A stretch of DNA of 64,000 nt from Eutreptiella sp. 'Long Island Sound 2002'. Lineage: Eukaryota > Protista > Euglenida. The stretch lies in the NCBI GenBank assembly GCA_964036045.1, contig OZ038378.1, positions 200,384,001 through 200,448,000 of the forward strand, in the 5' to 3' direction. A program made the translations under genes and the position numbers. The notes beneath the pieces were generated by a model. That model made no database searches. It was given only the letters and a program-made list of their open reading frames with translations, and was not told the origin of the DNA. Shown here piece after piece: positions 1 through 64,000 of the stretch. Positions within the stretch are counted from its first letter, which is position 1. Each line of letters begins with the position of its first letter.

Positions 1-91
1 GAAAACTCTATACCCCACAGGGGGCCATGGGGGTGATATGTTGGCTGCAGGTCTGTCCTAAATACCCCGCCCTCGGGGAGGGGGTCACCAC

Positions 92-989
92 TTATTCCCA
101 AACCCCCGAGGAGGCCTGGTCCCATACCCGCCACCCCTGAGTCTCCCCCATCACCTCAGTGACAAGCGTGCCACTGACAGTGGCTTTCAGCGCACTATGG
201 CTGGTGGCGTGGGGTGCTTCACAGAAGGCGTCATTGATGATGACCCTTAACACGTCAAAGGGGATGTGTATAAAAGAGAGGGGGGGGGAACTGAACATTA
301 CATGTGATAACTTTTTTACTACGCTTTTTGACCTTCGCATCTTTAAACCAAGACAACACATCACTCTGCGTCCACTTCAGCCCACGAATTATTGGCTCAG
401 GGTGGGTTGAAAGTACAGACTTGAGGAGTTTATAATGGTCACGGAGACGTTCATCTGCCTCTTCGGCAAACGTGTGCCCTGTGTTATATTTGGGGTCAGG
501 GCCAACTATACAAAGATTCCTATACGGAATGCCGTAACTTGTTTCGTGCTTGGAGGGAGTTGTCTTGCCAACGGCTTCCGTGGTGGTTAAAACCGGGATC
601 TCAAACTTTTTATGCATGAGCATTGCCAACAACGTATCTTTCGGTGAAATGGCATACTGCTTAGGTGTGACTGTATCTAGAAAAACCCTTAACATTCGGG
701 GCTCAATTGTCTCAGATGGCTTTTGCCTCAGACATAGTGCCGCCAAGGCATGTTGAAGACGGGACTGCATGTCCCCGGGTTCAGGTAATTCCACATTGAC
801 AACGTCAGCATCAATCATCTCTGCCTCAAACTCCAAACTTCCTCTGTCTTGGGGGCCCGAAGAGGATGCACTGCCATGGCTGGCGTTGGACATGTCTATT
901 GCGAATGCCGGAGCACAAAGTGCAATGTCACACAAGAGCACAAGGTGCAGAGAGGCGCAACCAACAAAATGGACACAGATCCTGTTCAC
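92..989 (-). pseudogene. Hypothetical ORF of unknown function, probably element-derived, frameshifted in a G/C homopolymer near 280-290
   Basis: The 244-aa ORF 255..989 continues into the frame of ORF 92..364 after the poly-C run. No recognisable motif. Confidence 0.25.
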
Positions 990-2198
990 AAATATTTGTA
1001 AGTACTGGGATTGGCACGCAAAGCATGTGGAAGCAAAGAAAACCCCTGAATGCCTCCTCCTTGAGCCGGGGAGTAGCTCCAGGCAGGGATCTTCAGTTGT
1101 CTTACCGGAATTGGCCTAGTGTTATCTGACATAGGAAATGGAGATCCACGGAGTGTGCATTTGACAGTGGACACATGGCACACATCTTGTTCACAAATAT
1201 TGTTCATGGACCACCTTGCATGCAAAGCAAGCACCAAGCATCCAACTAAAGTTCCAATAGGTTCAAGTTCCACAGATGCCACCAAAATTTATTCCGAGCG
1301 TTCCATGGAACCTCGGCTTGAAGGTCCCTAGAACATTCCAAGCGATATTGGTTGCGTTTTGGGGCTCGAGCTGGCTGCTAAAACTTCCAAGCGGTTTTCT
1401 GGGGGTCGTACCCAGCCGTATCTAAAATGGGGGAAGCTACCCCACCGAAGCATATCGCACGCACCTCGCCGGGTATCCCCCAAAACTGCCCCCGGTGATG
1501 GAAGAATATTGCTGTCTCTTGCAATGTTCTATGCTAGGCACCGGTGGTACATGTGTTGGCATTGTATGAGGTGACTGCAGAGCGGGAGGACCGCGGGTCT
1601 ACAACATGCTAAAAGCAGCAGTGCAACTGCATAGGTTGTCTGGCATATGTTACCAATGGTGGCTAGAAAAGCAGGGACACGGTCAAGGCACCTTACCACA
1701 TTTGCCCATGTTGACCACATATTGGCCCGTCGTGACATGGCTTTGCCGGTCAAATGCCGTGGTGCCTGCATGTGTGGTGGATGGGATATCGACAGACAAT
1801 TCCAGGGCGGTGAACATTTCTCACACGAAGGCAGCTATGGCATTAGGCGTGGCTAGGTACTCGACAATCAAGAAGGCTGGTTCGAAATCGTCAAAAACGG
1901 TACGAGCGGTCCTGGGCTCCCCTAGGTAGGTTACGTAATTTGCCGCGACGAAGTCCGTGTTGGACATCAATGAAGCGAGGCATTTGTGGATGAGATCGAT
2001 TCTACGCCTTTTTGGAAGTGGTGATGCCGGGCCGTTGGAGGCCTCGGTTGGAGGACCCACCGTGAGCGTGCCGTAGGGGTCATCATATGGCATGGCGTCC
2101 GTTGGTGCTCCCGCGTGAGGCAACGGCAGCCGCACTGGTGCATCAAGTCGGGAGACGAGGGAGGTGAAGAGTGCGGTGACAGTTGTGCCGCTGCTAAC

Positions 2199-2570
2199 TC
2201 AAGACTCCAGGGGGAATCCTTGCACTACGCGTGCACTGCGCGCTACTTTTAGACTATGTTCCCGCGAAGAGCCCCTAGGCACACCCATTGGAAACACCCT
2301 TAGAATTAGGTGACCCAAACTGCCCCAGCTCAAGAAACGACAAATCCAAATGATGTTACCAAAACCATCAATGGCAACCGTAACTGTATATACGCACCCG
2401 GCATGGTTGGGATTAAGAAGGACATCACAAAGGATGCCTCCTATGGAAGCGATGCGCATGCTATCCACGTAATGCGTCACAAAATACGGAAAGTGCGGGA
2501 CGTGGTTCCACTCCGATAATCTTTCCGCCCATCAAATTTCAGCGACAACACCATTCAAGTAAGAACGAAC
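2199..2570 (-). pseudogene. Possible fragment of a PIF/Harbinger/IS5-like (DDE_Tnp_4-type) nuclease
   Basis: The minus-strand translation '...THYVDSMRIASIGG...HAGCVYTVTVAIDGFGNIIWIC...' resembles the xDx...K/HxxxxxxQxxxDxxGxI pattern. It is fragmentary and has stops. Confidence 0.3.
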
Positions 2571-2983
2571 ACGATGCACACTTGCCCACTAGACAAGTGG
2601 ATTGCGAGCCCCCAACCCCAACCCAAGATATTACCATCTTGTGAGTTCTGGGCTATGCAGAGCCCAGGATCCCCTGGGATGCCAATTGATTGCATATACA
2701 GAGACACTGTGCCTGTTGAACTGTTGGAACTTCCGCAACTTCACTCCTTGACCAGTGCAGCCTTGGCTATTTCCGATCCCTACCCCTATATACCTGCGGC
2801 TCACTGGTGGCTAAGTGGAAATGTGAAGTTGGGGCTCATTTGGGGCTCAGTTGTGCATTGCGATGTCTTTGTGCTTGTTTGTTGTGCGTTTTGCATGCTA
2901 GGTAATGTGCATTTAATGTTTTTAGAAGTTTTAGATACTCACTTGGTCAAGGTTCAAGGGGGGGGGGTACTTTTTTTGGCGAC

Positions 2984-3144
2984 GGCTCAGTTGACTGAGC
3001 GCCCGACTGAGCCATCACTGAGCCGTCACTGAGCCGGCTCACTGAGCGCCCAGTGAGCGCCCAGTGAGCGCTCAGTGAGCGCGCCAAATGGCTCAGTGAG
3101 CGCTCAGTGAGCGCTCAGTGAGAGCTAATTGGGGGCTCACTCAG
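2984..3144. repeat. Cluster of direct and inverted ~11-bp repeats (CTCAGTGAGCG / CGCTCACTGAG)
   Basis: About a dozen degenerate copies: CACTGAGC/ACTGAGC on the left and CAGTGAGCGC on the right, giving an overall inverted arrangement. Confidence 0.85.
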
Positions 3145-3235
3145 AGGGTTCCCCCCCCCTTCCGCCTCTTCTCCGCCCCCCTATCCGCCTACCCATCCAT
3201 TCCTTCTCGCTCCCATAGGTCCTCTCTTTCACACC

Positions 3236-3889
3236 ATGTCTAATGTTGTCCCAAGCCTGGAACTGGCAGCTTCAAAGGCTCTCGCGTCTTTCCTTAGTCG
3301 CCCCCGGGTACCTACCGCTTTCACAGAGGCAGCGTACCCGGGGGTGCCTTCGACGGACCTAGAGCCCTTGAAGCTGTGGGCCCAGCATCTCCCTGCCCCT
3401 TCCCCAGAAGTGGTCCACATCAACGTGTCCGATGTGACCCTTCTTGGAAAGAGCTGGATGCACCGGTGCAACCAAATGTTGCGCCAGGTGCATCCAGCTC
3501 TTCGTGCCATACGCTTCCGCTTTCCTGTGGCTGCTGTCCAATATTTGGTGCAGCAGTCCTCAGGAAAGCTGATCGGTACCCCCCACGAGTTCGGGACACG
3601 GGTTCATGACACCAAAGATCTCCAACACGGTTGGACTTCAGATCTTGGTGTCAGCCACATGGCACCCAAGAAGGGACTCCTTGCGCCTCTGCCTTTCGGG
3701 GTCGGGGTGGTGTCAGGGGAATGGTGGAAAAGCCTTTCGGCTTTTCCCATCATTCCTGAGTGGTGCCATGTGGTGCCCGACTACACCACCCCAGCCCTGT
3801 ACAGGACCAAGGAGCCCGTGTTCCTCCGCGGTGCCGCCTCCCCTCCCCCCTACATCTCCCTGGCTGCGCCGGTGTTCCGCAATGTGTGA
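3236..3889 (+). CDS. Hypothetical protein, 217 aa
   Basis: Open ATG-initiated ORF downstream of a pyrimidine-rich leader. No recognisable domain. Confidence 0.3.
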   Translation: MSNVVPSLELAASKALASFLSRPRVPTAFTEAAYPGVPSTDLEPLKLWAQHLPAPSPEVVHINVSDVTLLGKSWMHRCNQMLRQVHPALRAIRFRFPVAAVQYLVQQSSGKLIGTPHEFGTRVHDTKDLQHGWTSDLGVSHMAPKKGLLAPLPFGVGVVSGEWWKSLSAFPIIPEWCHVVPDYTTPALYRTKEPVFLRGAASPPPYISLAAPVFRNV

Positions 3890-4798
3890 AACAGGATGGA
3901 AGTGTACCTTCGTTTCGCCATATGAGAATGTTTGAGATAGGTCGACATGGTGGATTTGTCCTTAGGCTTGCCATCCGCGATAGTACTGAGTCCTCGTCCC
4001 TCTTTCGGGTATGCCCACGCGTGAGGTCGGTGTCAAATTTTATCTTGGTCAGCTGGATCTTGACGAGTTCTTTCTTGATCCACGTTGTCCGGAATGTTTC
4101 CGTTGCCCGCTCTGTCACTGTGCGCTTCACGGGAGCCTGCCCCGACTGCGCCCGTGTCTTCTCTGCTGTGTGAACGGGTTGCGATGCGGTCTGCTGCTCA
4201 CCCCCTTCCGGCAGTTTGGCATCCGAAGGCATGGCTTAGCAAAGGGGCTAACAAAGGGTCACACGGCACACTACAAAAGGCCACAGGGCTGCAAATTGTT
4301 GTTTTACACGCTTCTAATGTTGATGTCTACTGGCAGCGCTCGACGATTGAACACGGATGGCACAGTTAGCATCACAGTCGGATGCACCTGGTAAAAATCG
4401 AGGGTCAAACTCATTCACCTCAGAAAGGACAGCCACGGGGGCATCCGAATCATCACTGTAGACGGACACTGCTTCTAGAGGGGGGGAGTACGGGTCCCAT
4501 CCATCATCACCCACAAAATCAGCAGCCCTCAAGTCTGGACCTCCGGCTGCCCCACCAGGGGGGGGGGATTCTTCATCACTGTCACGGTCGCCATCATCAT
4601 TGGGGGGGGGCGGGTATTCGGGCGGGGTCCCTTTGCGCGAAACCACGTGCTGGCCGGCGTCGCTTGTACCGGTCTGGTGTATTACATGCGCGTAACAGGT
4701 CCTGTGCCTGTGCTACTGTTGTGTCCATATCACCTGGAGGACGTTGTGGCACGTGTCTACCCAGCTCTGTCATCACCTCAGCATCAACTTTGACAGGC

Positions 4799-7141
4799 TT
4801 AACAAGTGTTTGCAATGTCTTGGCACATAGATCTCGGTAATGCTCTGCTGTGAGCACCGTGTCTAGTGAACAAGGAAAATCCATCTTGGCAGGATCCCAC
4901 CCGTCTTGCACGATACTCGACTTCTGACTGGACCAGACCAGGGGGGGGTATAACACCAACATCAAAACGCTGCATCAATCTGGTGAAGCGGCGATCAGCC
5001 AGTTGTGGCAGTCCCTTTGGAACATTAACGTACTGCAGGTCCTTTGGGGTCTGGCTAGCAACGGGAGTGAGTATAAACAGGTCATGCACCTGTTGCAACG
5101 TACAGTTCCCAGGGCGTTGTGCCATTAAGTGCACAACGCGGCTCAACAGGGCCTCGCACGGTTCCTCACTTTGTGCCACCCCAAGTAAGCGGTCAAACCA
5201 CTGGGACCACAACAACCTAGCAACAACAATGGTGCGCACATATTCGACCTTCTCCTCATAACCTAAGGTGAGCCTCACAAGGACGTGTAGGCAACGGCCC
5301 AGCAATGGCCCTGCAGCGTGCTGCTCTCCCTGTGGAGACCAATGACAATCCCTCACTTGCGACCCAATGATAAACAAGGCCGGAATGTAACCGTACAGCA
5401 GAGTTACCAACCCTTGCACCTGTGTAAGAGGTGTGTTGTGATTAGGGTTACCCGGTCGGTGCAAACCCTTTAGAGTCTGTAACTTCAATTCCAAAGGTTG
5501 GCGCCACTTGTGGGCCAAGTGCAAGAGCACCAGAATCATACGCTCCATATAGATGAGTTTCGGAAAGTTGGGCACTGCAGTGCCCAATTTGAGTGAACCA
5601 TAGGAGAAATAGGTAAATAAAGGGAAGAATCTTCTGTAGCACAGGGTTACACTATATTTACATGGGTGCCATATGCCATACACTACTGGGGTACGTGTAA
5701 TGAACAAGGGCACGTTATACCGAGCATAGCTGATGCTATAAACAAGCTTAAGGACGCGGTAGTGTATGTTTTCGTCGACCAACAGTGGAAGACGGTGTGC
5801 TGTGTGCTGCTCCACCTCCTGGAGACCGTGAATAATAGAGACAAGTTCAGGGGTGGCGGACACGGTTAGGTCTGTGAGAAAAAAGGGGGTCCAAGCTGGG
5901 CTGGTAACATTAACCCGTCGTATGTCCAAGGGACAACGAACATGTTGAAGGCGGATGGGGTCGTCCATCAACCCTTGCAAGCCATCAATGAAGTTTTTAT
6001 GGCTCTGCACCAACAAGTCTGCAGTGTACCCAATCCTCTGCCGCAAAACCGAGAGACTGGGAAAAGACGGCATAACGTCAACAGGTCGTTTCAAGAGTAT
6101 GATAGCACTGGCTGTACAATTGAGGGACCGGTTCTCATTACCAGGAACAAGCTGGAAGTTACGCCTACAAAATTATCGAACCATAGGAAAGCGGGTTTAC
6201 CTTCCAAGGTCTGCCAAAGACTGGTGCACGCAGCTTCTCCTTGAACAGCAAAGGAGGGTACATGGTAAGAACATTGACCCATGTGAGCCAAACACCTACG
6301 TTGCACACGACTCTTGGGTTGGACACCCATAGCGCTCTTGGCACGTGGACGACACCTCTTGTGTAGAACAGACCATATATTAAAAAACTCTTGCTCAGCA
6401 ACACCGAACCAAGGGTCCGGCAGACAATTAACGGTACGCCTGTCCCTTTGTTGGATGTATTGTCCAACGGACCGCCTACTTCTCCACTCGAACCGGAGAT
6501 CTAACACCCACGTACAAAACTCATCGGCACCCTTATCCCTACCCACAGCCTCACATAGATCCTCCTTTGAAGCATATACCTTCGAACTGAGGAACTGCCG
6601 GAAGGGAGCCGCATCCATGGACAAAAGTCCTGTTTGCAGGCGGCAAAGGTAAAGGGACAAAGAAAATAGAGGCAACATCACAAAACAAACCTGATGCGGC
6701 ATAGTTCAAAATCAGCTAGCGAAGATCCAAACAATGTATCCCCCAATGGATGTGCAACGTTCCAAAGCGTGCGTACACTCCAAGGTGGCAGTCCGACAAC
6801 CGGCAATATATTTCCAATGAGCAGAGGATGAGTACCAACGTCCGATGAGTCATACGTCCTTCGTCAGGTGTTACGCAATGGGAACCAACTGAAGTGAAAT
6901 GCGGAGTTTTAAATTTCTTGGGCACTGCAGTGCCCAAAAGTAGTGGAAGTCCATTTTCAAGTGCACATTTGGACAGTAATGGAAGTGATTGGGCAAGGTA
7001 CATTGTACGTGGCCTTCCGAGTATAACACCGCCGTGAGATGACCCGTTAATTACCGGTATGCCAAGTTTTGATGCCTGCTGCTGCAGTACGACATTACCT
7101 GTGGAGATGACTACAGAGGTGTTCTGGAGAACCCACTGCAA
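4799..7141 (-). mobile_element. Decayed, intron-containing DDE-type transposase-like gene (family not assigned)
   Basis: Three ORFs join into one protein: 7141..6716 (TAG at 6716-6718), a 61-nt GT-AG intron at 6630..6690 giving in-frame 'LILNYAASG|LLSMDAAPF', and a 1-nt poly-T frameshift after 'LWFDNF' into ORF 4799..6094. Candidate catalytic motifs are LWFDNF, LLVDEN, GIWH and EEPCEALLS. Confidence 0.45.
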
Positions 7142-8794
7142 AAAGCCATTTCAATTTTTTGGGCACTGCAGAGCCCAAAAATTTTAAATGATACAATTTT
7201 CGGCCCGGAATAGGGGGTGTATATGTGCACCTCTGGGATCAACAAAAGGCGAGGTTGTTGTGTCCCACGATGAAAGTACACGTGTAGTTGGCCGAGAAAA
7301 TGGTATGCTTTTTTTGGGTGCACAAAACGAATGTTAACATCGCCATGAATCGTGCCTTTTAGCGACGAAGTCTACGTGCGTAAAGGGCCGCCTAAGAATT
7401 TACTTGCCAAGAAAGCCAATGCTCTCCGTGCGTGAAACCTCGCTTTTCGCTCCCACAAGGAAGCCCGCTCGTCGAAGAAGTACCACGCAGTCCCTAATAG
7501 CCTTACACAGTCGCCCTTTACGCCTAGCCGAGAGCAGTATGTCGTCCACGTATACCCACCCCCGGATTCCCCTAGTGGAGAGCACTCGGCGCACCACTGC
7601 GATGACGAGGTGCTGGAAAATAGTTGGGTTGTAGCTCTAGCCAAAGGGCAAGCGGGCATAGTGGAACTTTCTCCCCGAACCGCCCTTAACCACGAAGATT
7701 CCCCCCCACAGGAGGGGGAGTCTAATGGCCCAATAAGCATTCTGCAAATCCGGCTTGGCGAGGAACACACAATCCCCCCCCCCCCCCCCGGTTACGCTTT
7801 GCATCACCCATCCATCACCCTATGCTCTCCAGCGCCGGGAGCCGGAATTTTGGGGGCCTTCTCGGGTCGCTGGAGTTCACCTGTCGCGCGTCCAGGATGG
7901 CACGGCACTTCAACTTTTTTTTATTAGTGAGGAACATGGGGGGGTCGGAGGGGCAAAGGTCAGGTGCAGGCCCCTTGAATCAACTCGCAGGGACTCGAGC
8001 ACGCTGTCCACAGGACCCGTCCGCCCAGAGGTGCACGTGCTGTTTGTCGTAGACCTCCGGTCTCGCTGGGCCTTTTTGTGCACGCTCAGGAGGTCACATG
8101 GCGCGAGCCCGTTCCATATGGAGTCTGCGACCACGACACACCCCGCCTCCCCCGGCCCCCGGGCCGCCATCTTCGCGTGACGGGTCCCTCGTCGTCGCTA
8201 CTACTATAGTAATCGTCATCCTCTTCCTCGAGGTCCCCCCCATGCCGGACCCACTGGAGCACGCTGGTGAGGACCCGCAGGCCCTCGTCCCCACCCTCAA
8301 GTGCACTCATAGCCTCACCCATCCCCACGATCATTTTTGGGACCATCTCTCTCTTGTGTGACTTGACGCCGCGCAGGCCTGCCCATGGTACACGCTAGAA
8401 CACCCAATCTTGTTCTAGCCAAGAACACTCTAGCCTAGATGTTCTAGCCTAGATTAGATCAATACAAGAACGATATGATAGCCTAGGTACAACACAAAAA
8501 ACAAATTATCATTACTACTATGTTCTAGAGCGCCGCCAGAACGCCGCTAGAACAAAAATAGTAACTGCTTACCACCCCCCCCCTCCCTTGGACTGGCGGT
8601 AATTACATGGGTACCCACACACATGACATCACAGAGCATACAACAACATACAGCACCACACACCACAGGGTACAGACACCACACATCATGCCCCAACCAG
8701 CCAAACACCCAACAAATAACCCAAGCCGCCAAACAACCCAACCTGCCAAGCAACCAACACACCCTTCAACAAACCAGATAGGCAACCGTATCGC

Positions 8795-9050
8795 ACGATA
8801 CCCCACCGCACCACACCACACCACACCACACCACATGACACCAGACCACAACACATGATACCCGACCGCACCACATGACGACACAACACACCACAGGGCA
8901 CGTCATGTGACCACAACACACTGACCCCCCGCACAGTACAACACACCACAGCAGATCACACACTACAGCAGACCCCAGCACACCACAACACACCACACTC
9001 TATGACACCACTTTACACCTTAGGAGACCACAACACACCACAACACTGCA
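8795..9050. repeat. CA-rich low-complexity tract ((CACCA)n-like) inside the TIR element
   Basis: Runs of ccacaccaca / caacacaccaca. Confidence 0.8.
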
Positions 9051-9310
9051 CAGCATTGCAAGGCATACTTGCAACTTGAAATTGCATTTTGGCAGGTGAA
9101 ACCCACAAAATCCAATAAAAAACCACCTGCGAAACCAAGAAAGGAACACCCTCCCAGACCCCTGAGTTCAACCCCCCCCCCCGCCCAAACTAGTTCGCAA
9201 GCCCCCCCCCTGAAAAATGTGTGACAAAAGCAACGACACCCCCCCCCCAACCAACGCTTGAAGGGAGGGCAACCCCACAGTGCCCGTGCCTACGTCAAAA
9301 TGTGTGCGTG

Positions 9311-9312
<2 letters not shown>

Positions 9313-9352
<40 letters not shown>
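9313..9352. repeat. (TG)n microsatellite
   Basis: About 20 perfect TG units. Confidence 0.95.
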
Positions 9353-9353
<1 letters not shown>

Positions 9354-12300
9354 ACGCGCGCAAATATGACTAGACATGTACCAAATGTGATGGTTTCTAG
9401 GTGTCTATGTGTCATGGAACCCCCCCCCTTCCCACATTGGTGTCTTTTACTTGCCAAATGTGTGTGCATGTTTTTGTTCTAGCCTTGTTCTAGCGGGGCA
9501 CCGCTAGAACTTTCCTAGATCGGTTTTTTGTACGTGTTGAATTTCAGGTCAAAAATGTGTTTTTCTGAAAAACAAGGTATGGACCCCCTAGGATGATAAT
9601 AGGGTCCAATGTGCACCCTTCATACCCCCGCCCCTCTATACCCATGGGTTGGGGCAACCACTACTTTTTTTCGTTCTAGCCGCTCTAGCCGGTTCTAGGC
9701 TAGAACGAGATTGGGTATTCTAGCGTGTACCAAGGGTGCCACCTCCGCCGCTAAGGACCTAAACACCCCCCCCCCCCCTGGGGGTGCGGGGGAGGCGATT
9801 CTGCCCCGTTTTCTGTCGCCACCCTGGGCTGCTGCATCCCGTCCCCCAGGATGTTGTGTACCTTCACCCTGGGCATACGTGATCTCTGTCCTGACCCGGG
9901 AGGGCCAGAAGCCGAGGGTGCTACCCTTCTTGACCCTTCGGCCAGGCACTTTGCCGTCCGACCCATCCCACGCACGCTAGGGGATCTGCCCCGAGCGGAG
10001 AACCTCCATCTGGCGGGGGCTTCTGTGTACATGCCCGCGACCCTTGGGGTCTTCCAACCACCCCAGAGCATGATTATTTGCAACGGGGCGCCCATGTGCT
10101 TGAGTTGTGCCGCCCCCAATCTCCTAAAAGCGTGCCACCGGATCGTCTGTTTACCCGCCCCCCCCCCCGCTGCTCGAGGAGGTGGACCAGCGTCTTGCCC
10201 AGCGCCTCACCTGACCCGTGCCAACCCCCCCCCTGTTGAGGTGGAACCCTTTGAGGGCTCTAAGCTCAACCAAAAATTGCAGCCACTCGCGCCTCCAAGA
10301 CCCCAGCTCCTGTTGTTGCCCCCCCCTTCTGGACTGTGCCCCCAAAAACAGTATGCCCTCGCCCCCTTGTCCCACAAGCCCCCCTACCTTTGAGCGTTGC
10401 AGGCAGTGTCCCACTGCCAGGCATGCCAGGGCGACTGCCTCCCAGTCCGACGAGCTCTTGACCACATCGCAGATTCTGATGAGTTCGTCAATTTGCGCCC
10501 ACCCTTTCGCAGCGGCGGCCTTGTCCTCTTTGGAGCTTTGCAGCTCGATGGCCACGACCGGACTCCAGTTGGACGGTCGAACCACTGTGGGCATCCAGCC
10601 CATTTTTTCCACCAGAAGTGCCGCTGACAGGACGAGCTCTCCGGCTGGTCAGCCTGCGCAATCACCAGCAGCCTGTATTCCAAGACTGCTCTCGGCCCAT
10701 CGCTGGGCCCCATTCGTTCCGTTCAGCCTCTTGATATGCCGCATATAGCCACCCAGAGTATCTCTGTGCCATCCCCTTAGAGCCGTGGAGGTGAAGGTTG
10801 TCCCATACCCGCATCCGGCGCCTCCTGGAACTCGCCACGAGCTTTCGCCCACGGCAATTCCAGCGCTGGGTGCTCCGTCCGCTGTCACCAGGCTCGGTCA
10901 CGGGCCTCACCCTGCACCCCGCAAGGTCACTTCTTTCGCTCCTTGTAGCCAAACTTCTCTCTGTCGAACGACCAGTGATGTCCTCCACAATGTGGGCAGG
11001 CGCTTTTGGGCGGCACTTCGCAGCATACCCGGTCGCCTGATTTTTTTGCCCTTGAAGTGGCGCTTGCCATTAATCCACTCGAACTCCAGCTGGTTGGCGC
11101 TCTTTTGGCCTCCTCGCTCCTTTTGCCTCTTTGATGATCGTCCTAACGAGCTGGAACTCCCAGAGGACGTCCACCCCGAATCAGTGCCGCTGTTGTTGCT
11201 ATCGGATGACGAGGAGGTCGAATCAGGTGATCCACACCGCCCTTTGCTTCGTTTGGACGATCTTTGTCTGTTCTTCTCCCTGCGACGCTCCTTCTTCCTT
11301 TGCTTCTTCGATTTATGTTTCTGTTTCTTTTTATGTTCCTTTATCTTCATTTTGAGGGCGCCCTTTCCGGATTTGTCGCAATCCAGCAAGATTCTCTAGA
11401 GGTCGCTCACAACTGCCCCCATGTCCATCTCGGCCTCGGTTTCGTCCGCTTCCATGAGCCCCCCCCCAGCCTGCAGATTTTTTGCGTCCAGTGTGGGGTA
11501 CCTGGCCTTTGTCGTAACCATCGAGCGTTCTTGTAGCTGGCTTCCCTGTGCGTTAGCTCGGGCGTGGACTCGCCCTCCTCTTCCGCCCCGTCGCCGGCCG
11601 CACCACAAACCGGTGTATTGCCTCCTATTGTCTCCTCATCGACGACCATGCTGTGATACTTTTCTTCCGGCGGCTGCTTTTTGGGCGTTGATCTTGCCCC
11701 CGGTTGCGTATCCGCGTACTTCTGGCTGGCAGCTCGGGTCCGTTCCCTTGTCACTAGGTCACATATGGCGAAGCTCACCACTGCCGCCTCGGGCGCCAAG
11801 TGGAATGATGTGACCTCTGTTCCCCAAGCGAGGGTGAGTCCGCACAGCAGCGCGTCGAGGTGCTTTTGGGGTCAGATGATTGGAATGAGATACCCAAGGC
11901 CCCGTGATATGCTCGAGCCATGGTTCAACTGTCACTTTTGTATCTGTTTCGTGGCCTGTGGTTGGATAGCAGCACCTTGCTTCTGCACGATTTCACGTGG
12001 CTGGCCAATTGTGTTCATTGGCAATTGTTGGCTTACAGAATTGCAGGCCGTTCGTACATCGAAAGTTGGTTCCTGTATGCACCACATGCACGCGATCCGT
12101 TGATCGAATCTTGGTTGCACACGCTAATCTTGATTCTAAAAACCGTGCCACATACTAATCACATTGCTTATGCACATGCATGTACGAGCAGCAACAATTA
12201 TTTTATGATTTATCATGCATTCTGTCACTTAGTTCATACCAACAAAGCCTTTAGAGACATGTCTTGTCATGTGCGCTGGTTCAATACAACGGGCTGCTTC

Positions 12301-12461
12301 TACAATCCTTTGATACCGTTGAGCAAACACAACGGCCTAGTAAAATTCACAAAAAGGCATCGTCTACTGCATAAATGGGTTCCGTTCCCGGTATTACATT
12401 GTATCATATTGGTCTATATACTTTTGGTTGTTTATGTGGGCCAGTGGTGTCGTCATACACG

Positions 12462-12546
12462 TATTGCAGAACCCCCATGGTGTTGTACTGGAAGGCTTGA
12501 GAAGATGGTGATGCTGAACAGATGAATACACTATACGATACTAACA
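12462..12546. repeat. Dispersed repeat segment, paralogous to 23711..23780
   Basis: 'attgcagaacccccatggtgttgtactggaaggcttgag..agatggtgatgctgaacagatgaat' versus 'attgcagaacccccatggtgttgtagtggaaggtttgagagtagatggtgatgctgaacggatgaat', in the same orientation. Confidence 0.75.
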
Positions 12547-13064
12547 ATCTTTATGGGCGTTGCAACACAAATGTAAAGCAACACAGCACAATAACCAATA
12601 AGAGGAACAAATCTATCCTGTGCCAGAAAGAGGACGTCTGCAACAACCCCAAAAATTGGTGCATTGGGTGGGTATATGCATTTGCAGCGTGCAATGAAGA
12701 AGTGATGATAACCGTTGAATTTTACAACTCCACAGTGTCGTAATACATCTTTCACCTCGGTTGCATAGCACGGGAGGGTCAACAAAGTCATCAATCGGGG
12801 AATGCTTTAGTTGCAATCGGACAGCAGCTGATAGGCAGTGTCCTCTGCACAAACAAGATATCTTGCAGAATGGGTTAGAACATGTGCCATAACAGTCACC
12901 TTGATCTAGGAAAATCTGGAAACCAGATATCCGCTTCCTCCCTCACAATGACCCGGTTTGCTTTACCTGTCGGTGCGGTGACACTCCTTAGGATTTCACT
13001 CTGACACGTTTCTACAATTCTGTATTCACGAATGCATGTGTGTACCTGCTAAGATCGGTTCACA

Positions 13065-13390
13065 TGGACGCGTACGTGTTGAAATCTCAACACGTACGCG
13101 CAGGTTTTCTCTTTGTTGGAAATTTATCATTTTTCATGGAAAATTCATGTGTGGGGTATCACCTTACCCAACCCAACCCCTTTTTGCACTTCCCCTGCAC
13201 CACTGGGTGCCCCTGCAGACGTTGCCGACCGTAGGTCGCCTTCTCCCTCCGCACAGTGTCCCGAAAACCATACTGAATTTCCCAAAACCTTGCTGTCAGA
13301 CTGTCCTCTGACACGTACGTGTTAGCAGTGCAACGCGTACGCGTTTGGTGCGCGGCGCGTACGTGTTGGTGTTTCGACGCGTACGCATTA
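13065..13390. repeat. Cluster of ACGCGT/CGTACG palindromic motifs (cluster 1)
   Basis: Repeated acgcgtacg / cacgtacgt / aacacgtacgcg at 13065-13100 and 13310-13390. Confidence 0.7.
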
Positions 13391-13644
13391 GTACCCACGA
13401 CGGACGTGGAGGACTTACCCCATGGGGCGCAACCAACAAACACAGGCGCTGAAGATAGGCAATCAAATGCGATCACCACCTGCCCTTCATTTTTTTAGCA
13501 ATAAGGCCTACCGAGGGCTGGTCTGTTGTGGCTGTCCCAGCGTGGGCTGGGCTGGTCTTGTTGGAGCCACCATCCATGTGCCGGAGGCTGTTCTACGACG
13601 ATGTGGCTGGTGCTAGGCTGGAGCTATTGTTGGAGTTGGCCAGG

Positions 13645-13707
13645 CCAGGGTTCGAACCAAGGAGCCCCGCCGCCGGAGTCTACGCCCATAACCACTCATC
13701 CATAGAC
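13645..13707 (-). ncRNA. tRNA-like Pol III head (SINE or tRNA pseudogene)
   Basis: The minus strand has A-box-like TGGATGAGTGG and B-box GGTTCGAACCC at tRNA spacing. The anticodon stem does not pair. Confidence 0.5.
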
Positions 13708-13905
13708 GAACGTTGCTCAGTTTGGTTGCGTTAAACCTGAACCACCCCTCCCTTGCAAAGGGCATCACTGCACCACAACAGCATGTTGAATGCAAAGTGC
13801 ATTGAGGACGAAGTATACTTGCCCAAAGCAATTCAATGGAATCCCAAATCAAATATCATACACAACAGCTGAAACACCATACAGACTGCTAAGGAGCATT
13901 GGCCC

Positions 13906-15576
13906 CTAATACGTTTTGGGTTCCTTCACGTGTGGTTGTTGTGTCCATGCACGCACCCATACATCCCACCCCCTCTTTAACAAACCCCAATCTAGATTAT
14001 CATTTTTTATAACTTCCCTCCACCCTTTCACGAAAACTTGCCTCACCAATCTACCTTTCCGTCCCCGTACCCCCCCTTTTACTTTCATTGCCCCCCCCTT
14101 GAAGCTCCTAAACCGAATCTCGTGTTTCAGAGTCTTGTGCCTTTCTTTTGCCTTGAAGGCAGCAAAGGCACCAAGGGCATGCCACTGCTTAGCAAACCCA
14201 AGCATGTGGTCAACCCAAAGGTGCACCCACAGGGTTTGCACCAATTGGCACCTTTTGTGATGCATTGCCATTTGCGATAGCACATTTTTTAGGGTGTGAA
14301 TTTCTTGGGCTCCTAAGACACCCTCCTTTTTGGCAATGGTTGCACTTTTGTGCAAACAGTCCCACCACCAATCAAAATTTTGCGCCCATGTGTGTCCCCC
14401 TTCCATGACATGTTGCAAGAGACCTTCATTGTTCAGGTCTACAATGAGGGGACCCCAGGCCTTTGTTGAAACAAATAGAATTGCTGCGCTCTGTTCACAA
14501 CGGAGTGATGGTTTTTCACCCCCTTGCCCTGCGATGTCTTGAGGTGCAACACTGTGTGAGGCAACCCTGCAAGCATTTACATGGGTCTGCACCCATGCAA
14601 CAGCGCGCCTCTTCGTGAAGCGATGGTGCTGTACAAGAGCCCTCCAACACCCATCGAGGCCAACGTGAGTAACACGTGTCACCCCATGCAATGCATAGTC
14701 GGGAGGCCTTTACTTGGGCAAAATGCTAAGTAGCACCTGCCCGTACCAGGTCCAGTGTGACAGAATGGGTGAAAGTCCCTTCCCAAAGTCGCGATCGCAA
14801 CGTGCCCTGCATTTTCCACATACCCAACACACCGGGTCTACACTGGTGCAGTTCCATCTTTTGATGCTTGCCATTGCCTGTTGTGCCACGACATCTGCAA
14901 CCAGGAAGATATTGGGTTTTTCCATGTAACGCCCTTGTACTTCATACTTTGTGTTTAGGGCCTCTTGCACCTGCACATCCATTTTGCTAACCCTTGTGAG
15001 TGATCGTACCACAGCACGTTTTTCAGAGCCGTGTAAAATGCACCAACTACCAAGCGGGTTACCCGATCCAAGCACTCCGAGCATAAAATGCTCGAAGTGC
15101 CGCTTGTGTAGTTGTGTACCATCCACACAAAGGCGTACCCAGAGGTCCGGGTACAATTTTCCCTTACGGGCGGCCATCAAGAGTCCCAGTTTCTCCCTCA
15201 AATTTGCACCGGCCCCCAGCAATTTGTGGTCCCCGTCCATTGCATTGTAGTCAACTACTGGAGGTGCACTAAGTTCGTCCTTCACTCTTCTGACTTCATC
15301 CAGGGGGCATTTAATCCGGGACGTGGGGATGGAGTATTGTAGGGCCCGCCAGCTTTTGCCCTCTTTGCGGCAATCCCACAGGAGGGCCTCTACATGCCAC
15401 ATCTGGTTTTGGGGCATGGGCCCATCCGTCGTTTGCAAGATGAGGGTGGTCATGTTTTCGGCAGCTTGCATTTGCCAGGTTGGACCAAGAATTTCCGTGA
15501 CTGCCGTTTGCAGTTCGGCCATCCGTTCCCATCTCTTAGTCCTTCCCAGCTATTGGTACTCCTTGAATGGGGGCAT
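13906..15576 (-). mobile_element. RAG1/Transib-like DDE transposase pseudogene (557 codons, two in-frame stops)
   Basis: One frame from ATG 15576, broken only by TAG 15550-52 and TAA 14710-12. Motifs in RAG1-core order: VRLCVDGTQ (D), FLVADV (D), CWVC (Zn), PDYALHG, TLWVHLWVDH (HxxxxH) and LGAFAAFKAKERHK (catalytic-E region degenerate). Confidence 0.7.
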
Positions 15577-16213
15577 GTTCCTTGAGTGGCAGTTGCAAAA
15601 TTGCACAATCAAGTTGAGAGAAATGCCAATAGGTGTGGCATTGATATCGTCATTGCTGCATCTTGCTGACACATGCCCACCACACAAGATACGGAACCTC
15701 AGCATTAATGTGTGATCTTCATCATGTTAGCAGTCAGGCATTGGGCGTCAATTTTATATTTCGGAGCTGCAAGCGGTGACAGCAATGTGTGACCACATGG
15801 ACAGTTTGCACCGGGTTGATTGGTCGGCCGACGTTGATGCGGTTGTCGGTAACGTAGTGGTGCAACACATGAGGAGATTTGAAGCTGGATTTGCGGCACC
15901 CAATCTAACCCGAGCTGGCGGCAACATAGATAGGAGGTGCCCGAGAGACAAACCCTAACCACAATTCTAACTGCAGCAAGATTGTTCACCTGGTCATCTT
16001 GTCCTAACCCTAACCCTAGCAGATTCCCAAGCATGTGTGAACGAAGGAATCAAGCCGGTGCCACAATTGTTGTGGCTTGCAATGGAGTCTAAAATGGCAT
16101 TCCACCATTCCACCCTGGGGGGCAGCAACCCGTGTGATCCGCTTATCATTGATGGTTGAGTGAGGATGAGATTTAGGTAACTTTGGGTAACCCAATGTAA
16201 ATAAAAGAAACGA

Positions 16214-17001
16214 ATGACGTCGCGAATGGTTGCTTCGTGTGTCATTTCTGTTTTACTGATCCTGTCAGTGGTGTGCACGCCTGTACTTCTACTGTGTCAC
16301 AGGCGGCATCGTCCACTGGGGTTGTTACTTTCTCTCGTATTCACGGTATCGGTCATGACGATTTTACAGGGATTTATCTGGAGACATCTGGTCAGAGCGT
16401 TCGCTGGTGGTGTGACGGTGACAGAATGTTTACTAGACGCACTGTACCCCAGCCCCCTAATAGAAAGAGGAAAGGAGAGGGGTAAGGCCGACGTGCTAAG
16501 AATTGTCGACGTTGGTGGGGGTTGTTGCAACCTACGGTACACCATACAACGTTGTCTGGGAGACGATGATGGCGTGGAGTTGGTGGGACTAGAAACAGAC
16601 CCGATCCCAAAATGCAACAGATCGTCTACGTATGACGGGTGGCACATTCGTTACCCAGATCGGTACTTCGACGTTGGCTTTGTGGTGTTTGTGTTGCATC
16701 ACATCCCACACGCAACGTGCATCGTACGTGAGATGGCGCGTACGTGTCATCGGATTGTTATAGCGGAAGACGTACCCAGTGTACTCATGCATCGGTTGGC
16801 AATTGAGGTTCTCGATGGACTAGGGAATTGGGATTTTTTGCGCATCCGCACTCCAACAACACAGTTGATGGGTGGCACAGCATATTTGAAGACGCAATCC
16901 CGTACCCATATCGTGTGATACTGAACACGGCCTGGCAGGATACAGTGAGGGCGTCGGTTATGGTGCATGACATCTTTCAGATTGAGGTTGAACACGGATA
17001 A
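16214..17001 (+). pseudogene. Class I SAM-dependent methyltransferase (Methyltransf_11-like) with a hydrophobic N-terminus; 1-nt frameshift in poly-T near 16835
   Basis: Motif I 'IVDVGGG', then 'YDGWHIRYPDRYFDV', 'FVLHHIP' and 'IVIAED'. Restoring one T gives 'DFFAHPHSNNTVDGWHSIF' and an open frame to TAA at 16999-17001. Confidence 0.7.
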
Positions 17002-17214
17002 GCCTGACACACAAGGCAGCATTGATCGAAACTCATTGGCTCACACTACACTCCCGCACCGCACCACGTCCACCTCCTAGATGTTATTTTTCCTTGTGGA
17101 TGTTTTGATCCATATTGCAGACCTAGCTGTGCACTGGCAGTGGCAGTGGGCAACCCCCCCGCCCCCCCGCATACATGTAATTGCTAAGATCTGCCCCATT
17201 TTGTTCACATGTAT

Positions 17215-17390
17215 GCATACGCGTTATCGTACGCACTGATTTTGTAACGCGCATGAACCAGCGAACCAGCGTACGCGTTGCGATCTGAGTGCGTACGCGT
17301 TGTGATCTGCGTGTGTACGGGCTGGTATTTTGGCGCGTACGCGTTGGTATTTTAGCGCGTACGCACTCAGATTGCAACGCGTGCGCGCTG
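17215..17390. repeat. Cluster of ACGCGT/CGTACG palindromic motifs (cluster 2)
   Basis: Repeated gcgtacgcgttg units between the methyltransferase and the next ORF. Confidence 0.75.
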
Positions 17391-17962
17391 CCTGCGGTGC
17401 CCGTATGATGTCTGCAGTACTGGTGGTTGAGTTGTGTTCCTTTTGACGTGACAAAGAAAATCTTTTTCTTTGCTTCATGTGCGTCCTGCTTTTCTTAGTG
17501 CTTTTCTGCACCATATGCCCGGAAAAAAAAACCCGCAAAGAAGAAGGTGGCGAGGAAAGGCGCCGTGCCTGCCGCCGAAGCTGGGGCCATCGCAAAGAGG
17601 GCGCCGAGGACAAGTGAGGGTCGAGAGGTGGTGGTGGAACAGGAGGATTTTGAGGAGGAGGAGGAGGAGGATTTTGAGGTGGTGGCCGAAGGTAATAGGC
17701 CCGCCGAGATTGTGAAGCGGGCCTTGGAGGTCGGGGAGTTGGACGCGGATGAATCGGTGGACCGTTGGTTCACGGACACTCGTGAGGCAGGAGAAATTGC
17801 ACACGGTGTTCATGGTGTTGTTGTTGTTCGTTTAACGCTAGGTGACGAAGACCTTAAGGGTCTTCCGTAATTAACAAGTTCATGGCACGATGTTTTGCTT
17901 TTGGATGTGAATGCGCAAGCACTAGGTGTTATTGTTGTTGTTGATAGTCGTTCCGTTTTTGC

Positions 17963-19189
17963 ATGGCCAATGCCGATGCAATGCCCCACACCATTCTCCC
18001 TGCTGCTTTGTTTGAGTTTGTGGGTGAGCGTTTGCTCATGGTTTCCATTAGTATGAGTGTTGGTGAGCATGACGCACTCTTCACAACTATGAATGGCCGC
18101 TTGCGTAAGAGAGTTGCGAAGACCCTTACCCAAAAATATGCCTTGCTCAACGATGGTACCCTTTTCCCGGATCCCATTGACAGTGCCGTGGAGAGCAGTT
18201 GTCGCACGGACTCCTTTGTGCGGTACATGGGTTGTGCATCGGATGATTGGAATGAGCATGGCCCCATTCAATGCGTGCCCCCACCCCTTTCCGTAAAATA
18301 CCACCCCGATTGCTCGACGCCATATGTGTATGCAACCGCAGTTGAAGTTTTTGCAATGGATTACGATGCACCCACAACATTTCTTTGTGCTATGCCGTTG
18401 CCCTCAAATCCGTTGTTTCCCGCCCCAGCCGTTGAAAATGTGCATGGGTTTGCACATGCTGGTTACTTCATTGAACGAAATTCGTTTGATGCCAATATTG
18501 GCCAAGCGATTTTAAAAATTCACATTGCCCCCCGGGATTGGGAGGTTATTGCGTTGGAAGATGACACTTATGCAAGTGCCAACGTGGTTCGGAGACAAAC
18601 AAAACGGTCGTCGAAATGGTTGCCCGAGGATTTGCGCGCGCAAGTGTTGGGTGTGGTGACGCGCATTGTTGGTGTTGAGTGGAGTGCGTTGAAACCCGTG
18701 GATCTGAAATTGCTGCATTGTGCCCCATGCGACCCATGGGATGGGTATCAGCTGGTCCATTCAAATCACAACCTTATGGGTCCGCCTTGGATGAAGAATT
18801 GCATCCAAGTGTTTGTTCCCTTGGACAATGTTCGTCCCGAGTGTGCTTTGCAAGTCGGTGTGGGTTCACATCAAGTTGGGCAACATGAGTCCAATCGTTG
18901 GGATGTGTGTTCCGTGGAATTGGGTGACATCCTTCTTTTAAAAGGTTGCACCTTTCATCGTGGGGCGGGCGGTGGGGAAAAAGGGCGCTACACTTTGTTC
19001 ATCCCGTTTGTCCCTTTGGAGCATGCTGCCACCATGTCAAAGGTGCGTCTGGCTCGCCAATTGTATGCTCTTCCCCCTATGGTTCAAATTCTGAAAGATG
19101 CCAAAGGTGCTCCTATTCCTTGGGAATCTTTTACCCTTTTCGGCTCCGTTGCTTGTTCGGCGACGGCAAGCTGTCCCTTATTGTGGTGA
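17963..19189 (+). CDS. Intronless ORF with a C-terminal PhyH-like 2OG-Fe(II) oxygenase domain (HxD appears as HSN, so probably decayed)
   Basis: 'QLVHSNH...IQVFVPLDNV..LQVGVGSH..VELGDILLLKGCTFHRGAG...RYTLF'. Confidence 0.55.
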   Translation: MANADAMPHTILPAALFEFVGERLLMVSISMSVGEHDALFTTMNGRLRKRVAKTLTQKYALLNDGTLFPDPIDSAVESSCRTDSFVRYMGCASDDWNEHGPIQCVPPPLSVKYHPDCSTPYVYATAVEVFAMDYDAPTTFLCAMPLPSNPLFPAPAVENVHGFAHAGYFIERNSFDANIGQAILKIHIAPRDWEVIALEDDTYASANVVRRQTKRSSKWLPEDLRAQVLGVVTRIVGVEWSALKPVDLKLLHCAPCDPWDGYQLVHSNHNLMGPPWMKNCIQVFVPLDNVRPECALQVGVGSHQVGQHESNRWDVCSVELGDILLLKGCTFHRGAGGGEKGRYTLFIPFVPLEHAATMSKVRLARQLYALPPMVQILKDAKGAPIPWESFTLFGSVACSATASCPLLW

Positions 19190-19584
19190 TGTTGTGATTT
19201 TGGGCCATGGTGTGCAAGGTGCAACTTTCTTTTTCAACTGCCCCCCAGGCCCCGAGGAGCCACCGTCTTCCTTGGCTCGGTTTCACCGTTGGTACCTCCC
19301 CAAGCCGAGTTTTGCCGGCGGGACACGGTTTACGGTTGAGAAAGGTTTGTTGGTGTTCACGCTTGCCACGTGTGGTTGGACGTTGAGGCGGATGAGGATG
19401 CGCCGGCATGGATGGAGGGGGCAGCCATGGGGCATGCCCTGCATGTCGCGCCCGCTAGTGTTGCGGAGGCGATGGAGCAAAATTGGGTGGTGCAGCGGCC
19501 GACAGCGGGCGGCGGAGTGGAGTACTCACGTGGGTGCATGGACTATTGTGATAATTATGGGGAGGTATGTACTTCGTGAGCGAC

Positions 19585-19810
19585 ACATACGCACCGCGTA
19601 GTTATGGTGTACGTGCCTCGTACGCGTTACGTTTTTCGTGCGTACGTGTTGACTTGCCAACACGTACGCGTCGGCCAGGCAGACCGTACGTGTTGGGGTA
19701 GCAACATGTGGGGGTTGCCCGGGCGGATCGTACGTGTTGCCATACCAACACGTATGTGTTGCCCGAGTAGACCGTATGCGCTAATGTACCAACGCGTACG
19801 CGTTGCGTGT
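19585..19810. repeat. Cluster of ACGCGT/CGTACG palindromic motifs (cluster 3)
   Basis: cgtacgtgtt / aacacgtacg / acgcgtacgcgt units. Confidence 0.75.
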
Positions 19811-20852
19811 GCTGACCAGGCGTGCCATTTCACTGAGGTACACACCCAGTGTCACCATTACCCCTCCTCTCTTGCAGTTGCACGTGACCCCCTTCAAGTA
19901 CAAGGAGCGGCGCCCTTGGCCCTCTGAAGCACAAGTGCGCCCGACGCCTGGAGATGCGCGCCGGAAGGTGTTGAAGCCGAAGGGCCTCCTTCAGAGCCCC
20001 CTAGGCGCTCCACTGGTGGCCCCGGACCCTGAGTCGATAGGGACAATTCCAGAGCAACTGGTGCGGGTGAGTAAGGAGGAGGTTGTAGACAATGTCCATA
20101 TTGGGGATGTTGCCAAGTATAGTTTTTATGATCAAGTTATACTGCAGGCACGAACAAAGGAAGACAATGGTGCGGTCACATGGGCTGAGCCCGTGATGGT
20201 CCAGTTTGCCATGTGGATGAAGGGCATGCTATTGGAAGGGACCCAGCAGCAGTTTTTATTGGGGGGAATTTGTACCAGATTAAAGGGGACAGCCACAGTT
20301 ACGTGCAGACATGGCACGTGCACGGAGGGCAGCTCAAGCAGGCCAAGAGTGTTCGATGGTCAGGGGTGGCGGGTTACCTCCCAATCACTGACGCTGCTGT
20401 TGTTGCGGAGGTGGATGGGGCAATGGAGAGATGGAAGCTTCTCCTTGTGGGGAAGGTTGGGGGGAAGAGGGAGACGGAGACGAGAGCAGAGGAGGGCTAT
20501 GACACCGACCAATCGCGGCACGGTTCTCGTAGTCCCGTGCCAAGAAACCAAAGCTTGGTGCCAAGTAAGGGCCCTCGGTTACAAAGCCCACTGGGCCCAC
20601 CGCCTCCCCCTCAGCACCACTGCGTGAGCACCTCAAAGACACGGAGCAGCAGCTAAGGGCGAGAATTGAGGAACTTGAGAAGGTGCGCAAAGAGAGCCCA
20701 AGCACAGAAAGCTGCAGAGGACATGCTGAGGGAAGAGCGTGTAAAGTGGGAGGATGAGCGAAGAGAAAAGGACAATGAGATTAGGGACTTAAGAGAGAAG
20801 CTGCAGGATGCCTCTGTGAGGGCAAGCAAGAAAGGCGCAGCCAGCCCTGGCC

Positions 20853-21179
20853 TTGAGTGCCATTGTGACTGTTGGTGATTTTTCAGGTGGGGAGTTCTGT
20901 GTGGAAGAGGCGGGGCTCGTGCTCCCCACAGGGGGAACCCGCCCCTACACAGCGGCATGTGTTGCAGGGCCAGAGGGGTATGACAGGGTGGATGAGGATG
21001 GGGTGGCATTGGATGCCCGGAATGGGGTCGTTTTTTGCAGTGGTGCTTTGCACATGCCAGCCCCGTGGCTTGGTGAACGCTACGCAATGGTGTTTTTTAC
21101 CCAGGTCAGCCATGGCAAGGTGTCGTGGGAGGACTTGCTGCTGCTGCAGAGGCTTGGGTTTAGGCTGTGTGCTGGGTAG
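20853..21179 (+). pseudogene. C-terminal half of a 2OG-Fe(II) oxygenase with a TET/JBP-like signature
   Basis: 'SAIVTVGDFSGGEF..VVFCSGALHMPAPWLGERYAMVFF' supplies the distal H and R. The HxD half is not visible in frame. Confidence 0.5.
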
Positions 21180-21204
21180 CATGTGCAATGGGTGCAGTGT
21201 GCGT

Positions 21205-21480
21205 CAACACGCACACGTTGTGGAAGGGACGCGCACGCGTTGGAGTGCGGGGTGCGCACGCGTGACGGTGTTGCATCGTACGCGTTGCTGTGCTGGCGCG
21301 CACGCGCTGGGTTCATGACACGTATGATTCGCAGTTCTGGCGCGTACACGTTGGGTTCATGAAACGTACGATTCGTTGTTGTGGAACGTACGCATTAAAA
21401 ATGAACCGCATAGGCGTTGCTGTGCCAACTCGTACGCGCACAAAAACGTGTTGAGTGTTGCATTGGTGCCTCTACGTGCG
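21205..21480. repeat. Cluster of ACGCGT/CGTACG palindromic motifs (cluster 4, more degenerate)
   Basis: gcgcacgcgt / cgtacgcg / gaaacgtacg units after the oxygenase fragment. Confidence 0.65.
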
Positions 21481-24400
21481 AACCTTGTTGTGTCCATGCA
21501 CCCCCCCCCTTGTTGTCTTTCCCTAGGGTTTTTTTCCCTCCTGCACACCAAGGAGACCTCCAATGGCATCTACTACGTATGCATCGTGCATAGTCAGACC
21601 CCAACACCCCGGGCTGACCATTGAGATGTCAAAGTGCAAACAGTGCAGGGAATGAAAGCCACGGAACAAATTGCAATACAGAGCACTGGGCATCCAGGGC
21701 GCACACCGTGGGTCAGCGCCCACACCCATGCAATAGCAATCTTGCATGACTATTTTCAGGTGTCTAAGTTGCCGCATGCGTGCCCATGGCAGCGCCACCG
21801 AATGATCCGGATCAGCGCCCCAACAATGGAACTTGCAGCACTCTCTGGGGTGAATGATGTTGTGTCCTGAAAAGTCCAATGACGAGTTCTCAATTTCAGC
21901 ATCCGATTCCAGTACGGCGGCCATTACATCCCCAACGTCACCACCACACAATTGACTATGTGCCATCTTCAGGTTCAGTGTCCTGGTTTTACCATTGCTG
22001 GCAATGCACCGTGATTGCCTTGTACAGATTTGCGGATGCTGCTGAAGGTCGAAAGCGCTGCCACAGCCAGTTGCTGCTCAAATGAATTGTGCTGGTGTGC
22101 ACATGCATAGCATTTACCAGAAGATGTAACATGATTGTGGTAAACTCCGTCCGCTGCTCTCTAGTAATTGCAAAAACCCACAGACGTAGTGTGAGAATGC
22201 GCGACTGGCAGATGGTGGCATACAGCAACTCCTAGTTTTGTCGCCACCACGATATTGTCTTAGGGGCACCAATCCCGATCTCAATACACATAGCCTGATG
22301 TTGAAGGTGAGAGAATTGTTTCCACACCAGACTAAGTAACAGGCCACAAGATGGTCCAAAGTCAGAGACAAGACACAATATGCATCCGGGTAAGTCTACC
22401 ACAGAGGACGAGAGCATTGAATAAAAAGGCACCTGAAAAGGTAAGATTGCGAGCAGGTCACTGATGCGTGAGTCTGTTCATGAAAGACAAGAGAGACGGT
22501 GAGATTTGAAGATTTCAACGTCGTCATTCGTGTGCTAAGCAGACGAACCTCGACGATGCCCAGCAAACGCCGGCGCTCATTGGCTCTACGGACAAACTAG
22601 TAAATAAAGATGCCACAATTCAGATATCTACCACCAGAGTTGATACATCGCTGGGGGCAAGAAAAAAATAGGAACGGGCACTGGGGCAAATTAGTTAAAG
22701 TGGTGCATGAACCATCATAAATGCAACCAACCGAGATCCCGTGGACGACGCACTCAGGGACAAAAATCTACACTGATTTCAAATGCTTCACCAAGCCTAG
22801 TTAACGCTCAGGGACGTGTGCCCGTGTGCCCGCAACGCCAAACACGCCTGCCCACCTGTGCCCCCGAAATACATTGCATGCCGACTTGAAGGTTACCAGA
22901 AAGGTAAATGTGTGCATGTGAAGCATGTGAAGCAGCACAATTCAATTTGGATTTCGTTCAACCAAAAGTGAAGACAAACAGTACAGCATGGTTGCCCTGG
23001 CTGTCTGAACAACTCGGCCCTGATCTGCTAAGCTACATTGATGCAATACCAAGCCTGTCTGAAGACACGAAAAGACCAGCATTATCCCGCATCCATCATG
23101 CACACCAGGTCCGCCAAAATGCGATCGTACACTACGCAATCCTCACCCTCGTCGTCAACTGGGTGCACACTGTTGTCCTCTTTCTCTTCCTGCTGCATCT
23201 CCATCCCATTCTCGTCCTTCTTCTGACCACAGAGCTCCAGATAGGTTGTGAGTACCCCACACGTGGCGAATGTGGCCATCATTTTGGTGTGCCATGCCCA
23301 ATTGCCGGGGTTACAATGCCTCGGTTTGAGGTAGGGTATGAGGACATGATTGTTAGGATTGTGATGAATGGCCCAAATTGTATGATTTGTCCACGTAATA
23401 CGACGGAACCAATACTGGAAGGTTTGCCAGTCTTCACGGTGACAAGCACGCACCAGCACCGCCATGATCTCATTTTGTGTCCGTGGTGCCTGATAATCAC
23501 TTTCATCGTATGGGAAGAAGAAGCATTCATCCTCGGCACAGTAGACTTGCAAGCTCATCCCGTTGCCATGGCTGGCTGCAAGGTAGACCACGCTGCGTCA
23601 AATTTCCACCGATTTGAGGAGGGCTTCTAGGAGTTGTATCACTGGGGAATTCCCTTTGTACATCGCCAGCGAAATAGCGATAGCGCTGCCAGTGGTGTCG
23701 TCATACACATATTGCAGAACCCCCATGGTGTTGTAGTGGAAGGTTTGAGAGTAGATGGTGATGCTGAACGGATGAATGATGTTCATGTGTGACGGCTGCA
23801 TGTACAGTAGCCCACACCACCCGTATTTGCTCAGGTGAAAGTGGCCATGGGGCAGATTGTCAACGATAATTATGTGCTGTGTCACACAACAGAGGAGTAA
23901 CGGGTACGTAGGTGGACACATTACACCATTACGCTACTATAAGATCTCATTCTCATTTGGCAGCGGCTTGATTCCTTCGTTCACACATGCCTAGGAATCT
24001 GCTTGCCTACAGCACGAATATCCACGGAGGCGCGCGTTTGCTCAAGACCGATTGCACGTTGCTGTACTGTATGACACCTCTTGCAGTGCGGTTCCGCAAA
24101 ACCTAATTATCCAAAAATCCACAGAGTATGTATGTATGGTCAATCATCATCATCATCATCATCATTAGCCCGATAATTGAGTAGAATTCGCTTGTCAGGT
24201 ACAGGTGGCCACTTCTCCCATTCCCCCAAAGCTTCTGTTGTCATTTCGCTGTCGTTATTATGTGTGGTTATTCCCCAATATTTGGACAGTTCACTATGGT
24301 TACTGATCACCATGCCAACATCGTTGACCTATTCGTGCACCATATCAGGCGGCCCCTCAACTGCTATGGAGTATTTCAATTCAGATGCATCCCAGATGTT

Positions 24401-24780
24401 TTTGTCCAGAGCTTCACTGAACATTTTCATTGCAATGGTGGTCTCCCTATGAATATTGGCAGTGTGTATATCAAATGTTTGTGATTTCCACATTGCCACT
24501 TGGTACCAGTGTTCGGCAACAATGTGGAGTGTGGCGGCGGCGCTCGGTGCCCCGACCTTAGGCCCGGCGGTCCCGGTGTCGGGGGCGTCCTTTCAGGACC
24601 AGTGCGGACACTAGAAGTGCCACTACCGTGCCGGCAGCTGGGCACCCCTCTGCCTGCACCGCTTGCAGTCACCGCCAGGGTAATTGACGGGCATCCATTC
24701 CCCTTGCCGGGTCTGCCACTGCAGGACCCCCCCCAACAACTCTGAACTTCACGCTTCCCCATGTTGGGATACAAGTATTC

Positions 24781-24850
24781 GATACAGCAGGATACGACAG
24801 GATACGGCAGGATACGGCAGGATACTGTAGGATACAGCAGGATACGGCAT
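24781..24850. repeat. 10-bp tandem repeat (GATACRGCAG)n, about 7 copies
   Basis: gatacagcag gatacgacag gatacggcag gatacggcag gatactgtag gatacagcag gatacggcat. Confidence 0.9.
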
Positions 24851-25759
24851 TTTACATGGCCATGCCCGTTGATTGCATTCCCACATGTGGTCACGTACTG
24901 TGGCGGGGTTGTGCCAGTCAGATTACACGTCACGCTCGTCCACCGTCACGGAAGGGAATTTTGGACAAGACAATCTTACACAGGCTGAGTAGCCAGCTTC
25001 GACGAAAAATAAAGTAGGATCAGAAAGAAAAAATTCAGGAAATGCGAAAAAAAGGCGGTATATTCAGATCAGCGATAGTGATAGCGATAGTGACACCAAA
25101 AAACCGCTGAAGGGGAGGAAGAGCAGGGACGGACCAGGGAAGAGGCAGGTGCCCTCAACAGGTTGAAGCATGCGACACACCCACCGTCTGCTGAATGAGA
25201 GGTTTCCCCTCCAACCTTCCTCACTCCTATGTTGGTGCCAGGTGTGATCCGATGGGTAACAGAGCCAACCTCTTGAAACAGCGTGTGCCAAATAGATACG
25301 ATACAAGCACAATAAAATACAGTACAAACCTTGGAGAGAAAGCAGGCTAGAATGCCATGACTCCGCGCGCCGACTGTGCATGATCGATTTGATTTTCCCA
25401 ACCGACCAACAGGAGCCCCCTGCTTTAGACCCCTCCGATATCCGCTCAACAGCAAACTGCACACCGGGCTTTGTAATCTTATTTATGCCCTCATTCAATT
25501 GTTGATTCGCAGGGGTCTCTATTATCCAAGCCAGGTCACCCAGGAAGGTTTTTTCAAGTGTATGGGGTATCTCAATGTCACATTGTAAGTTGGACAGGAC
25601 GATTTCATGGGTGACATCCGGGGGGTTGCACATTGTGCCCTGAAATATCAAATTAAACGCATTTACGAAGTCGCCAACAATGCTAGGCGTGCACCCCTGA
25701 AGCGTGTATCACGAACAAAGCCGAAGCTAAAATTCAAGGTCAAATACTGGCCACGGACC

Positions 25760-28700
25760 ATGCAGGCAGTGTCGCGGGCGGACAAACCTGGTACCCTTGA
25801 GGAAAGCGCCATGCCGCTGTGGCGTCCTCGAACGTGGACCTGGTACGGGTGGAGGCTCCGCGCCTTGGCGGCCTACGCGGCGAGAATGAGCCCGCCTACT
25901 GTCACCACAACATTGGCGGGCCTGCTGGCCGAGAGGGCCCAGATGGGGGCTACCGCCTCGGCCCTTAGGGGCATCATCTTAGCGGTGCGGGGCATCGAAG
26001 GCATCTAGTGGATCCCTCTATCGGTTACCGCTCTACACCAGCGAACCGCGGCCGGCGCCCCATCCGCCGGCCTCCAGCCCTACCTACCGCCAGCAGGGCT
26101 GGTCATGCTGGTCGATCGGGCAGCGGATTGCAAGTATGGCCCTCTATTTGGCGCTCTTGCGACCTTGGCGTGGATGGGTTTCTGGCGGGTCAGTGAGGTG
26201 GCCGCTCTCTGGGTCGCGGATGTCGCCTTGTCTTGGTTTATCTAGTTCTGGAACTCAAAGACAAGTGAAGAGGAGTACACTATGAGACCCCTGTCCCGAT
26301 ATGCCGACGGTGTTAGGGCCTAGGTCCACTAGCTCATGGTGGACCTGGGCGGTAAATCCGAAATGCTAGTTTGGGACGCAGGAGAATCTGGGCTTGAAGC
26401 GGGTATGGCGGAGTGCCTCGCGAACACCAGCCATGCTCAGGCTAGGTGGCACGCGCTGCTGAGAAGTGGGGCGGCGGCCTGTTGGGCGCAAAAGCCCGAC
26501 CTCGCCTATTGTAAGTGGTGCGGTCGCTGGCAGAGCACGGCCGTCGCCCTGCAATACGCCACACGGTGGAAAGACCCAGCAGTCATTGCCCCGACGGTCA
26601 TTCCGGTCCGGTCTGACAGTAAAGAATCAGCTCACTGCTTTTCCTTTTCTGTACATACTTCAGGTCCAGTCCGTTGTCTTATAGTACGATGGTTGCGTTG
26701 ATCGCGCTAGGCCGTGTTTTTTCCACAACAGGGGGATGGAAGGACCGCGCGGAGCCTTACTCATCTCTGCTGAACGGACCCCGAGAAACCACCAGGACCC
26801 ACAGTGGGTCAACAAGTGCCTCCATCAAGCGACGTGTCCATAGTACGAACCGCAGCAGAACGCTGAAGGTGATGACATGGTTTAAAAGACCCAACAGTCA
26901 TTGCCCCGACGGTCCTGGTGGTCTAGCCCAGGAGCGGCAATCTTGGTGCATTACCTGTTCGGGCCGGCATCATGTCCATCTGAGGTCCCGCGATGTATCC
27001 CGAGATCGCCCGTGCGATGGATACACCTACTAACCGGAAAGCCCAGCAGCCATTCCAAAAAGCGACTGAGGGAGAGCGACCACTCCGAGGAGCAAGCCAA
27101 GGAGAGGCCGACGCCCTTGCCTCGACATCGGGGTAGGAATCCCCAACTGGAGCGGCCGTGGAGGGCATGGACGGATAGACAGCCCCTGAGTCCTTGGGCC
27201 GTGAGACCACGGCCCTGGAGGCTGTCACCTGGGGGTGGCGGCGGGTCGTGCGGAAGGCTTTGGTCCTATGGCGCTGCCTGACTCGAAGCCTTGGTTTGTG
27301 CCTGGCGCCGTGGTCGTTGTTGATGCTGAACAAACCAGGCACGCCACTGCGCGGGGTGGGCAGCGCTGTGTAGCCCCCGGAGCTGCAAGAGTCCGTGCCC
27401 CCGGAACGAGGATGGGGGAAAACCGCAGGTCCCATCAACGTCCATTCCGATGTGGACACCGACGATGATAGCGGGGGCTTTGATGACGAGCCTGATGGCA
27501 GCTTCACAGTGGCCCACTACCGCCAGCCCCATCAGGACTCGCGGCAGGACGTCCAAGTTTGCCGGGCGCGAACAACCGGGACCTCTGCAGCCGCCAGCGA
27601 CCGGTCCGAGCGGCTGGACTGGTGGGCCGTGTCTACCGCGTACACGTGGGCCTGCGTAGCTCTCCGGTGGTCCTGGGCGGTCATAAGGCCTTGCAAACCC
27701 CCTCCGCCCCACGGCGTGAAGTTGGCGGACGTTGACTGGCCTCATCTACAGGGATGCCACCTGCCAAGAGGGGCCGGGGTGAGGGCGGTAGGCCCCACGC
27801 CTCGTCGCCGGAGGAAAGCCCGCTTGCGAGTGCCTTCGTGGCTACTGCTGGGCGGCTCGCGGCCAAGGCGCGGTCGCGTCGCGGCGCGGGAGCGCCAACC
27901 GGGACCCCGCTATAAGGGCCTGGACAGGGGGGATAGGGTGCGCGAGGAACCCCGCTGCATTTGGAGTTCATGCAAGCCCTGACCCCCCATTTTGCCTGGA
28001 TCGCGAACCGCACGCGTTCCAGCCTTTCGCTGGTCGCCAAGCGTGGTCAGCTTTGCCTGGACCGTGTGTTGGATGCGGCCGAGAACTTTCGCCTTCGCCG
28101 TGCGTTGCCGCAGATTTTGTCGGCGTAAAACGAGCCGAGCCCGGACTCCTGGAACTGTACTGCGTATTGTGCTACAGGGTTTACTACATCTCTGTGTGTC
28201 TGTGTGTGTGTGTGTGTGTGTGTGGATACCTCCGCTTTTTCTTGGGTACCCCCCTCCCGTCGCGTGGATGGGTGGGTTGGTTGTCCACCCGTTGGGTTGG
28301 GGGTGAAGGCGGCAGGTTCAAAAACTGTGGGGAGCCCGCTCATGATGCCAACGTGACAATGTCTTGGAACTGCCCCAGCCATTGGGAGAGGCGTGCCTTC
28401 ACGCCACCACTTCACCAGTGCCCAGAGCAGTGGAGGAGGTGGATGACGAAATCTTGGGCCGTGGCTTGGGGCCCGCCGGCAATTTTTGCGCACCGGACAA
28501 CCTCCGGAGGTCGGTAGTCCCCGAATTTTATGCAGACTACCTTCGCGCGTTCATCGTAGAAGAGTCTTGGGAGGATGGGCCTAGGATGGTCAAAGGCTCG
28601 TCTAGGTGGGTATCACACCGGGTGGAGAGGATTGTCTCGGCACTGCGGGGGGCGGGGGTGTACGAGGTACCCGCTGACCCCCTCCCTGTTACTCGTTTGT

Positions 28701-30030
28701 CATCCCCAAGTCCTCCGAAAAGGTGAGCCTGATTTTGAGTTGCATCAAGCTCAATAAGCAGGATGGAGTTAAGCCCCCCACCTTCAAGCTTGATTCGTGG
28801 TAAGACCTAGCGAGGGCTCTCACATATGTGACACCGGATGTCCCCCTTTTGGGTGTCCACATTGACCTCAAAAACGCCTTTTGGTCTTTCCGCCAACCCC
28901 CGCAAGCCCGTAGGATCTTCCGCTTCCGGCCGGGCCCGGGTTTGGCACCGGTGGAGCTAGGGCGCCTCCCTTCTGGGTGGAAGTACAACCCCTATTTTTG
29001 CCAAACGGCACTGGCCAGCGTCCTGCAGGGTGTTCTCCCGCCCGGGGTTTTGTTGGTCCATTATCTGGACGTCTTCCTCCTTGTCTATAGTGACTGGGAA
29101 GTTTTGCAGAATGCGGGTTGTGATGCGGTGCACGCGTTGGTGCGCGTAGGTTCCTGATGAGCCCGAAGAGCTTGCTGGATCCGTTAGAGGTTGTGGGGTT
29201 TTTGGGAAAATCCGTGAATCTGTCGGCCAGACGAATTGCAAGCCACCCACACGCGCTCCTTCAGCTTTCGGTGGGGTGGATCCTTATTGCGGTGGGTGGG
29301 GGGGGGGGAGAAATCCCACCACCTCCGCAACTTTCTTGGGTTGCTCAATTGCCATGTCCGGCCGCGCGGCTTGGGCTGCCCCTTTGCGGTGGGGGCATGG
29401 TGCTGGCTGCGGTGGGGAAGGTCGGTGAATGGGGACAGGCAACCCAGTCAGGGACTGCCCCTCAAAGTCTTGCATGAGCTGGCCAACTTGATGTCCCCTG
29501 TAGCAGAACCGTGGAAAGCCCCGTCGCAAAAAGCTTGGTCCCACCTTTGCCAATTCAATTTCGGGATGGATGTAGCCCCCAGCAGTTCCACGATTTGGGC
29601 GGGAGACCTGTTGGCCTGTGTGGATGGCGCAAGGGACGCAGGAAGGTGGAGGATCAGTGCCCTTGTCCCTTTTTTGGGAGTTCGGTCGTTTGTTTCCCTT
29701 GAGAGACAATACGCTAGCCAGTAGACCACGGAGCTCCATGCCAGAGCGTGGGCGGTGTGCTTGGCGGTGCGGCTCGGGCGGTCTTCCCTAACCGTGTGCA
29801 GTGACAGCTAGGTGGCAATCGCCTAGGTCTTGGCCCTCAAGGCCGCCAGCAATTTGGCGCACCGGCAGTCCATCTTGCGTGCTTTGGCCAGGGTCCCGTG
29901 GGTGTCTGGTCTGATCCGGAGGTTCATTTGGGTCCCGTCCGAATTGCACCCTGGGAATCCCATGTCGAGGGTTAACTCCAATTTCCGAGGGTCGCAAGCT
30001 AAGGTTGAGGTTGCTGCATGGGAGGTCTGG
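25760..30030 (+). mobile_element. Decayed tyrosine-recombinase retrotransposon (YR then RT/RNase H; gag end missing)
   Basis: YR: 'FWRVSE', 'RWHALLRSGAA', 'GRWQSTAVALQY'. RT: 'HIDLKNAFW', 'RLPSGWKYNP', 'HYLDV'. RNase H: 'CVDGA', 'CSDS*', 'HPGNPMSR'. Many stops and frameshifts. Confidence 0.85.
28193..28224. repeat. (TG)n microsatellite
   Basis: Nearly perfect TG run. Confidence 0.9.
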
Positions 30031-31042
30031 CGCCGTCTACTAAACAGGTTTGGTGATGCTACGCTACGGAGGGTGGTTTGCCTGAGGAATCCGTGATTGT
30101 GTTCTGCTGTGTGTGCCTAGTCTTTTTGTGCATGACCTGCCTCGTGGGGGTAAGAAAGCTAAGCGACGCCCTAGAGGAGGCCACCACCACACGCGTTCGG
30201 TGCAGGCCCTCGCATGCTGCCGGGAACTCGCACGTCGACTTCTGTGCGAGGTGCGGTCTTGCAGGCTGGCGCGGCGACCGGTACGCGGTGTTTGGCTGGG
30301 CACGCAGGCCCGGCTGGATTTCCGGCAGCCCTGCACGAAAGAGGACGCCCCGGGGTTGCTGGTGCAGGTGTCCGCGGACTTGGCGCAGCGGCTGCATTCG
30401 AGGGCCGAGGTAGCCTGGACGTCAAGGAAGACAGCGAGGGCCACCTTTGCCGCCATCGGTGCAGGGTGCGCTCGGGATTGCACACCGTGTACTTGACCCT
30501 GTCCTCGCACCACAGGGAGCACGGCCTTGCCCTCCCTTACATGTGGTTGCAGGAATCACAGGCGCAGGTTTGGCGCGTGGTGGGTTTCTTTAGACCCTAA
30601 CCGCCGTGACTTCATTGCGGTGCGTGCGTTGCTCGGCGGGGGGCGCGCCTGGTGCCGTGGCCGTTCGGCTACCGAGCGTCCGGGCGCTCTGCCATCGAAT
30701 TGGCATTTGCGTTTCTATGATGTGACCTGTCTGGAATTCTGTTTCACGTCCGTCTAACCTGACCTTGGCAACTTGCGCTTGTGGTGTGTCATCGCTGAGA
30801 GGGTGAGTTTGTGGCTAGGGTCGCTTGGAGGGTCATCATCTTCCTTGCTACCGGGATTTGTCCTGATTTGTTCCAATTTTGAACTCAGTACTTACCGCAC
30901 GCGCGTGCCAGTTGCAGCGGGGAGAGGGCAGGAGGGGGGGGGGGGCAGCTCTACAGTCGCGTGGCAATTTTGAGTTGGGACCGCGGCAGTGCCTGAGCGG
31001 CAGTGCCTCAGCAGGAGGGCGAGCCCAGGCGGAGAATGAATA

Positions 31043-31452
31043 CCCAAATTCTGTTGGAGTGTTTTTGTGCTCCGCCTTTGCAAACACTAGTTGAACCTCA
31101 TTTCAACTTTTGTTTGCATCTCCACTTAGGCAGTTTTTCTGTCTTTGCTTGCCCCCCCCACCCACACACCCCGGAGACGTGCTGGCGCATGCGTGTGTTT
31201 GCCTTCCATCTGTTGCTCTTTGTGTTTTGAAACTGGTACCAACTGGGGTTACTAGGTCAGGCCTGGCTGAGTTGCAGTTTATTCTTCGGTGTGTTTGGGC
31301 TAGGGTCGGTGTGTAGGTGGAGTCCCGCATTGCGGAGTGGAGATACAACGCACCCGTCCATGTTATCGCCGGCGTTGCCGGCCTTTGGTGACACGTACTG
31401 ATGCCGTCCCAAATTCTGTTGCAGTGTTTTTGTGCTCCGCCCTTGCAAACAT
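31043..31452. repeat. Pair of ~45-bp direct repeats (31043..31087 and 31408..31452)
   Basis: cccaaattctgttg(g/c)agtgtttttgtgctccgcc(t/c)ttgcaaaca occurs twice. Confidence 0.8.
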
Positions 31453-32679
31453 CAGAAGTTGCTACCCAAAATAGCCTACTTTTCGCACAGCGCGCGCACA
31501 GCGCACACAACACCCCCGTTTATTGCATTCTACTTGGAGCTGGCAATATGAGCTACAATGGACTGCATTTTATTTCATGGTGGACCAATTCCTCGCCATA
31601 GCTAGCCTACCATTCCCAGGCAGTACATATTCCATGTGCATCGACAACAACATCATTCATGTGCCACCCTTCAACACACATGCAGCAACAAGACGTGCCG
31701 TACAAACAACACTTTGGGTGCAGCAGTACCTTACCACACACCAATATACGCCCCGCAAGCACAGTGAATCAAACCAAACGCACTTCCAACTAGCAATACT
31801 CAACACGGCACTACACATGCATAACACTCTATTTCAACCGAAAAATTATGGAAACAACACCAGGTGTTGATTGGATAAAATGTAGTCTGCATAAATGCAA
31901 TGGAGGATGCCATGTGCTGTGTGACTTACACATCACAGACAAGAGGCAGCGAAAAACAGGGGGCGTTGAATGATGGGAAGTGTACTCATGCGTTGTGTTC
32001 TGTCTCTGCTTAGGTATTTGTACCCAATTTACGACGTGATTGATGGGTAGGTGCATCATTGGGTAGCATGCAGCGGTTGACGCGATGTGCAGGGTTGGTG
32101 GTATGGGAGGCAACAATAGTTTGTGTGTACAGCAGCAAGGCAGTATTATTCAAAGCTGGTGTATCTTTTGGACCACAGGTACATGTTCGCCCAGACGAAT
32201 ACAGCACTGCTCTAATATTTTTGGCTTGGATACCGTGGTGCTCAACCTATGTGCCGGGGAGCACACATACACACAGGTAGATATCAACGTGATGGCAGGG
32301 CTTCCGCTTCCCACTACAGTTGTCATGCCACAATTTGTACCCTGCCAACCCCCAAACCGAAGTCCCAGTGAAAAACCAAGATATGTGCCAGCAGGGGGGC
32401 AAAATGCCAGGCACCAGTGCCCAAAATTATGCAGACAAACAGCGGGTGTACACTTGAAGTATGCCAGAGCAGTCTTCAGGTCCTGCAGTGCAAACTGCAG
32501 CGCAAATCAGGACCAGACACGAACACACACAGCACAAACAGGACACATTTAGTGATTGGTGCTCGGGGCTCACTCTAACCTGGGTTCAACCAAGTCATCC
32601 CTCTCCGTTATCTTGGAGGGGTAAGCCGCTGCACCAAGGGTCCAGCCGCTCAATGCACACAGTACAGAGGTACTAGTTG

Positions 32680-33250
32680 CACTATGGACATAGCACACCT
32701 ATAACACACCGTAAACGGTACGTTGCCCTCCGCATTGGTGCGATATGGTCTGTTGTGAGATCGGTGTGCTGCCCGCCATGGGCTTCATGGGAATGGCACC
32801 TCAGCACCCAGCCAGTTATCCAAGACACACAGACTCTGACCCAACATACCGTATGCAGTGTCCCACCAGCGGAAGGTCGCAGTTGGTGCCGGCAACCCTT
32901 ATTTTCATCCTCATGAGGGGTATCCATTTCTTTGTTGGTGTTGGAGCTTCCCCTCCCGCAATGAAGATGGACCACGCATTCTTGGGTTTGTCTTGTTGCA
33001 TGGGTAGCCTTGTCCCCTTTTTTGCAAGCCTATCCGCCAGGTCATTCATCTTGATGTCTAGGCACTCCCCTGCATCCTTGGCCACTGCCATGCTTTGATG
33101 TGACGGCATCCGTCTGGATGTGACGCCTTTGTTTGTTGTTGTGGCCACCGCCTCCATGCGCAGATCCATATCGGAGGCTTCCCTGTGTGGTACCTGATGT
33201 GCAACTTTGTGCACTGCCTAGTTATCAAACACCAGTGTCCCGTCTTGGAA
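32680..33250 (-). mobile_element. Non-LTR retrotransposon remnant (RNase H C-terminus)
   Basis: 'RRMPSH...KMNDLADRLAKKG' matches the RNase H tail 'SH..NxxADxLAKxG'. Confidence 0.5.
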
Positions 33251-35001
33251 AACAGAATTAAAGAGGATGATGTGGCCACGTGCTGGGCGTGTGGTGGAAT
33301 GGCTGCCGCACTGGCTCCGGTAGGCGGATGTGAGTCACATTCAATACCAGGGTAAGGCATCGGAGATATACCCAAACCCCCAGATATAACCTCCGTCAAC
33401 TTGGTAACCAATTCACCCAGACTGCCAGTAGTTTGGTTGATCTTGATATCCATAGTAGCCAATGTTTGATCACTTGCCACTTGGGATTCCTTCATCATTT
33501 TGGCCAGTTCTTCAAACTTGTCTGAAAGATGCTTAATATCCGCACGACAGGAGCAGTTTTCAGGACAGTTCCCACAAGAGGCACACACCGACGGCGTTTT
33601 TCCCTTCGCTCTGTGCTTAGATCTTTTGATCAACTCTTCAATCTCCTTTTTAACCCACTCATCCATACCTGAAGCCTTGGATGTTTGAGATGAGGTTTCT
33701 TCTTCTAGAATGCGCAGCGAAGTATGTGATAAAACAGAACACATATCTTCGTCGGACCCCGTCCTGAGAGTTGGGCCCTTGGAGGGAACATACGAGCCTT
33801 CCATCCTGGCCGCAGCTCTTGTATCTTCTTCTTCCTGTTCACAGACCAATATTTGAGTATCATTATTGTGTATCAATAATTTCTAGTCATCATCTTCTTC
33901 CAAGCAAATATCAAAACGAATTCTGTCGACAGACATATAAAATTCGTTCAATGCCAACAATACCCGCTTCGATGCAACCAAGAATCGCTTGTAATAGCTC
34001 TCTTCCATCTTGATTTTTCGACGATTATTGTCTACAAGCCAAATAAATGCTTGAATTATGTCTTCAAAGTATTCACTTTCCTTCCTTTGGAAAGATCCGG
34101 CGGAGCTAGTTCCTGATTCCAGCGCAGGCGGCGCTCCGTCAGACTTTTCAGACTCCTCGTCGCCCTCCGGCGAGTCTTTTCAGTCGGGATCTTCAAAGTT
34201 ATTACAACAATGAGCAGGAGATTTAGGTCCAGAGTAGTGAATGTGTCCACAAATTGGACACCCCGAGGAGGATGCAGTAGGATTACCCACGGATCTTGTT
34301 CCCTCCTGGACAGTATCCTCTGCTGGGGTTTCTCCGGCAACCATCCGTTCGAGGAATCCCTCGAATGAAGAGACAGAAGGAGCAGTAGAGGCTCCTAAAC
34401 CTCTGCTACCATGTAGCTGCTTATTGCCACAGAATCTCATAACCGAAGTCGGATCAGACCTTGATGTTTGACCGGACCTTGTGGCGGTACCTCGTACAAC
34501 ACCTTCACACTCCCGGGAACCCAAGGGCACGGCGACAGCAGGCGAAACCAATGAAATATGGGCTGCCGCAGACATATTGTCAGGCATGGTGTAAGTTGAA
34601 TGTGCAACAGATCCCGACCTATAAAAATGGGGTAGGCATAGGATTGAAATGGCTATCCATTGGGAGTAATGGTATGCCATGAAATGCATTGAAAAATTTA
34701 TAAAAAATCGGATGATAAAACATGTTCGGCGACATCTGACCGCACGCGGGCGACAATCATCGCTCGGCGCGTCACCACAGGAACAAATGAATAGAATTCG
34801 ATTCGCAGCAAATTTATGTCAATTTATACATGGGGTGAACCAATTTGAGCTACTCTTTCGCCGTTACACAGTGACAATTGTTTCCATCTTGCACTCCCCT
34901 CTCACCGCGAGACAGGTAGCCATGTGGAACCCTCTCATCGTGAGAGGGGTATCCATGTGGACCCCTGTCACCGTGAGGTAGGGGACCCATGTGGACACAA
35001 G

Positions 35002-35128
35002 AGTCACAGGCGTCACAAGTGTTACAAGTGTTGTAAGTGTCACAGGTCTCACAAGTGTCACAGGTGTCACAGAGGTCACAGGTGTCACAAGTCTCACAAG
35101 AGTCACAGGTGTCACAAGTGCCACAGGA
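35002..35128. repeat. 9-bp tandem repeat (GTCACARGT)n, about 14 copies
   Basis: gtcacaggc gtcacaagt gttacaagt ... gtcacaggt gtcacaagt. This is the source of the spurious CDTCDT/VTPVTL ORFs. Confidence 0.9.
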
Positions 35129-35300
35129 GCCCCTTAGCACCTCAGAACAGCAACTGCCCTGGGCATGACAGATACCTCACACCGCAATGCTCAGTTGCCT
35201 TATTTCCAACAAAACAAACCCAGTAAAAAAACACAAACCCGAGAAATCCGTTTTTTTGTGAACTGATTCCATTGGGCAAATTTCTCCTTCCATGACATTA

Positions 35301-37400
35301 TGACAAGATCAACAAAAGTAAAATCTTCGACAAAGAGCACACATTATTCTAGCCATATCAACTGACGTTGGTGTTGAGAGTTAAAACAAGTACTGTTGGG
35401 GCAAGCCCAAGAAGGTTGGCTGTCAGCGATAAACTGGCAAAATTAACATCTGACAAGAGCAACAAAAGTAAACTCTTCGACAAAGAGCACACATTATTCT
35501 AGCCATATCAACTGATGTTGGTGTTCAGAGTTAAAACAAGTACTGTTGGGGCAAGCCCAAGAAGGTTGGCTGTCAGCGATAGATTGGCAAAATTAACATA
35601 TGACAAGATCAACAAAAGTAAAATCTTCGACAAAGAGCACACATTATTCTAGCCATATCAACTGATGTTGGTGTTCAGAGTTAAAACAAGTACTTTTGGG
35701 GCAAGCCCAAGAAGGTTGGCTGTCAGCGATAGACTGGCAAAATTAATATATGACAAGATCAACAGAAGTAAAATCTTCGACAAAGAGCACACATTATTCT
35801 AGCCATATCAACTGACGTTGGTGTTCAGAGTTCAAACAAGTACTATTGGGGCAAGCCCAAGAAGGTTGGCTGTCAGCGATAGACTGGCAAAATTAACATA
35901 TGACAAGAGCAACAAAAGTAAAATCTTCGACAAAGAGCACACATTATTCTAGCCATATCAACTGATGTTGGTGTTCAGAGTTAAAACAAGTACTGTTGGG
36001 GCAAGCCCTAGAAGGTTGGCTGTCAGCGATAGATTGGCAAAATTAACATATGACAAGATCAACAAAAGTAAAATCTTCGACAAAGAGCACACATTATTCT
36101 AGCCATATCAAGTGACGTTGGTGTTCAGAGTTAAAACAAGTAATGTTGGGGCAAGCCCAAGAAGGCTGGCTGTCAGCGATAGATTGGCAAAATTAACATA
36201 TGACAAGAGCAACAAAAGTAAAATCTTCGACAAAGAGCACACATTATTCTAGCCATATCAACTGATGTTGGTGTTCAGAGTTAAAACAAGTACTGTTGGG
36301 GCAAGCCCAAGAAGGTTGGCTGTCAGCGATAGATTGGCAAAATTAACATATGACAAGATCAACAAAAGTAAAATCTTCGACAAAGAGCACACATTATTCT
36401 AGCCATATCAACCGATGTTGGTGTTCAGAGTTAAAACAAGTACTTTTGGGGCAAGCCCAAGAAGGTTGGCTGTCAGCGATAGACTGGCAAAATTAACATA
36501 TGACAAGATCAACAAAAGAAAAATCTTCGACAAAGAGCACACATTATTCTAGCCATATCAACTGATGTTGGTGTTCAGAGTTCAAACAAGTAATGTTGGG
36601 GCAAGCCCAAGAAGGTTGGCTGTCAGCGATAGATTGGCAAAATTAACATATGACAAGAGCAACAAAAGTAAAATCTTCGACAAAGAGCACACATTATTCT
36701 AGCCATATCAACTGATGTTGGTGTTCAGAGTTAAAACAAGTACTGTTGGGGCAAGCCCAAGAAGGTTGGCTGTCAGCGATAGATTGGCAAAATTAACATA
36801 TGACAAGAGCAACAAAAGTAAAATCTTCGACAAAGAGCACACATTATTCTAGCCATATCAACTGACGTTGGTGTTCAGAGTTAAAACAAGTACTGTCAGG
36901 GCAAGCCCAAGAAGGTTGGCTGTCAGCGATAGATTGGCAAAATTAACATATGACAAGAGCAACAAAAGTAAAATCTTCGACAAAGAGCACACATTATTCT
37001 AGCCATATCAACTGATGTTGGTGTTCAGAGTGAAAACAAGTACTGTCAGGGCAAGCCAAAGAAGGTTGGCTGTCAGCGATAGACTGGCAAAATTAACATA
37101 TGACAAGATCAACAAAAGTAAAATCTTCGACAAAGAGCACATATTATTCTAGCCATATCAACTGACGTTGGTGTTCATAGTTAAAACAAGTACTGTTGGG
37201 GCAAGCCCAAGAAGGTTGGCTGTCAGCGATAGATTGGCAAAATTAACATATGACAAGAGCAACAAAAGTAAAATCTTCGACAAAGAGTAGACATTATTCT
37301 AGTCATATCAACTGATGTTGGTGTTCAGGGTTAAAACAAGTATTGTAAGGGCAAGCCCAAGAAGGTCGGCTGTTGGCGATAGATTGGCAAAATTAACATA
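35301..37400. repeat. 150-bp satellite, 14 tandem copies
   Basis: The unit tgacaagatcaacaaaagtaaaatcttcga...ggcaaaattaacata recurs every 150 nt with scattered point variants. Confidence 0.97.
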
Positions 37401-38379
37401 AGCTGCTTTGATAGGTGGGCATCATTTGGGGAACACTGAATCTGTGCTGATACCTATTGCTGGGACTTTGACTTTGGTGCGCAGGACTGTGGAAGGAACC
37501 TCTAACAACAGTGGTGTACAAAGCTCAACTGCCCAAAACTGTGGCGTTGCTTGCCTTGCCAAACTCCCCCAAAATACAACATCCAAAAAAGGGTGTAGGG
37601 TATTAAATACAGGTGTAAAAGGTGGATCGCGGAATGGGTTGGAGCTCATGCATATTGGTGCTCTCCTACCTCAGGGCCTCACCTGGGCAGATGTGACCCC
37701 TCCCTACCCTAGTTCACCCCAACCGCCAGGCTACTGATCTGGAAGTTCCCGGGTTCTGAGGAGGTTAACAGGTTCACCACAGGGGTATAACAAGGCATCA
37801 CTGCAGCATGCCACGTCTCCTGCCCTCTAGATCATCAGCAATGGCTGTGTCGCCTACCCGCAAAAATGATTTGACCCGATTGGGCTTAAAACTGGCATGT
37901 GAGAACAAACAAATTGTGCTTCACATTGTGTTCTGAAACCGGATTTGTGGTGAATATCTTCATCATACATTGGAAAAGGCGTTTTTGCTCTTTGCACCTG
38001 CATCTTTGGGTGGCAAAAATCACACCTGCCTTACTCTGCAGCTCTGCTTTCTAGCAGGGGAAATTTGAGGATCAACACATGCAAATACATTGGACATTCC
38101 TGGGCACAATGGTGGTCAGTAACAGATACCGGATGCCACGCAATTCCAGCCCATGTTCTCAATGTCCATTTGTGTGCTCCAATATGCTACAGAGATCTGT
38201 GTCACAGCATCACTGTGCAAAAAAGACGATATAGCACTCGCCCCTCGGCAAGGAAAACGATATATAGCACTCTCTCCTGACAAAAAAAAAAGCAGTATAC
38301 AGCACTCTCCTGTACAAACGATGTACAGCACCCTCCCGTGTACAAAAAAAAAACAATTTCTTCGGACGGCCTTGGATTA

Positions 38380-39300
38380 TCTTGGAAAGTGGAGTCCGGA
38401 AATCCAGGAGCTCCATCCATAGAGAACCATTTGACATTAGTCCTCACGAGCCCACCCAAACCAAAGCCTTCCACCGCCTCGCTGCCCCTTTTGCACCCAT
38501 GAGTACATATTCTGAGTTAGTACAGATTGCCACCTTTAGCTCATCACAGTGTAGCCTCATGGCCTCCATAGCAGCCAGTAACTCTGCCATGTTGATGGTT
38601 TGTTTGATGTGGAGCGGAACTGGCTCTGCAATTGCAATATGGTTTTTCGAGAAAATTTAACAGCCTCCCACAAAACCAATTTGTTGACGTTCTGAGGATC
38701 CATCAGTAAAAACAAGCACATAGCCCTGTTCTTCTATTTGATCCAGATGTGCAATGAGTTTGTGTAGAGGCTGCGTTTTTCGCTCCAATCTACATTTAGC
38801 CTTGCGTTGCACTTTAGAAAGAGAGGGTGTTGGCGGAATCGGGTTCAGCATCAGGTGGATCCCCGGATCCCCCCTGTGCATGGAAATCAGCAGATCAATA
38901 AGGGACGTGAGGTGCAACAGGTGCAGTGACACTGACTGGGGCTGTTGCCACCCGTATAGGAACCGGATCCAGACTTGTAAGAAATATGCTTTTGTGCAAA
39001 AAAGAGCTGTGGTCCTTGAAGGCCGCCTAACGGACCGTCCAGTATGCTCTCATTGCTTACCAACCCTATAAATCACGTGGGATTTGGAGCGGCTCTGCTG
39101 AGTGTTTTGCTCAGCCACAGAGGAAAGAGGAAACAGGGGAATCATCCACTACATACGGCAGGAAACAGTTGTCGATGGTTGAATATGCCCAATGGAGAAA
39201 CTATGGAGAAACTGGCAGCCAAACATCATGTGGTGCATGGTTTCTGGAGCATGGTCCAAAGGACAAGGAATGCGCTCAAGTTTCCAAGCTTTTTGCCTAT
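38380..39300 (-). mobile_element. LINE (non-LTR) 3' remnant: zf-RVT-like zinc motif followed by RNase H
   Basis: 'CPLDHAPETMHHMMFGC', then 'LVFTDGSS', 'TINMAELLAA', 'ICTNSEYV', 'RRWK' and 'NGSLWMEL'. Confidence 0.8.
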
Positions 39301-39465
39301 CACCCAGTGGTTGCTTGCGCTGTTGTGTAGTTCAAATTGAATCTTTATCTTTTTCAGGCCCGCCACATTTCATAAATGACTCCCAAACAGCATCTATTTG
39401 CAGGGGGGTAAGGAGGGTTTGCAGGGGTGTATAGAGGGTTTGCAGGGGTGTATAGAGTTTGGGTA

Positions 39466-39669
39466 AGTTAAGGGGCCTAAGGAGTTAAGGGGCCTATGGA
39501 GTTAAGGGGCCTAAGGAGTTAAGGGGCCTAAGGAGTTAAGGGGTCTAAGGAGTTAAGCGGCCTAAGGAGTTAAAGGGCCTAAGGAGTTAAGGGGTCTAAG
39601 GAGTTAAGGGGTCTAAGGAGTTAAGGGGCCTAAAGAGTTAAGGGGCCTAAGCAGTTAAGGGGCCTAAGG
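39466..39669. repeat. 17-bp tandem repeat (GGAGTTAAGGGGCCTAA)n, about 12 copies, with further copies at 39817..39865
   Basis: Direct reading. Confidence 0.95.
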
Positions 39670-40605
39670 CGATAGGCATCATCTAAAACCCGCACCCTGT
39701 TTTTTTCATGCAAGCAAAAAGAGTGTATTGGTGATGACGTCACTAATTTGACAGGGTTACAGACTTTTTTGAAAAGTGAAAAAACACGCTGCGGCTGTTG
39801 GGTAGGTTAAGGTAGCTAAGGAGTTAAGGGGCCTAAGGATTTAAGGGGTGTAAGGAGTTACGGGGCCGTTGCATGCAATAAACACTAACACTCTGAGCCC
39901 TGCACATCCCTCCAATAGGAAACCCATGTTTTTGCCTCAGAATGTTTCCGCCTAATACAAAAATATCAGTGAAGAAAACGTCAAACTTCATATATTTAGA
40001 CCCTCAAGACCTTTCAATCCCTCCTTCAGCAGCAGTGCAGATCTGGCCAGGTAACACTGCAGCCTGCAGAGACAAACACCTGTTGCCCTTCCATTACAAC
40101 TACACGGTGGCTGCAATTTACTACTATTGGATAAACGAGGCACATTGTCTACTACTGCATGACGAGTAAAGCGACAACAATACCTTAATTAAAGTGACAC
40201 AAGCAGACAAAGCGGAGATTCAAAGCTGCTCTCGTTCAATTTGCAGTGTGCACAGTAATAGGTGAAACACATGCACAAGGGTTGCCTAGAGACTCAGGAA
40301 GGTGCGTAGGGGCAAGGGGGGGGGGGGGCTCTGAGACTGAATTGTCGGTCTACCAAAAAGACTGCTGGCAAAGGGTTCCAGTCTCCAAAGATTTTGCCCT
40401 TCTCTCAAGCAGTATGTTGGATTGGTTGGATTGGTGTGGGTGGATGAAGCCCCAACAAAAATTTGTGACTGTGACGCCCATCTGGAATGGGAGCATGTAC
40501 AGTCATCCAGCTGCAAATGGGCTAATGGAAAGACATGTACACCCTGAGGAGATCAGTGACAGGTGAAAGGGGACAGCCTGATGTGCACGCAACCTCATAC
40601 AAAAC

Positions 40606-41256
40606 CTGGCAGAGACAAAGATCCACATGCCTACAACGATACTTGTGCTGTGTCGCCCCCCTGGCATCGAGGTGCACTACCCATTTAATGGCGGGATGCC
40701 CAGCCAAGACATGGGCCCGGTACAGAAACTCCTCAGCCTTGTCCTGAGAGAATGAGGTGGCCAGGAACCCTGGAACACGATACACCTTCCCGGGCACATA
40801 AAATGTTTGGTGCTCATCTGACAAGCCACCTCCGCGCCAACAAATCCCATTGGAAGGAAAATTGACAGCACCGGATGGTCGCCTGATGACACATAAGGTG
40901 TTTATACCACGCACAAGGGTGGCCAGATGCCTCATGCCACCTGGTGCATCGGCACGTATGGCCTCATTGATGATGTTGCACAATGCCTTCCCATGTTGAG
41001 AGGAGAGGGGTAAGGGGGAGGTCCACAGACGCTGAGCAGCTGCCGGAACCTCAGTCAGCAGCTCGTCCTTGACCCTAAATGCTTCATTTTGCAATCGCTG
41101 AAAAAAATCTTTGCAATATGAATAATTGATGTCATGCACTTTACAATAGGCAGCTATGACCTCACATACTGCCTCCATCAGTTGATGTTGAAACTCGGGG
41201 GCCTTAGCCTGGTCATACGCCTTTCGGAACTCAGACGTACTCAAGGTACGCAGGGC
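40606..41256 (-). CDS. Second ADP-ribosyltransferase-like exon (helical subdomain plus R and S-T-S motifs), paralogous to the kinase-fused ART
   Basis: Phase-0 acceptor tttcctcag|GCC at 41256. Translation 'ALRTLSTSEFRKAY..LCNIINEAIR..ICWRGGGL..YRVPGFLATS..RCRHV'. Candidate donor CAG|GT at 40606. The catalytic ExE was not found. Confidence 0.7.
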
Positions 41257-42111
41257 CTGAGGAAAAGCAAAGGTGTTTACGTTGTCAAAGTCTGTGCTCC
41301 AAACGGTTGGAGTGGGGTCGCCCGGCTGTTGAGGCTTCCAGAAAAGCATTCGGCCTTCTCAGGGACATTGAGGGTAGAGGACCCGAGAGAGGGGTTAAGA
41401 AGCTGCTCACCACTGCCAGCAAAAAAGGCACTCCGCAGTGGACGAAGTGTGAATACTCTGCGCGAAGATATTTCTGCAATGCACTACCGGCAAGTCACGG
41501 GTTGCTGAGCTAGCACCCATGGCCTTGTGTGACATTCGCGTTGCTGGTTGTGGTGAGCACCCCCCAGCCTGGGGTCTTCGTGATGACCGCTTAACGGGCA
41601 CTGATTAGTGGAGGTTATGGGCAGCAGTTGCAGGGATGCAGGCAGGCTAAAGTAACACAGGGCTGTCTGTGTCGCTTTGTGAGGGCAAGTGGGGCCTACG
41701 ACAGGGGAGAGCGGGGGGGGTAGGCATGCAAACATGAACTAGGGCTACACGCAAGCGTTGAGTGAAATTGGGTGCAGCAGGGCGGGGGTTTGCAGAAATT
41801 CAGGTATAATCCAGGGCTGTGAGCAGGCACTGAGTGTGAGCAAGATGGGGTACGGCTAGGACAGGTGGGGTGTAACCAGGAGTAGGGGTGCAGGAATGGC
41901 AGGCGAATTTGGGGGTGGGTGCATGAGGTCCAAACTCCGTGACCTTCCAGAGTATTGCATGATGGAATGATGTTGTGTTCCTGATGTTGGTAGTGTAGCA
42001 AACCCATCACACATCCAAAGCGACGAATCTCGCCTCCAAATGGATGTGCACCAGCCCACAAACCACAAATGTCAAGCCACAGCAACAACACAAAGGTGAA
42101 CAGAAACAAAA

Positions 42112-42113
42112 CA

Positions 42114-42145
<32 letters not shown>
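42112..42145. repeat. (CAG)n microsatellite
   Basis: agcaacagcagcagcagcagcagcagcagcagc. Confidence 0.9.
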
Positions 42146-42942
42146 CAAAACGACAAACAAACTGACTATGACTCGAAGATAAATCATCAATGTCGATACC
42201 ACCGGATGCATGGCCCGTCTATGCAGTCTTGCACAACACCCAAGACCTTGAACCTCCTGTGCACATCACGCCTAATGTTGTGCAACGCACATGGTTTGCT
42301 CAGGACGTGAAAGGTTATGGCTGGGGTGTCCCAGTATTTTCAGGGGAAACAAAATATTGAACAAGCTACAAGCTTGCCTGCAGCCCGCTGATGGGATGAA
42401 TTGAACGAAAGCTGTGAATCATTTGCGACTCATGGCTTCGGGGACAACCATTGCGGTGCTATTCTATGCACTGCTTCGTGGAAAACAGTCGTGTCAGGTC
42501 TTTGATTGCCCATGCTTTGTTGTGCCCTTATCCCAACGAGGACTCGACCAGATGTGACCCCTGGTGGCAATAATCCACCTGAACACATGCAACACCTGAT
42601 GCCACCACTTGACGCATACAGATGCCCTGAAGCATTGGGCTCTGACCTCTCCTTAGCAGAATTCGCCAACATGAAGTTGTTGCAGTGGATAAGAATAACA
42701 TCGTTGTGGGATGGGAATGGGGGTTAGGGGCAACCAAGCGCAGGGGAATGGTGCATGCACAATCCATGAAATCACCCCACCCATTGACAGCGCATTTCAG
42801 TGGTCTTCGCCATGAGCAGAGCAGTGGTGTTCACCTGGGGCTACACCAACGTGCCCAGGGAGGTCACCTGGTCAGGGAAATCGCAACATGACATCTATAT
42901 GTCGTTTGTACAGGGTACGGGGCTATATGGTAGTCGCCGTCG

Positions 42943-43088
42943 CCGTGGCTTCAGAATCCAGGGCGCACCTTGCCGTGCCACGGCATCAACCGTGACGGCC
43001 GAGTAGGCCTAACGAGGGGCTCAATCTTCACTGCCACGTCGGTGTTCGGTGTGAGCGAGCCATCGTGAATTGAGATGGCCAAGAAAAC
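42943..43088 (-). pseudogene. Degenerate duplicate of the ART catalytic C-terminus just after the stop codon
   Basis: 'ISIHDGSLTPNTDVAVKIE/..AYSAVTVDAVARQGAPWILKP' versus the intact 'ISIHDGSLGPNPNVAVENEFLFAPYSAFTVEAVEWQDAPTIQKP'. It is frameshifted and has lost ExE. Confidence 0.8.
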
Positions 43089-43133
43089 GGCATCGTGCTA
43101 CATATCTCGACAGGGGAGTGCGATACATCGTGC

Positions 43134-45134
43134 TCAAGCCCAGGGGGCGAGAGGCAAATTTTCTGGTGCCCTCTGATTGTCGAATTCTGCCCTCAAAACC
43201 ACCGTGTGTGGCTTCTGAATGGTGGGTGCATCTTGCCACTCAACGGCCTCCACCGTGAAGGCCGAGTAGGGCGCAAAGAGGAACTCATTCTCGACTGCCA
43301 CGTTAGGGTTCGGTCCGAGGGAGCCATCGTGGATTGATATGAAATTGACATGTTTGCATCCCCGTGGGTCCAGCTTAATGGTCCACAAGACTTTATCCTC
43401 TTGCTGGCGCTCCATGAACTTCTTCGTCACCTGGATTTGGTCGGAAGTGGATAAAAACATCGGGACACGGTATTGCTTGCCTTGGACAAAGAAATGGCGG
43501 TGACGTTCAGGGAGCCCACCACCACGAAAGACTGTATTGTCCTTTGGCCACAAGATGGGCGCAGCTTCAGGTGCACGCCGCGTCACACAGAAGGTGTTAA
43601 TAGCACGGGTAATGGTCACGGCATGGATCACCTCATCCATCCTGAGCGCTTCATTGAGGATGCTGCACAATTCTCGCCCTTGAAAGGCTTCTGCAGTTGT
43701 GTACATGCGCATTGCACAGCACTTCAGTTTGTCTGCGTCTATCAGCTCATCAAGACCACCCGCCGTGAATGCAAGTCGCTGTACTTTTGCAAAATACTCA
43801 TCGGCCGCAGCGAGGTCATGGCCATGGCGCTGTGCAAACTGCCCGATCAAGGAACGGACACTCTCCATCAGCTCCGCTTGGCGAAGTGGGATGGACTCCG
43901 TGCGTGTAACGAGGATGCTGTACAATTTTTTGAACTGGCTCGTCCCGAAAGTGCGCAATGCCGACAACAATGGCGCCTTTACATCTGCGAAAGATGGCCT
44001 GTCATCGGGATTCTGGGCCCAGCACTCTCTCATGACATGGACAAGCAGAGCATTACTACTCTCTGGCGAAACATCTGGCCGCTTTTGAGCAACATATACT
44101 GCCTTCATCACCGCTGCCTCATTCTTTCCTTCCCATGGCCTGCTTCCATGCAGCAGTTCCCAGAGGATTATGGCATAGGAATAGACCTCGCTTTTCGGGC
44201 CGAATTCGTTATCGTACTGTTCTGGGGCCTTGTAAGCAAGAGTTCCTGCTGCAGCACGCATTGTGTGTCTCGTCGTGCTGATGTTGGGATTGACTGCAAG
44301 ACCAAAATCAGTAATCTTTGGTGTACAACAGGGACCATACAGGAGGACGTTGTCGCTCTTGAGGTCATGATGGAGAGTAGGCCCATTGGAATGAAGGAAA
44401 GCCATACCTTCAGCAATGCCAGTCGCCAGCTGCAGCTGCAAGAGCTCGTCATATAAGACTTTGGAGCGGTCGTGGTCGAGCAGCGCACGTAGTGAACCGG
44501 CTGGGGCAAGTTCCATGAGAAGACCAATCGAAGTGGGATCGTCGAGAACCACGCCGCATTGCTGCACGATGTTATCATGTGTGAGGCTCTGCAGCACTCG
44601 AAACTCGCGGCGTATGGAAGCCACAAGTTCTGCGTGCTCCGTTTCGGAAACGCCACCGAGGTTCACCTGCTTGAATGCCAACTGTTTATTGTTGAGCGTC
44701 ACTTCGTAAACAATGGCGTGCGAGCCCCTGCCTATCCTCTTTAGGACCTTGAGCGTTGCAGAGGGCACCTCAAAATCAGAGGCATTGAATTTGATGTGAC
44801 GCTGAGCTAACTGTCGGAGGGCCTCGACGTTCTGTGCCGCTCCCGGGCCAAAAGCTGCCTGCAGCGTGTCGACGCTGGTGTCCACAATGTCAGAGAGGTT
44901 AAGGATGCCTAAATCGAGGAGCGGGAGGGGAGAAAGGTCCAACTTCTGAAGTAAGGACAACAGGGTCTTGTCGAGCTTGCGTTTGGCAGCCAGCATCTTC
45001 TCGGCAACATCGGTGATCGTGATATTACCGTCCATCTGAAGCGCTTGCAGCAACACGAACTCCAGAATGTCTGCATTGACCTCCAACAGAGGCTGCTGGA
45101 GCATCGACTGCAGCTGTTGGCTGACAAGGGAACC
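43134..45134 (-). CDS. Terminal exon encoding a TKL-like non-RD protein kinase fused to an R-S-E mono-ADP-ribosyltransferase
   Basis: Kinase: IGRGSHAIVY, LAFK, RREF, LHHDLKSDN, ITDFG, GTLAYKAPE, EVYSY, DRPSF. ART: VFRG, FLSTS, ENEFLF. Phase-0 acceptor tttccag|GGT at 45134; stop TGA at 43134-36. Confidence 0.9.
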   Translation of the reverse strand, partial: GSLVSQQLQSMLQQPLLEVNADILEFVLLQALQMDGNITITDVAEKMLAAKRKLDKTLLSLLQKLDLSPLPLLDLGILNLSDIVDTSVDTLQAAFGPGAAQNVEALRQLAQRHIKFNASDFEVPSATLKVLKRIGRGSHAIVYEVTLNNKQLAFKQVNLGGVSETEHAELVASIRREFRVLQSLTHDNIVQQCGVVLDDPTSIGLLMELAPAGSLRALLDHDRSKVLYDELLQLQLATGIAEGMAFLHSNGPTLHHDLKSDNVLLYGPCCTPKITDFGLAVNPNISTTRHTMRAAAGTLAYKAPEQYDNEFGPKSEVYSYAIILWELLHGSRPWEGKNEAAVMKAVYVAQKRPDVSPESSNALLVHVMRECWAQNPDDRPSFADVKAPLLSALRTFGTSQFKKLYSILVTRTESIPLRQAELMESVRSLIGQFAQRHGHDLAAADEYFAKVQRLAFTAGGLDELIDADKLKCCAMRMYTTAEAFQGRELCSILNEALRMDEVIHAVTITRAINTFCVTRRAPEAAPILWPKDNTVFRGGGLPERHRHFFVQGKQYRVPMFLSTSDQIQVTKKFMERQQEDKVLWTIKLDPRGCKHVNFISIHDGSLGPNPNVAVENEFLFAPYSAFTVEAVEWQDAPTIQKPHTVVLRAEFDNQRAPENLPLAPWA

Positions 45135-48100
45135 CTGGAAATGATTTAGCAAGGCAAGGAAACCGGGGGTTGGGGGGGGATGAGGCAGGGATGGAGGGAA
45201 GGTAAGGAGAGCAGCCGACGCGTGGAAATGCAGCAAAGGGAGAAAGCACAAACCTAAAATGAGGAGTGAATTGATGAAGAGCCGAAACACGCACAGCAAC
45301 CTCAACAACATCGGGTTCTCAGGCCAACAACGCAAAGCCCTGTTCCAGGCGCATTCATGCGAGGTTTACCTGCAACCCTTCCGCTCCCCATGCACTGCAT
45401 GCCCCTGCATTATGGTCTATTGTTCTGCAGCCCTGATACACATCCACAGTACAAGGAAAAAGGATCCTGCTACCAGGGTACAGTGTCTGCTGTTCATGTC
45501 ACAAGTCTCAACCTGCAGATCAGGTCCACCAACAGGAACGAAAATCCAACCCGTCTACCATCAGTTGTCTGCCAATTTACTTCTGTGGAACGCCATCCAT
45601 CCAAAGCGTTCTCTTGGTTCACAGAGGCGTCGCGGTGGCCACAAACCGGACAACTGTTAGGGCGGAGGGGCTTTCAATGGGGGGTTCCAGCCTCCCCTGA
45701 CCAGGGCCCTCCTTCAAAATCTCAAGAGGCTGGCATTCCACATTCCTACTACAACGGCCTCAGACGTCACTGAAACTGCAAAATCCAGAAATACGCTACT
45801 TTGCAATCAGCGGTGACAGGGTGGATCGGAAACTCCATGGTATTGGGACGTGGTGAACGTTGGCCCCCTACCATTTTGACCCCGCAGGCTTGAATATGGC
45901 CCCTGGGTTCACGTTGGCTGTTTAATGGTCCAACCCTTGGCCTCAACCGCTACCCTCCCCCCAGTCTACTAGGAACTTGAAGCCCTCTCCCCCCCAATCG
46001 AACAGCTTGCAGCCCTTTGGCGAATATTCAAAGCTCTTCAAAGCAATCGACCATTGGCATTGGGGACTTGGTAGTTGCTGCAAAGATGGCGCATGGAGGC
46101 ATGTGGACTGGGCATCCACTGCAGCACCCCGCTTAACAAACCGAGGCTGGCTGTAATTGGATAGCACACCTCAAGCCGTGTCTCCTCCGGTTCTATTCTG
46201 TGCCCTTGCTCTCCGAAATGATCATCTGCAACATTGTAGCAGACATGGACCAGAGGAACCCCTCCCCCTTTTGCAGGATGACTCGTGGCTCAGGCTACAC
46301 CAGCGATTCGGCCAAACAGATGGGGGAGGGGGGTAATTTGGGGTTTCCAGATCCGATGATCAGATGCCCCCCCAAAAAGGCTGCACATTACGCGAGAACA
46401 CGGGCAAAATATGGCCTGTCAGCTTTGGCAAGTATACAAAGTAGAATGTGAAATTGTGGACAAGAGCGGACGCCTCTTTTGTAGAGGTGCAACACACACA
46501 CATTGCCACAGTACCTTGTGTCAAGCTGCGCAAGATTGGATCGCCAGGTGGGGCCAAATTCTTGACGGATGGCGGGACATCATTAACAGTCTACCAGCAG
46601 TGTCGATGCGACCAGTCATTCCACACCAGTTCCAAAGGAGCCAGTCGGACAGGTTGGCAGATCTCAACAGGTCATGCATACGACTGTCTGGTTGCACAGC
46701 TCCTCACTGTGCGCCTTGAAAGCCACGCACATCACAGGGCCGCATTGACATCCCTGGACTCCAAGTTTGAACACATTGCAGCCACTTCTGCCTCAGCAAG
46801 ATATTGAAATGGTCCGAATCCACGGCCAGAGCCAGGCAAATTGGCGGGGTGGCCTGTTTCGGTTATGGGAAAGAAAGACCCCGCGTGTCCCCACACTTGT
46901 ACGCAGACGCTCAGATAGAAGTGATTAGGGGTTCCAGTTGGTGTATGGGTCCAGTTGGTAGTCAGAATTGCATTTTTTCAGCAAGGGCACCGACCACAGG
47001 ACTTGGAGTCCAAAAAAATTGTGCTGCTATGTGGCGTGTGGTACCTGAGTGCCCAATCCCTTGTGCAGGTGTGGGCCCAACGCAGCAAGAGCTGCGGCCA
47101 CAGGACTTGGAGTCCAGGAAAGTGATGCGGGTGCGTGGTATGGTACCCGAGTCCCCGATCATCACTTGCGCAGGTGTGGGCCCAAGTTGCTTGTTCTTGG
47201 AATTGTCGGTGAAAAATGGAAAATCTGGTGGACTGGCACAGGAACTGTCCCGGGGCATGCAAAGGTACGCCCCAGCTGGACATTGTGCCTGCTGCAGGGG
47301 CATAGGGGCTGTAGCAGAAGGGCAGCAGTGAAAATGGAATGATGGTAGTACCTTGGGATGCAGAATGTAGTGAAATGGGTGTGCCCCAGGGAGTAAGAGG
47401 GGGGTAGGGGGAGGCATGGGTATCAACCCCTGCCAGTTATTGGTGCATGCACCAGTACAACCCCCGCCGCAGACAGGGTGCAGCAGAAGGTGGGTACCTG
47501 AAAAGGTACAGGGCACACGGACCACCATCATGATCTTGCTCATTGCATCATTGGAAATGCGGTTGTCTGAGTGCAGAAAAGAGCGCAATCAGGAGGAGGG
47601 GACAGGAGGTTGGTCTGAATTAGGGAACGGGGGACCCCCTTCCGCCTCCTTGGCATTTGAAAAACAACACACAGCACAGGGCAAGAGAAGCCACAGAAGC
47701 ACATCGGCGACACCGGACCTCAATTGAGGACCGTGCAGCAGTTATCACCGACCGAAAATACGCTGAATGGCATCCGCATTGATTGGCTCGATGCTCCTTC
47801 TCACGTTTCCAGTCCCATTTTTCTGCCGTGTAATCATCCATCTGCATTCTTCTGTCGTTCGTTACATCACTTGGTACATTCATGAAACCCCAGTGCCAAA
47901 ACGAACGGGGCACAACGATGCCGAAGCTGGTCACAGGTCGGATCATTTGAGTCTGTTATAATGTGAGTTTTGACGCTGTGTTCACGTCCGTGGTCGACTT
48001 TCTTGCTGCAAGATTAGCAAAACAGCAGCCCACCATTGTTATACAGAACACACACACACACAGTCACACACATAACGGAAAAGGTGAGCGCTGATCCCTA

Positions 48101-51100
48101 ACCCCAGCTTCCCACCCCAGTGCACCTTCCATTCCCTCCTTCCCACTGGCACCCCACAACAACAAAAAGTGCGTGCGGCACAGGCCGCTTCGCTCCGGAA
48201 CCCCTTCGCACCTCAGAACTGCAACTGCCCTGGGCATGACGGACACCTCAGGCTCCAATGCAACAGTGAGGCAGGGCTCTGCAGGGACAGAGGGTGCTGT
48301 GGTCCTGAACAAGGTCGCATGGCGGCAGGAAACCACCAGGTCTGCATCCATTCTGCCCAAGACAACAGCCACAACATACCTCCAAGATCCAATGATGTCA
48401 GTGATTTGCACTGCGGAAGAACAGCGGCCAACTCTTTGGTACCTTCATCCCCGATGCCATTGCCTGCACACATGACGGAGGGGGTGAGAGCACATTTCGT
48501 CGCCCTGGACAATGGGCACACGGAGCGGGAGTCACACACATAACGGAAAAGGTGAGCGCTGATCCCTAACCCCAGCTTCCCACCCCAGTGCACCTTCCAT
48601 TCCCTCCTTCCCACTGGCACCCCACAACAACAAAAAGTGCGTGCGGCACAGGCCGCTTCGCTCCGGAACCCCTTCGCACCTCAGAACTGCAACTGCCCTG
48701 GGCATGACGGACACCTCAGGCTCCAATGCAACAGTGAGGCAGGGCTCTGCAGGGACAGAGGGTGCTGTGGTCCTGAACAAGGTCGCATGGCGGCAGGAAA
48801 CCACCAGGACTGCAGCTGAGGCGTCTGCATCCATTCTGCCCAAGACAACAGCCACAACATACATTCAAGATTCAATGATGTCAGCGATTTGCAATGCGGA
48901 AGAACAGCGGCCAACTCTTTGGTACCTTCATCCCCGATGTGATTATCTGCACACATGACGGAGGGGGTGAGAGCACATTTCGTCGCCCTGGACAATGGGC
49001 ACACGGAGCGGGAGTCACACACATAACGGAAAAGGTGAGCGCTGATCCCTAACCCCAGCTTCCCACCCCAGTGCACCTTCCACTCCCTCCTTCCCACTGG
49101 CACCCCACAACAACAAAAAGTGCGTGCGGCACAGGCCGCTTCGCTCCGGAACCCCTTCGCACCTCAGAACTGCAACTGCCCTGGGCATGACGGACACCTC
49201 AGGCTCCAATGCAACAGTGAGGCAGGGCTCTGCAGGGACAGAGGGTGCTGTGGTCCTGAACAAGGTCGCATGGCGGCAGGAAACCACCAGGTCTGCATCC
49301 ATTCTGCCCAAGACAACAGCCACAACATACCTCGAAGATCCAATGATGTCAGTGATTTGCACTGCGGAAGAACAGCGGCCAACTCTTTGGTACCTTCATC
49401 CCCGATGCGATTATCTGCACACATGACGGAGGGGGTGAGAGCACATTTCGTCGCCCTGGACAATGGGCACACGGAGCGGGAGTCACACACATAACGGAAA
49501 AGGTGAGCGCTGATCCCTAACCCCAGCTTCCCACCCCAGTGCACCTTCCATTCCCTCCTTCCCACTGGCACCCCACAACAACAAAAAGTGCGTGCGGCAC
49601 AGGCCGCTTCGCTCCGGAACCCCTTCGCACCTCAGAACTGCAACTGCCCTGGGCATGACGGACACCTCAGGCTCCAATGCAACAGTGAGGCAGGGCTCTG
49701 CAGGGACAGAGGGTGCTGTGGTCCTGAACAAGGTCGCATGGCGGCAGGAAACCACCAGGACTGCAGCTGAGGCGTCTGCATCCATTCTGCCCAAGACAAC
49801 AGCCACAACATACTTCCAAGATCCAATGATGTCAGCGATTTGCACTGCGGAAGAACAGCGGCCAACTCTTTGGTACCTTCATCCCCGATGCGATTATCTG
49901 CACACATGACGGAGGGGGTGAGAGCATATTTCGTCACCGTGGACAATGGGCACACGGAGCGGGAGTCACACACGTAACGGAAAAGGTGAGCGCTGATCCC
50001 TAACCCCAGCTTCCCACCCCAGTGCACCTTCCACTCCCTCCTTCCCACTGGCACCCCACAACAACAAAAAGTGCGTGCGGCACAGGCCGCTTCGCTCCGG
50101 AACCCCTTCGCACCTCAGAACTGCAACTGCCCTGGGCATGACGGACACCTCAGGCTCCAATGCAACAGTGAGGCAGGGCTCTGCAGGGACAGAGGGTGCT
50201 GTGGTCCTGAACAAGGTCGCATGGCGGCAGGAAACCACCAGGACTGCAGCTGAGGCGTCTGCATCCATTCTGCCCAAGACAACAGCCACAACATACTTCG
50301 AAATTTCATTGATGTCAGCGATTTGCAATGCGGAAGAACAGCGGCCAACTCTTTGGTACCTTCAACCCCGATGCCATTGCCTGCACACATGACGGAGGGG
50401 GTGAGAGCATATTTCGTCACCTGGGCAATGGGCACACGGAGCGGGAGTCACACACATAACGGAAAAGGTGAGCGCTGATCCCTAACCCCAGCTTCCCACC
50501 CCAGTGCACCTTCCATTCCCTCCTTCCCACTGGCACCCCACAACAACAAAAAGTGCGTGCGGCACAGGCCGCTTCGCTCCGGAACCCCTTCGCACCTCAG
50601 AACTGCAACTGCCCTGGGCATGACGGACACCTCAGGCTCCAATGCAACAGTGAGGCAGGGCTCTGCAGGGACAGAGGGTGCTGTGGTCCTGAACAAGGTC
50701 GCATGGCGGCAGGAAACCACCAGGACTGCAGCTGAGGCGTCTGCATCCATTCTGCCCAAGACAACAGCCACAACATACCTCCAAGATCCAATGATGTCAG
50801 CGATTTGCACTGCGGAAGAACAGCGGCCAACTCTTTGGTACCTTCAACCCCGATGCGATTGCCTGCACACATGACGGAGGGGGTGAGAGCACATTTCGTC
50901 GCCCTGGACAATGGGCACACGGAGCGGGAGTCACACACGTAACGGAAAAGGTGAGCGCTGATCCCTAACCCCAGCTTCCCACCCCAGTGCACCTTCCATT
51001 CCCTACTTCCCACTGGCACCCCACAACAATTAAAAGTGCGTGCGGCACAGGCCGCTTCGCTCCGGAACCCCTTCGCACCTCAGAACTGCAACTGCCCTGG

Positions 51101-54100
51101 GCATGACGGACACCTCAGGCTCCAATGCAACAGTGAGGCAGGGCTCTGCAGGGACAGAGGGTGCTGTGGTCCTGAACAAGGTCGCATGGCGGCAGGAAAC
51201 CACCAGGACTGCAGCTGAGGCGTCTGCATCCATTCTGCCCAAGACAACAGCCACAACATACATCCAAGATTCAATGATGTCAGCAATTTGCACTGCGGAA
51301 GAACAGCGGCCAACTCTTTGGTACCTTCATCCCCGATGTAATTATCTGCACACATGACGGAGGGGGTGAGGGCACATTTCGTCGCCCTGGACAATGGGCG
51401 CACGGAGCGGGAGTTGCACACATAACGGAAAAGGTGAGCGCTGATCCCTAACCCCAGCTTCCCACCCCAGTGCACCTTCCATTCCCTCCTTCCCACTGGC
51501 ACCCCACAACAACAAAAAGTGCGTGCGGCACAGGCCGCTTCGCTCCGGAACCCCTTCGCACCTCAGAACTGCAACTGCCCTGGGCATGACGGACACCTCA
51601 GGCTCCAATGCAACAGTGAGGCAGGGCTCTGCAGGGACAGAGGGTGCTGTGGTCCTGAACAAGGTCGCATGGCGGCAGGAAACCACCAGGACTGCAGCTG
51701 AGGCGTCTGCATCCATTCTGCCCAAGACAACAGCCACAGCATACTTCGAAATTTCATTGATGTCAGCGATTTGCACTGCGGAAGAACAGCGGCCAACTCT
51801 TTGGTACCTTCATCCCCGATGCCATTGCCTGCACACATGACGGAGGGGGTGAGAGCATATTTCGTCGCCCTGGACAATGGGCACACGGAGCGGGAGTCAC
51901 ACACACAACGGAAAAGGTGAGCGCTGATCCCTAACCCCAGCTTCCCACCCCAGTGCACCTTCCATTCCCTCCTTCCCACTGGCACCCCACAACAACAAAA
52001 AGTGCGTGCGGCACAGGCCGCTTCGCTCCGGAACCCCTTCGCACCTCAGAACTGCAACTGCCCTGGGCATGACGGACACCTCAGGCTCCAATGCAACAGT
52101 GAGGCAGGGCTCTGCAGGGACAGAGGGTGCTGTGGTCCTGAACAAGGTCGCATGGCGGCAGGAAACCACCAGGACTGCAGCTGAGGCGTCTGCATCCATT
52201 CTGCCCAGGACAACAGCCACAACATACATTCAAGATCCAATGATGTCAGCGATTTGCACTGCGGAAGAACAGCGGCCAACTCTTTGGTACCTTCAACCCC
52301 GATGCCATTCCCTGCACACATGACGGAGGGGGTGAGAGCACATTTCGTCGCCCTGGACAATGGGCACACGGAGCGGGAGTCACACACATAACGGAAAAGG
52401 TGAGCGCTGATCCCTAACCCCAGCTTCCCACCCCAGTGCACCTTCCATTCCCTCCTTCCCACTGGCACCCCACAACAACAAAAAGTGCGTGCGGCACAGG
52501 CCGCTTCGCTCCGGAACCCCTTCGCACCTCAGAACTGCAACTGCCCTGGGCATGACGGACACGTCAGGCTCCAATGCAACAGTGAGGCAGGGCTCTGCAG
52601 GGACAGAGGGTGCTGTGGTCCTGAACAAGGTCGCATGGCGGCAGGAAACCACCAGGACTGCAGCTGAGGCGTCTGCATCCATTCTGCCCAAGACAACAGC
52701 CACAACATACATCCAAGATCCAATGATGTCAGCGATTTGCACTGCGGAAGAACAGCGGCCAACTCTTTGGTACCTTCATCCCCGATGCGATTATCTGCAC
52801 ACATGACGGAGGGGGTGAGAGCACATTTTGTCACCCTGGACAATGGGCACACGGAGCGGGAGTCACACACATAACGGAAAAGGTGAGCGCTGATCCCTAA
52901 CCCCAGCTTCAGCACCCGCCTCCCCTGACACCCTGCGAGCACAACACTGATGTCCTCCATGGACCGACGGGCGCCTGACTGTGATCGCATGATTGTCTGG
53001 CGTCTGGTCCTGCTTCCCCGCGCGTGCGCTGCGGGACATAGACTTCTGGGCGGGCGGGCGGGCCCTCGCTCTTAAAATTAAAAGAGACTGACATGGGAGA
53101 GATGGAAGGTTCGATGGAGGGGGGGAAGGAGCTGGGGAGGCTGTGTGGGCTGAACCTACTTTGCTTCGTGAGCTACGCAACTAAGGTTCAGCACCCGCCT
53201 CCCCTGACACCCTGCGAGCACAACACTGATGTCCTCCATGGACCGACGGGCGCAGTGTGCTCGCGAATGCGAGCTGGAATTTCGTTGGGACTCTCAGCTT
53301 CTCTCTTCCCCGAAACTCACCCCCCCCCCCCCTCATCGGCCCTCGCCCGCTCTCAGCATCCAGGGGGACCTGGGGAGATACTCCAGACGTTTATAACGCT
53401 GCGGAGTCCCGCTCCACTGTCGGCGTCGCTCTTCTGCGGCTTGTATTGCCGCCTTGCGGGACGGGAGGGACTTTAACCGGCTCATGGGGTCCGCGGGATT
53501 CAGCGCGGACTCGACCCAGAAGGTGCCTATTTGCAGATTGCTCCAGAGTCGGAGCCAGAATATGCGTCGCAGGATTCGTTGCTGGACCGGGCATCCTGCT
53601 GCTGCCCGCATCCCCATAGTTTGGCAGCGGGAGACTTCGCTGTCCGTTCCTACAGTCACTACCTTCCATCCCATATAGACCGCCATTTTGCACGCCATAT
53701 ATACGCCATAGAATTCTGCCTACTGAAGCGTGCGGATCCACTGTGGGCAACGCGACGACCTGTGCAGCGTCGCGCCCACAATGCCCACCCTGAAGCCGCG
53801 TCCCTCCTCAGCCGCATCTGTGAAAAACTGGATTCCGTCTGTGCGTGGGGAGTGCTCTGCTGTGGGATTCTTGGGGCGTTCGGGGGGGTACGTGTGTGCC
53901 ACTGCACTAAAAACCAGCACAGTGCCCAACCCGCGCGCCATGCCTCTTGTGAAAACCCTGGACCCTGCCTCCAGCGCCCTGTAGCTGCCTGCCATAAAAC
54001 AGGAAAGCCCCGCCCCCGGCCGCGACAGCCAGCAGAGCTGCCCCAGCAGCTTGCGGAGGCGCCGCGGCTCCACGGTACCCCGACCCACGGCACGCACCCA

Positions 54101-57100
54101 CGCACGCAGCGCGCTCTGGACTCCACCCTTGGCGTTCTGTATGGTTCTCTGTTTGCTGTCTATATGCTTTCCAATGAAGCTGATGGCACGCACAGGCTTG
54201 GGCTCACTTTTAATGCTAATTATAAAGCCGGCCCGCCGCAGGCGGCTCGTGACTCTGCGGACCGCACTCCTCAGCTCCCTTTTGCTGCCTGCACAGAACA
54301 ATATATCATCAATGTAGACCCAGGCCCTTGCCGAGGTCCCCCGAAGGGCCCCTGCGACGATACTGCGGACCAAGGTCTGGCACACCAGTGGCGAGTAGCG
54401 CCAGCCGAAGGGCAGACGCGTGTACCTGTACGCCCTGCCGTCCGCGGAGCGTAAGACGAAAATGCGGCGCCACAGGCGCGGCAGCTTTATGCTCCAGAAT
54501 GCGTTCTGAATGTCTAATTTCGCCAGCCAGGGGGCTTTACCCCCCCCCACCTCCCCCCTCAGCCAGTCCCTCAGACCCTCAAGGCCTGGCAGCCGGAATT
54601 TCGCCGGGCTGCGCGCGTCGGCCTCATTTATTGGGGTGGCGTCTAAAATCATACGACATTTCTCCCGATTTTTCGGGCGTAAAAACGCTCGGGCGGTGGG
54701 GCGCAGCCTTGTGCGCTTTACCCCCTTCGTATCTGCCCGGATGGCTCGCATCATCAGTGGCAGCTTTGGGCAGCGCGATTCTAACCCCCCCCCCCCCCCC
54801 TGCGACTGGGCGTACACTGCCGCCAGCCCCCGCGGTACGAGCCTGTCCCACAGGGACTGGTGCACTGTGACTTCCCCCGCCTCCCCCAGACCCGCCGCAG
54901 CCGCCCCCTCCGGGATGTCCCCCTCCTCTTCTGATGAGTAATACCCGTCCTCTTCGCCCTCCAAACCCTCTTCCGCCACCCCCCCCAGTGCCGCCTCCAA
55001 AATTGATTTTTCGCCCACCGCTGTGTCCTCGCTTCCCCCCACCAGGGCCCGCTCAGCCTCCAGCAGCCCCAGAACCGCCCCCCTGACCATGTCCTTACGT
55101 CCTGCTTTGACGCCTGGCAGGCGGCTTATTGCCTCTGCCACCCGCCGGTGTCTCGGCAGCACCGCTGGCGGATCCCCCGCGGCCCCGCCCACCGACTTGG
55201 TCTCCGTCTCCGCCTTCCGGCTCCACTGCTCTGGCCGTTGGCTCCTCTCGCCGCTCGACTTGCAGCTGCCTTTGCGCCCTTGGCCTTGCCGTTGAGCGCC
55301 CCGAATGTCGCTGCGCCTTCTGCGGCTTCTCCTTCGGCGACTCCTCGACTTCGACCACCGTGACCCGCGGCGACGTTGTCCGCGTCCTCTTGCGACCCGC
55401 CTCGCTGCCGGCAGCCCCACGCGACCCAGGCCCAGCAGGTCGGATAGCGGGGACTTCGAGCTCGCGCCGCACCCAGCCGGGCCACATGCCGAGCGTGGTG
55501 CCCGCCGCCATCTCCGCTTTTGGGGTCCTGCCATCCCATGCCGGCTGCACCAGGGGTCCCCCACGCACGAAGCTCCACCGCGGGGGCGCCGTGTAGTAGA
55601 TTTGCGCAACCGCCGGCGTCTTCCAGCCCCCCCAGAGCATAATGAAGCGCACCGGGAGGCCGAGACCGTACAGTTGCGCAGCGCCGTATCTGCGGAACGA
55701 GTGCCAGCGCGTATTTTTGTAGCTGCCACCCGGCCTGTCGAGGAGGCCCCGCAGCCCGTCGTGCAGCCCGTCTCGCCCCCGGAACCACGCTGGTCGGTCC
55801 GGGTGATAGCCGTGGAGGGCGCGCAGCCGCGCCAGGAATCCTGCCCATCTCGCCGTCCACGGCCCCATGCTCTGTCGCTGCTCTCCGGCCCGCGACTTCG
55901 TTCCCGTGAAGACCAGCTCCTCTCCGTCGGCGCGGGCGGTGATGGCCTCGCTGGCCCTGAGGCAGTGCGAGCAAGACAGCGCGGCAAGGGCGACGATTTC
56001 CCACTCCGCGGCCGACCCTGCAGCGGCAGCCATGTGTTGTAGTGCGCCCATGCTGGCCCACTCCTTAACTGTCGTCCGTCCTGCCTTTTCGGCAGCCTTT
56101 GCTGCCCCCACCGCGAGGTACCAGTCTCCCGGTCGGACAGTGCGGCGCAGCCACCCCAGTTTTTCGAGTAGTCGCACCGCGGACAGAACCTTTTTGACTG
56201 CGCTTTCTCCCATGCCCTTCTCGACCAGGGAGGCGAGCTCGTCTTCCAGGACCCGTCGCCTGTGGCATCCTGGCTGCATCCTCTCTCTCCTTCTGAGGTG
56301 GCTGAGCGCCTGCAGATACCCCTCGAGGGTCGTGTCGCTGAGCCCTCGGACGACAGATGCGTCGTAGCCGGCTCCCCAGCCCCCACGCAGGGCCTGCCCG
56401 AGCCGCTCGGCGCCATCGGCAATGGGCAGATCCCGCTCTGCGGTTCACCTCGTCCCTTTTCCCCGCGTGCAGCCCCACTCGTCGCGATCAAAATACCAGT
56501 GGGCCTGCCCACAGTCTCCACACTTCGTCTTCGGGGGGTCCGTGCAATCTTCCCACGCTCCCGTGCGCTTGGACTTGAAGTGACGCCTCCCGTTCAGCAG
56601 GGTGAACTCGGTGTTGGCCGCGGAGCCTGTCCCGCGCCAGATCTCGCCTTCCTTGCGGCCCGCTATGCTGCTGCCCGCATGGCGCGCGGTACTCCTCTGC
56701 GGCGATCTACGCCTCCGCCCCCGTGACCTCCCGGAGGATGATGAAGAGCTGCTTGACGTCGTGCCGCTGCCGCTCGTGCTGCTGTCCTCGCTGTCGCTGC
56801 TGCTGTCTTTCCCGGCGCGCCCTTTTCCCTTTCGCTTCCGGTCCTTCTTTCGCTGCCGTCGCGCCTTCTTCTTCTCTTTGCGCCGCTTTTCCTTCATCTT
56901 GGCCTTTAGGTCATCAGCCCCAGTGACGTCACAGTCCAACAGGATCTTCCACACCTTTGCTGCCAGCGGTGGTGGCCCCTCGGCCCCCATCTCCTCGTCC
57001 TCTCGCAGCTGGGATTCCAGGGCCTTGCACAGCTTGATAGTCCACCGGGGCGCTCCCGCCCGCCTGCGCATGCTCCGGACCGCGCGCGTCGTCAGGCGGT

Positions 57101-59104
57101 TCCACTTGTCCCGTTCGCCCCGCTCCTCCTTGCCGTCCTCGTCGTCCGCTCCGATGCCTCCTCCGGCAGGCACCTTCCCCGGCTGCGTACCCGCTGATGG
57201 CCCCGCGTCGACTGTCCCCACGCGGCCGCCGTGATGGTGTCCTCCCGCGGCCGCTCGCTCCAGGTCCTGCAGAGACGCGCAGAGCTCAAAAGCCGCCTCT
57301 GATTGCGGCTGCGCCAACTCCAAATCGGGGACTTCGATGCCCCACGCCAGGCTTAACCCAAACAGGAATGCATCCCTGTAGGCCATAAAATTTTTGCAGA
57401 CCAGGCACACGTTGAGTGTGCGATTGAACAGCAGGGCCAGCTTGGAGGTGTTCAGCCTGGCCGTCTTCGTCCAGAATCGCACCCCCGCGTCGAGTACCCC
57501 ATGCCTGCTCTCGGTGGGCACCTCCGTTGCGCGCCAGTGCTCCCCCATGAGGCTGCACCACGCCCAGTCGAGCACATTTTCGTCTTGGGCCCGCAGCTTT
57601 TCCCACGACCATGCCCCCTCGCCGTCCAGCTGCTCTGTGGTTGACATGTCCCCCTGGCGGCCCTCGCTCTTAAAATTAAAAGAGACTGACATGGGAGAGA
57701 TGGAAGGTTCGATGGAGGGGGGGAAGGAGCTGGGGAGGCTGTGTGGGCTGAACCTACTTTGCTTCGTGAGCTACGCAACTAAGGTTCCCACCCCAGTGCA
57801 CCTTCCATTCCCTCCTTCCCACTGGCACCCCACAACAACAAAAAGTGCGTGCGGCACAGGCCGCTTCGCTCCGGAACCCCTTCGCACCTCAGAACTGCAA
57901 CTGCCCTGGGCATGACGGACACCTCAGGCTCCAATGCAACAGTGAGGCAGGGCTCTGCAGGGACAGAGGGTGCTGTGGTCCTGAACAAGGTCGCATGGCG
58001 GCAGGAAACCACCAGGACTGCAGCTGAGGCGTCTGCATCCATTCTGCCCAAGACAACAGCCACAACATACCTCGAAGATCCAATGATGTCAGCGATTTGC
58101 ACTGCGGAAGAACAGCGGCCAACTCTTTGGTACCTTCATCCCCGATGCCATTGCCTGCACACATGACGGAGGGGGTGAGAGCATATTTCGTCGCCCTGGA
58201 CAATGGGCACACGGAGCGGGAGTCACACACATAACGGAAAAAGTGAGCGCTGATCCCTAACCCCAGCTTCCCACCCCAGTGCACCTTCCATTCCCACTGG
58301 CACCCCACAACAACAAAAAGTGCGTGCGGCACAGGCCGCTTCGCTCCGGAACCCCTTCGCACCTCAGAACTGCAACTGCCCTGGGCATGACGGACACCTC
58401 AGGCTCCAATGCAACAGTGAGGCAGGGCTCTGCAGGGACAGAGGGTGCTGTGGTCCTGAACAAGGTCGCATGGCGGCAGGAAACCACCAGGACTGCAGCT
58501 GAGGCGTCTGCATCCATTCTGCCCAAGACAACAGCCACAACATACATTCAAGATTCAATGATGTCAGCGATTTGCACTGCGGAAGAACAGCGGCCAACTC
58601 TTTGGTACCTTCATCACCCATGCCATTCCCTGCACACATGACGGAGGGGGTGAGAGCACATTTCGTCGCCCTGGACAATGGGCACACGGAGCGGGAGTCA
58701 CACACATAACGGAAAAGGTGAGCGCTGATCCCTAACCCCAGCTTCCCACCCCAGTGCACCTTCCATTCCCACTGGCACCCCACAACAACAAAAAGTGCGT
58801 GCGGCACAGGCCGCTTCGCTCCGGAACCCCTTCGCACCTCAGAACTGCAACTGCCCTGGGCATGACGGACACCTCAGGCTCCAATGCAACAGTGAGGCAG
58901 GGCTCTGCAGGGACAGAGGGTGCTGTGGTCCTGAACAAGGTCGCATGGCGGCAGGAAACCACCAGGACTGCAGCTGAGGCGTCTGCATCCATTCTGCCCA
59001 AGACAACAGCCACAACATACATCCAAGATTCAATGATGTCAGCGATTTGCACTGCGGAAGAACAGCGGCCAACTCTTTGGTACCTTCAACCCCGATGCCA
59101 TTCC
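43134..59104 (-). CDS. Spliced LRR(x13)-kinase-ART gene model; the 5' part is not identified and probably lies right of 59.7 kb
   Basis: 84-nt LRR exons, each flanked by atgtgtgcag| and |gtatg: 59021-59104, 58546-58629, 58071-58154, 52711-52794, 52228-52311, 51745-51828, 51262-51345, 50779-50862, 50297-50380, 49814-49897, 49331-49414, 48863-48946, 48380-48463. Consensus xNxIGDEGTKELAAVLPQCKSLTSLxLx, with no stops after splicing. The join to 46170-46225 and 43134-45134 is inferred from phase. Confidence 0.7.
46170..46225 (-). CDS. Putative 56-nt linker exon joining the LRR array (phase 1) to the kinase exon (phase 0)
   Basis: Acceptor atgttgcag|AT, similar to the LRR acceptor atgtgtgcag, and donor GAG|GTGTGC. 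Encodes '(D)DHFGEQGHRIEPEETRLE', which resembles a final NxIGDEG LRR turn. Phases match on both sides. Confidence 0.5.
48064..52910 (-). repeat. Tandem exon-intron array, left block (10 LRR exons; period 483, 482 or 468 bp)
   Basis: Exon starts are spaced 483, 468, 483, 483, 482, 483, 483, 483, 483 bp. Introns are nearly identical. Confidence 0.97.
53333..55090 (-). CDS. pol: Reverse transcriptase-RNase H with one premature TAG (53720-53722) in RNase H
   Basis: RT: CRMILDA, KLDIQNAFW, LPFGWRYSP, YIDD. RNase H: FTDAA, LQ*AEF, GTDS, NPADPMSR. The ATG lies 4 nt after the YR stop. Confidence 0.92.
55095..56279 (-). CDS. Tyrosine recombinase of the YR retrotransposon
   Basis: Catalytic set: R (CLRASE), K (GTKS), HxxR (WHSFRR), W (WGGWKT), Y (AQIYY). 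Confidence 0.92.
   Translation of the reverse strand: MQPGCHRRRVLEDELASLVEKGMGESAVKKVLSAVRLLEKLGWLRRTVRPGDWYLAVGAAKAAEKAGRTTVKEWASMGALQHMAAAAGSAAEWEIVALAALSCSHCLRASEAITARADGEELVFTGTKSRAGEQRQSMGPWTARWAGFLARLRALHGYHPDRPAWFRGRDGLHDGLRGLLDRPGGSYKNTRWHSFRRYGAAQLYGLGLPVRFIMLWGGWKTPAVAQIYYTAPPRWSFVRGGPLVQPAWDGRTPKAEMAAGTTLGMWPGWVRRELEVPAIRPAGPGSRGAAGSEAGRKRTRTTSPRVTVVEVEESPKEKPQKAQRHSGRSTARPRAQRQLQVERREEPTARAVEPEGGDGDQVGGRGRGGSASGAAETPAGGRGNKPPARRQSRT
56445..57692 (-). CDS. gag: gag-like ORF1 of the YR retrotransposon
   Basis: 415-aa ORF (the likely start could also be ATG 57647) with K/R-rich and S-rich tracts and a C-terminal 'CGDCGQAHW' Cys/His motif. Homologous to 10907..11389. Confidence 0.65.
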   Translation of the reverse strand: MSVSFNFKSEGRQGDMSTTEQLDGEGAWSWEKLRAQDENVLDWAWCSLMGEHWRATEVPTESRHGVLDAGVRFWTKTARLNTSKLALLFNRTLNVCLVCKNFMAYRDAFLFGLSLAWGIEVPDLELAQPQSEAAFELCASLQDLERAAAGGHHHGGRVGTVDAGPSAGTQPGKVPAGGGIGADDEDGKEERGERDKWNRLTTRAVRSMRRRAGAPRWTIKLCKALESQLREDEEMGAEGPPPLAAKVWKILLDCDVTGADDLKAKMKEKRRKEKKKARRQRKKDRKRKGKGRAGKDSSSDSEDSSTSGSGTTSSSSSSSSGRSRGRRRRSPQRSTARHAGSSIAGRKEGEIWRGTGSAANTEFTLLNGRRHFKSKRTGAWEDCTDPPKTKCGDCGQAHWYFDRDEWGCTRGKGTR

Positions 59105-59345
59105 CTGCACACATGACGGAGGGGGTGAGAGCACATTTCGTCGCCCTGGACAATGGGCACACGGAGCGCGAGTCACACACATAACGGAAAAGGTGAGCGC
59201 TGATCCCTAACCCCAGCTTCCCACCCCAGTGCACCTTCCATTCCCTCCTTCCCACTGGCACCCCACAACAACAAAAAGTGCGTGCGGGACAGGCCGCTTC
59301 GCTCCGGAACCCCTTCGCACCTCAGAACAGCAACTGCCCTGGGCA
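57788..59345 (-). repeat. Tandem exon-intron array, right block (3 LRR exons; period 475 bp)
   Basis: Same unit; two introns carry an 8-bp deletion. The spacing 52711 to 58071 equals 483 plus the 4877-bp insertion. Confidence 0.97.
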
Positions 59346-59716
59346 TGACGGATACCTCAGACCGCAACGCTCAGTTGCCTAACTTCCAACAAAACAAACC
59401 CAGTAAAGAAACACATACCACAGAAAGGCGCTTTTTTGGTGAACTGATTCAATTGGGCAAATTTGTCCTTCCATGACATTATGACAAGATCAACAAAAGT
59501 AAAATCTTCGACAAAGAGCACACATTATTCTAGCCATATCAACTGACGTTGGTGTTCAGGGTTAAAACAAGTACTGTAAGGGCAAGCCCCAAGAAGGTCG
59601 GCTGTGGGCGATAGATTGGCAAAATTACCATAAGCTGCTATGACAGGTGGGCATCATTTAGGGAACACTGAATCTGTGCTGATACCTATTGTTGGGACTT
59701 TGACTTTGGTGCGTAG
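59311..59716. repeat. Dispersed repeat homologous to 35131..37492 but with a single copy of the 150-bp satellite unit
   Basis: Both loci share the left flank 'cacctcagaacagcaactgccctgggcatgac..ccttccatgacatta' and the right flank 'taagctgct..gggaacactgaatctgtgctgatacctatt..aggactgtgga'. Confidence 0.92.
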
Positions 59717-60342
59717 GACTGTGGAGTGTGCGCCGGTATCCAGCCCCCCCCCCCCCCCTCGGGGCCGGGTGGGCCACGCCAGCCATGAGAACCTCACTCC
59801 TGTGCTGTAGGGGGACCATGCGTGCCATCCATGGAGTTTGTAATAAGTGTGACCAGGCGTTCGACTTTACTGCAGGGCTGCCGTCCTTGAGACGTGTCCA
59901 ATCCCAAGCCCCTTCGTTGACCGTGGAACTCATTGATCGGCTGAGGCCCCCCCCACTCACACAGAAATAACAAAAGACTGGGGAGGGAGCATGAGGGGGT
60001 TGTGGGCAACAGGATCAGGTGTGGGGAGGGGTTGAGTTGGGGCCCCGGTGGCAGAACTTCCGTTACCTCCGCTGCGCTACACTAACTGCAGATTCTTTTT
60101 TTGTTTGGTCAAAATTTAACATTCACACCACACGTTGAGAAGCGCAAGACAAGAACAAAGCAAGAAAAGGGATGAAAGAAAATTCGATTGCCTTCGGCAG
60201 TGCACCTCGAAGAGAGGTTGACAGTCAGCCAAGCAGTTCCTGAGCCAGGCCAGCAGTCAGTCAGACAGAAACACACAGTTTGGGTTTTTTGTCAGTGGTA
60301 GACACAGCAGCAAGCAGTGGGGAGCACTCATCCTGTTATTCA

Positions 60343-60513
60343 AGCAGTGGTCGAATGGTAATGCGGCGGGCATTAGACTTTTTGGTCGGCGGTTCGAACC
60401 CCGGTGAGGTGAATATGCCGCCGCCGCCGCCGCCGCCAAAAGAATACCGGGCCCGGAGTTCGAACCAACGACCGTTGCCGCTACATCCCGCTGCGTTACC
60501 ATTCGACCAGCAG
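60343..60513. ncRNA. Two convergent tRNA-like Pol III heads (SINE-like), separated by (CCG)n
   Basis: Plus 60343..60405 has TGGTCGAATGG..GGTTCGAACCC. Minus 60449..60513 has TGGTCGAATGG..GGTTCGAACTC. The cloverleafs are imperfect. Confidence 0.6.
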
Positions 60514-60598
60514 TTGTACAGCAGCCTGTAGCTTCCCCACTGCTTGGAGCCTTCTAAGCGAAAACTTTTGACCCCCCCAACCCCCCACCCACCCCCCG

Positions 60599-61761
60599 CC
60601 TCAAAAAAGTGATATCCATTTTAGGGGATAGGGGCCTCAGAATCAAAAAATCCATTGGGGGATGGTCTTATTGGGCAAAATAATGATTTTACAAGGGGTT
60701 GGACATCAAATATCATGCCTTGGGGTATGCTACGCGAATGACCCCAAAAAAGGGGGGTATACGACGCCCGCGCCTGCGCTTGATCTAACAACCTCTCTTC
60801 GAGGTGATTCCTCAAGAACAGCAGAAAAACTGTCGTAGATGTCTTTCGGTCAAAAAAAAGGTACACACTCCGCAAGAACACACACACACACACACACACC
60901 TACCAATGGTATGCGGGCATTGAGATTTAGAAAGGAATGTTTTGGAGCCGTGCCCTGCTGTACCGTCCTACGGGTGGAAATGCCGAAATGCCAGTTGCCA
61001 TTGAAGACCCTCCGTGAGAGGTCTACTGCCTTCGGGGTGGCCAGTGGGTTAGAGTCCAAATAAACTCCCCATGTACTGCTGAGGTCCCCCCCCGCCCCTG
61101 TTGCACATAGTCGACCATAACCAAGACCATATCTTCGGCTATGCAGCTCATACTAACGTTCCGAGGGCGCGTGGGCCACCCTCAAAAAAGTGATATCCAT
61201 TTTAGGGGATAGGGGCCTCAGAATCAAAAAATCCATTGGGGGATGGTCTTATTGGGCAAAATAATGATTTTACAAGGGGTTGGACATCAAATATCATGCC
61301 TTGGGGTATGCTACGCGAATGACCCCAAAAAAGGGGGGTATACGACGCCCGCGCCTGCGCTTGATCTAACAACCTCTCTTCGAGGTGATTCCTCAAGAAC
61401 AGCAGAAAAACTGTCGTAGATGTCTTTCGGTCAAAAAAAGGGTACACACTCCGCAAGAACACACACACACACACACACACCTACCAATGGTATGCGGGCA
61501 TTGAGATTTAGAAAGGAATGTTTTGGAGCCGTGCCCTGCTGTACCGTCCTACGGGTGGAAATGCCGAAATGCCAGTTGCCATTGAAGACCCTCCGTGAGA
61601 GGTCTACTGCCTTCGGGGTGGCCAGTGGGTTAGAGTCCAAATAAACTCCCCATGTACTGCTGAGGTCCCCCCCCGCCCCTGTTGCACATAGTCGACCATA
61701 ACCAAGACCATATCTTCGGCTATGCAGCTCATACTAACGTTCCGAGGGCGCGTGGGCCACC
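60599..61761. repeat. 581-bp tandem duplication (2 copies, near-identical)
   Basis: cctcaaaaaagtgatatcc.. starts at 60599 and 61180. One A/G difference seen (caaaaaaaagg versus caaaaaaaggg). Confidence 0.95.
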
Positions 61762-62949
61762 CGCAGCCCCCCACTTTTGGTGATTTCCACCCCTCCAAAT
61801 TGCCCAAACGGACGACTAGACCCCAGTACCGGTGCTAATTATGCTGCGGCCAGGTGCAAGCTCGAGCCCAATCAGGTGGGCGGAAACATGGCCCAGGTGA
61901 AGGTGCCCATACCTCCTTGAGGGATTATTTAGGGCGCAAGGGCACACAGTACACAGCACAACATGCACAGACCAAAGGCGTGGCAAAAACAAATAGCATC
62001 AAGTCGAATGTTCTAGGGGATGTCAAAATTGATGATTAGCGCGCAATATGTTTTTAGCAATAATACTTCAACTTGAAGTGCTGTGCATGCTCATCAGCCC
62101 ACTGGAATCCACACGACAGTCATGGTGTACCACCTCACCAGGTGATGGACCAGCCAGCACCGTGCTCTGAGCATTCGAAATGAACATGAATACCCGCAGA
62201 ATAGGGGAATAATGTGACTACCCCGTCCCCCCCTTGTCCTGGCTACGCAAAAGTCCCAAATTAATGAGGTCCCATGCCTGCTGTAGCTTGGACAAGGGAG
62301 TAGCTTGCGCGCGCGCGACACATACAACTACCGACACACACGTGAGTCATCGCATGGGGGGGTATTGTGCAGAAATATATCCCAAATCAGAGCTATGTGG
62401 GTTCAACTGGGCAACAACAAATGTGTCCATGACCTTATGTAGCTGGCAAATTTGTAACCAAACCCATGTCTCATGTGGCTGCACTACATTTGGTACCGCA
62501 TTAAAGAAAGTCCCAAACTAATACGGTCCCTACGCCTACTGTAGCTCGGACAAGGGCGTAGCTAGGACAAAAGGGGGGGGGGATACCATCAATGACAAAT
62601 CATGCATAAATCCACGTGAACCAAGAGAGCACTTATAACGCAATGCACCAATACTACTGGCCAGAACAGCAACTACCAGCAACACAATACAACCTAAAAC
62701 CATTCTTGATCCCAAAAACACATTGATGGTGACGGTTACCTCAGGTGCCTGGGGGGTGTTCAAAGGGGGGAATGCTTCCAAAATGCCCCAAACCCCCATG
62801 CACAAACAGACAAAACGTTGCAGGAAAAGCACCTTGAGCTTTTTGGGTGAGCCACTGTCCATGCACATCCCTGGAACCCATGGACAACACCACAACACCA
62901 TAACTTCAGCACTGAAACGCCTGCCAACCGTTGTCCAAGTGCAACGGCA

Positions 62950-63200
62950 TTAAAGACTAACGAGCAGCAAGGTCCACAGCTAGGGCAACAATAAGAATTA
63001 CACCCCTGAAGGTGGTCATAGATGCACTGAGGGCCCTGTGAAGCCCCGTCCCCACCCCCCTTTCTCTCTCTTGGGGCACACCAATATGAGCTGGCGTAGC
63101 CCGCTCACTGTATGGTACTCGAGATAACTCTGTCTCTTTCTCCAAATTTGCGACTTGCAGCAAAATTTTGTACTTTCAGGATGCCTGCACAATGGTGTAA
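62950..63200 (-). mobile_element. Possible non-LTR RT C-terminal remnant
   Basis: 'RQLILVCPKREKGGWG' resembles the 'LPxxxGGxG' motif downstream of non-LTR RT domains. Confidence 0.35.
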
Positions 63201-64000
63201 GACAGTGTTTGCCAAACGTGCTCCGCATGGACTTGACACACTGCGCGTGCGTTGCAGTCATCGTGGGTCGGGGACGACAGGGGACAGGGGGGCAGAGGGA
63301 GATCAGAGGCACTGCTCTGCTCCCTTGCCCTCTAGAGTACCCTTGTCTACCCCTCCATGGAAAGGGCCCATGATGTTCTGAACAATTTCGAAGACACATG
63401 GGCCTGACTGGGGCCGGGATCGGGCGCTTTTTGCATGGAGGCCCCACTGGAGGACCTGAGCGATCCCATCATTTTAACTGGATAGTAGGACCCATCCTGC
63501 GTGCAGGCACCAGCACCCGGTTCTACGGGGAGACACGGGAGGGGCAAGGCGTAGGAAAAAGTGTGTGTGACGTGTGTCTCACACCCTCGTTCTGCCACAC
63601 TCACACAGCATGTGCCCCTGCGGGGAAGGCCAAGGGCTTTCCTCCCTGCGTCTCTCTGCTTGCTACCATTGTGCCAAGTGTGTACCCCAAGCATCCAAAG
63701 CACGTTTGTATCCCGAAAATGGATACAAACGTATCCTGCGCTGACGGTGAGATGGAGGATTTGCACATCTGCTACGGAACAAGCAACCTCGGGTCACATA
63801 TGAGCATATAGCAGATCGATAGCTGATACATAAACAGCTCAGGGTAGCAATGGTCACCACGGTGCAGGCCCCCGAGGACATGCGGCACATGAAATATTTC
63901 TGGCGTGTATCACGGCCACCGCTGGCGTGGCGCAATGCTCCACACAGACCGACAAGGGTGGCAGGGAACCGTAGTGGCTGTCCCCCCTTCAAGCCCCCGT

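Follow-up and report, generated by a model that had tools for sequence, protein, structure and literature searches.

The window, the whole stretch of 64,000 nucleotides of DNA analysed here, contains an array of variable leucine-rich repeat (LRR) exons together with an exon that encodes a protein kinase followed by an ADP-ribosyltransferase (ART). The presence of both at one locus makes an intracellular sensor-effector plausible, and we give about even odds to the reading that a single minus-strand gene (59479 to 43134) specifies a soluble cytosolic sensor-kinase-ART protein whose enzymatic C-terminus is activated by a ligand. Such a gene, of 15-17 exons, would encode about 1,070-1,110 aa in the order short N-terminal exon, 13 (probably 14) RI-type LRRs, linker and helical region, kinase and ART. 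The LRR horseshoe would be the sensing part, by means of concave-face residues that differ between repeats. Once a ligand is bound, the enzymatic C-terminus would be released or activated; the ART would then move ADP-ribose from NAD+ onto an arginine of a cellular or invader protein, and the kinase would act as a co-effector or a switch. By analogy with known systems, we infer both this logic of ligand sensing and activation and a possible immune or cell-death role (NLR- or abortive-infection-like).

The putative sensor is encoded by 13 minus-strand LRR exons that span 59104 to 48380, each of 84 nt, phase 1/1 and 28 aa:

59104-59021, 58629-58546, 58154-58071, 52794-52711, 52311-52228, minus strand: LRR exons 1-5, 84 nt each
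51828-51745, 51345-51262, 50862-50779, 50380-50297, 49897-49814, minus strand: LRR exons 6-10, 84 nt each
49414-49331, 48946-48863, 48463-48380, minus strand: LRR exons 11-13, 84 nt each

All are flanked by the same intact splice sites (tgtgtgcag/ before and /gtatg after, in 13/13) and, when spliced in silico, they yield an unbroken 28-aa repeat, xNxIGxEGTKELAAVLPQCKSLTSLxLx. One exon corresponds to one RI-type LRR, and the 13 repeats have the LRR_6 consensus LxxLxLxxNxIGxxGaxxLaxxL, whose period is 28-29 aa. Single exons match LRR_6 in Pfam (PF13516, RI type) with E values of 9e-4 to 0.08, below the gathering score and as two half-matches, as is expected where exon borders split the repeat. 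The tandem units measure 483/475 bp and are 96-97% alike, the intervening introns (384-399 nt) are near-identical, and there is no stop and no frameshift in the 13 exons despite 17 variable sites. A preliminary description of this DNA had reported 13 spliceable RI-type LRR exons, and the phases, splice sites and LRR_6 matches bear this out.

It had further described the array as diversifying, a view with which three measures agree: the pi of the LRR exons is 0.0775 versus 0.010 for the introns (about 7-8-fold higher in the exons), variable columns amount to 17/84 in exons versus 18/399 in introns (Fisher p 9e-6), and the pN/pS of the exons is 3.16. The variable residues are those at positions 26, 28, the intron-split codon and 3 of the repeat, which are the x positions of LxLxxNx and are predicted to lie on the concave face in contact with a ligand. 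Everything outside these positions is near-uniform among the repeats, introns included (homogenised to about 99%). LRR immune receptors classically show elevated exon diversity focused on concave-face positions (PMC11378527 for brown-algal ROCO), and the diversity of this array is of the kind that selection for binding to changing ligands would, by analogy, be expected to produce on a surface.

Candidate exons lie on both sides of the array, and a retrotransposon lies within it:

59419..59479, minus strand: candidate first coding exon, ATG 59479-59477, 20 codons + 1 nt
52911..57815, minus strand: tyrosine-recombinase (DIRS-like) retrotransposon within intron 3 (58070-52795) and oriented like the gene
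47498..47566, minus strand: candidate terminal LRR exon, 69 nt, phase 1/1, encoding (D)NRISNDAMSKIMMVVRVPCTFS

The first of these encodes MSWKDKFAQLNQFTKKAPFC and ends in a phase-1 donor (G/gtatgtg). Its ATG, open frame and donor are kept in four paralogous arrays, the changes within KDKFAQLNQFTK are mostly synonymous among the four loci, and the exon is, on this comparison, under purifying selection across paralogues. Its product has no signal peptide and begins with a hydrophilic N-terminus, MSWKDKFAQLNQ. The motif of the candidate terminal LRR exon resembles DNWIGDVSLKALDVLL, with which the kinase-ART exon of the relative L031 begins at a phase-1 acceptor; Pfam gave no match to this exon alone, and without the donor at 47498 its frame continues to a stop at 46962. 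The retrotransposon (4.9 kb; RVT_1 at E 9e-17 and a weak Phage_integrase match at E 4e-4, under the Pfam cut-off) touches no LRR exon. Its edges are marked by interruptions of the TRF array at 52910 and 57816, and intron 3 measures 5276 nt versus 399 nt for the other introns. Being sense-oriented, the element could end transcripts early.

The predicted enzymatic functions are encoded downstream, where a further ART-module copy also occurs:

43134..45134, minus strand: terminal coding exon, from the acceptor tttccag/GGT to the stop, with helical N-terminal region, kinase and ART
43974..44750, minus strand: protein kinase domain, TKL group, non-RD, Pfam E 2.7e-43
43137..43943, minus strand: C-terminal ART module, 269 aa, helical lobe and R-S-ExE mono-ADP-ribosyltransferase core
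VFRGGG 43532-43515, FLSTS 43457-43443 and ENE 43292-43284, minus strand: ART motifs (R, S-T-S, Glu-x-Glu)
40522..41349, minus strand: second ART-module copy, 275-aa open frame, 1.8 kb downstream of the kinase-ART exon

Similarity to relatives begins near 45134, at an acceptor-like site. The Pfam family PK_Tyr_Ser-Thr matches ORF residues 196-454, and the catalytic loop HHDLKSDN (44372-44349), which has His and not Arg before the catalytic Asp and is therefore non-RD, is accompanied by the G-loop, the Lys of LAFK, the Glu of RREF, DFG (44309-44301) and APE (44228-44220). These motifs are conserved in 7 relatives, with LHHDLK and the loop Asn invariant in 8 sequences. Judged by its motifs the kinase looks catalytically complete, and the full non-RD kinase recognised earlier by its loop is confirmed by the Pfam match and these motifs. 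The solved kinases nearest to it are CTR1, MLK4, MLK1 and RIPK2, among named relatives a transcript of Pleurochrysis carterae comes closest to the kinase-ART, and close relatives of the kinase carry C-termini of TIR_2, PARP or protease + U-box type (precomputed Pfam). A non-RD catalytic loop is found in many innate-immune kinases.

Its C-terminal neighbour is, on the evidence of a profile match and a structural model, an R-S-ExE mono-ADP-ribosyltransferase of toxin type. A profile of 78 sequences, in which R140, E220 and L222 are invariant and S167 and E218 at least 90% conserved (the catalytic Arg is also invariant among 71 relatives), matches the Vis toxin 4xzj at E 9e-7 and aligns R with YRG, S-T-S with STS and ENE with E-A-E. 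The model used was the alignment-based AF2 one (pLDDT 92, pTM 0.89; single-sequence AF2 gave pLDDT 38). Foldseek placed R-S-E mono-ARTs on top (Vis E 1e-9), VIA-align gave Z values of 14.0 for Tre1, 13.6 for Vis, 13.1 for ExoS, 13.1 for XopAI and 11.6 for ART2.2, and the SidE mART 5zq5_C can be superposed on the module, helical lobe included (Z 10.7, 216 residues). The profile match to Vis, the model and the fold matches uphold the earlier assignment of an R-S-E ART with an ExE motif (ENE). Pfam returned no ART match for the window copy, its ART models match only 3/71 relatives, phmmer of the module against PDB found nothing, and the ART profile had no sequence-level match to SidE/SdeA. The ExE form of R-S-E ARTs is typical of arginine-specific enzymes, and we infer by analogy that the predicted ART may have the same specificity.

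This ART family comprises at least 1,069 clusters at 50% identity, in which the module is found with Ank, Arm, WD40, SAP, myosin, MIB_HERC2 and SidE_PDE domains, the last directly before it in 9/71 long family members. Since the family is fused to many ordinary interaction domains, the module alone is no marker of immunity. The second copy in the window has the R and S motifs and the same starting boundary, ALRTLSTSEF; homology stops after RCRHV, and no ExE segment for it occurs elsewhere in the window. From its sequence it is most likely a truncated copy, complete relatives of which lie on contig C27.

The LRR and kinase-ART parts are, to judge from their sequences, probably fused in one gene. 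Both are on the minus strand, separated by 3.2 kb that contain no other gene, and we treat them as one transcript because of L031 (P0006), a metagenomic relative, 44% identical, that has the same 84-nt phase-1 LRR exons in 285-bp tandem units and whose last LRR reads in-frame into its kinase-ART ORF. How the two parts could be spliced together depends on the following sites:

46170..46225, minus strand: linker exon of the preliminary description, 56 nt, phase 1 to 0
45253..45253, minus strand: alternative phase-1 acceptor, ttcactcctcattttag/GT, inside the open frame

The linker exon is a possible one. Its phase compatibility, claimed earlier, is correct; it is one of 247 stop-free AG..GT stretches with the same phases in 48379-45336, so the phase says nothing by itself, and support beyond chance did not emerge. 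The acceptor at 45253 has 12/14 pyrimidines, the best tract among the acceptors listed, and would join any LRR donor in-frame and directly to the kinase-ART exon. Four alternative full gene models each produce a single intact ORF from ATG to stop (1113 and 1090 aa in models B and B2). The Kyte-Doolittle(19) maximum is 1.21 in models A and A2, in line with the earlier statement that the part then modelled has no transmembrane segment, and 1.6-1.75 at the junction in B and B2. An Atlas search with the region between LRR and kinase gave no usable match.

The source of RNA was one estuary metatranscriptome (X1, depth 2-2.5, which may contain DNA); X2 and X4, whose depth stays even across introns, are DNA, as is X6, which is patchy and of low depth. 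X1 yielded two perfect short contigs that lie within the kinase-ART exon; it had no contig from the 3 kb of putative intron, no read or contig across any LRR-to-kinase junction, and no array transcript unique to the window locus. Among the relatives, L032 has no LRR exons within 10 kb upstream of its stand-alone kinase-ART (P0005), which has its own ATG; L035 has a 2,401-aa Ig-like ORF in place of LRR exons, and the haptophyte transcript P0004 (691 aa) is a kinase-ART without LRR. The closest relative, L033, offers 535 nt of upstream sequence. A metagenome scan returned one further kinase-ART (L044, with no LRR in its 814 nt upstream) and otherwise bacterial kinases. The one-gene claim of the preliminary description is favoured indirectly by the strand, the 3.2-kb gap and the fusion in L031, and is weakened by the lack of a junction in the RNA and by the differing N-termini of the other relatives.

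The locus could alternatively consist of two neighbouring genes, an LRR-only gene ending in or after 47566-46962 and an independent kinase-ART gene starting at ATG 45311 or later and perhaps bearing a hydrophobic anchor at its N-terminus (MLLRLLCVFRLFINSLLILGLCFL); we regard this as possible and somewhat unlikely. It would account for the kinase-ART frame being open from 45335, 67 codons upstream of the acceptor at 45134 with an in-frame ATG included, at the Met of which begins an automatic gene call (P0001, 725 aa) that treats the kinase-ART as a stand-alone gene. It would also fit the stop that the LRR-side frame reaches at 46962 if the donor at 47498 is ignored, the existence of the stand-alone relatives P0005 and P0004, and the missing junction in X1. 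However, no relative has a counterpart of the 67 residues that precede 45134, and those from about 45200 to 45135 are a translated pyrimidine-rich tract that ends in a canonical acceptor. Against two genes there also stand the physical fusion of an LRR to the kinase-ART ORF of L031, the strong phase-1 acceptor at 45253, which fits the phase-1 LRR donors exactly, and the same-strand effector-like ORF downstream of 5/5 arrays in the genome. A silent or decaying locus, in which a recently amplified, satellite-like array that happens to hold an LRR exon was disrupted by a retrotransposon beside an unrelated gene, seems to us very improbable: the 96-97% identity of the units, the inserted element, the adjoining truncated ART copy and the lack of a locus-specific array transcript in X1 would be in its favour, but each of the 13 exons has an open frame and perfect splice sites, their 17 variable sites include no stop or frameshift, the insertion is wholly intronic, and the first exon appears to be under purifying selection across paralogues.

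A fused gene might instead serve a housekeeping or signalling role, with the LRRs as a scaffold (as in LRRK/ROCO or RI-like proteins) and the ART as an endogenous regulatory writer; the differences between exons would then be old repeat-specific residues under purifying selection, and gene conversion would homogenise the rest. The occurrence of the ART module with ordinary partner domains in its many clusters resembles such general regulatory use, the kinase is nearest to MAP3K-type kinases, the protein has no immune switch domain, and concerted evolution alone could produce the low intron diversity. Even so, we find this role unlikely in view of the pN/pS of 3.2, the 7-8-fold exon excess and its focus on four concave-face positions, the death- or defence-type outputs (TIR_2, PARP, protease + U-box) of the close kinase relatives, and the coupling of arrays 85-89% alike to different downstream ORFs.

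The latter arrays are the four paralogues of the same unit in this genome (one of them at C23:18.865-18.877 Mb), each with a same-strand ORF 6.6 to 28.7 kb downstream. These ORFs are ART-like by language-model feature search only: Pfam to E 10 and phmmer against PDB found no match, nor did hhalign with the profile of type 1, and their 'type-2 ART' identity is a lead. Between the flank 48100-45135 and those of the four paralogues there is no similarity at the DNA level, and these arrays therefore cannot confirm linker exons. Arrays so alike with different downstream ORFs suggest, at the level of sequence, a rapid turnover.

If the sensor-kinase-ART reading is extended beyond the window, this genome and related marine algae and protists might possess a germline receptor system of hypervariable LRR arrays with interchangeable ART effector exons, an idea that we advance tentatively and consider rather unlikely. 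It would comprise the kinase and type 1 ART here and the second ART-like ORF at the four paralogous arrays, about 30 stand-alone ART exon copies would serve as cassettes, and alternative use of LRR exons could multiply specificities. Were it true, recognition of a virus or bacterium would lead to ADP-ribosylation of an essential target and hence to cell arrest or death, a logic like that of NLRs or abortive infection but with no STAND ATPase. To our knowledge, the innate immunity of marine algae and protists, whose viruses and bacteria shape blooms, is almost unknown in molecular terms. If the fusion is real, the locus would offer a candidate that combines a diversifying sensor with two assayable outputs, phosphotransfer and NAD+-dependent ADP-ribosylation. 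Its ART is also one of a large and uncharacterised family of C-terminal R-S-ExE modules in eukaryotes. Some members of the family have the PDE-then-ART order known until now from Legionella SidE effectors, which raises the question of the origin of this chemistry.

The predicted domain architecture is new and its parts are known. The preliminary description knew of no characterised gene with this architecture, and a search of the open-access literature agrees, having revealed no paper that combines ART, LRR, kinase and haptophyte, and nothing that links SdeA to haptophytes or dinoflagellates. In comparison with an NLR, the central NACHT or NB-ARC ATPase is absent (Pfam on the 733-aa frame gave kinase families only, and the other exons are LRRs and short linkers), and the protein is thus not an NLR, although it may work like one. 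It shares a TKL-group kinase, an LRR sensor and a non-RD loop with LRRK/ROCO proteins, Xa21/FLS2-type LRR-RLKs and IRAK/RIPK; unlike these, it has no transmembrane segment, signal peptide, ROC-COR (no Pfam match to a ROC GTPase or COR in the 733-aa frame) or death domain, and has an additional ART. With its Arg, Ser-Thr-Ser and Glu-x-Glu and the same fold (Z 11-14), the ART is like those of the C3/ExoS/Vis/Tre1 type and ART2.2, yet unlike secreted bacterial toxins or ecto-ARTs it forms the C-terminus of a large eukaryotic protein that has several domains and is predicted to be cytosolic. The PDE-then-ART order of 9/71 relatives of the module is like that of Legionella SidE (PDE-mART), whereas the window protein has a kinase before its ART and, by Pfam, no PDE domain; ubiquitin as its target is pure speculation.

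Among eukaryotic proteins, the LRRC9-like LRR-ART-LRR architecture has been proposed to be an ancient defence-like sensor-effector (PMC7955679). According to the same source, the ART-like domain of LRRC9 lies between two LRR blocks, has no classical active site and is likely a pseudoenzyme (PMC7955679). Both proteins combine LRRs with an ART fold, whereas the ART of the window is C-terminal with a complete R-S-ExE and is accompanied by a kinase. The brown-algal LRR-ROCO candidate receptors (Ectocarpus, Saccharina; Zambounis et al. 2012 in PMC11378527) have one LRR per exon with symmetric phases, which permit the exons to be freely duplicated or shuffled, and positive selection at the x positions of the LxLxxN strand (PMC11378527). 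Their exons, as given there, are of 72 nt, phase 2 and 23-24 aa, in contrast to the 84 nt, phase 1 and RI-type 28 aa of the window; the proposed gene of the window also has no ROC-COR, its output would be a TKL kinase and an ART, and its introns are homogenised to about 99%. The brown-algal LRR-ROCO genes and the proposed window gene nonetheless have in common one LRR per exon, symmetric phases, selection at the x positions, a cytosolic location, an enzymatic output and a proposed role in immunity.

On the minus strand between positions 43134 and 59479 of the window lie three components: a tandem array of LRR exons, a retrotransposon and a 733-codon open frame that encodes a kinase followed by a putative ART. 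From known parts the locus would appear to have assembled a new domain architecture with a strong signature of diversification, although both the junction of its parts and its function are putative. A first exon and, downstream of the array, a terminal LRR exon are now added to the gene model, as follows.

59479-59419, minus strand: first exon with ATG, upstream of the array, phase-1 donor, encoding MSWKDKFAQLNQFTKKAPFC
48062-52910 and 57816-59360, minus strand: tandem array of 483/475-bp units, 96-97% alike
59104-59021 (first) to 48463-48380 (last), minus strand: 13 LRR exons, all located
52911-57815, minus strand (the gene's orientation): retrotransposon that matches RVT_1 and, weakly and under the Pfam cut-off, a Phage_integrase-like (tyrosine recombinase) domain
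47566-47498, minus strand: terminal LRR exon downstream of the array, 69 nt, phase 1/1, encoding DNRISNDAMSKIMMVV…
45335-43134, minus strand: 733-codon open frame on the same strand as the array, 3.2 kb downstream
41349-40522, minus strand: ART copy 1.8 kb downstream, R and S motifs kept

Each array unit contains a single 84-nt exon with intact borders (tgtgtgcag before it, gtatg after it). Because each exon opens with the last two bases of one split codon and closes with the first base of the next, any of them can follow any other, and the 13 spliced together give an unbroken 13 x 28-aa repeat (xNxIGxEGTKELAAVLPQCKSLTSLxLx). Its sequence assigns this repeat to the ribonuclease-inhibitor (RI) type, and single exons match Pfam LRR_6 as two half-matches (E about 1e-3), confirming the 13 spliceable RI-type exons of the preliminary description. 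Since the first exon, its ATG and its donor are kept in all four paralogous arrays of the genome, with mostly synonymous differences within KDKFAQLNQFTK, we regard it as a real coding exon; no signal peptide was found in it. At the other end, exon 47566-47498 reads as a degenerate last LRR. The sole interruption of the array falls within intron 3 (5,276 nt versus 399 nt), where the retrotransposon damages no exon; on either side of it the array is otherwise normal, which points to a recent insertion. Elsewhere in the genome there may be an intronless version of a similar array, as a 424-432-nt genomic contig (sequencing runs X2 and X6) has LRR-exon-like sequence at 84-nt spacing. Upstream of the gene, a frame of 92 codons that contains a (TG)n tract occurs in two near-identical minus-strand copies (60621-60899 and 61202-61480, 581-bp spacing), an unrelated local duplication or repeat.

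The pattern of variation bears out the earlier claim that the array is diversifying. Pairwise diversity is 0.0775 among the 13 exons versus 0.010 among the eleven complete introns, with 17/84 variable columns in the exons versus 18/399 in the introns (Fisher p 9e-6); over the 27 whole codons of the exon pN is 0.068 and pS 0.022, a ratio of 3.2. None of the 17 variable exon sites creates a stop codon. The variable residues, at repeat positions 26 (D/N/K), 28 (G/E/R) and 3 (G/R/Y/H) and at the split codon (W/C/D/N/G), correspond to the x positions of LxLxxNx; in LRR proteins, these positions line the concave sheet. Such exon-biased diversity calls for positive selection or else for selective retention in the face of gene conversion.

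The kinase (residues 196-454 of the frame, Pfam E 2.7e-43) has, as previously described, a full set of catalytic elements: the G-loop GRGSHAIVY, the Lys of LAFK, the Glu of RREF, HHDLKSDN (44372-44349), DFG and APE. It is non-RD, since a His stands before the catalytic Asp, and LHHDLK is invariant in seven relatives. The closest solved kinases are CTR1, MLK1/4 and RIPK2, all of the TKL group. Kinase relatives of 32-44% identity that are without the ART (P0011, P0014, P0015, P0017, P0020, P0022, P0043, P0013) carry instead PARP catalytic, TIR_2, or trypsin and U-box domains (precomputed Pfam), which suggests a single kinase lineage in which the C-terminal effector domain can be exchanged.

The putative ART comprises the last 269 residues of the frame. 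It had no Pfam match, and a single-sequence search gave no PDB match; an exhaustive HMMER search returned 1,069 clusters with E no greater than 1e-3 (605 at 1e-10), and among the 150 best listed matches the match nearly always reaches the protein's C-terminus. In a 78-sequence alignment three columns are invariant, among them the FRG Arg and the second ExE Glu; the STS Ser and the first ExE Glu are conserved in at least 90%. A profile of these sequences matches the arginine-specific Vis toxin (4xzj; E 9e-7), with the R, STS and ExE motifs aligned. The AlphaFold model built with the alignment (pLDDT 92, pTM 0.89) has only R-S-E mono-ARTs as its top Foldseek matches (Vis, SpvB, HopU1, XopAI, VahC, Tre1, C3, ExoS/T, CDTa), and VIA-align Z values are 14.0 for Tre1, 13.6 for Vis, 13.1 for ExoS and XopAI, 11.6 for rat ART2.2 and 10.7 for SidE. 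Conserved motifs, profile and structure therefore uphold the R-S-ExE reading made earlier; from the ExE form we infer that the domain would ADP-ribosylate, and do so on arginine.

Sequence comparison makes it fairly probable that the array and the kinase-ART exon are fused in one gene here, the best indirect support being the contig of P0006. Upstream of this relative (kinase-ART 44% identical) lie 285-bp tandem units, each with an RI-type LRR exon of 84 nt and phase 1/1 whose split codon is exactly that of the window exons; its last LRR (DNWIGDVSLKALDVLL) starts at a phase-1 acceptor and continues as a single ORF through a coiled-coil linker, kinase and ART. The window's 69-nt exon would be the counterpart of that last-LRR segment. 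Several findings speak against the fusion: the automatic call P0001 takes the kinase-ART ORF as a stand-alone gene, separate from the array; P0005, a relative, starts at an ATG of its own and lacks any LRR over 10 kb; P0007 is preceded by a 2,401-aa ORF with a TMEM132-type Ig domain, and the Pleurochrysis transcript P0004 is without LRR. The kinase-ART module is thus paired with N-termini that differ between lineages, LRR being one of them. The 2,401-aa frame (L035:2-7207, plus strand) ends 28 nt before the P0007 kinase-ART ORF, in the same frame, and the two probably form a single gene whose sensor-like N-terminus is a different one.

Within the fused model, the linker exon proposed in the preliminary description (46225-46170) does convert phase 1 to 0, but so do 246 further stop-free AG..GT stretches of the interval, so that it is phase-compatible without being distinctive. 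Also in favour of the fusion, homology to all relatives starts near acceptor 45134, preceded by ~65 pyrimidine-rich nt; the phase-1 acceptor 45253 has the best pyrimidine tract among the acceptors listed and would link any LRR donor straight into the open frame. All four splice combinations built gave a single intact ORF (1,069-1,113 aa). The sole RNA library with window sequence is an estuary metatranscriptome (X1), the remaining runs being DNA. It holds two perfect contigs within the kinase-ART exon, 43609-43759 (151 nt) and 44854-45044 (191 nt), with no contig in the 3 kb separating array and exon or across a junction; as the two match the window at 100% identity, that estuary is home to the organism or to a very close strain. 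X1 also contains LRR-exon-like contigs of 44-62 nt at depths above 1,000, which, being mismatched to the window, are probably derived from different genes or organisms.

A genome-wide paralogue count, as had been suggested, gave 33 matches to the ART module, typically a terminal exon starting at the ALRT… boundary (the kinase/ART border in the window gene), and, in the 2.28-Gb genome, four further arrays of the 475-bp LRR unit, 85-89% identical, with about 13 to 18 units each.

C23:18871114-18877255: paralogous array
C14:51238338-51246856: paralogous array
C20:11137748-11143882: paralogous array
C20:11381180-11389987: paralogous array

Downstream of each, at 6.6, 9.5, 28.6 and 28.7 kb, lies a same-strand ORF of 345-373 aa that a language-model feature search grouped with PF01129/PF03496 ARTs (score 0.96) and in which S-x-S and E-E-E motifs can be seen by eye; neither Pfam nor PDB nor a profile comparison gave a positive result, and an ART identity is a lead only. 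Since a single ancestral locus probably gave rise to all four by copying, they amount to one additional instance rather than four. The copy at 41349-40522, for which no ExE segment was found anywhere in the window, most resembles complete terminal-exon copies on contig C27 and appears to be a truncated ART module. Among 71 ART-family members of at least 400 aa, the N-terminal partner is SidE_PDE directly before the ART in 9, a window-type kinase in 8, ankyrin repeats in 8, Arm, WD40 and SAP in 2 each, and LRR_4, DUF285, MIB_HERC2, myosin head and clathrin in 1 each; Pfam ART itself is matched by 3. Because these partners are so varied, the module is best read as a putative enzymatic cassette of general use at the C-terminus. 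The SidE_PDE domain (PF12252, E down to 7e-35) immediately precedes the ART in P0210, P0221, P0244, P0149 and five more members of the A2 alignment of ART-module relatives, eukaryote-like metagenomic proteins that often have ankyrin, SAP, zinc-finger or myosin domains too. Elsewhere, to our knowledge, PDE followed by mART is the order of the Legionella SidE effectors, and a literature search found no paper mentioning it beyond Legionella.

The immune sensor-kinase-toxin of the preliminary description stands as to its domains and its LRR diversification, and not as to its specific linker; the LRR-kinase junction and the function remain proposals. The immune reading draws on the LRR diversification and on the TIR_2, PARP and trypsin plus U-box domains of the kinase relatives, and not on the ART alone. 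The combination of LRR and TKL kinase is known from LRRK/ROCO proteins and plant receptor kinases. The window protein is not an NLR, being without NACHT/NB-ARC, nor is it a ROCO, a membrane receptor kinase or a SidE; a search of the open-access literature found no description of LRR-kinase-ART or kinase-ART, in agreement with the earlier remark that this architecture was not known from any characterised gene. LRRC9 combines LRRs with an ART-like domain that is central and probably inactive (PMC7955679), whereas the window ART is C-terminal. Mechanistically closest are the brown-algal LRR-ROCO genes, in which every exon encodes a single LRR, phases are symmetric, exons are shuffled and the same strand positions are under positive selection (PMC11378527). 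The window locus has in common with them the LRR-per-exon arrangement, the symmetric phases and the selected strand positions; their exons, however, are 72 nt and phase 2 with a ROC-COR output, and those of the window are 84 nt and phase 1 with a kinase-ART output.

Follow-up and report, generated by a model that had tools for sequence, protein, structure and literature searches.

Diverse surface residues and near-identical introns in a tandem array of leucine-rich-repeat exons in Eutreptiella sp.

Organisation of the array and its putative gene

The window analysed is a stretch of 64,000 nucleotides from Eutreptiella sp. 'Long Island Sound 2002'. Its minus strand carries a tandem array of 13 units (array A), each consisting of an 84-nt exon and an intron of about 399 nt. 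TRF divided the array into two blocks with periods of 483 and 475 (unit period 475-483), and both array ends fall within intron sequence. The conserved exon core occurs 13 times in this stretch, always on the minus strand. The unit alignment bears out the 13 units and the 84-nt exons of the preliminary description. Each exon is preceded by ...gtgtgcag/ and followed by /gtatg (slashes mark splice junctions), encodes one 28-residue ribonuclease-inhibitor (RI)-type leucine-rich repeat (LRR), and precedes a GT-AG intron of 384-399 nt. The introns are in phase 1, so that neighbouring exons share one split codon. Lengths are 391, 391 and 399 nt for introns 1-3 (intron 3 minus a 4877-bp insertion) and 399 (four times), 398, 399, 399, 384 and 399 nt for introns 4-12. 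The features are as follows.

59419..59479, minus: putative first coding exon, 61 nt, ATG at 59479, phase-1 donor G/gtatgt, encodes MSWKDKFAQLNQFTKKAPFC
59105..59418, minus: intron 0; by alignments ~58 nt unique, then array intron consensus from ~59360
48062..59360, minus: tandem array A, 13 units (TRF and unit alignment)
59021..59104, minus: LRR exon 1 (..NGIGVEGTKELAAVLPQCKSLTSLNLG)
58546..58629, minus: LRR exon 2
58071..58154, minus: LRR exon 3
52908..57784, minus (the gene's orientation): tyrosine-recombinase retrotransposon (DIRS-order, split-direct-repeat), 4877 bp, in intron 3
52711..52794, minus: LRR exon 4
52228..52311, minus: LRR exon 5
51745..51828, minus: LRR exon 6 (3' edge MKFR)
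51262..51345, minus: LRR exon 7
50779..50862, minus: LRR exon 8
50297..50380, minus: LRR exon 9 (3' edge MKFR)
49814..49897, minus: LRR exon 10
49331..49414, minus: LRR exon 11
48863..48946, minus: LRR exon 12
48380..48463, minus: LRR exon 13
47352..47566, minus: candidate exon 14 predicted from sequence, degenerate last LRR NRISNDAMSKIMMVV...
43134..45134, minus: large exon; linker, protein-kinase domain and C-terminal ADP-ribosyltransferase (ART)-fold domain

Five paralogous arrays (B-F) with 87 further exons are present elsewhere in this 2.28-Gb genome. The first coding exon is conserved upstream of five of six aligned arrays and was also located upstream of array F. Between arrays it shows many synonymous differences (TCA/TCG, AAG/AAA, GCC/GCG, ACC/ACG/ACA and others), while ATG and donor are intact; judged from these comparisons, it is under purifying selection.

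The acceptor of candidate exon 14, ctgcactcag/AC, is phase-1 compatible (G/AC = Asp) and its frame is open over 200 codons; the 3' end was set at the sole phase-0 donor (AAG/GTACTA) fitting the next acceptor. The large exon has a candidate acceptor ttccag/GGT at 45135/45134 and a stop at 43134-43136. Its kinase domain matches Pfam Pkinase and PK_Tyr_Ser-Thr (E 1e-41 to 1e-43), and its C-terminal part (43137-43970) is an R-S-E ART-fold domain. For the latter AF2 gave a pLDDT of 82 and Foldseek matched the ARTs Vis, C3, ExoS and HopU1 (E 1e-8 to 1e-5); R149 and S176 are invariant and E229 is near-invariant. The array A exons appear to belong to one LRR-kinase-ADP-ribosyltransferase protein. We infer the link between array and kinase exon from the sequence, and in this model exon 13 would be joined to exon 14 and exon 14 to the kinase exon. 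Downstream of arrays B-E no domain was found within ~5 kb (the flank of array C was scanned; flank ORFs are common to B-E). The conserved exon 1, the phase-compatible degenerate last LRR and the kinase and ART domains speak for a real gene. The 5' end of the gene is also present as a truncated duplicate, at 35255-37480.

The boundaries of the retrotransposon were set by intron alignment. It contains RT and phage-integrase Pfam domains, its repeats are arranged A1...B1/A2...B2, and it may impair the function of this gene copy.

In an estuarine metatranscriptome, contigs with the exon core had a depth of 480-1070. The kinase exon reached 2-2.5 and an intron piece, for which a paralogous array is the best match, 3.7; contig depth is a poor measure. 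In DNA runs exon core and intron depths were similar. The RNA depth hints at transcription of exon cores. No exon-exon joint occurred among the reads and contigs found (DNA contigs and short metatranscriptome unitigs), and a large protein collection held no transcript-derived protein of array A's gene; splicing of the 84-nt exons is predicted on indirect evidence.

Diversity of exons and introns in six arrays

Exon diversity (pi) in array A is 0.0775 and intron diversity 0.0100. This 7.8-fold excess, 3.7- to 5.0-fold in the five paralogous arrays, agrees with the earlier claim that exons diversify while introns stay almost identical. It is confined to the first 16 and last 13 nt of the exon (edge pi 0.200, about 20 times the intron value), the exon core (pi 0.013) being on par with introns. 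Variable sites make up 17/84 in exons versus 18/389 in introns (Fisher p 1.2e-5), and of the nonsynonymous edge sites 13 of about 24 vary (p 2e-10 against the same intron sites). The diversity of either exon edge is not reached in any of 378 intron windows, each 15 nt long. The residue pattern given previously, L(D/N/K)(L/F)(G/E/R)x-N(G/H/R/Y)(I/M)G(D/V), was correct for the aligned array A exons, as were the invariant EGTKELAAVLP core and the two synonymous variant sites (TCG/TCA and GGG/GGT); L/M (LRR position 4), Q/H (25) and S/L (28) also vary. The introns indeed differ by scattered substitutions, but instead of two indels there are three types, namely 8 nt (introns 1-2), 15 nt (intron 11, partial intron 13) and 1 nt (intron 8).

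The six arrays are spread over four chromosomes, comprise 13, 13, 18, 13, 18 and 25 repeats, and show the same pattern. Over all 100 exons intron pi is 0.010-0.014 and edge pi 0.11-0.20; in the paralogous arrays the edges exceed introns 9-20 times. Arrays C-F are not independent of one another.

An intronless paralogue aligns with RI-like LRR structures, which gives LRR class and register. The hypervariable positions 5, 7, 8, 10 and 13 of LxxLxLxxNxI are 'x' positions of the RI-like consensus (PMC2946307), within the beta-strand and the loop after it; core positions are 1, 4, 6, 9 and 11. Of these, positions 4 and 6 vary conservatively (L/M/W and L/F/Y). Position 8, whose codon is split by the intron, carries 11 different residues, and positions 2 and 3 are fully conserved (T, S). 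A 4-LRR proxy fold reached a pLDDT of only 45, so that surface exposure is predicted from homology with the LRR consensus; by this homology the variable sites are at non-core positions and would not be buried.

Selection, turnover of units and rival explanations

The ten edge codons have pN/pS values of 2.0-8.3 in the five arrays A-E, array A itself having 2.8. Edge pN (0.12-0.22) exceeds the corrected intron diversity about 11- to 21-fold, while core codons show pN/pS ≤1 wherever pS is nonzero. Pooled over five arrays, amino-acid-changing and synonymous states number 75:8 (binomial p 5e-4). These values support the diversifying selection suggested at the outset. Array A taken singly, with a count of 17:2, does not depart significantly from site proportions (p 0.12). 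What carries the case for selection is the contrast with introns and the recurrence of the pattern in several arrays.

A comparison of arrays A and B gives 32 fixed differences without any shared polymorphism for introns, and 5 fixed differences with 9 shared polymorphisms for exons; this contrast of polymorphic to fixed states is significant for A vs B (p 0.002) and for A vs C-F (p 0.0004). In the intron tree array A forms a clade with support 1.0 and array B one with 0.74. Array A is also set apart by array-wide synonymous changes (TGC/TGT, TCG/TCC, TCA/TCG, GAT,AAT/GAC,AAC). The notion of a homogenised array thus held: intron and synonymous differences are fixed array-wide, and surface variants are common to arrays.

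We consider concerted evolution, together with diversifying selection acting on a binding face, the best reading, and a probable one. The likely product is cytosolic and combines a short N-terminus with 14 RI-type LRRs, a protein kinase and an ART-fold domain. The array would be its ligand-binding part, with every LRR encoded by a symmetric 84-nt exon (phase 1-1). As the ~480-bp repeat takes in both exon and intron, its units could be turned over continually by gene conversion and unequal crossing-over. In each array this concerted evolution would keep diversity near 1% in the introns, in the exon cores and at synonymous sites. Selection would counter homogenisation and favour new variants at positions 5, 7, 8, 10 and 13 of LxxLxLxxNxIGD, on or just after the beta-strand lining the concave face, for which a binding role is proposed. 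Homogenised units and selection at few residues per repeat would therefore yield a mosaic of differing binding-surface strips on a uniform scaffold. The recognised targets are probably variable foreign or self-marker molecules.

Selection might instead merely preserve old repeat-specific residues for one conserved partner while gene conversion homogenises the rest, with no drive for novelty. Introns and cores are homogenised and edges are not, alternative residues recur in all arrays (D/V at 13, G/E/R at 7, N/D at 5), and the conserved T and S leave part of the concave face fixed, as this explanation would have it. Nevertheless, we regard it as unlikely: repeat number varies, and a position-by-position comparison of exon types finds no more agreement than in shuffled arrays (15/15 pairs, all p >0.19). 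In arrays A-E 64 of 75 exons are distinct and an exon's two edges are unlinked, the introns of arrays C-F differ by 1.5-1.7% and yet their surface-residue series differ, and position 8 alone accommodates its 11 residues. Position-10 codons form a one-step network in each lineage (GGC/CGC/CAC/TAC in A; TCC/TCG/TTG/TGG/ACC/CCC elsewhere). On account of the unconserved order, the unlinked edges and these lineage-specific networks, unit turnover would be the best reading rather than preserved repeat identity. A local mutational process without protein-level selection (targeted hypermutation at exon ends, for instance, or error-prone repair there) would match the restriction of variation to nt 1-16 and 72-84 of each exon throughout all arrays and the differing mutation spectra (transitions:transversions 45:57 in exons, 67:37 in introns, p 0.005). 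It is very improbable, since the jump in diversity coincides exactly with the splice junctions: over the 16 nt of intron adjoining each, pi is at the intron level (0-0.03). Furthermore, changes are overwhelmingly amino-acid-changing, no stop occurs in 2095 codons, and within the patches synonymous third positions are fixed array-wide (GAT/AAT in A, GAC/AAC elsewhere), AAT at position 9 is almost invariant, and the core-facing L4, L6, N9 and I11 are conserved or vary conservatively.

A young non-functional amplification, be it a pseudogene or a satellite that arose from an LRR exon, with exon variation due to relaxed constraint, would accord with the transposon in intron 3, the truncated 5' duplicate, the failure to find a domain within ~5 kb downstream of arrays B-E and the want of a locus-specific RNA match among reads and protein collection. 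We give it a shade less credence still. Relaxed constraint cannot exceed neutral diversity, yet exon edges lie 9- to 20-fold over introns; the core is as uniform as the introns with its pN/pS ≤1, 100 of 100 exons keep splice sites and open frame, exon 1 is under purifying selection, and in the RNA library words of the exon core far outnumber those of introns. Long tandem repeats are hard to assemble, and collapsed or mis-joined units might yield false exon variants. Such an assembly or alignment artefact is scarcely credible, as the variants follow codon structure and reappear in all six arrays, which lie on four chromosomes, introns would suffer equally, and independent DNA runs, with contigs spanning both borders of LRR exon 13, reproduced the 3' unit and its flank without differences.

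Comparison with known repeat systems

The whole pattern fits selection for diversity, as known from brown algae, ciliates and fungi. In LRR domains of plant NLR/RLP proteins the hypervariable xxLxLxx residues are solvent-exposed on the concave face, and lamprey VLR diversity is assembled somatically. Both resemble array A in their diversity on exposed beta-strand residues of that face. Plant diversity lies between alleles or paralogues and not among near-clonal repeats of one array, and the data here show no somatic change in array A. Snake-venom PLA2 and conotoxin genes combine conserved introns with hyperdivergent exons, read as accelerated adaptive evolution. Their exons likewise evolve faster than introns, but between paralogous genes, whereas here this occurs among tandem units inside one gene.

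LRR-ROCO and LRR-kinase genes of the brown alga Ectocarpus have one LRR per symmetric exon, reshuffled and variable in number, with positively selected sites on the concave face; some carry a kinase, and fast-evolving pathogen receptors were proposed (Zambounis et al. 2012, PMC3341825, which also cites VLR and PGIP). These traits are likenesses to array A. The algal genes differ in their 72-nt exons with plant-type LRRs of 24 residues, in having ROCO GTPase effectors and in the reverse-strand LRR remnants within their introns. In array A we find 84-nt exons, 28-residue RI-type LRRs, a split codon at the most variable position, strict tandem units with ~99% identical introns, and a tail of kinase and ART.

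Tetrahymena LRR arrays with 90-bp exons are exon+intron repeats of fixed exon length and one intron phase, with a split 'junction' amino acid, lineage-specific clonal expansions for which unequal crossing-over was proposed, retrotransposons in or beside repeats, and some fusions to protein kinases (Xiong et al. 2019, PMC6564038); the phrase 'positive selection' does not occur in that text, nor does such a test. Array A shares the tandem units, fixed exon length, single intron phase, split codon, lineage-specific expansion, proposed unequal crossing-over and a retrotransposon, and has a putative kinase fusion. Tetrahymena combines thousands of genes with phase-2 introns and a LINE-like element, in contrast to six arrays of this subfamily with 84-nt exons, phase-1 introns, a YR retrotransposon and an explicit excess of diversity at surface residues over that of introns.

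The WD40 repeats of Podospora HNWD/het-d/het-e evolve in concert within and between loci and vary in number; in each repeat, positive diversifying selection acts on four positions of the interaction surface. The model put forward for them combines a supply of mutations with reshuffling and selection (Paoletti et al. 2007, PMC1805685). We propose the same model as for these genes and for fungal NLR repeats with high internal conservation. The Podospora repeats lie in a single exon, have NACHT effectors and RIP as a possible mutator, whereas the LRRs described here are separated by introns, which provide a built-in neutral yardstick.

LRR exon arrays in the window and in the genome

Array A (window 48062-59360, minus strand) consists of 13 units, each with an exon encoding one leucine-rich repeat (LRR) and an intron. 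Tandem Repeats Finder resolved the array into two blocks, with 96-97% identity among units of period 475-483:

48062-52910, minus strand: 475-483-bp tandem unit, block 1
57816-59360, minus strand: 475-483-bp tandem unit, block 2

The gap between the blocks is a 4877-bp tyrosine-recombinase retrotransposon (52908-57784, minus strand) within intron 3, and without this element intron 3 is an ordinary 399-nt intron copy. A 44-nt exon core is present in 13 copies on the minus strand and in none on the plus strand. Each exon is bordered by gtgtgcag at its 5′ side and gtatg at its 3′ side, and 13 of 13 are 84 nt long and symmetric with phase 1-1. The last base of one exon forms a split codon with the two leading bases of the next, followed by 27 whole codons per exon. 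The introns measure 384-399 nt. In LRR order the repeat reads L-T-S-L-x-L-x-x-N-x-I-G-x-E-G-T-K-E-L-A-A-V-L-P-Q-C-K-S. The preliminary description of the array was accurate except for the indels, of which it gave two types where a third is present; three more variable residues and the transposon have to be added to it.

The retrotransposon looks intact, lies in gene orientation and has split direct repeats of the form A1 ... B1/A2 ... B2. It contains three long ORFs (gag-like, 415 aa; recombinase, 394 aa; RT-bearing, 933 aa), and its junction at intron 3 shows a 3-nt GAA ambiguity and no clear target-site duplication. Furthermore, the 5′ end of the gene is present a second time, in truncated form, at 35255-37480 on the minus strand. 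There the 150 bp preceding the start codon are amplified about 14-fold in tandem, followed by a copy of exon 1 (ATG near 35298), about 110 nt of intron 0 and a TGTGAC-type simple repeat.

DNA and protein searches of the 2.28-Gb assembly revealed five further arrays of the LRR exon and intron unit, and the same 61-nt first coding exon precedes all six.

Arrays of the LRR exon and intron unit in the assembly (C1, C14, C20 and C23 are chromosomes)
Array A: C1, 13 units, window (C1:200384001-200448000)
Array B: C23, 13 units, genome search
Array C: C14, 18 units, genome search
Array D: C20, 13 units, genome search
Array E: C20, 18 units, genome search
Array F (sequences L042/L043): C20:11210517-11221426, 25 units, genome search

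A length of 84 nt and phase 1-1 are found for 99 of the 100 exons. The lone 99-nt exon is unit 8 of array B (sequence L031; C23 about 18873.6 kb), which carries an in-frame 15-nt insertion and from which both the asparagine-ladder Asn and the EG-motif Gly have disappeared. Within array F several units have been duplicated, so that units 1-3 reappear as units 8-10, and five introns of this array are reduced to 270 nt. In addition, C14 harbours two intronless stretches of four contiguous LRRs (L039:2881-3201, minus strand; L040:4905-5228, plus strand) with 69-88% identity (DNA or protein level) to the array exon, which may be processed copies or multi-LRR exons.

Exon diversity, selection and the position of variable residues

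The exons of array A vary at 17 of their 84 sites (pi 0.0775) and the introns at 18 of 389 (pi 0.0100; Fisher p 1.2e-5), in line with the contrast that had been noticed from the sequence alone. The excess is confined to nucleotides 1-16 and 72-84 of the exon (the edges, pi 0.200), while the core (nucleotides 17-71) is on par with the introns (pi 0.013). None of 378 intron windows of 15 nt matched the diversity of either exon edge, and the 16 intron bases abutting each junction have a pi of only 0.010 and 0.000. Among the 17 variable exon sites 14 have variants of intermediate frequency; of the 18 variants in introns, by contrast, 14 occur only once. Fifteen of the variable exon sites change the amino acid; the other two are synonymous and identical to the two synonymous sites that had been listed before.

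The same pattern was obtained for all six arrays (intron pi 0.010-0.014, core pi 0.007-0.021, whole-exon pi 0.048-0.078, edge pi 0.11-0.20), with intron diversity of arrays B-E calculated without the non-homologous flank in the last unit of each array. It is therefore a property of the family and not an accident of array A. Although array A is about 10% diverged from the other arrays, the six intron diversities are nearly equal, which suggests that mutation and homogenisation have reached a steady state, not that six bursts of equal age took place.

For arrays A-E, pN and pS were determined according to Nei-Gojobori, keeping the ten edge codons and the 18 core codons apart. For the edge codons pN was 0.12-0.22 and pN/pS 2.0-8.3, which bears out the excess of amino acid changes seen previously, and edge pN exceeds the corrected intron pi about 11-21-fold. 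For the core codons pN/pS was ≤1 wherever pS was nonzero. Over the five arrays extra amino acid states and extra synonymous codons stand at 75:8, while 3:1 is expected from site proportions (p 5e-4); array A alone gives 17:2 (p 0.12). Of about 24 nonsynonymous edge sites in array A 13 vary, compared to the 18 of 389 intron sites (p 2e-10). No stop codon was found in 2095 codons. Codon models are not the sole basis of the case for selection, since the introns between the repeats serve as an unusually clean neutral control within the array.

A mutational hotspot at the exon ends could likewise raise edge diversity. It is unlikely, because diversity collapses in the intron bases adjoining the exon patches, and the core-facing residues L4, L6, N9 and I11 inside these patches are conserved or conservatively changed. 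The ratio of transitions to transversions is 45:57 in exons and 67:37 in introns (p 0.005), the exon spectrum thus being richer in transversions.

The RI-like LRR class has a consensus of 28-29 residues, LxxLxLxxNx(L/C)xxxgoxxLxxoLxxxxx, in which positions 1, 4, 6, 9 and 11 form the core and a short beta-strand lines the concave face (PMC2946307). The 28-residue repeats derived from all 100 exons, L-T-S-L-x-L-x-x-N-x-I-G-x-E-G-T-K-x-L-A-A-V-L-P-Q-C-K-S, fit this consensus. L1, L19 and L23 are invariant, as are positions 2, 3, 14, 17, 20, 22, 24, 26 and 27, and L4 and N9 are found in 95% and 96% of the exons. Entropy peaks at position 8, the split codon, with 11 residues and 2.9 bits, followed by positions 10 (2.0), 7 (1.8), 13 (1.05), 18 (1.0) and 5 (0.8); the value at position 18 reflects an E/A dimorphism on the helix restricted to arrays C-F.

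A single exon (27 aa) gave a Pfam LRR_6 hit with E 0.026 and 15 bits, short of the cut-off of 23.4 bits. The intronless four-LRR paralogue L039 matched designed RI-like LRRs, ribonuclease inhibitor, NOD2 and NLRP3 (E 7e-11 to 1e-3), and its alignment to solved RI-like LRR proteins has the same register as the array repeat. A single-sequence AF2 fold of this four-LRR proxy was unusable (pLDDT 45). Judged by the register of the LRR consensus, the variable residues are probably exposed on the concave face. In ribonuclease inhibitor, hot-spot residues for RNase binding are located at positions 5, 7, 8 and 10 of the repeats.

Concerted evolution and variants shared between arrays

In the intron tree the introns of array A form a clade (support 1.0), as do those of array B (support 0.74), while those of C-F are intermixed. 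Array A differs from the other arrays by 30-32 fixed intron differences, compared to a within-array pi of 0.010, and by array-wide synonymous differences at Cys26 (TGC/TGT), Ser28 (TCG/TCC), Ser3 (TCA/TCG) and the third base of the position-5 codon. Between A and B, 32 intron differences are fixed and not a single intron polymorphism is shared. In the exons, by contrast, five differences are fixed, and at 9 of the 17 polymorphic sites both arrays have the same alleles. The polymorphic-to-fixed contrast between exons and introns is significant for A versus B (p 0.002) as well as for A versus C-F (p 0.0004). By analogy, the shared surface variants may be regarded as the repeat-array counterpart of trans-specific polymorphism.

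At position 10 the codons of array A form a one-step network (GGC, CGC, CAC, TAC) and those of the other arrays a separate one (TCC, TCG, TTG, TGG, ACC, CCC, TAC). The D/N variants in array A carry the third base specific for this array and so did not come from the sequenced paralogues.

The variable residues might merely be ancient repeat-specific residues that were preserved. Against this argue the scrambled exon order, no order of exon types being conserved between any two of the six arrays, the absence of significant linkage between the two edges of an exon or between edges across an intron, and the high number of distinct exons (64 of 75 in arrays A-E). A p value of 0.04 came from one linkage test only, that of the last base versus the two bases that follow. 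Arrays of equal length showed no positional orthology. By eye, the strands of array A (GW / EC / R-D,N) seemed to form a three-unit higher-order repeat, which was discarded as the edge linkage is not significant.

Taken over the paralogous arrays, the tests for selection and concerted evolution support the earlier reading of diversifying selection within a homogenised array: a near-clonal repeat scaffold is kept uniform through recombination, together with selection for diversity at few residues of the presumed binding surface. Conceivably, the arrays might even be more than germline-diversified receptors: since all exons are symmetric and introns within an array are about 99% identical, a clonal population could obtain a repertoire from one locus, either through combinatorial skipping of exons or through unequal mitotic exchange or conversion taking place frequently between units and arrays. 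Unlinked exon edges and scrambled exon order among arrays with near-identical introns are compatible with very frequent exchange. We nevertheless consider a one-locus repertoire highly improbable; if true, cassette-based receptor diversification would have a counterpart in a protist.

Repeat arrays with similar features were described for other lineages. In Ectocarpus, LRR-ROCO and LRR-kinase genes have one 72-nt exon per LRR; these exons are shuffled, and sites on the concave face are under positive selection (PMC3341825). LRR arrays of Tetrahymena with 90-bp exons consist of tandem exon and intron units with a single intron phase and a junction codon; retrotransposons are found nearby and some arrays are fused to kinases, selection not having been tested in that study (PMC6564038). 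The WD40 repeats of Podospora HNWD combine concerted evolution with four positively selected surface positions per repeat (PMC1805685). As in Ectocarpus and Tetrahymena, each array repeat of the euglenid (Eutreptiella sp. 'Long Island Sound 2002') is one symmetric exon of fixed length with introns of one phase. As in HNWD, the arrays have array-specific fixed differences, arrays C-F not being separated, and few positions rich in nonsynonymous changes. The euglenid arrays use RI-type 84-nt phase-1 exons and a probable tail of kinase and predicted ADP-ribosyltransferase-fold (ART) domain, with introns acting as a built-in neutral yardstick.

The three systems match the euglenid arrays in mechanism. 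The locus and its five paralogues show the same evolutionary device as brown algae, ciliates and fungi and add a fourth lineage, one more instance of convergent evolution of recognition domains in separate eukaryote supergroups. No paper on such arrays came up in a literature search for Euglena and leucine-rich repeats, and to our knowledge no recognition or immune receptors have been described for euglenids. The array family is a good candidate for finding what these organisms recognise (viruses, bacteria or conspecifics).

Remaining exons, effector domains and expression

59479-59419, minus strand: exon 1, encoding MSWKDKFAQLNQFTKKAPFC, conserved at 6 of 6 arrays with many synonymous differences
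acceptor 47567/47566, minus strand: candidate exon 14 in the right phase, degenerate last LRR NRISNDAMSKIMMVV
43134..45134, minus strand: large kinase exon
43137-43970, minus strand: C-terminal domain of predicted ART fold (model and Foldseek)
40648-41259, minus strand: partial second copy of the predicted ART-fold domain, 2 kb downstream of the first

The partial intron 3′ of exon 13 departs from the repeat at 48062. A phase-0 donor after 47352 would match the acceptor 45135/45134 of the large exon and would place kinase and array A on one transcript. This exon encodes a protein kinase (Pfam Pkinase / PK_Tyr_Ser-Thr, E 1e-41 to 1e-43, 143-149 bits, full-length profile, above gathering score) followed by a C-terminal domain of 278 residues without sequence match in Pfam, NCBIfam or PDB. 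An AF2 model of this domain, built with 17 genomic paralogues, reached pLDDT 82 and pTM 0.83, and the top Foldseek matches were all ARTs (Vis, XopAI, Tre1-type, HopU1, ExoS, C3; E 1e-8 to 1e-5, TM 0.4-0.65). The motifs FRGG, LSTS and ENEF supply the Arg, Ser-Thr-Ser and Glu-x-Glu of the triad; among 18 paralogues R149 and S176 do not vary and E229 hardly does. The domain is thus predicted to have an ADP-ribosyltransferase fold of the R-S-E (C3/cholera-toxin-like) type. At least 25 ORFs paralogous to it (35-46% identity) are present in the genome.

The repeat scaffold seems to be joined to a kinase and a domain of ADP-ribosyltransferase fold, an effector pairing for which no description was found in the literature. 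The kinase-ART part has no close paralogue and is absent behind arrays B-F, where the array module is therefore joined to other tails. ORFs downstream of array C showed no domain except a weak GIY-YIG nuclease match (E 7e-4) in an ORF of 427 aa (L034:5753-7033, plus strand), which may belong to a Penelope-like or other mobile element. The closest metagenomic relatives (L041) have no LRR array upstream of the kinase-ART part. On the metagenome contig L041:2-8965, a gene 45% identical to the kinase-ART part directly follows an ORF of 2401 residues with a TMEM132-type Ig domain and no LRRs, indicating that in a relative the effector half is joined to a different N-terminal part.

The Euglena spliced-leader sequence occurred 5458 times compared to 0 for the reversed control. 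The dinoflagellate spliced leader was absent, so a dinoflagellate origin is not supported. Protein searches gave no transcript-derived protein of the gene, and a search with the ORF carrying exon 8 in frame retrieved genomic ORF calls only and no spliced product. The public runs of the organism are DNA, and their contigs are colinear with a 5.5-kb stretch, introns included, and contain no splice joints. In an estuarine metatranscriptome two pieces of the kinase exon were found as exact matches (depth 2-2.5), together with an intron-derived piece fitting best to a paralogous array (depth 3.7). Exon-core unitigs reached a depth of 480-1070 in the same data set, whereas exon core and intron have similar depth in the DNA runs. 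This contrast suggests that exons of the LRR-array family, rather than of array A in particular, are expressed and freed of introns.

Follow-up and report, generated by a model that had tools for sequence, protein, structure and literature searches.

A euglenid family of single-repeat leucine-rich repeat exons with introns that split the most variable codon of the repeat

The minus strand of the window (the whole stretch of 64,000 nucleotides of Eutreptiella DNA that was analyzed, to which all positions refer) carries, between 48380 and 59104, a tandem series of 13 exons that each encode one leucine-rich repeat (LRR), separated by introns that cut through a codon. An earlier note on this DNA had drawn attention to the absence of stop codons from every possible join of these exons, and proposed that skipping or reshuffling of exons might create residues that no adjacent pair encodes. 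The locus raises the question of where the diversity at the exon joins is generated: during splicing, or in the DNA itself.

All 13 LRR exons are 84 nt long and in phase 1-1, in agreement with the phase 1 introns described previously. Each is preceded by the acceptor ccgtcatgtgtgcag and followed by the donor gtatgttgtggc (gtatgctg in one case), and none of the 13 exons or 26 splice sites is disrupted (table 1). The repeating cassette consists of such an exon and a conventional GT-AG intron of ~392–399 nt; the far greater length of the intron between LRR exons 3 and 4 is due to the insertion of a transposon, with a reverse-transcriptase reading frame (Pfam RVT_1, E 9e-17) and 129-nt end repeats that are 100% identical. 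The first two bases of every exon complete a codon (GC in five, AT in five, and GG in three of the 13 exons) and its last base opens another (T in six, G in four, and A in three), and the 12 joins encode, in genomic order, W, C, D, W, C, N, C, G, N, N, D, and C, the same list that the earlier note had given. Its placement of the cut in the second x of LxLxxN is also borne out: The split residue immediately precedes the conserved Asn. Any re-pairing of exons keeps the reading frame, as had been claimed, with phase 1-1 throughout; it should be noted that this is an automatic result of the tandem duplication of one exon together with its intron.

Upstream of the array we predict a first exon of 20 codons, which is common to all six arrays described below, its ATG-bearing homologues, which agree with it in phase, lying upstream of five of the five paralogous arrays. 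The putative terminal exon shows no conservation in the paralogs. Assuming that the window array is expressed and constitutively spliced from this first to this last exon, the predicted product would have 400 amino acids.

Table 1. Position of the exons, introns, and neighboring features of the window array; joins are given as the codon (or bases) formed with the preceding exon and the encoded residue.
Feature	Coordinates	Strand	Start	End	Upstream join	Remarks
Predicted exon 1	59419..59479	-		G		ATG 59479-59477; 20 codons MSWKDKFAQLNQFTKKAPFC + base G; donor gtatgtg; phase 1
Intron 1	59105..59418	-				314 nt; 3' two-thirds array-type intron
LRR exon 1	59021..59104	-	GG	T	G+GG = Gly	Join from predicted exon 1
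LRR exon 2	58546..58629	-	GG	T	TGG = W	
LRR exon 3	58071..58154	-	GC	G	TGC = C	
Intron between LRR exons 3 and 4	52795..58070	-				5,276 nt
Retroelement in this intron	52908..57787	- (gene strand)				~4.9 kb; reverse-transcriptase ORF
LRR exon 4	52711..52794	-	AT	T	GAT = D	
LRR exon 5	52228..52311	-	GG	T	TGG = W	
LRR exon 6	51745..51828	-	GC	A	TGC = C	
LRR exon 7	51262..51345	-	AT	T	AAT = N	
LRR exon 8	50779..50862	-	GC	G	TGC = C	
LRR exon 9	50297..50380	-	GC	A	GGC = G	
LRR exon 10	49814..49897	-	AT	A	AAT = N	
LRR exon 11	49331..49414	-	AT	G	AAT = N	
LRR exon 12	48863..48946	-	AT	T	GAT = D	
LRR exon 13	48380..48463	-	GC	G	TGC = C	
Predicted last intron	48006..48379	-				Inferred; array-type for ~320 nt, diverges at (GT)n tract, ends ...gctaatcttgcag
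Predicted terminal exon	47956..48005	-				Inferred; G/CA..., encoding A-RKSTTDVNTASKLTL-stop
Kinase-ART gene	43134..45104	-				ATG 45104; TKL-type kinase and C-terminal ADP-ribosyltransferase-like domain

The 28 codons of every exon read xNxIGxEGTKxLAAVLPQCKSLTSLxLx, which fits the ribonuclease-inhibitor (RI)/NLR consensus LxxLxLxxNxIGxxGaxxLaxxLxxxxx of 28–29 residues, and by sequence the family encodes LRR proteins of this class. A single exon holds half-repeats only, positions 12–24 of Pfam LRR_6 aligning to its start and positions 1–12 to its end, and scores 22.6 bits against a cut-off of 23.4; the intronless relative L012, with 27.4 bits, passes it. A profile of the 13 units had 2,103 RI-class matches among 1.84 billion representative proteins, none of them close (the best single repeat was identical at 19 of 26 positions, ~22 bits per repeat), and a homologue search with a 107-residue intronless LRR relative gave no matches. 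The AlphaFold model of this relative, whose repeats are 59–63% identical and which stands in here for the window protein, has a pLDDT of 83.8 and shows alternating strands and helices, with x3-L4-x5 as the strand; its best Foldseek matches were NLRP1, NLRP3, NOD2, and ribonuclease inhibitor (TM 0.79–0.88, probability 1.00). The split residue, x8, lies in the model in a loop three residues past the strand, and by analogy with this related family would occupy the same loop in the window protein. There is no NTPase exon (NACHT or NB-ARC) between the 20-codon ATG exon and the first LRR exon in the predicted genes of the six arrays. Neither does a Roc-COR domain follow exon 13, where the nearest acceptor leads to a 16-residue tail and the sole large downstream reading frame matches kinase profiles only (Pfam). 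The array protein may have a ligand-binding role, either immune-like or as an inhibitor.

The window array belongs to a gene family of this euglenid that numbers six members or more. The five paralogous arrays found bring the total to 100 exons (13, 18, 13, 13, 18, and 25 per array) and 94 junctions, and all 100 exons are 84 nt long and in phase 1-1. Over the 94 junctions, entropy among the 28 positions peaks at the split codon x8 (2.94 bits), where 11 residues occur and 15 codons are realized out of the 28 that are possible; the other variable positions are x5, x7, x10, and x13. Variation in the 29 nt around the junction is 10–16 times that of introns or exon cores: Nucleotide diversity in the six arrays is 0.11–0.20 at the exon edges, 0.007–0.021 in exon cores, and 0.008–0.013 in introns, with pN/pS at the edges of 2.2–7.1. 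Both edge diversity and pN/pS (7.1) are highest in the window array, where diversity amounts to 7.75% in exons and 1.0–1.2% in introns, the introns being ~99% identical to one another. Intron consensus sequences differ by 0.5–2.3% among the paralogs. Between window and paralogs, exon cores diverge by 5.5–7.3% and introns by 9–10%, which is weak evidence for purifying selection.

We propose, with a probability of roughly 60%, that these arrays represent a family of LRR cassettes multiplied and re-paired in the DNA, with edges diversified by selection. The intron sits not between repeats but in the loop that, by the model of the relative, comes just past the beta-strand. This is the middle of a variable patch (x5, x7, x8 / x8, x10, x13 of LxxLxLxxNxIGx), and the codon interrupted there, that of x8, is the most variable one of the patch. 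An exon accordingly opens with the latter half of one putative binding patch, continues with an invariant helix, and closes with the former half of the patch that follows. Cassettes may multiply and re-pair through unequal crossing-over or gene conversion in the long, ~99% identical introns, and diversifying selection would maintain the differences in the 29 nt flanking each splice junction. Since the codon of x8 is composed of the last base of one unit and the first two of the following unit, an exchange within an intron can create a new residue without any point mutation; we estimate that re-pairing of the split codon would add ~1 bit of diversity at x8. The long homogeneous introns might thus act as recombination spacers, each intronic exchange rewriting a contact residue.

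The two halves of the split codon behave as expected from such a process. The end base of an exon and the start of the next are independent in the four paralogous arrays tested singly (p 0.54–1.0) and in the five paralogs pooled (66 junctions, V 0.35, p 0.20), and the entropy of the codon (3.25 bits) is to be compared with 3.50 bits for the sum of the entropies of end and start. In the window array the two are mildly associated (p 0.03), probably as a consequence of a three-unit higher-order repeat, so that free assortment is established in the paralogs, not in the window. Within the introns of the paralogs, sites at the 5' side show linkage to the exon upstream and those at the 3' side to the exon downstream, with the linkage decaying along the intron; together with the independence of the half-codons, this decay points to crossover within introns at the DNA level. 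The mixing that we observe is genomic, as seen in half-codon independence, intron linkage decay, and duplications of multi-unit blocks, such as the three-unit block that recurs in the array of contig C20.

How, then, is the lack of stop codons at the joins to be understood? Recomputing the combinations of ends and starts in the window, we again found nine of nine to be sense codons, and the avoidance of starts with AA, AG, or GA extends to the 87 further exons of the five paralogous arrays, giving 0 of 100 across all six. T-ending exons are frequent (40 of 100), and the commonest starts are GG and AC, each making up about a third of the exons. The special status accorded to this property was not upheld: The probability that AA, AG, and GA are missing by chance is 0.51 for three distinct start dinucleotides, 0.21 for six, and 0.15 for seven. 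Moreover, a second LRR array of 84-nt phase 1-1 exons in the same genome (L019/L020) has both T-ending and AG-starting exons, such that skipping a single exon gives TAG; freedom from stops is not a general rule for LRR cassettes in this genome. Two other arrays, L013 (435 kb upstream) and the 17-kb L021/L022, contained no 84-nt GT-AG exons under the filter used. The missing stop joins are probably a by-product of the small number of distinct start dinucleotides and of purifying selection on adjacent joins, and not a sign of programmed diversification by splicing. Exon ends tuned against stops fail as evidence of design and give no argument for programmed diversity by splicing, although 0 of 100 is also compatible with real avoidance.

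A generator at the level of splicing, in which stochastic or regulated skipping joins non-adjacent exons and the edge bases have been selected for all-sense joins that yield new hypervariable residues, appears very unlikely to us. Skipping would preserve the frame, given that phase, exon length, and splice sites are the same throughout; 40 family exons end in T while none start with AA, AG, or GA; and brown-algal ROCO genes (PMC11378527) and human NLRP3 (PMC6642158) are documented to splice their LRR cassette exons alternatively. However, the absence of stops lies within chance (p 0.15–0.5), L019/L020 permits TAG after a single skip, the near-identity (~99%) of the introns leaves nothing to set exons apart for a regulated choice, and the mixing of half-codons is already present in the DNA. 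Searches for transcripts gave no RNA run covering 43134–52900: The matching runs were DNA-like, and three tiny runs from 2013 were without any match. When four runs were mapped to 47500–53300 (5,801 nt), the short-read contigs broke inside the array, with no joints and one low-depth variant, and a 35-place exon–exon junction pattern, used to look for mRNA retrocopies, had no match in the genome. The two protein searches described above likewise yielded no transcript-derived protein. It is quite unlikely, too, that stop avoidance is real and operates on the DNA, with exons starting with AA, AG, or GA giving null alleles that are purged by second-order selection. Frequent intronic re-pairing, as half-codon independence implies, and T ends in ~40% of exons would often turn such starts into nulls, and a single transition would turn the common start GG into AG or GA, neither of which occurs. 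Against this, the test lacks statistical power with six to seven dinucleotides (p 0.15–0.21), K, E, and Q may just be disfavored at x8, and L019/L020 tolerates AG starts beside T ends. That one array yields different LRR proteins in different cells or clonal lineages, whether by stochastic skipping or by frequent mitotic crossover within introns, we regard as highly improbable; if it did, each re-pairing would bring a new x8 residue and a new pair of half-patches, amounting to repertoire-generating recognition in a free-living protist.

The window array could also be a disabled, 3'-truncated segmental copy that has no present product and whose pattern is a relic of its functional paralogs. The 3' flank conserved in the paralogs (itself without recognizable coding sequence) is absent here, the last intron breaking off at the (GT)n tract; one intron harbors the same-strand retroelement of ~4.9 kb with its identical terminal repeats; and the lack of an RNA run over 43134–52900 would fit as well. 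We nevertheless consider this unlikely, as every exon and splice site is intact, edge diversity and pN/pS are the highest of the six arrays, and the starts and ends used in the window form a set peculiar to it (AT and G, rare in the paralogs, occur commonly here), which implies diversification after copying. The claim that the array is attached to a kinase-toxin fares poorly. The neighboring gene (PK_Tyr_Ser-Thr, E 3e-43) is most likely, judging from gene structure and homologues, separate from the LRR array, and it is doubtful that both form a single LRR-kinase-ART protein with the array as N-terminal sensor, exon 13 being spliced over 3.1 kb to an acceptor at 45253. This acceptor (cattttag/GT) is compatible with phase 1 and open into the kinase frame; the kinase-ART homologue P0006 carries N-terminal ankyrin repeats, so that fusions to repeat sensors do exist in this family; and on contig C14 intronless LRRs abut a fragment of a similar kinase at two loci. 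Conversely, the first acceptor past exon 13, that at 48006, leads to a stop after 16 codons, and the stretch 45253–45135 has the typical look of an outron, a pyrimidine tract with ttccag at its end. The ttccag/GG acceptor that follows this long tract, at 45134, is out of frame with a phase 1 join. When the window protein is aligned with the homologue P0002, both begin at one shared Met, and in P0002 a stop lies in frame 22 codons before it; none of 26 genomic kinase-ART matches adjoins any of the five paralogous arrays, and in four of these the downstream flank has nothing in common with that of the window. An in-frame splice from exon 13 to the proximal acceptor at 45134 was rejected, as the out-of-frame join meets a stop after ~36 codons, and so was a coding role for the 77 codons of the 733-residue reading frame upstream of Met 45104, which are pyrimidine-rich and without counterpart in any homologue. 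In this genome the spliced leader of Euglena, with GT directly after it, was counted ~3,783 times and a control pattern 0 times, which marks the genome as that of a euglenid.

Cassettes re-paired in the DNA, our preferred reading, can be set beside several known systems. Ribonuclease inhibitor (RNH1) is the product of a single conserved gene and is built of 57-residue pairs of A and B repeats. It is likewise a cytosolic, LRR-only protein of the RI class (the fold match, to the relative's model, has a TM of ~0.81), but has no hypervariable cassette family. Dscam resembles the euglenid arrays in that its exons are tandem duplicates that agree in length and phase. Its exons are chosen in a mutually exclusive manner, with distinct selector and docking elements in the RNA directing the choice, whereas the euglenid introns are all alike and all exons are presumably included. 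Lamprey VLRs share LRR cassettes with conserved flanks and a variable concave face, giving many binding surfaces (compared in PMC3341825, PMC6642158), but arise by somatic, gene conversion-like copying into one incomplete gene, whereas the euglenid variation is seen only in the germline or clonal lineage.

The LRR exons of vertebrate NLRs are modular and frame-preserving, which has been argued to permit alternative splicing, as in NLRP3 delta-exon 5 (PMC6642158). They have in common with the euglenid arrays the RI-class repeats of 28/29 residues and strict exon modularity, and NLRP1, NLRP3, and NOD2 are the best fold matches of the relative's model. However, NLR exons measure 171 bp and hold two repeats rather than one, and are few, old, and diverged, with introns that are not homogenized and a position after a NACHT domain, in contrast to euglenid arrays of 13–25 units in concerted evolution and without NACHT. 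Brown-algal ROCO (LRR-Roc-COR) genes carry one LRR per symmetric exon in tandem, exon number varies between recent duplicates, and concave-face residues are under positive selection; exon shuffling has been proposed as a source of new specificities and alternative splicing of LRR exons has been reported (PMC3341825, PMC11378527). The arrays analyzed here are alike in having one LRR per symmetric tandem exon, an intron that splits a codon, variable exon number between paralogs, and an excess of nonsynonymous change at exposed positions. They differ in exon size and phase (72 bp and phase 2 in ROCO, PMC11378527; 84 bp and phase 1 here), in LRR class (ROCO repeats being modeled on plant PGIP, the euglenid ones belonging to the RI/NLR class), in their ~99% identical introns, in having no demonstrable signaling domain where ROCO LRRs are joined to Roc-COR, and in lineage, the Euglenozoa. 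Our literature search found no paper describing a one-repeat-per-exon LRR design in euglenids. The modularity of LRR exons in brown algae and vertebrate NLRs has been read as a route to fast change of specificity (PMC3341825, PMC11378527, PMC6642158), and the occurrence of the same design in a euglenid, by analogy, suggests convergent evolution of recombination-friendly variable binding surfaces. The euglenid version differs in its class of repeat, in exon size, and in the phase of its introns, and is distinctive in the placement of the intron: The ROCO codon is cut outside the LxxLxLxxN core, whereas here the cut falls inside it at x8, halfway through the variable patch and within its most variable codon.

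The codon that the introns of the LRR array divide is real, is the most variable site of the repeat and has halves that appear to recombine, which upholds part of what the earlier note made of it; the stop-freedom of its joins, however, does not exceed chance, the mixing visible here is in DNA and not in RNA, and the link to the neighboring kinase-ART ORF is unlikely. The window array comprises exactly 13 LRR exons of 84 nt each, preceded by the acceptor ccgtcatgtgtgcag and followed by the donor gtatgttgtggc. All 13 are phase 1-1, opening with the last two bases of one codon and closing with the first base of the next, and their product reads xNxIGxEGTKELAAVLPQCKSLTSLxLx. Starts are GG, GC or AT and ends T, G or A, and the nine possible joins are all sense codons (9/9), as had been claimed; the residues given for the 12 genomic joins (W, C, D, W, C, N, C, G, N, N, D, C) match exactly. 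The exons belong to a tandem array whose repeat period is 475-483 bp (10.1 + 3.2 copies; Tandem Repeats Finder), split into two blocks by a retroelement of ~4.9 kb inserted within one intron. The 129-nt end repeats of this element are 100% identical to each other, suggesting a very recent insertion; no obvious target-site duplication was found there.

A paralog search of the 2.28-Gb genome with the 483-bp unit as query returned four further arrays (84-89% identity), and a query with the exon alone a sixth. Together the six arrays comprise 100 exons. Only one is broken and lacks its acceptor: at reverse-strand position 4550 of array L002, the 5' end and acceptor are replaced (agggaacgattt/TC), and the exon reads SSIRVEVTKEL.... 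The largest array of the family, L023+L024, has a recurring three-unit block and also a subfamily whose units have a short intron of 270 nt and a spacing of 354 bp. A short exon (ATG, 20 codons, phase-1 donor), reading MLSKDKFAQLNQFTKEANLC in the paralogs, lies upstream of 6/6 arrays and is the same in all; the family is thus predicted to encode LRR proteins whose repeats begin almost directly after the start, and an N-terminal NACHT, Roc-COR or other domain is absent from the predicted proteins of all six arrays. An orphan second copy of exon 1 and the start of intron 1 (91% identical to 59400-59631) adjoins a 14-copy satellite of 150 bp, built from the sequence just ahead of the ATG of the LRR gene; the orphan copy is not followed by an LRR array.

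LRR arrays and associated features (positions are window-relative unless a contig or locus is prefixed)
Feature	Contig	Position	Strand	LRR exons	Remarks
Window array	C1	48380-59104	-	13	
Array L001	C14			18	
Array L002	C23			13	
Array L003	C20			13	
Array L004	C20			18	
Array L023+L024	C20	C20:11207000-11226980	+	25	
Window predicted first exon		59479-59419	-		Reads MSWKDKFAQLNQFTKKAPFC
Orphan exon 1 copy		~35220-35300			
Orphan exon 1 copy plus satellite		35220-37400			
Retroelement		52908-57787	Same as LRR gene		In intron between LRR exons 3 and 4; reverse-transcriptase ORF
733-codon ORF (kinase-ART)		43134-45335			TKL-type kinase (Pfam E 3e-43), then ART-like domain without Pfam match
Second ART-like ORF		40522-41349			
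Distinct LRR cassette array L019/L020	C1	C1:142236000-142255999	-		
LRR stretch L011	C14	L011:5570-6340			At 30.49 Mb
LRR stretch L012	C14	L012:3780-4520			At 24.12 Mb

In a single exon, Pfam LRR_6 profile positions 12-24 match the beginning and positions 1-12 the end, and this split match puts the intron midway through the Pfam repeat. An AlphaFold model of an intronless relative on contig C14, a protein other than that of the window with repeats 59-63% identical to it, shows alternating strand and helix (pLDDT 83.8), and its best Foldseek matches are NLRP1, NLRP3, NOD2 and ribonuclease inhibitor (TM 0.79-0.88). The modeled strand is x3-L4-x5 of LxxLxLxxN, with the split position x8 three residues on in the ascending loop, where x8 of the window protein would also lie. 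Variation is concentrated around this site. Window copies differ by 7.75% in the exon and 1.0% in the intron (17/84 and ~18/399 variable sites), and across the six arrays pairwise diversity is 0.11-0.20 at the edges of the exon (its first 16 nt and last 13 nt), 0.007-0.021 in the central 55 nt and 0.008-0.013 in the intron. The edge codons have a pN/pS of 2.2-7.1 in the six arrays (Nei-Gojobori), with pN 0.179 and pS 0.025 in the window. Over 100 exons and 94 junctions, x8 has the highest per-position entropy (2.94 bits, 11 residues), which bears out its description as hypervariable, followed by x10 (2.03 bits), x7 (1.76), x13 (1.05) and x5 (0.79), and the helix positions are nearly invariant; it is the whole variable patch, not x8 alone, that spans the intron.

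The base that ends an exon and the dinucleotide that starts the next are independent in each of four paralog arrays when these are tested one by one (permutation p 0.54-1.0), and likewise show no significant association over the pooled 66 junctions of five paralog arrays (Cramer's V 0.35, p 0.20); one paralog array realizes 6/6 possible junction codons. In the paralogs, variable intron sites near the 5' end are linked with the upstream exon end and those near the 3' end with the downstream exon start (V up to 0.72). Family-wide, 15/28 possible junction codons are realized and codon entropy is 3.25 bits, against 3.50 bits summed over the two parts, and three-unit blocks repeat at identical spacing in a C20 array. 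Together these patterns point to DNA-level exchange inside the long homogeneous introns, which would re-pair the cassettes, and on this genomic and evolutionary evidence, rather than any from splicing, the split codon really does appear to gain diversity through recombination. The window array itself shows a mild end-start association (p 0.03), probably because exons 2-4 and 5-7 form a higher-order repeat of three units. Stochastic exon skipping may also occur in the array; the introns are all alike, as are the splice sites, and nothing is visible to direct a regulated choice of exons. A search of sequencing runs turned up no RNA run containing this stretch, protein searches returned no transcript-derived relative, an exon-exon junction pattern expected of an intronless retrocopy had 0 matches in the genome, and short-read contigs from DNA sequencing runs break inside the window array.

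The earlier note held that, with all joins stop-free, any skipping or reshuffling of exons keeps frame and can create new residues. The check that it proposed is positive: exons starting with AA, AG or GA are missing from the family (0/100), in which 40/100 exons end in T. The window uses only 3 different start dinucleotides and the whole family 6-7, and the chance that 3, 6 or 7 of them miss three given ones is p = 0.51, 0.21 and 0.15, respectively, so stop-freedom is at chance level; ordinary purifying selection would anyway purge adjacent stop-forming joins. L019/L020, a distinct LRR cassette family on the same chromosome as the window array, has 84-nt phase 1-1 exons with the same intron position, in two types alternating 1.2-3.6 kb apart (NxIGxEGGAALGKALETNSTLQTLxVx and IGLGSSGGQALGTALxNNTTLTSLxLS). 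The second type starts with AG and ends in T, its neighbors starting with TG, AC or GG, and skipping one exon would give TAG; stop-free joins are therefore not a genome rule for LRR cassettes. Under the refuting condition set in the earlier note this speaks against design, although the array represents a distant family and not a close paralog. The two families are only 35-40% identical, and their common intron position suggests an old, inherited site.

Brown-algal ROCO genes encode one LRR per 72-bp phase-2 exon; they show exon shuffling and alternative splicing, and their concave face is under positive selection (PMC3341825, PMC11378527). Human NLRs have frame-preserving 171-bp exons with borders at a constant place in the beta-sheet region, NLRP3 skipping exon 5 (PMC6642158, PMC4105827). 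The euglenid arrays work alike but are members of neither group: they lack the Roc-COR of the former and the NACHT of the latter, differ from both in exon size and phase, and combine one RI-class repeat per exon with ~99% homogenized introns and a cut inside the most variable codon. Among the papers searched for Euglena together with leucine-rich repeats, none described LRR cassette arrays in Euglena, and the E. gracilis genome paper does not mention LRRs (PMC11252322). The family makes a good candidate for a protist recognition system that evolves fast; the stop-free joins add little to this.

That the array is attached to the kinase-ART ORF (the "kinase-toxin" of the earlier note), forming one fusion protein, we consider improbable. 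An acceptor at 45253 has a compatible phase and an open frame into the kinase, but the acceptor that comes first downstream of exon 13 (48006) soon leads to a stop (A-RKSTTDVNTASKLTL-stop), and a long pyrimidine tract upstream of 45104 ends in ttccag/GG at 45134, which resembles a trans-splice acceptor and does not fit the frame of a phase-1 join. Trans-splicing is possible for euglenid mRNAs (PMC6221363) and so bears on the gene models here. The homolog P0006 carries N-terminal ankyrin repeats, yet kinase-ART homologs in other protists measure 576-774 aa without LRRs, and the closest, P0002, begins at a Met aligned with 45104, with an in-frame stop 22 codons upstream. At two C14 loci, LRRs adjoin part of a similar kinase; against this, 0/26 genomic kinase-ART matches are next to one of the five paralog arrays, four of which have downstream flanks with nothing in common with the window 3' region. 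The C14 loci, L011 and L012, carry an LRR stretch in two copies, intronless and interrupted by stop codons, at 59-63% identity to the window repeats. Each copy leads directly into a 41-residue fragment in a different frame, which resembles window kinase subdomains IV-V (66% identical); both look like chimeric pseudogene scraps.

The homologs of kinase-ART (43134-45104) in other protists are 42-52% identical over almost the full length, and one, P0004, is named as a transcript of the haptophyte Pleurochrysis carterae. The second ART-like ORF lies ~1.8 kb downstream and shares 33% identity with the first. A 25-nt query of the Euglena gracilis spliced leader plus GT occurs ~3,783 times in the genome, against 0 for the reversed control, which marks the genome as that of a euglenid; this number is far above the need of SL-RNA genes alone. 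On contig C2, these copies are often regularly spaced, at ~17-40 kb.
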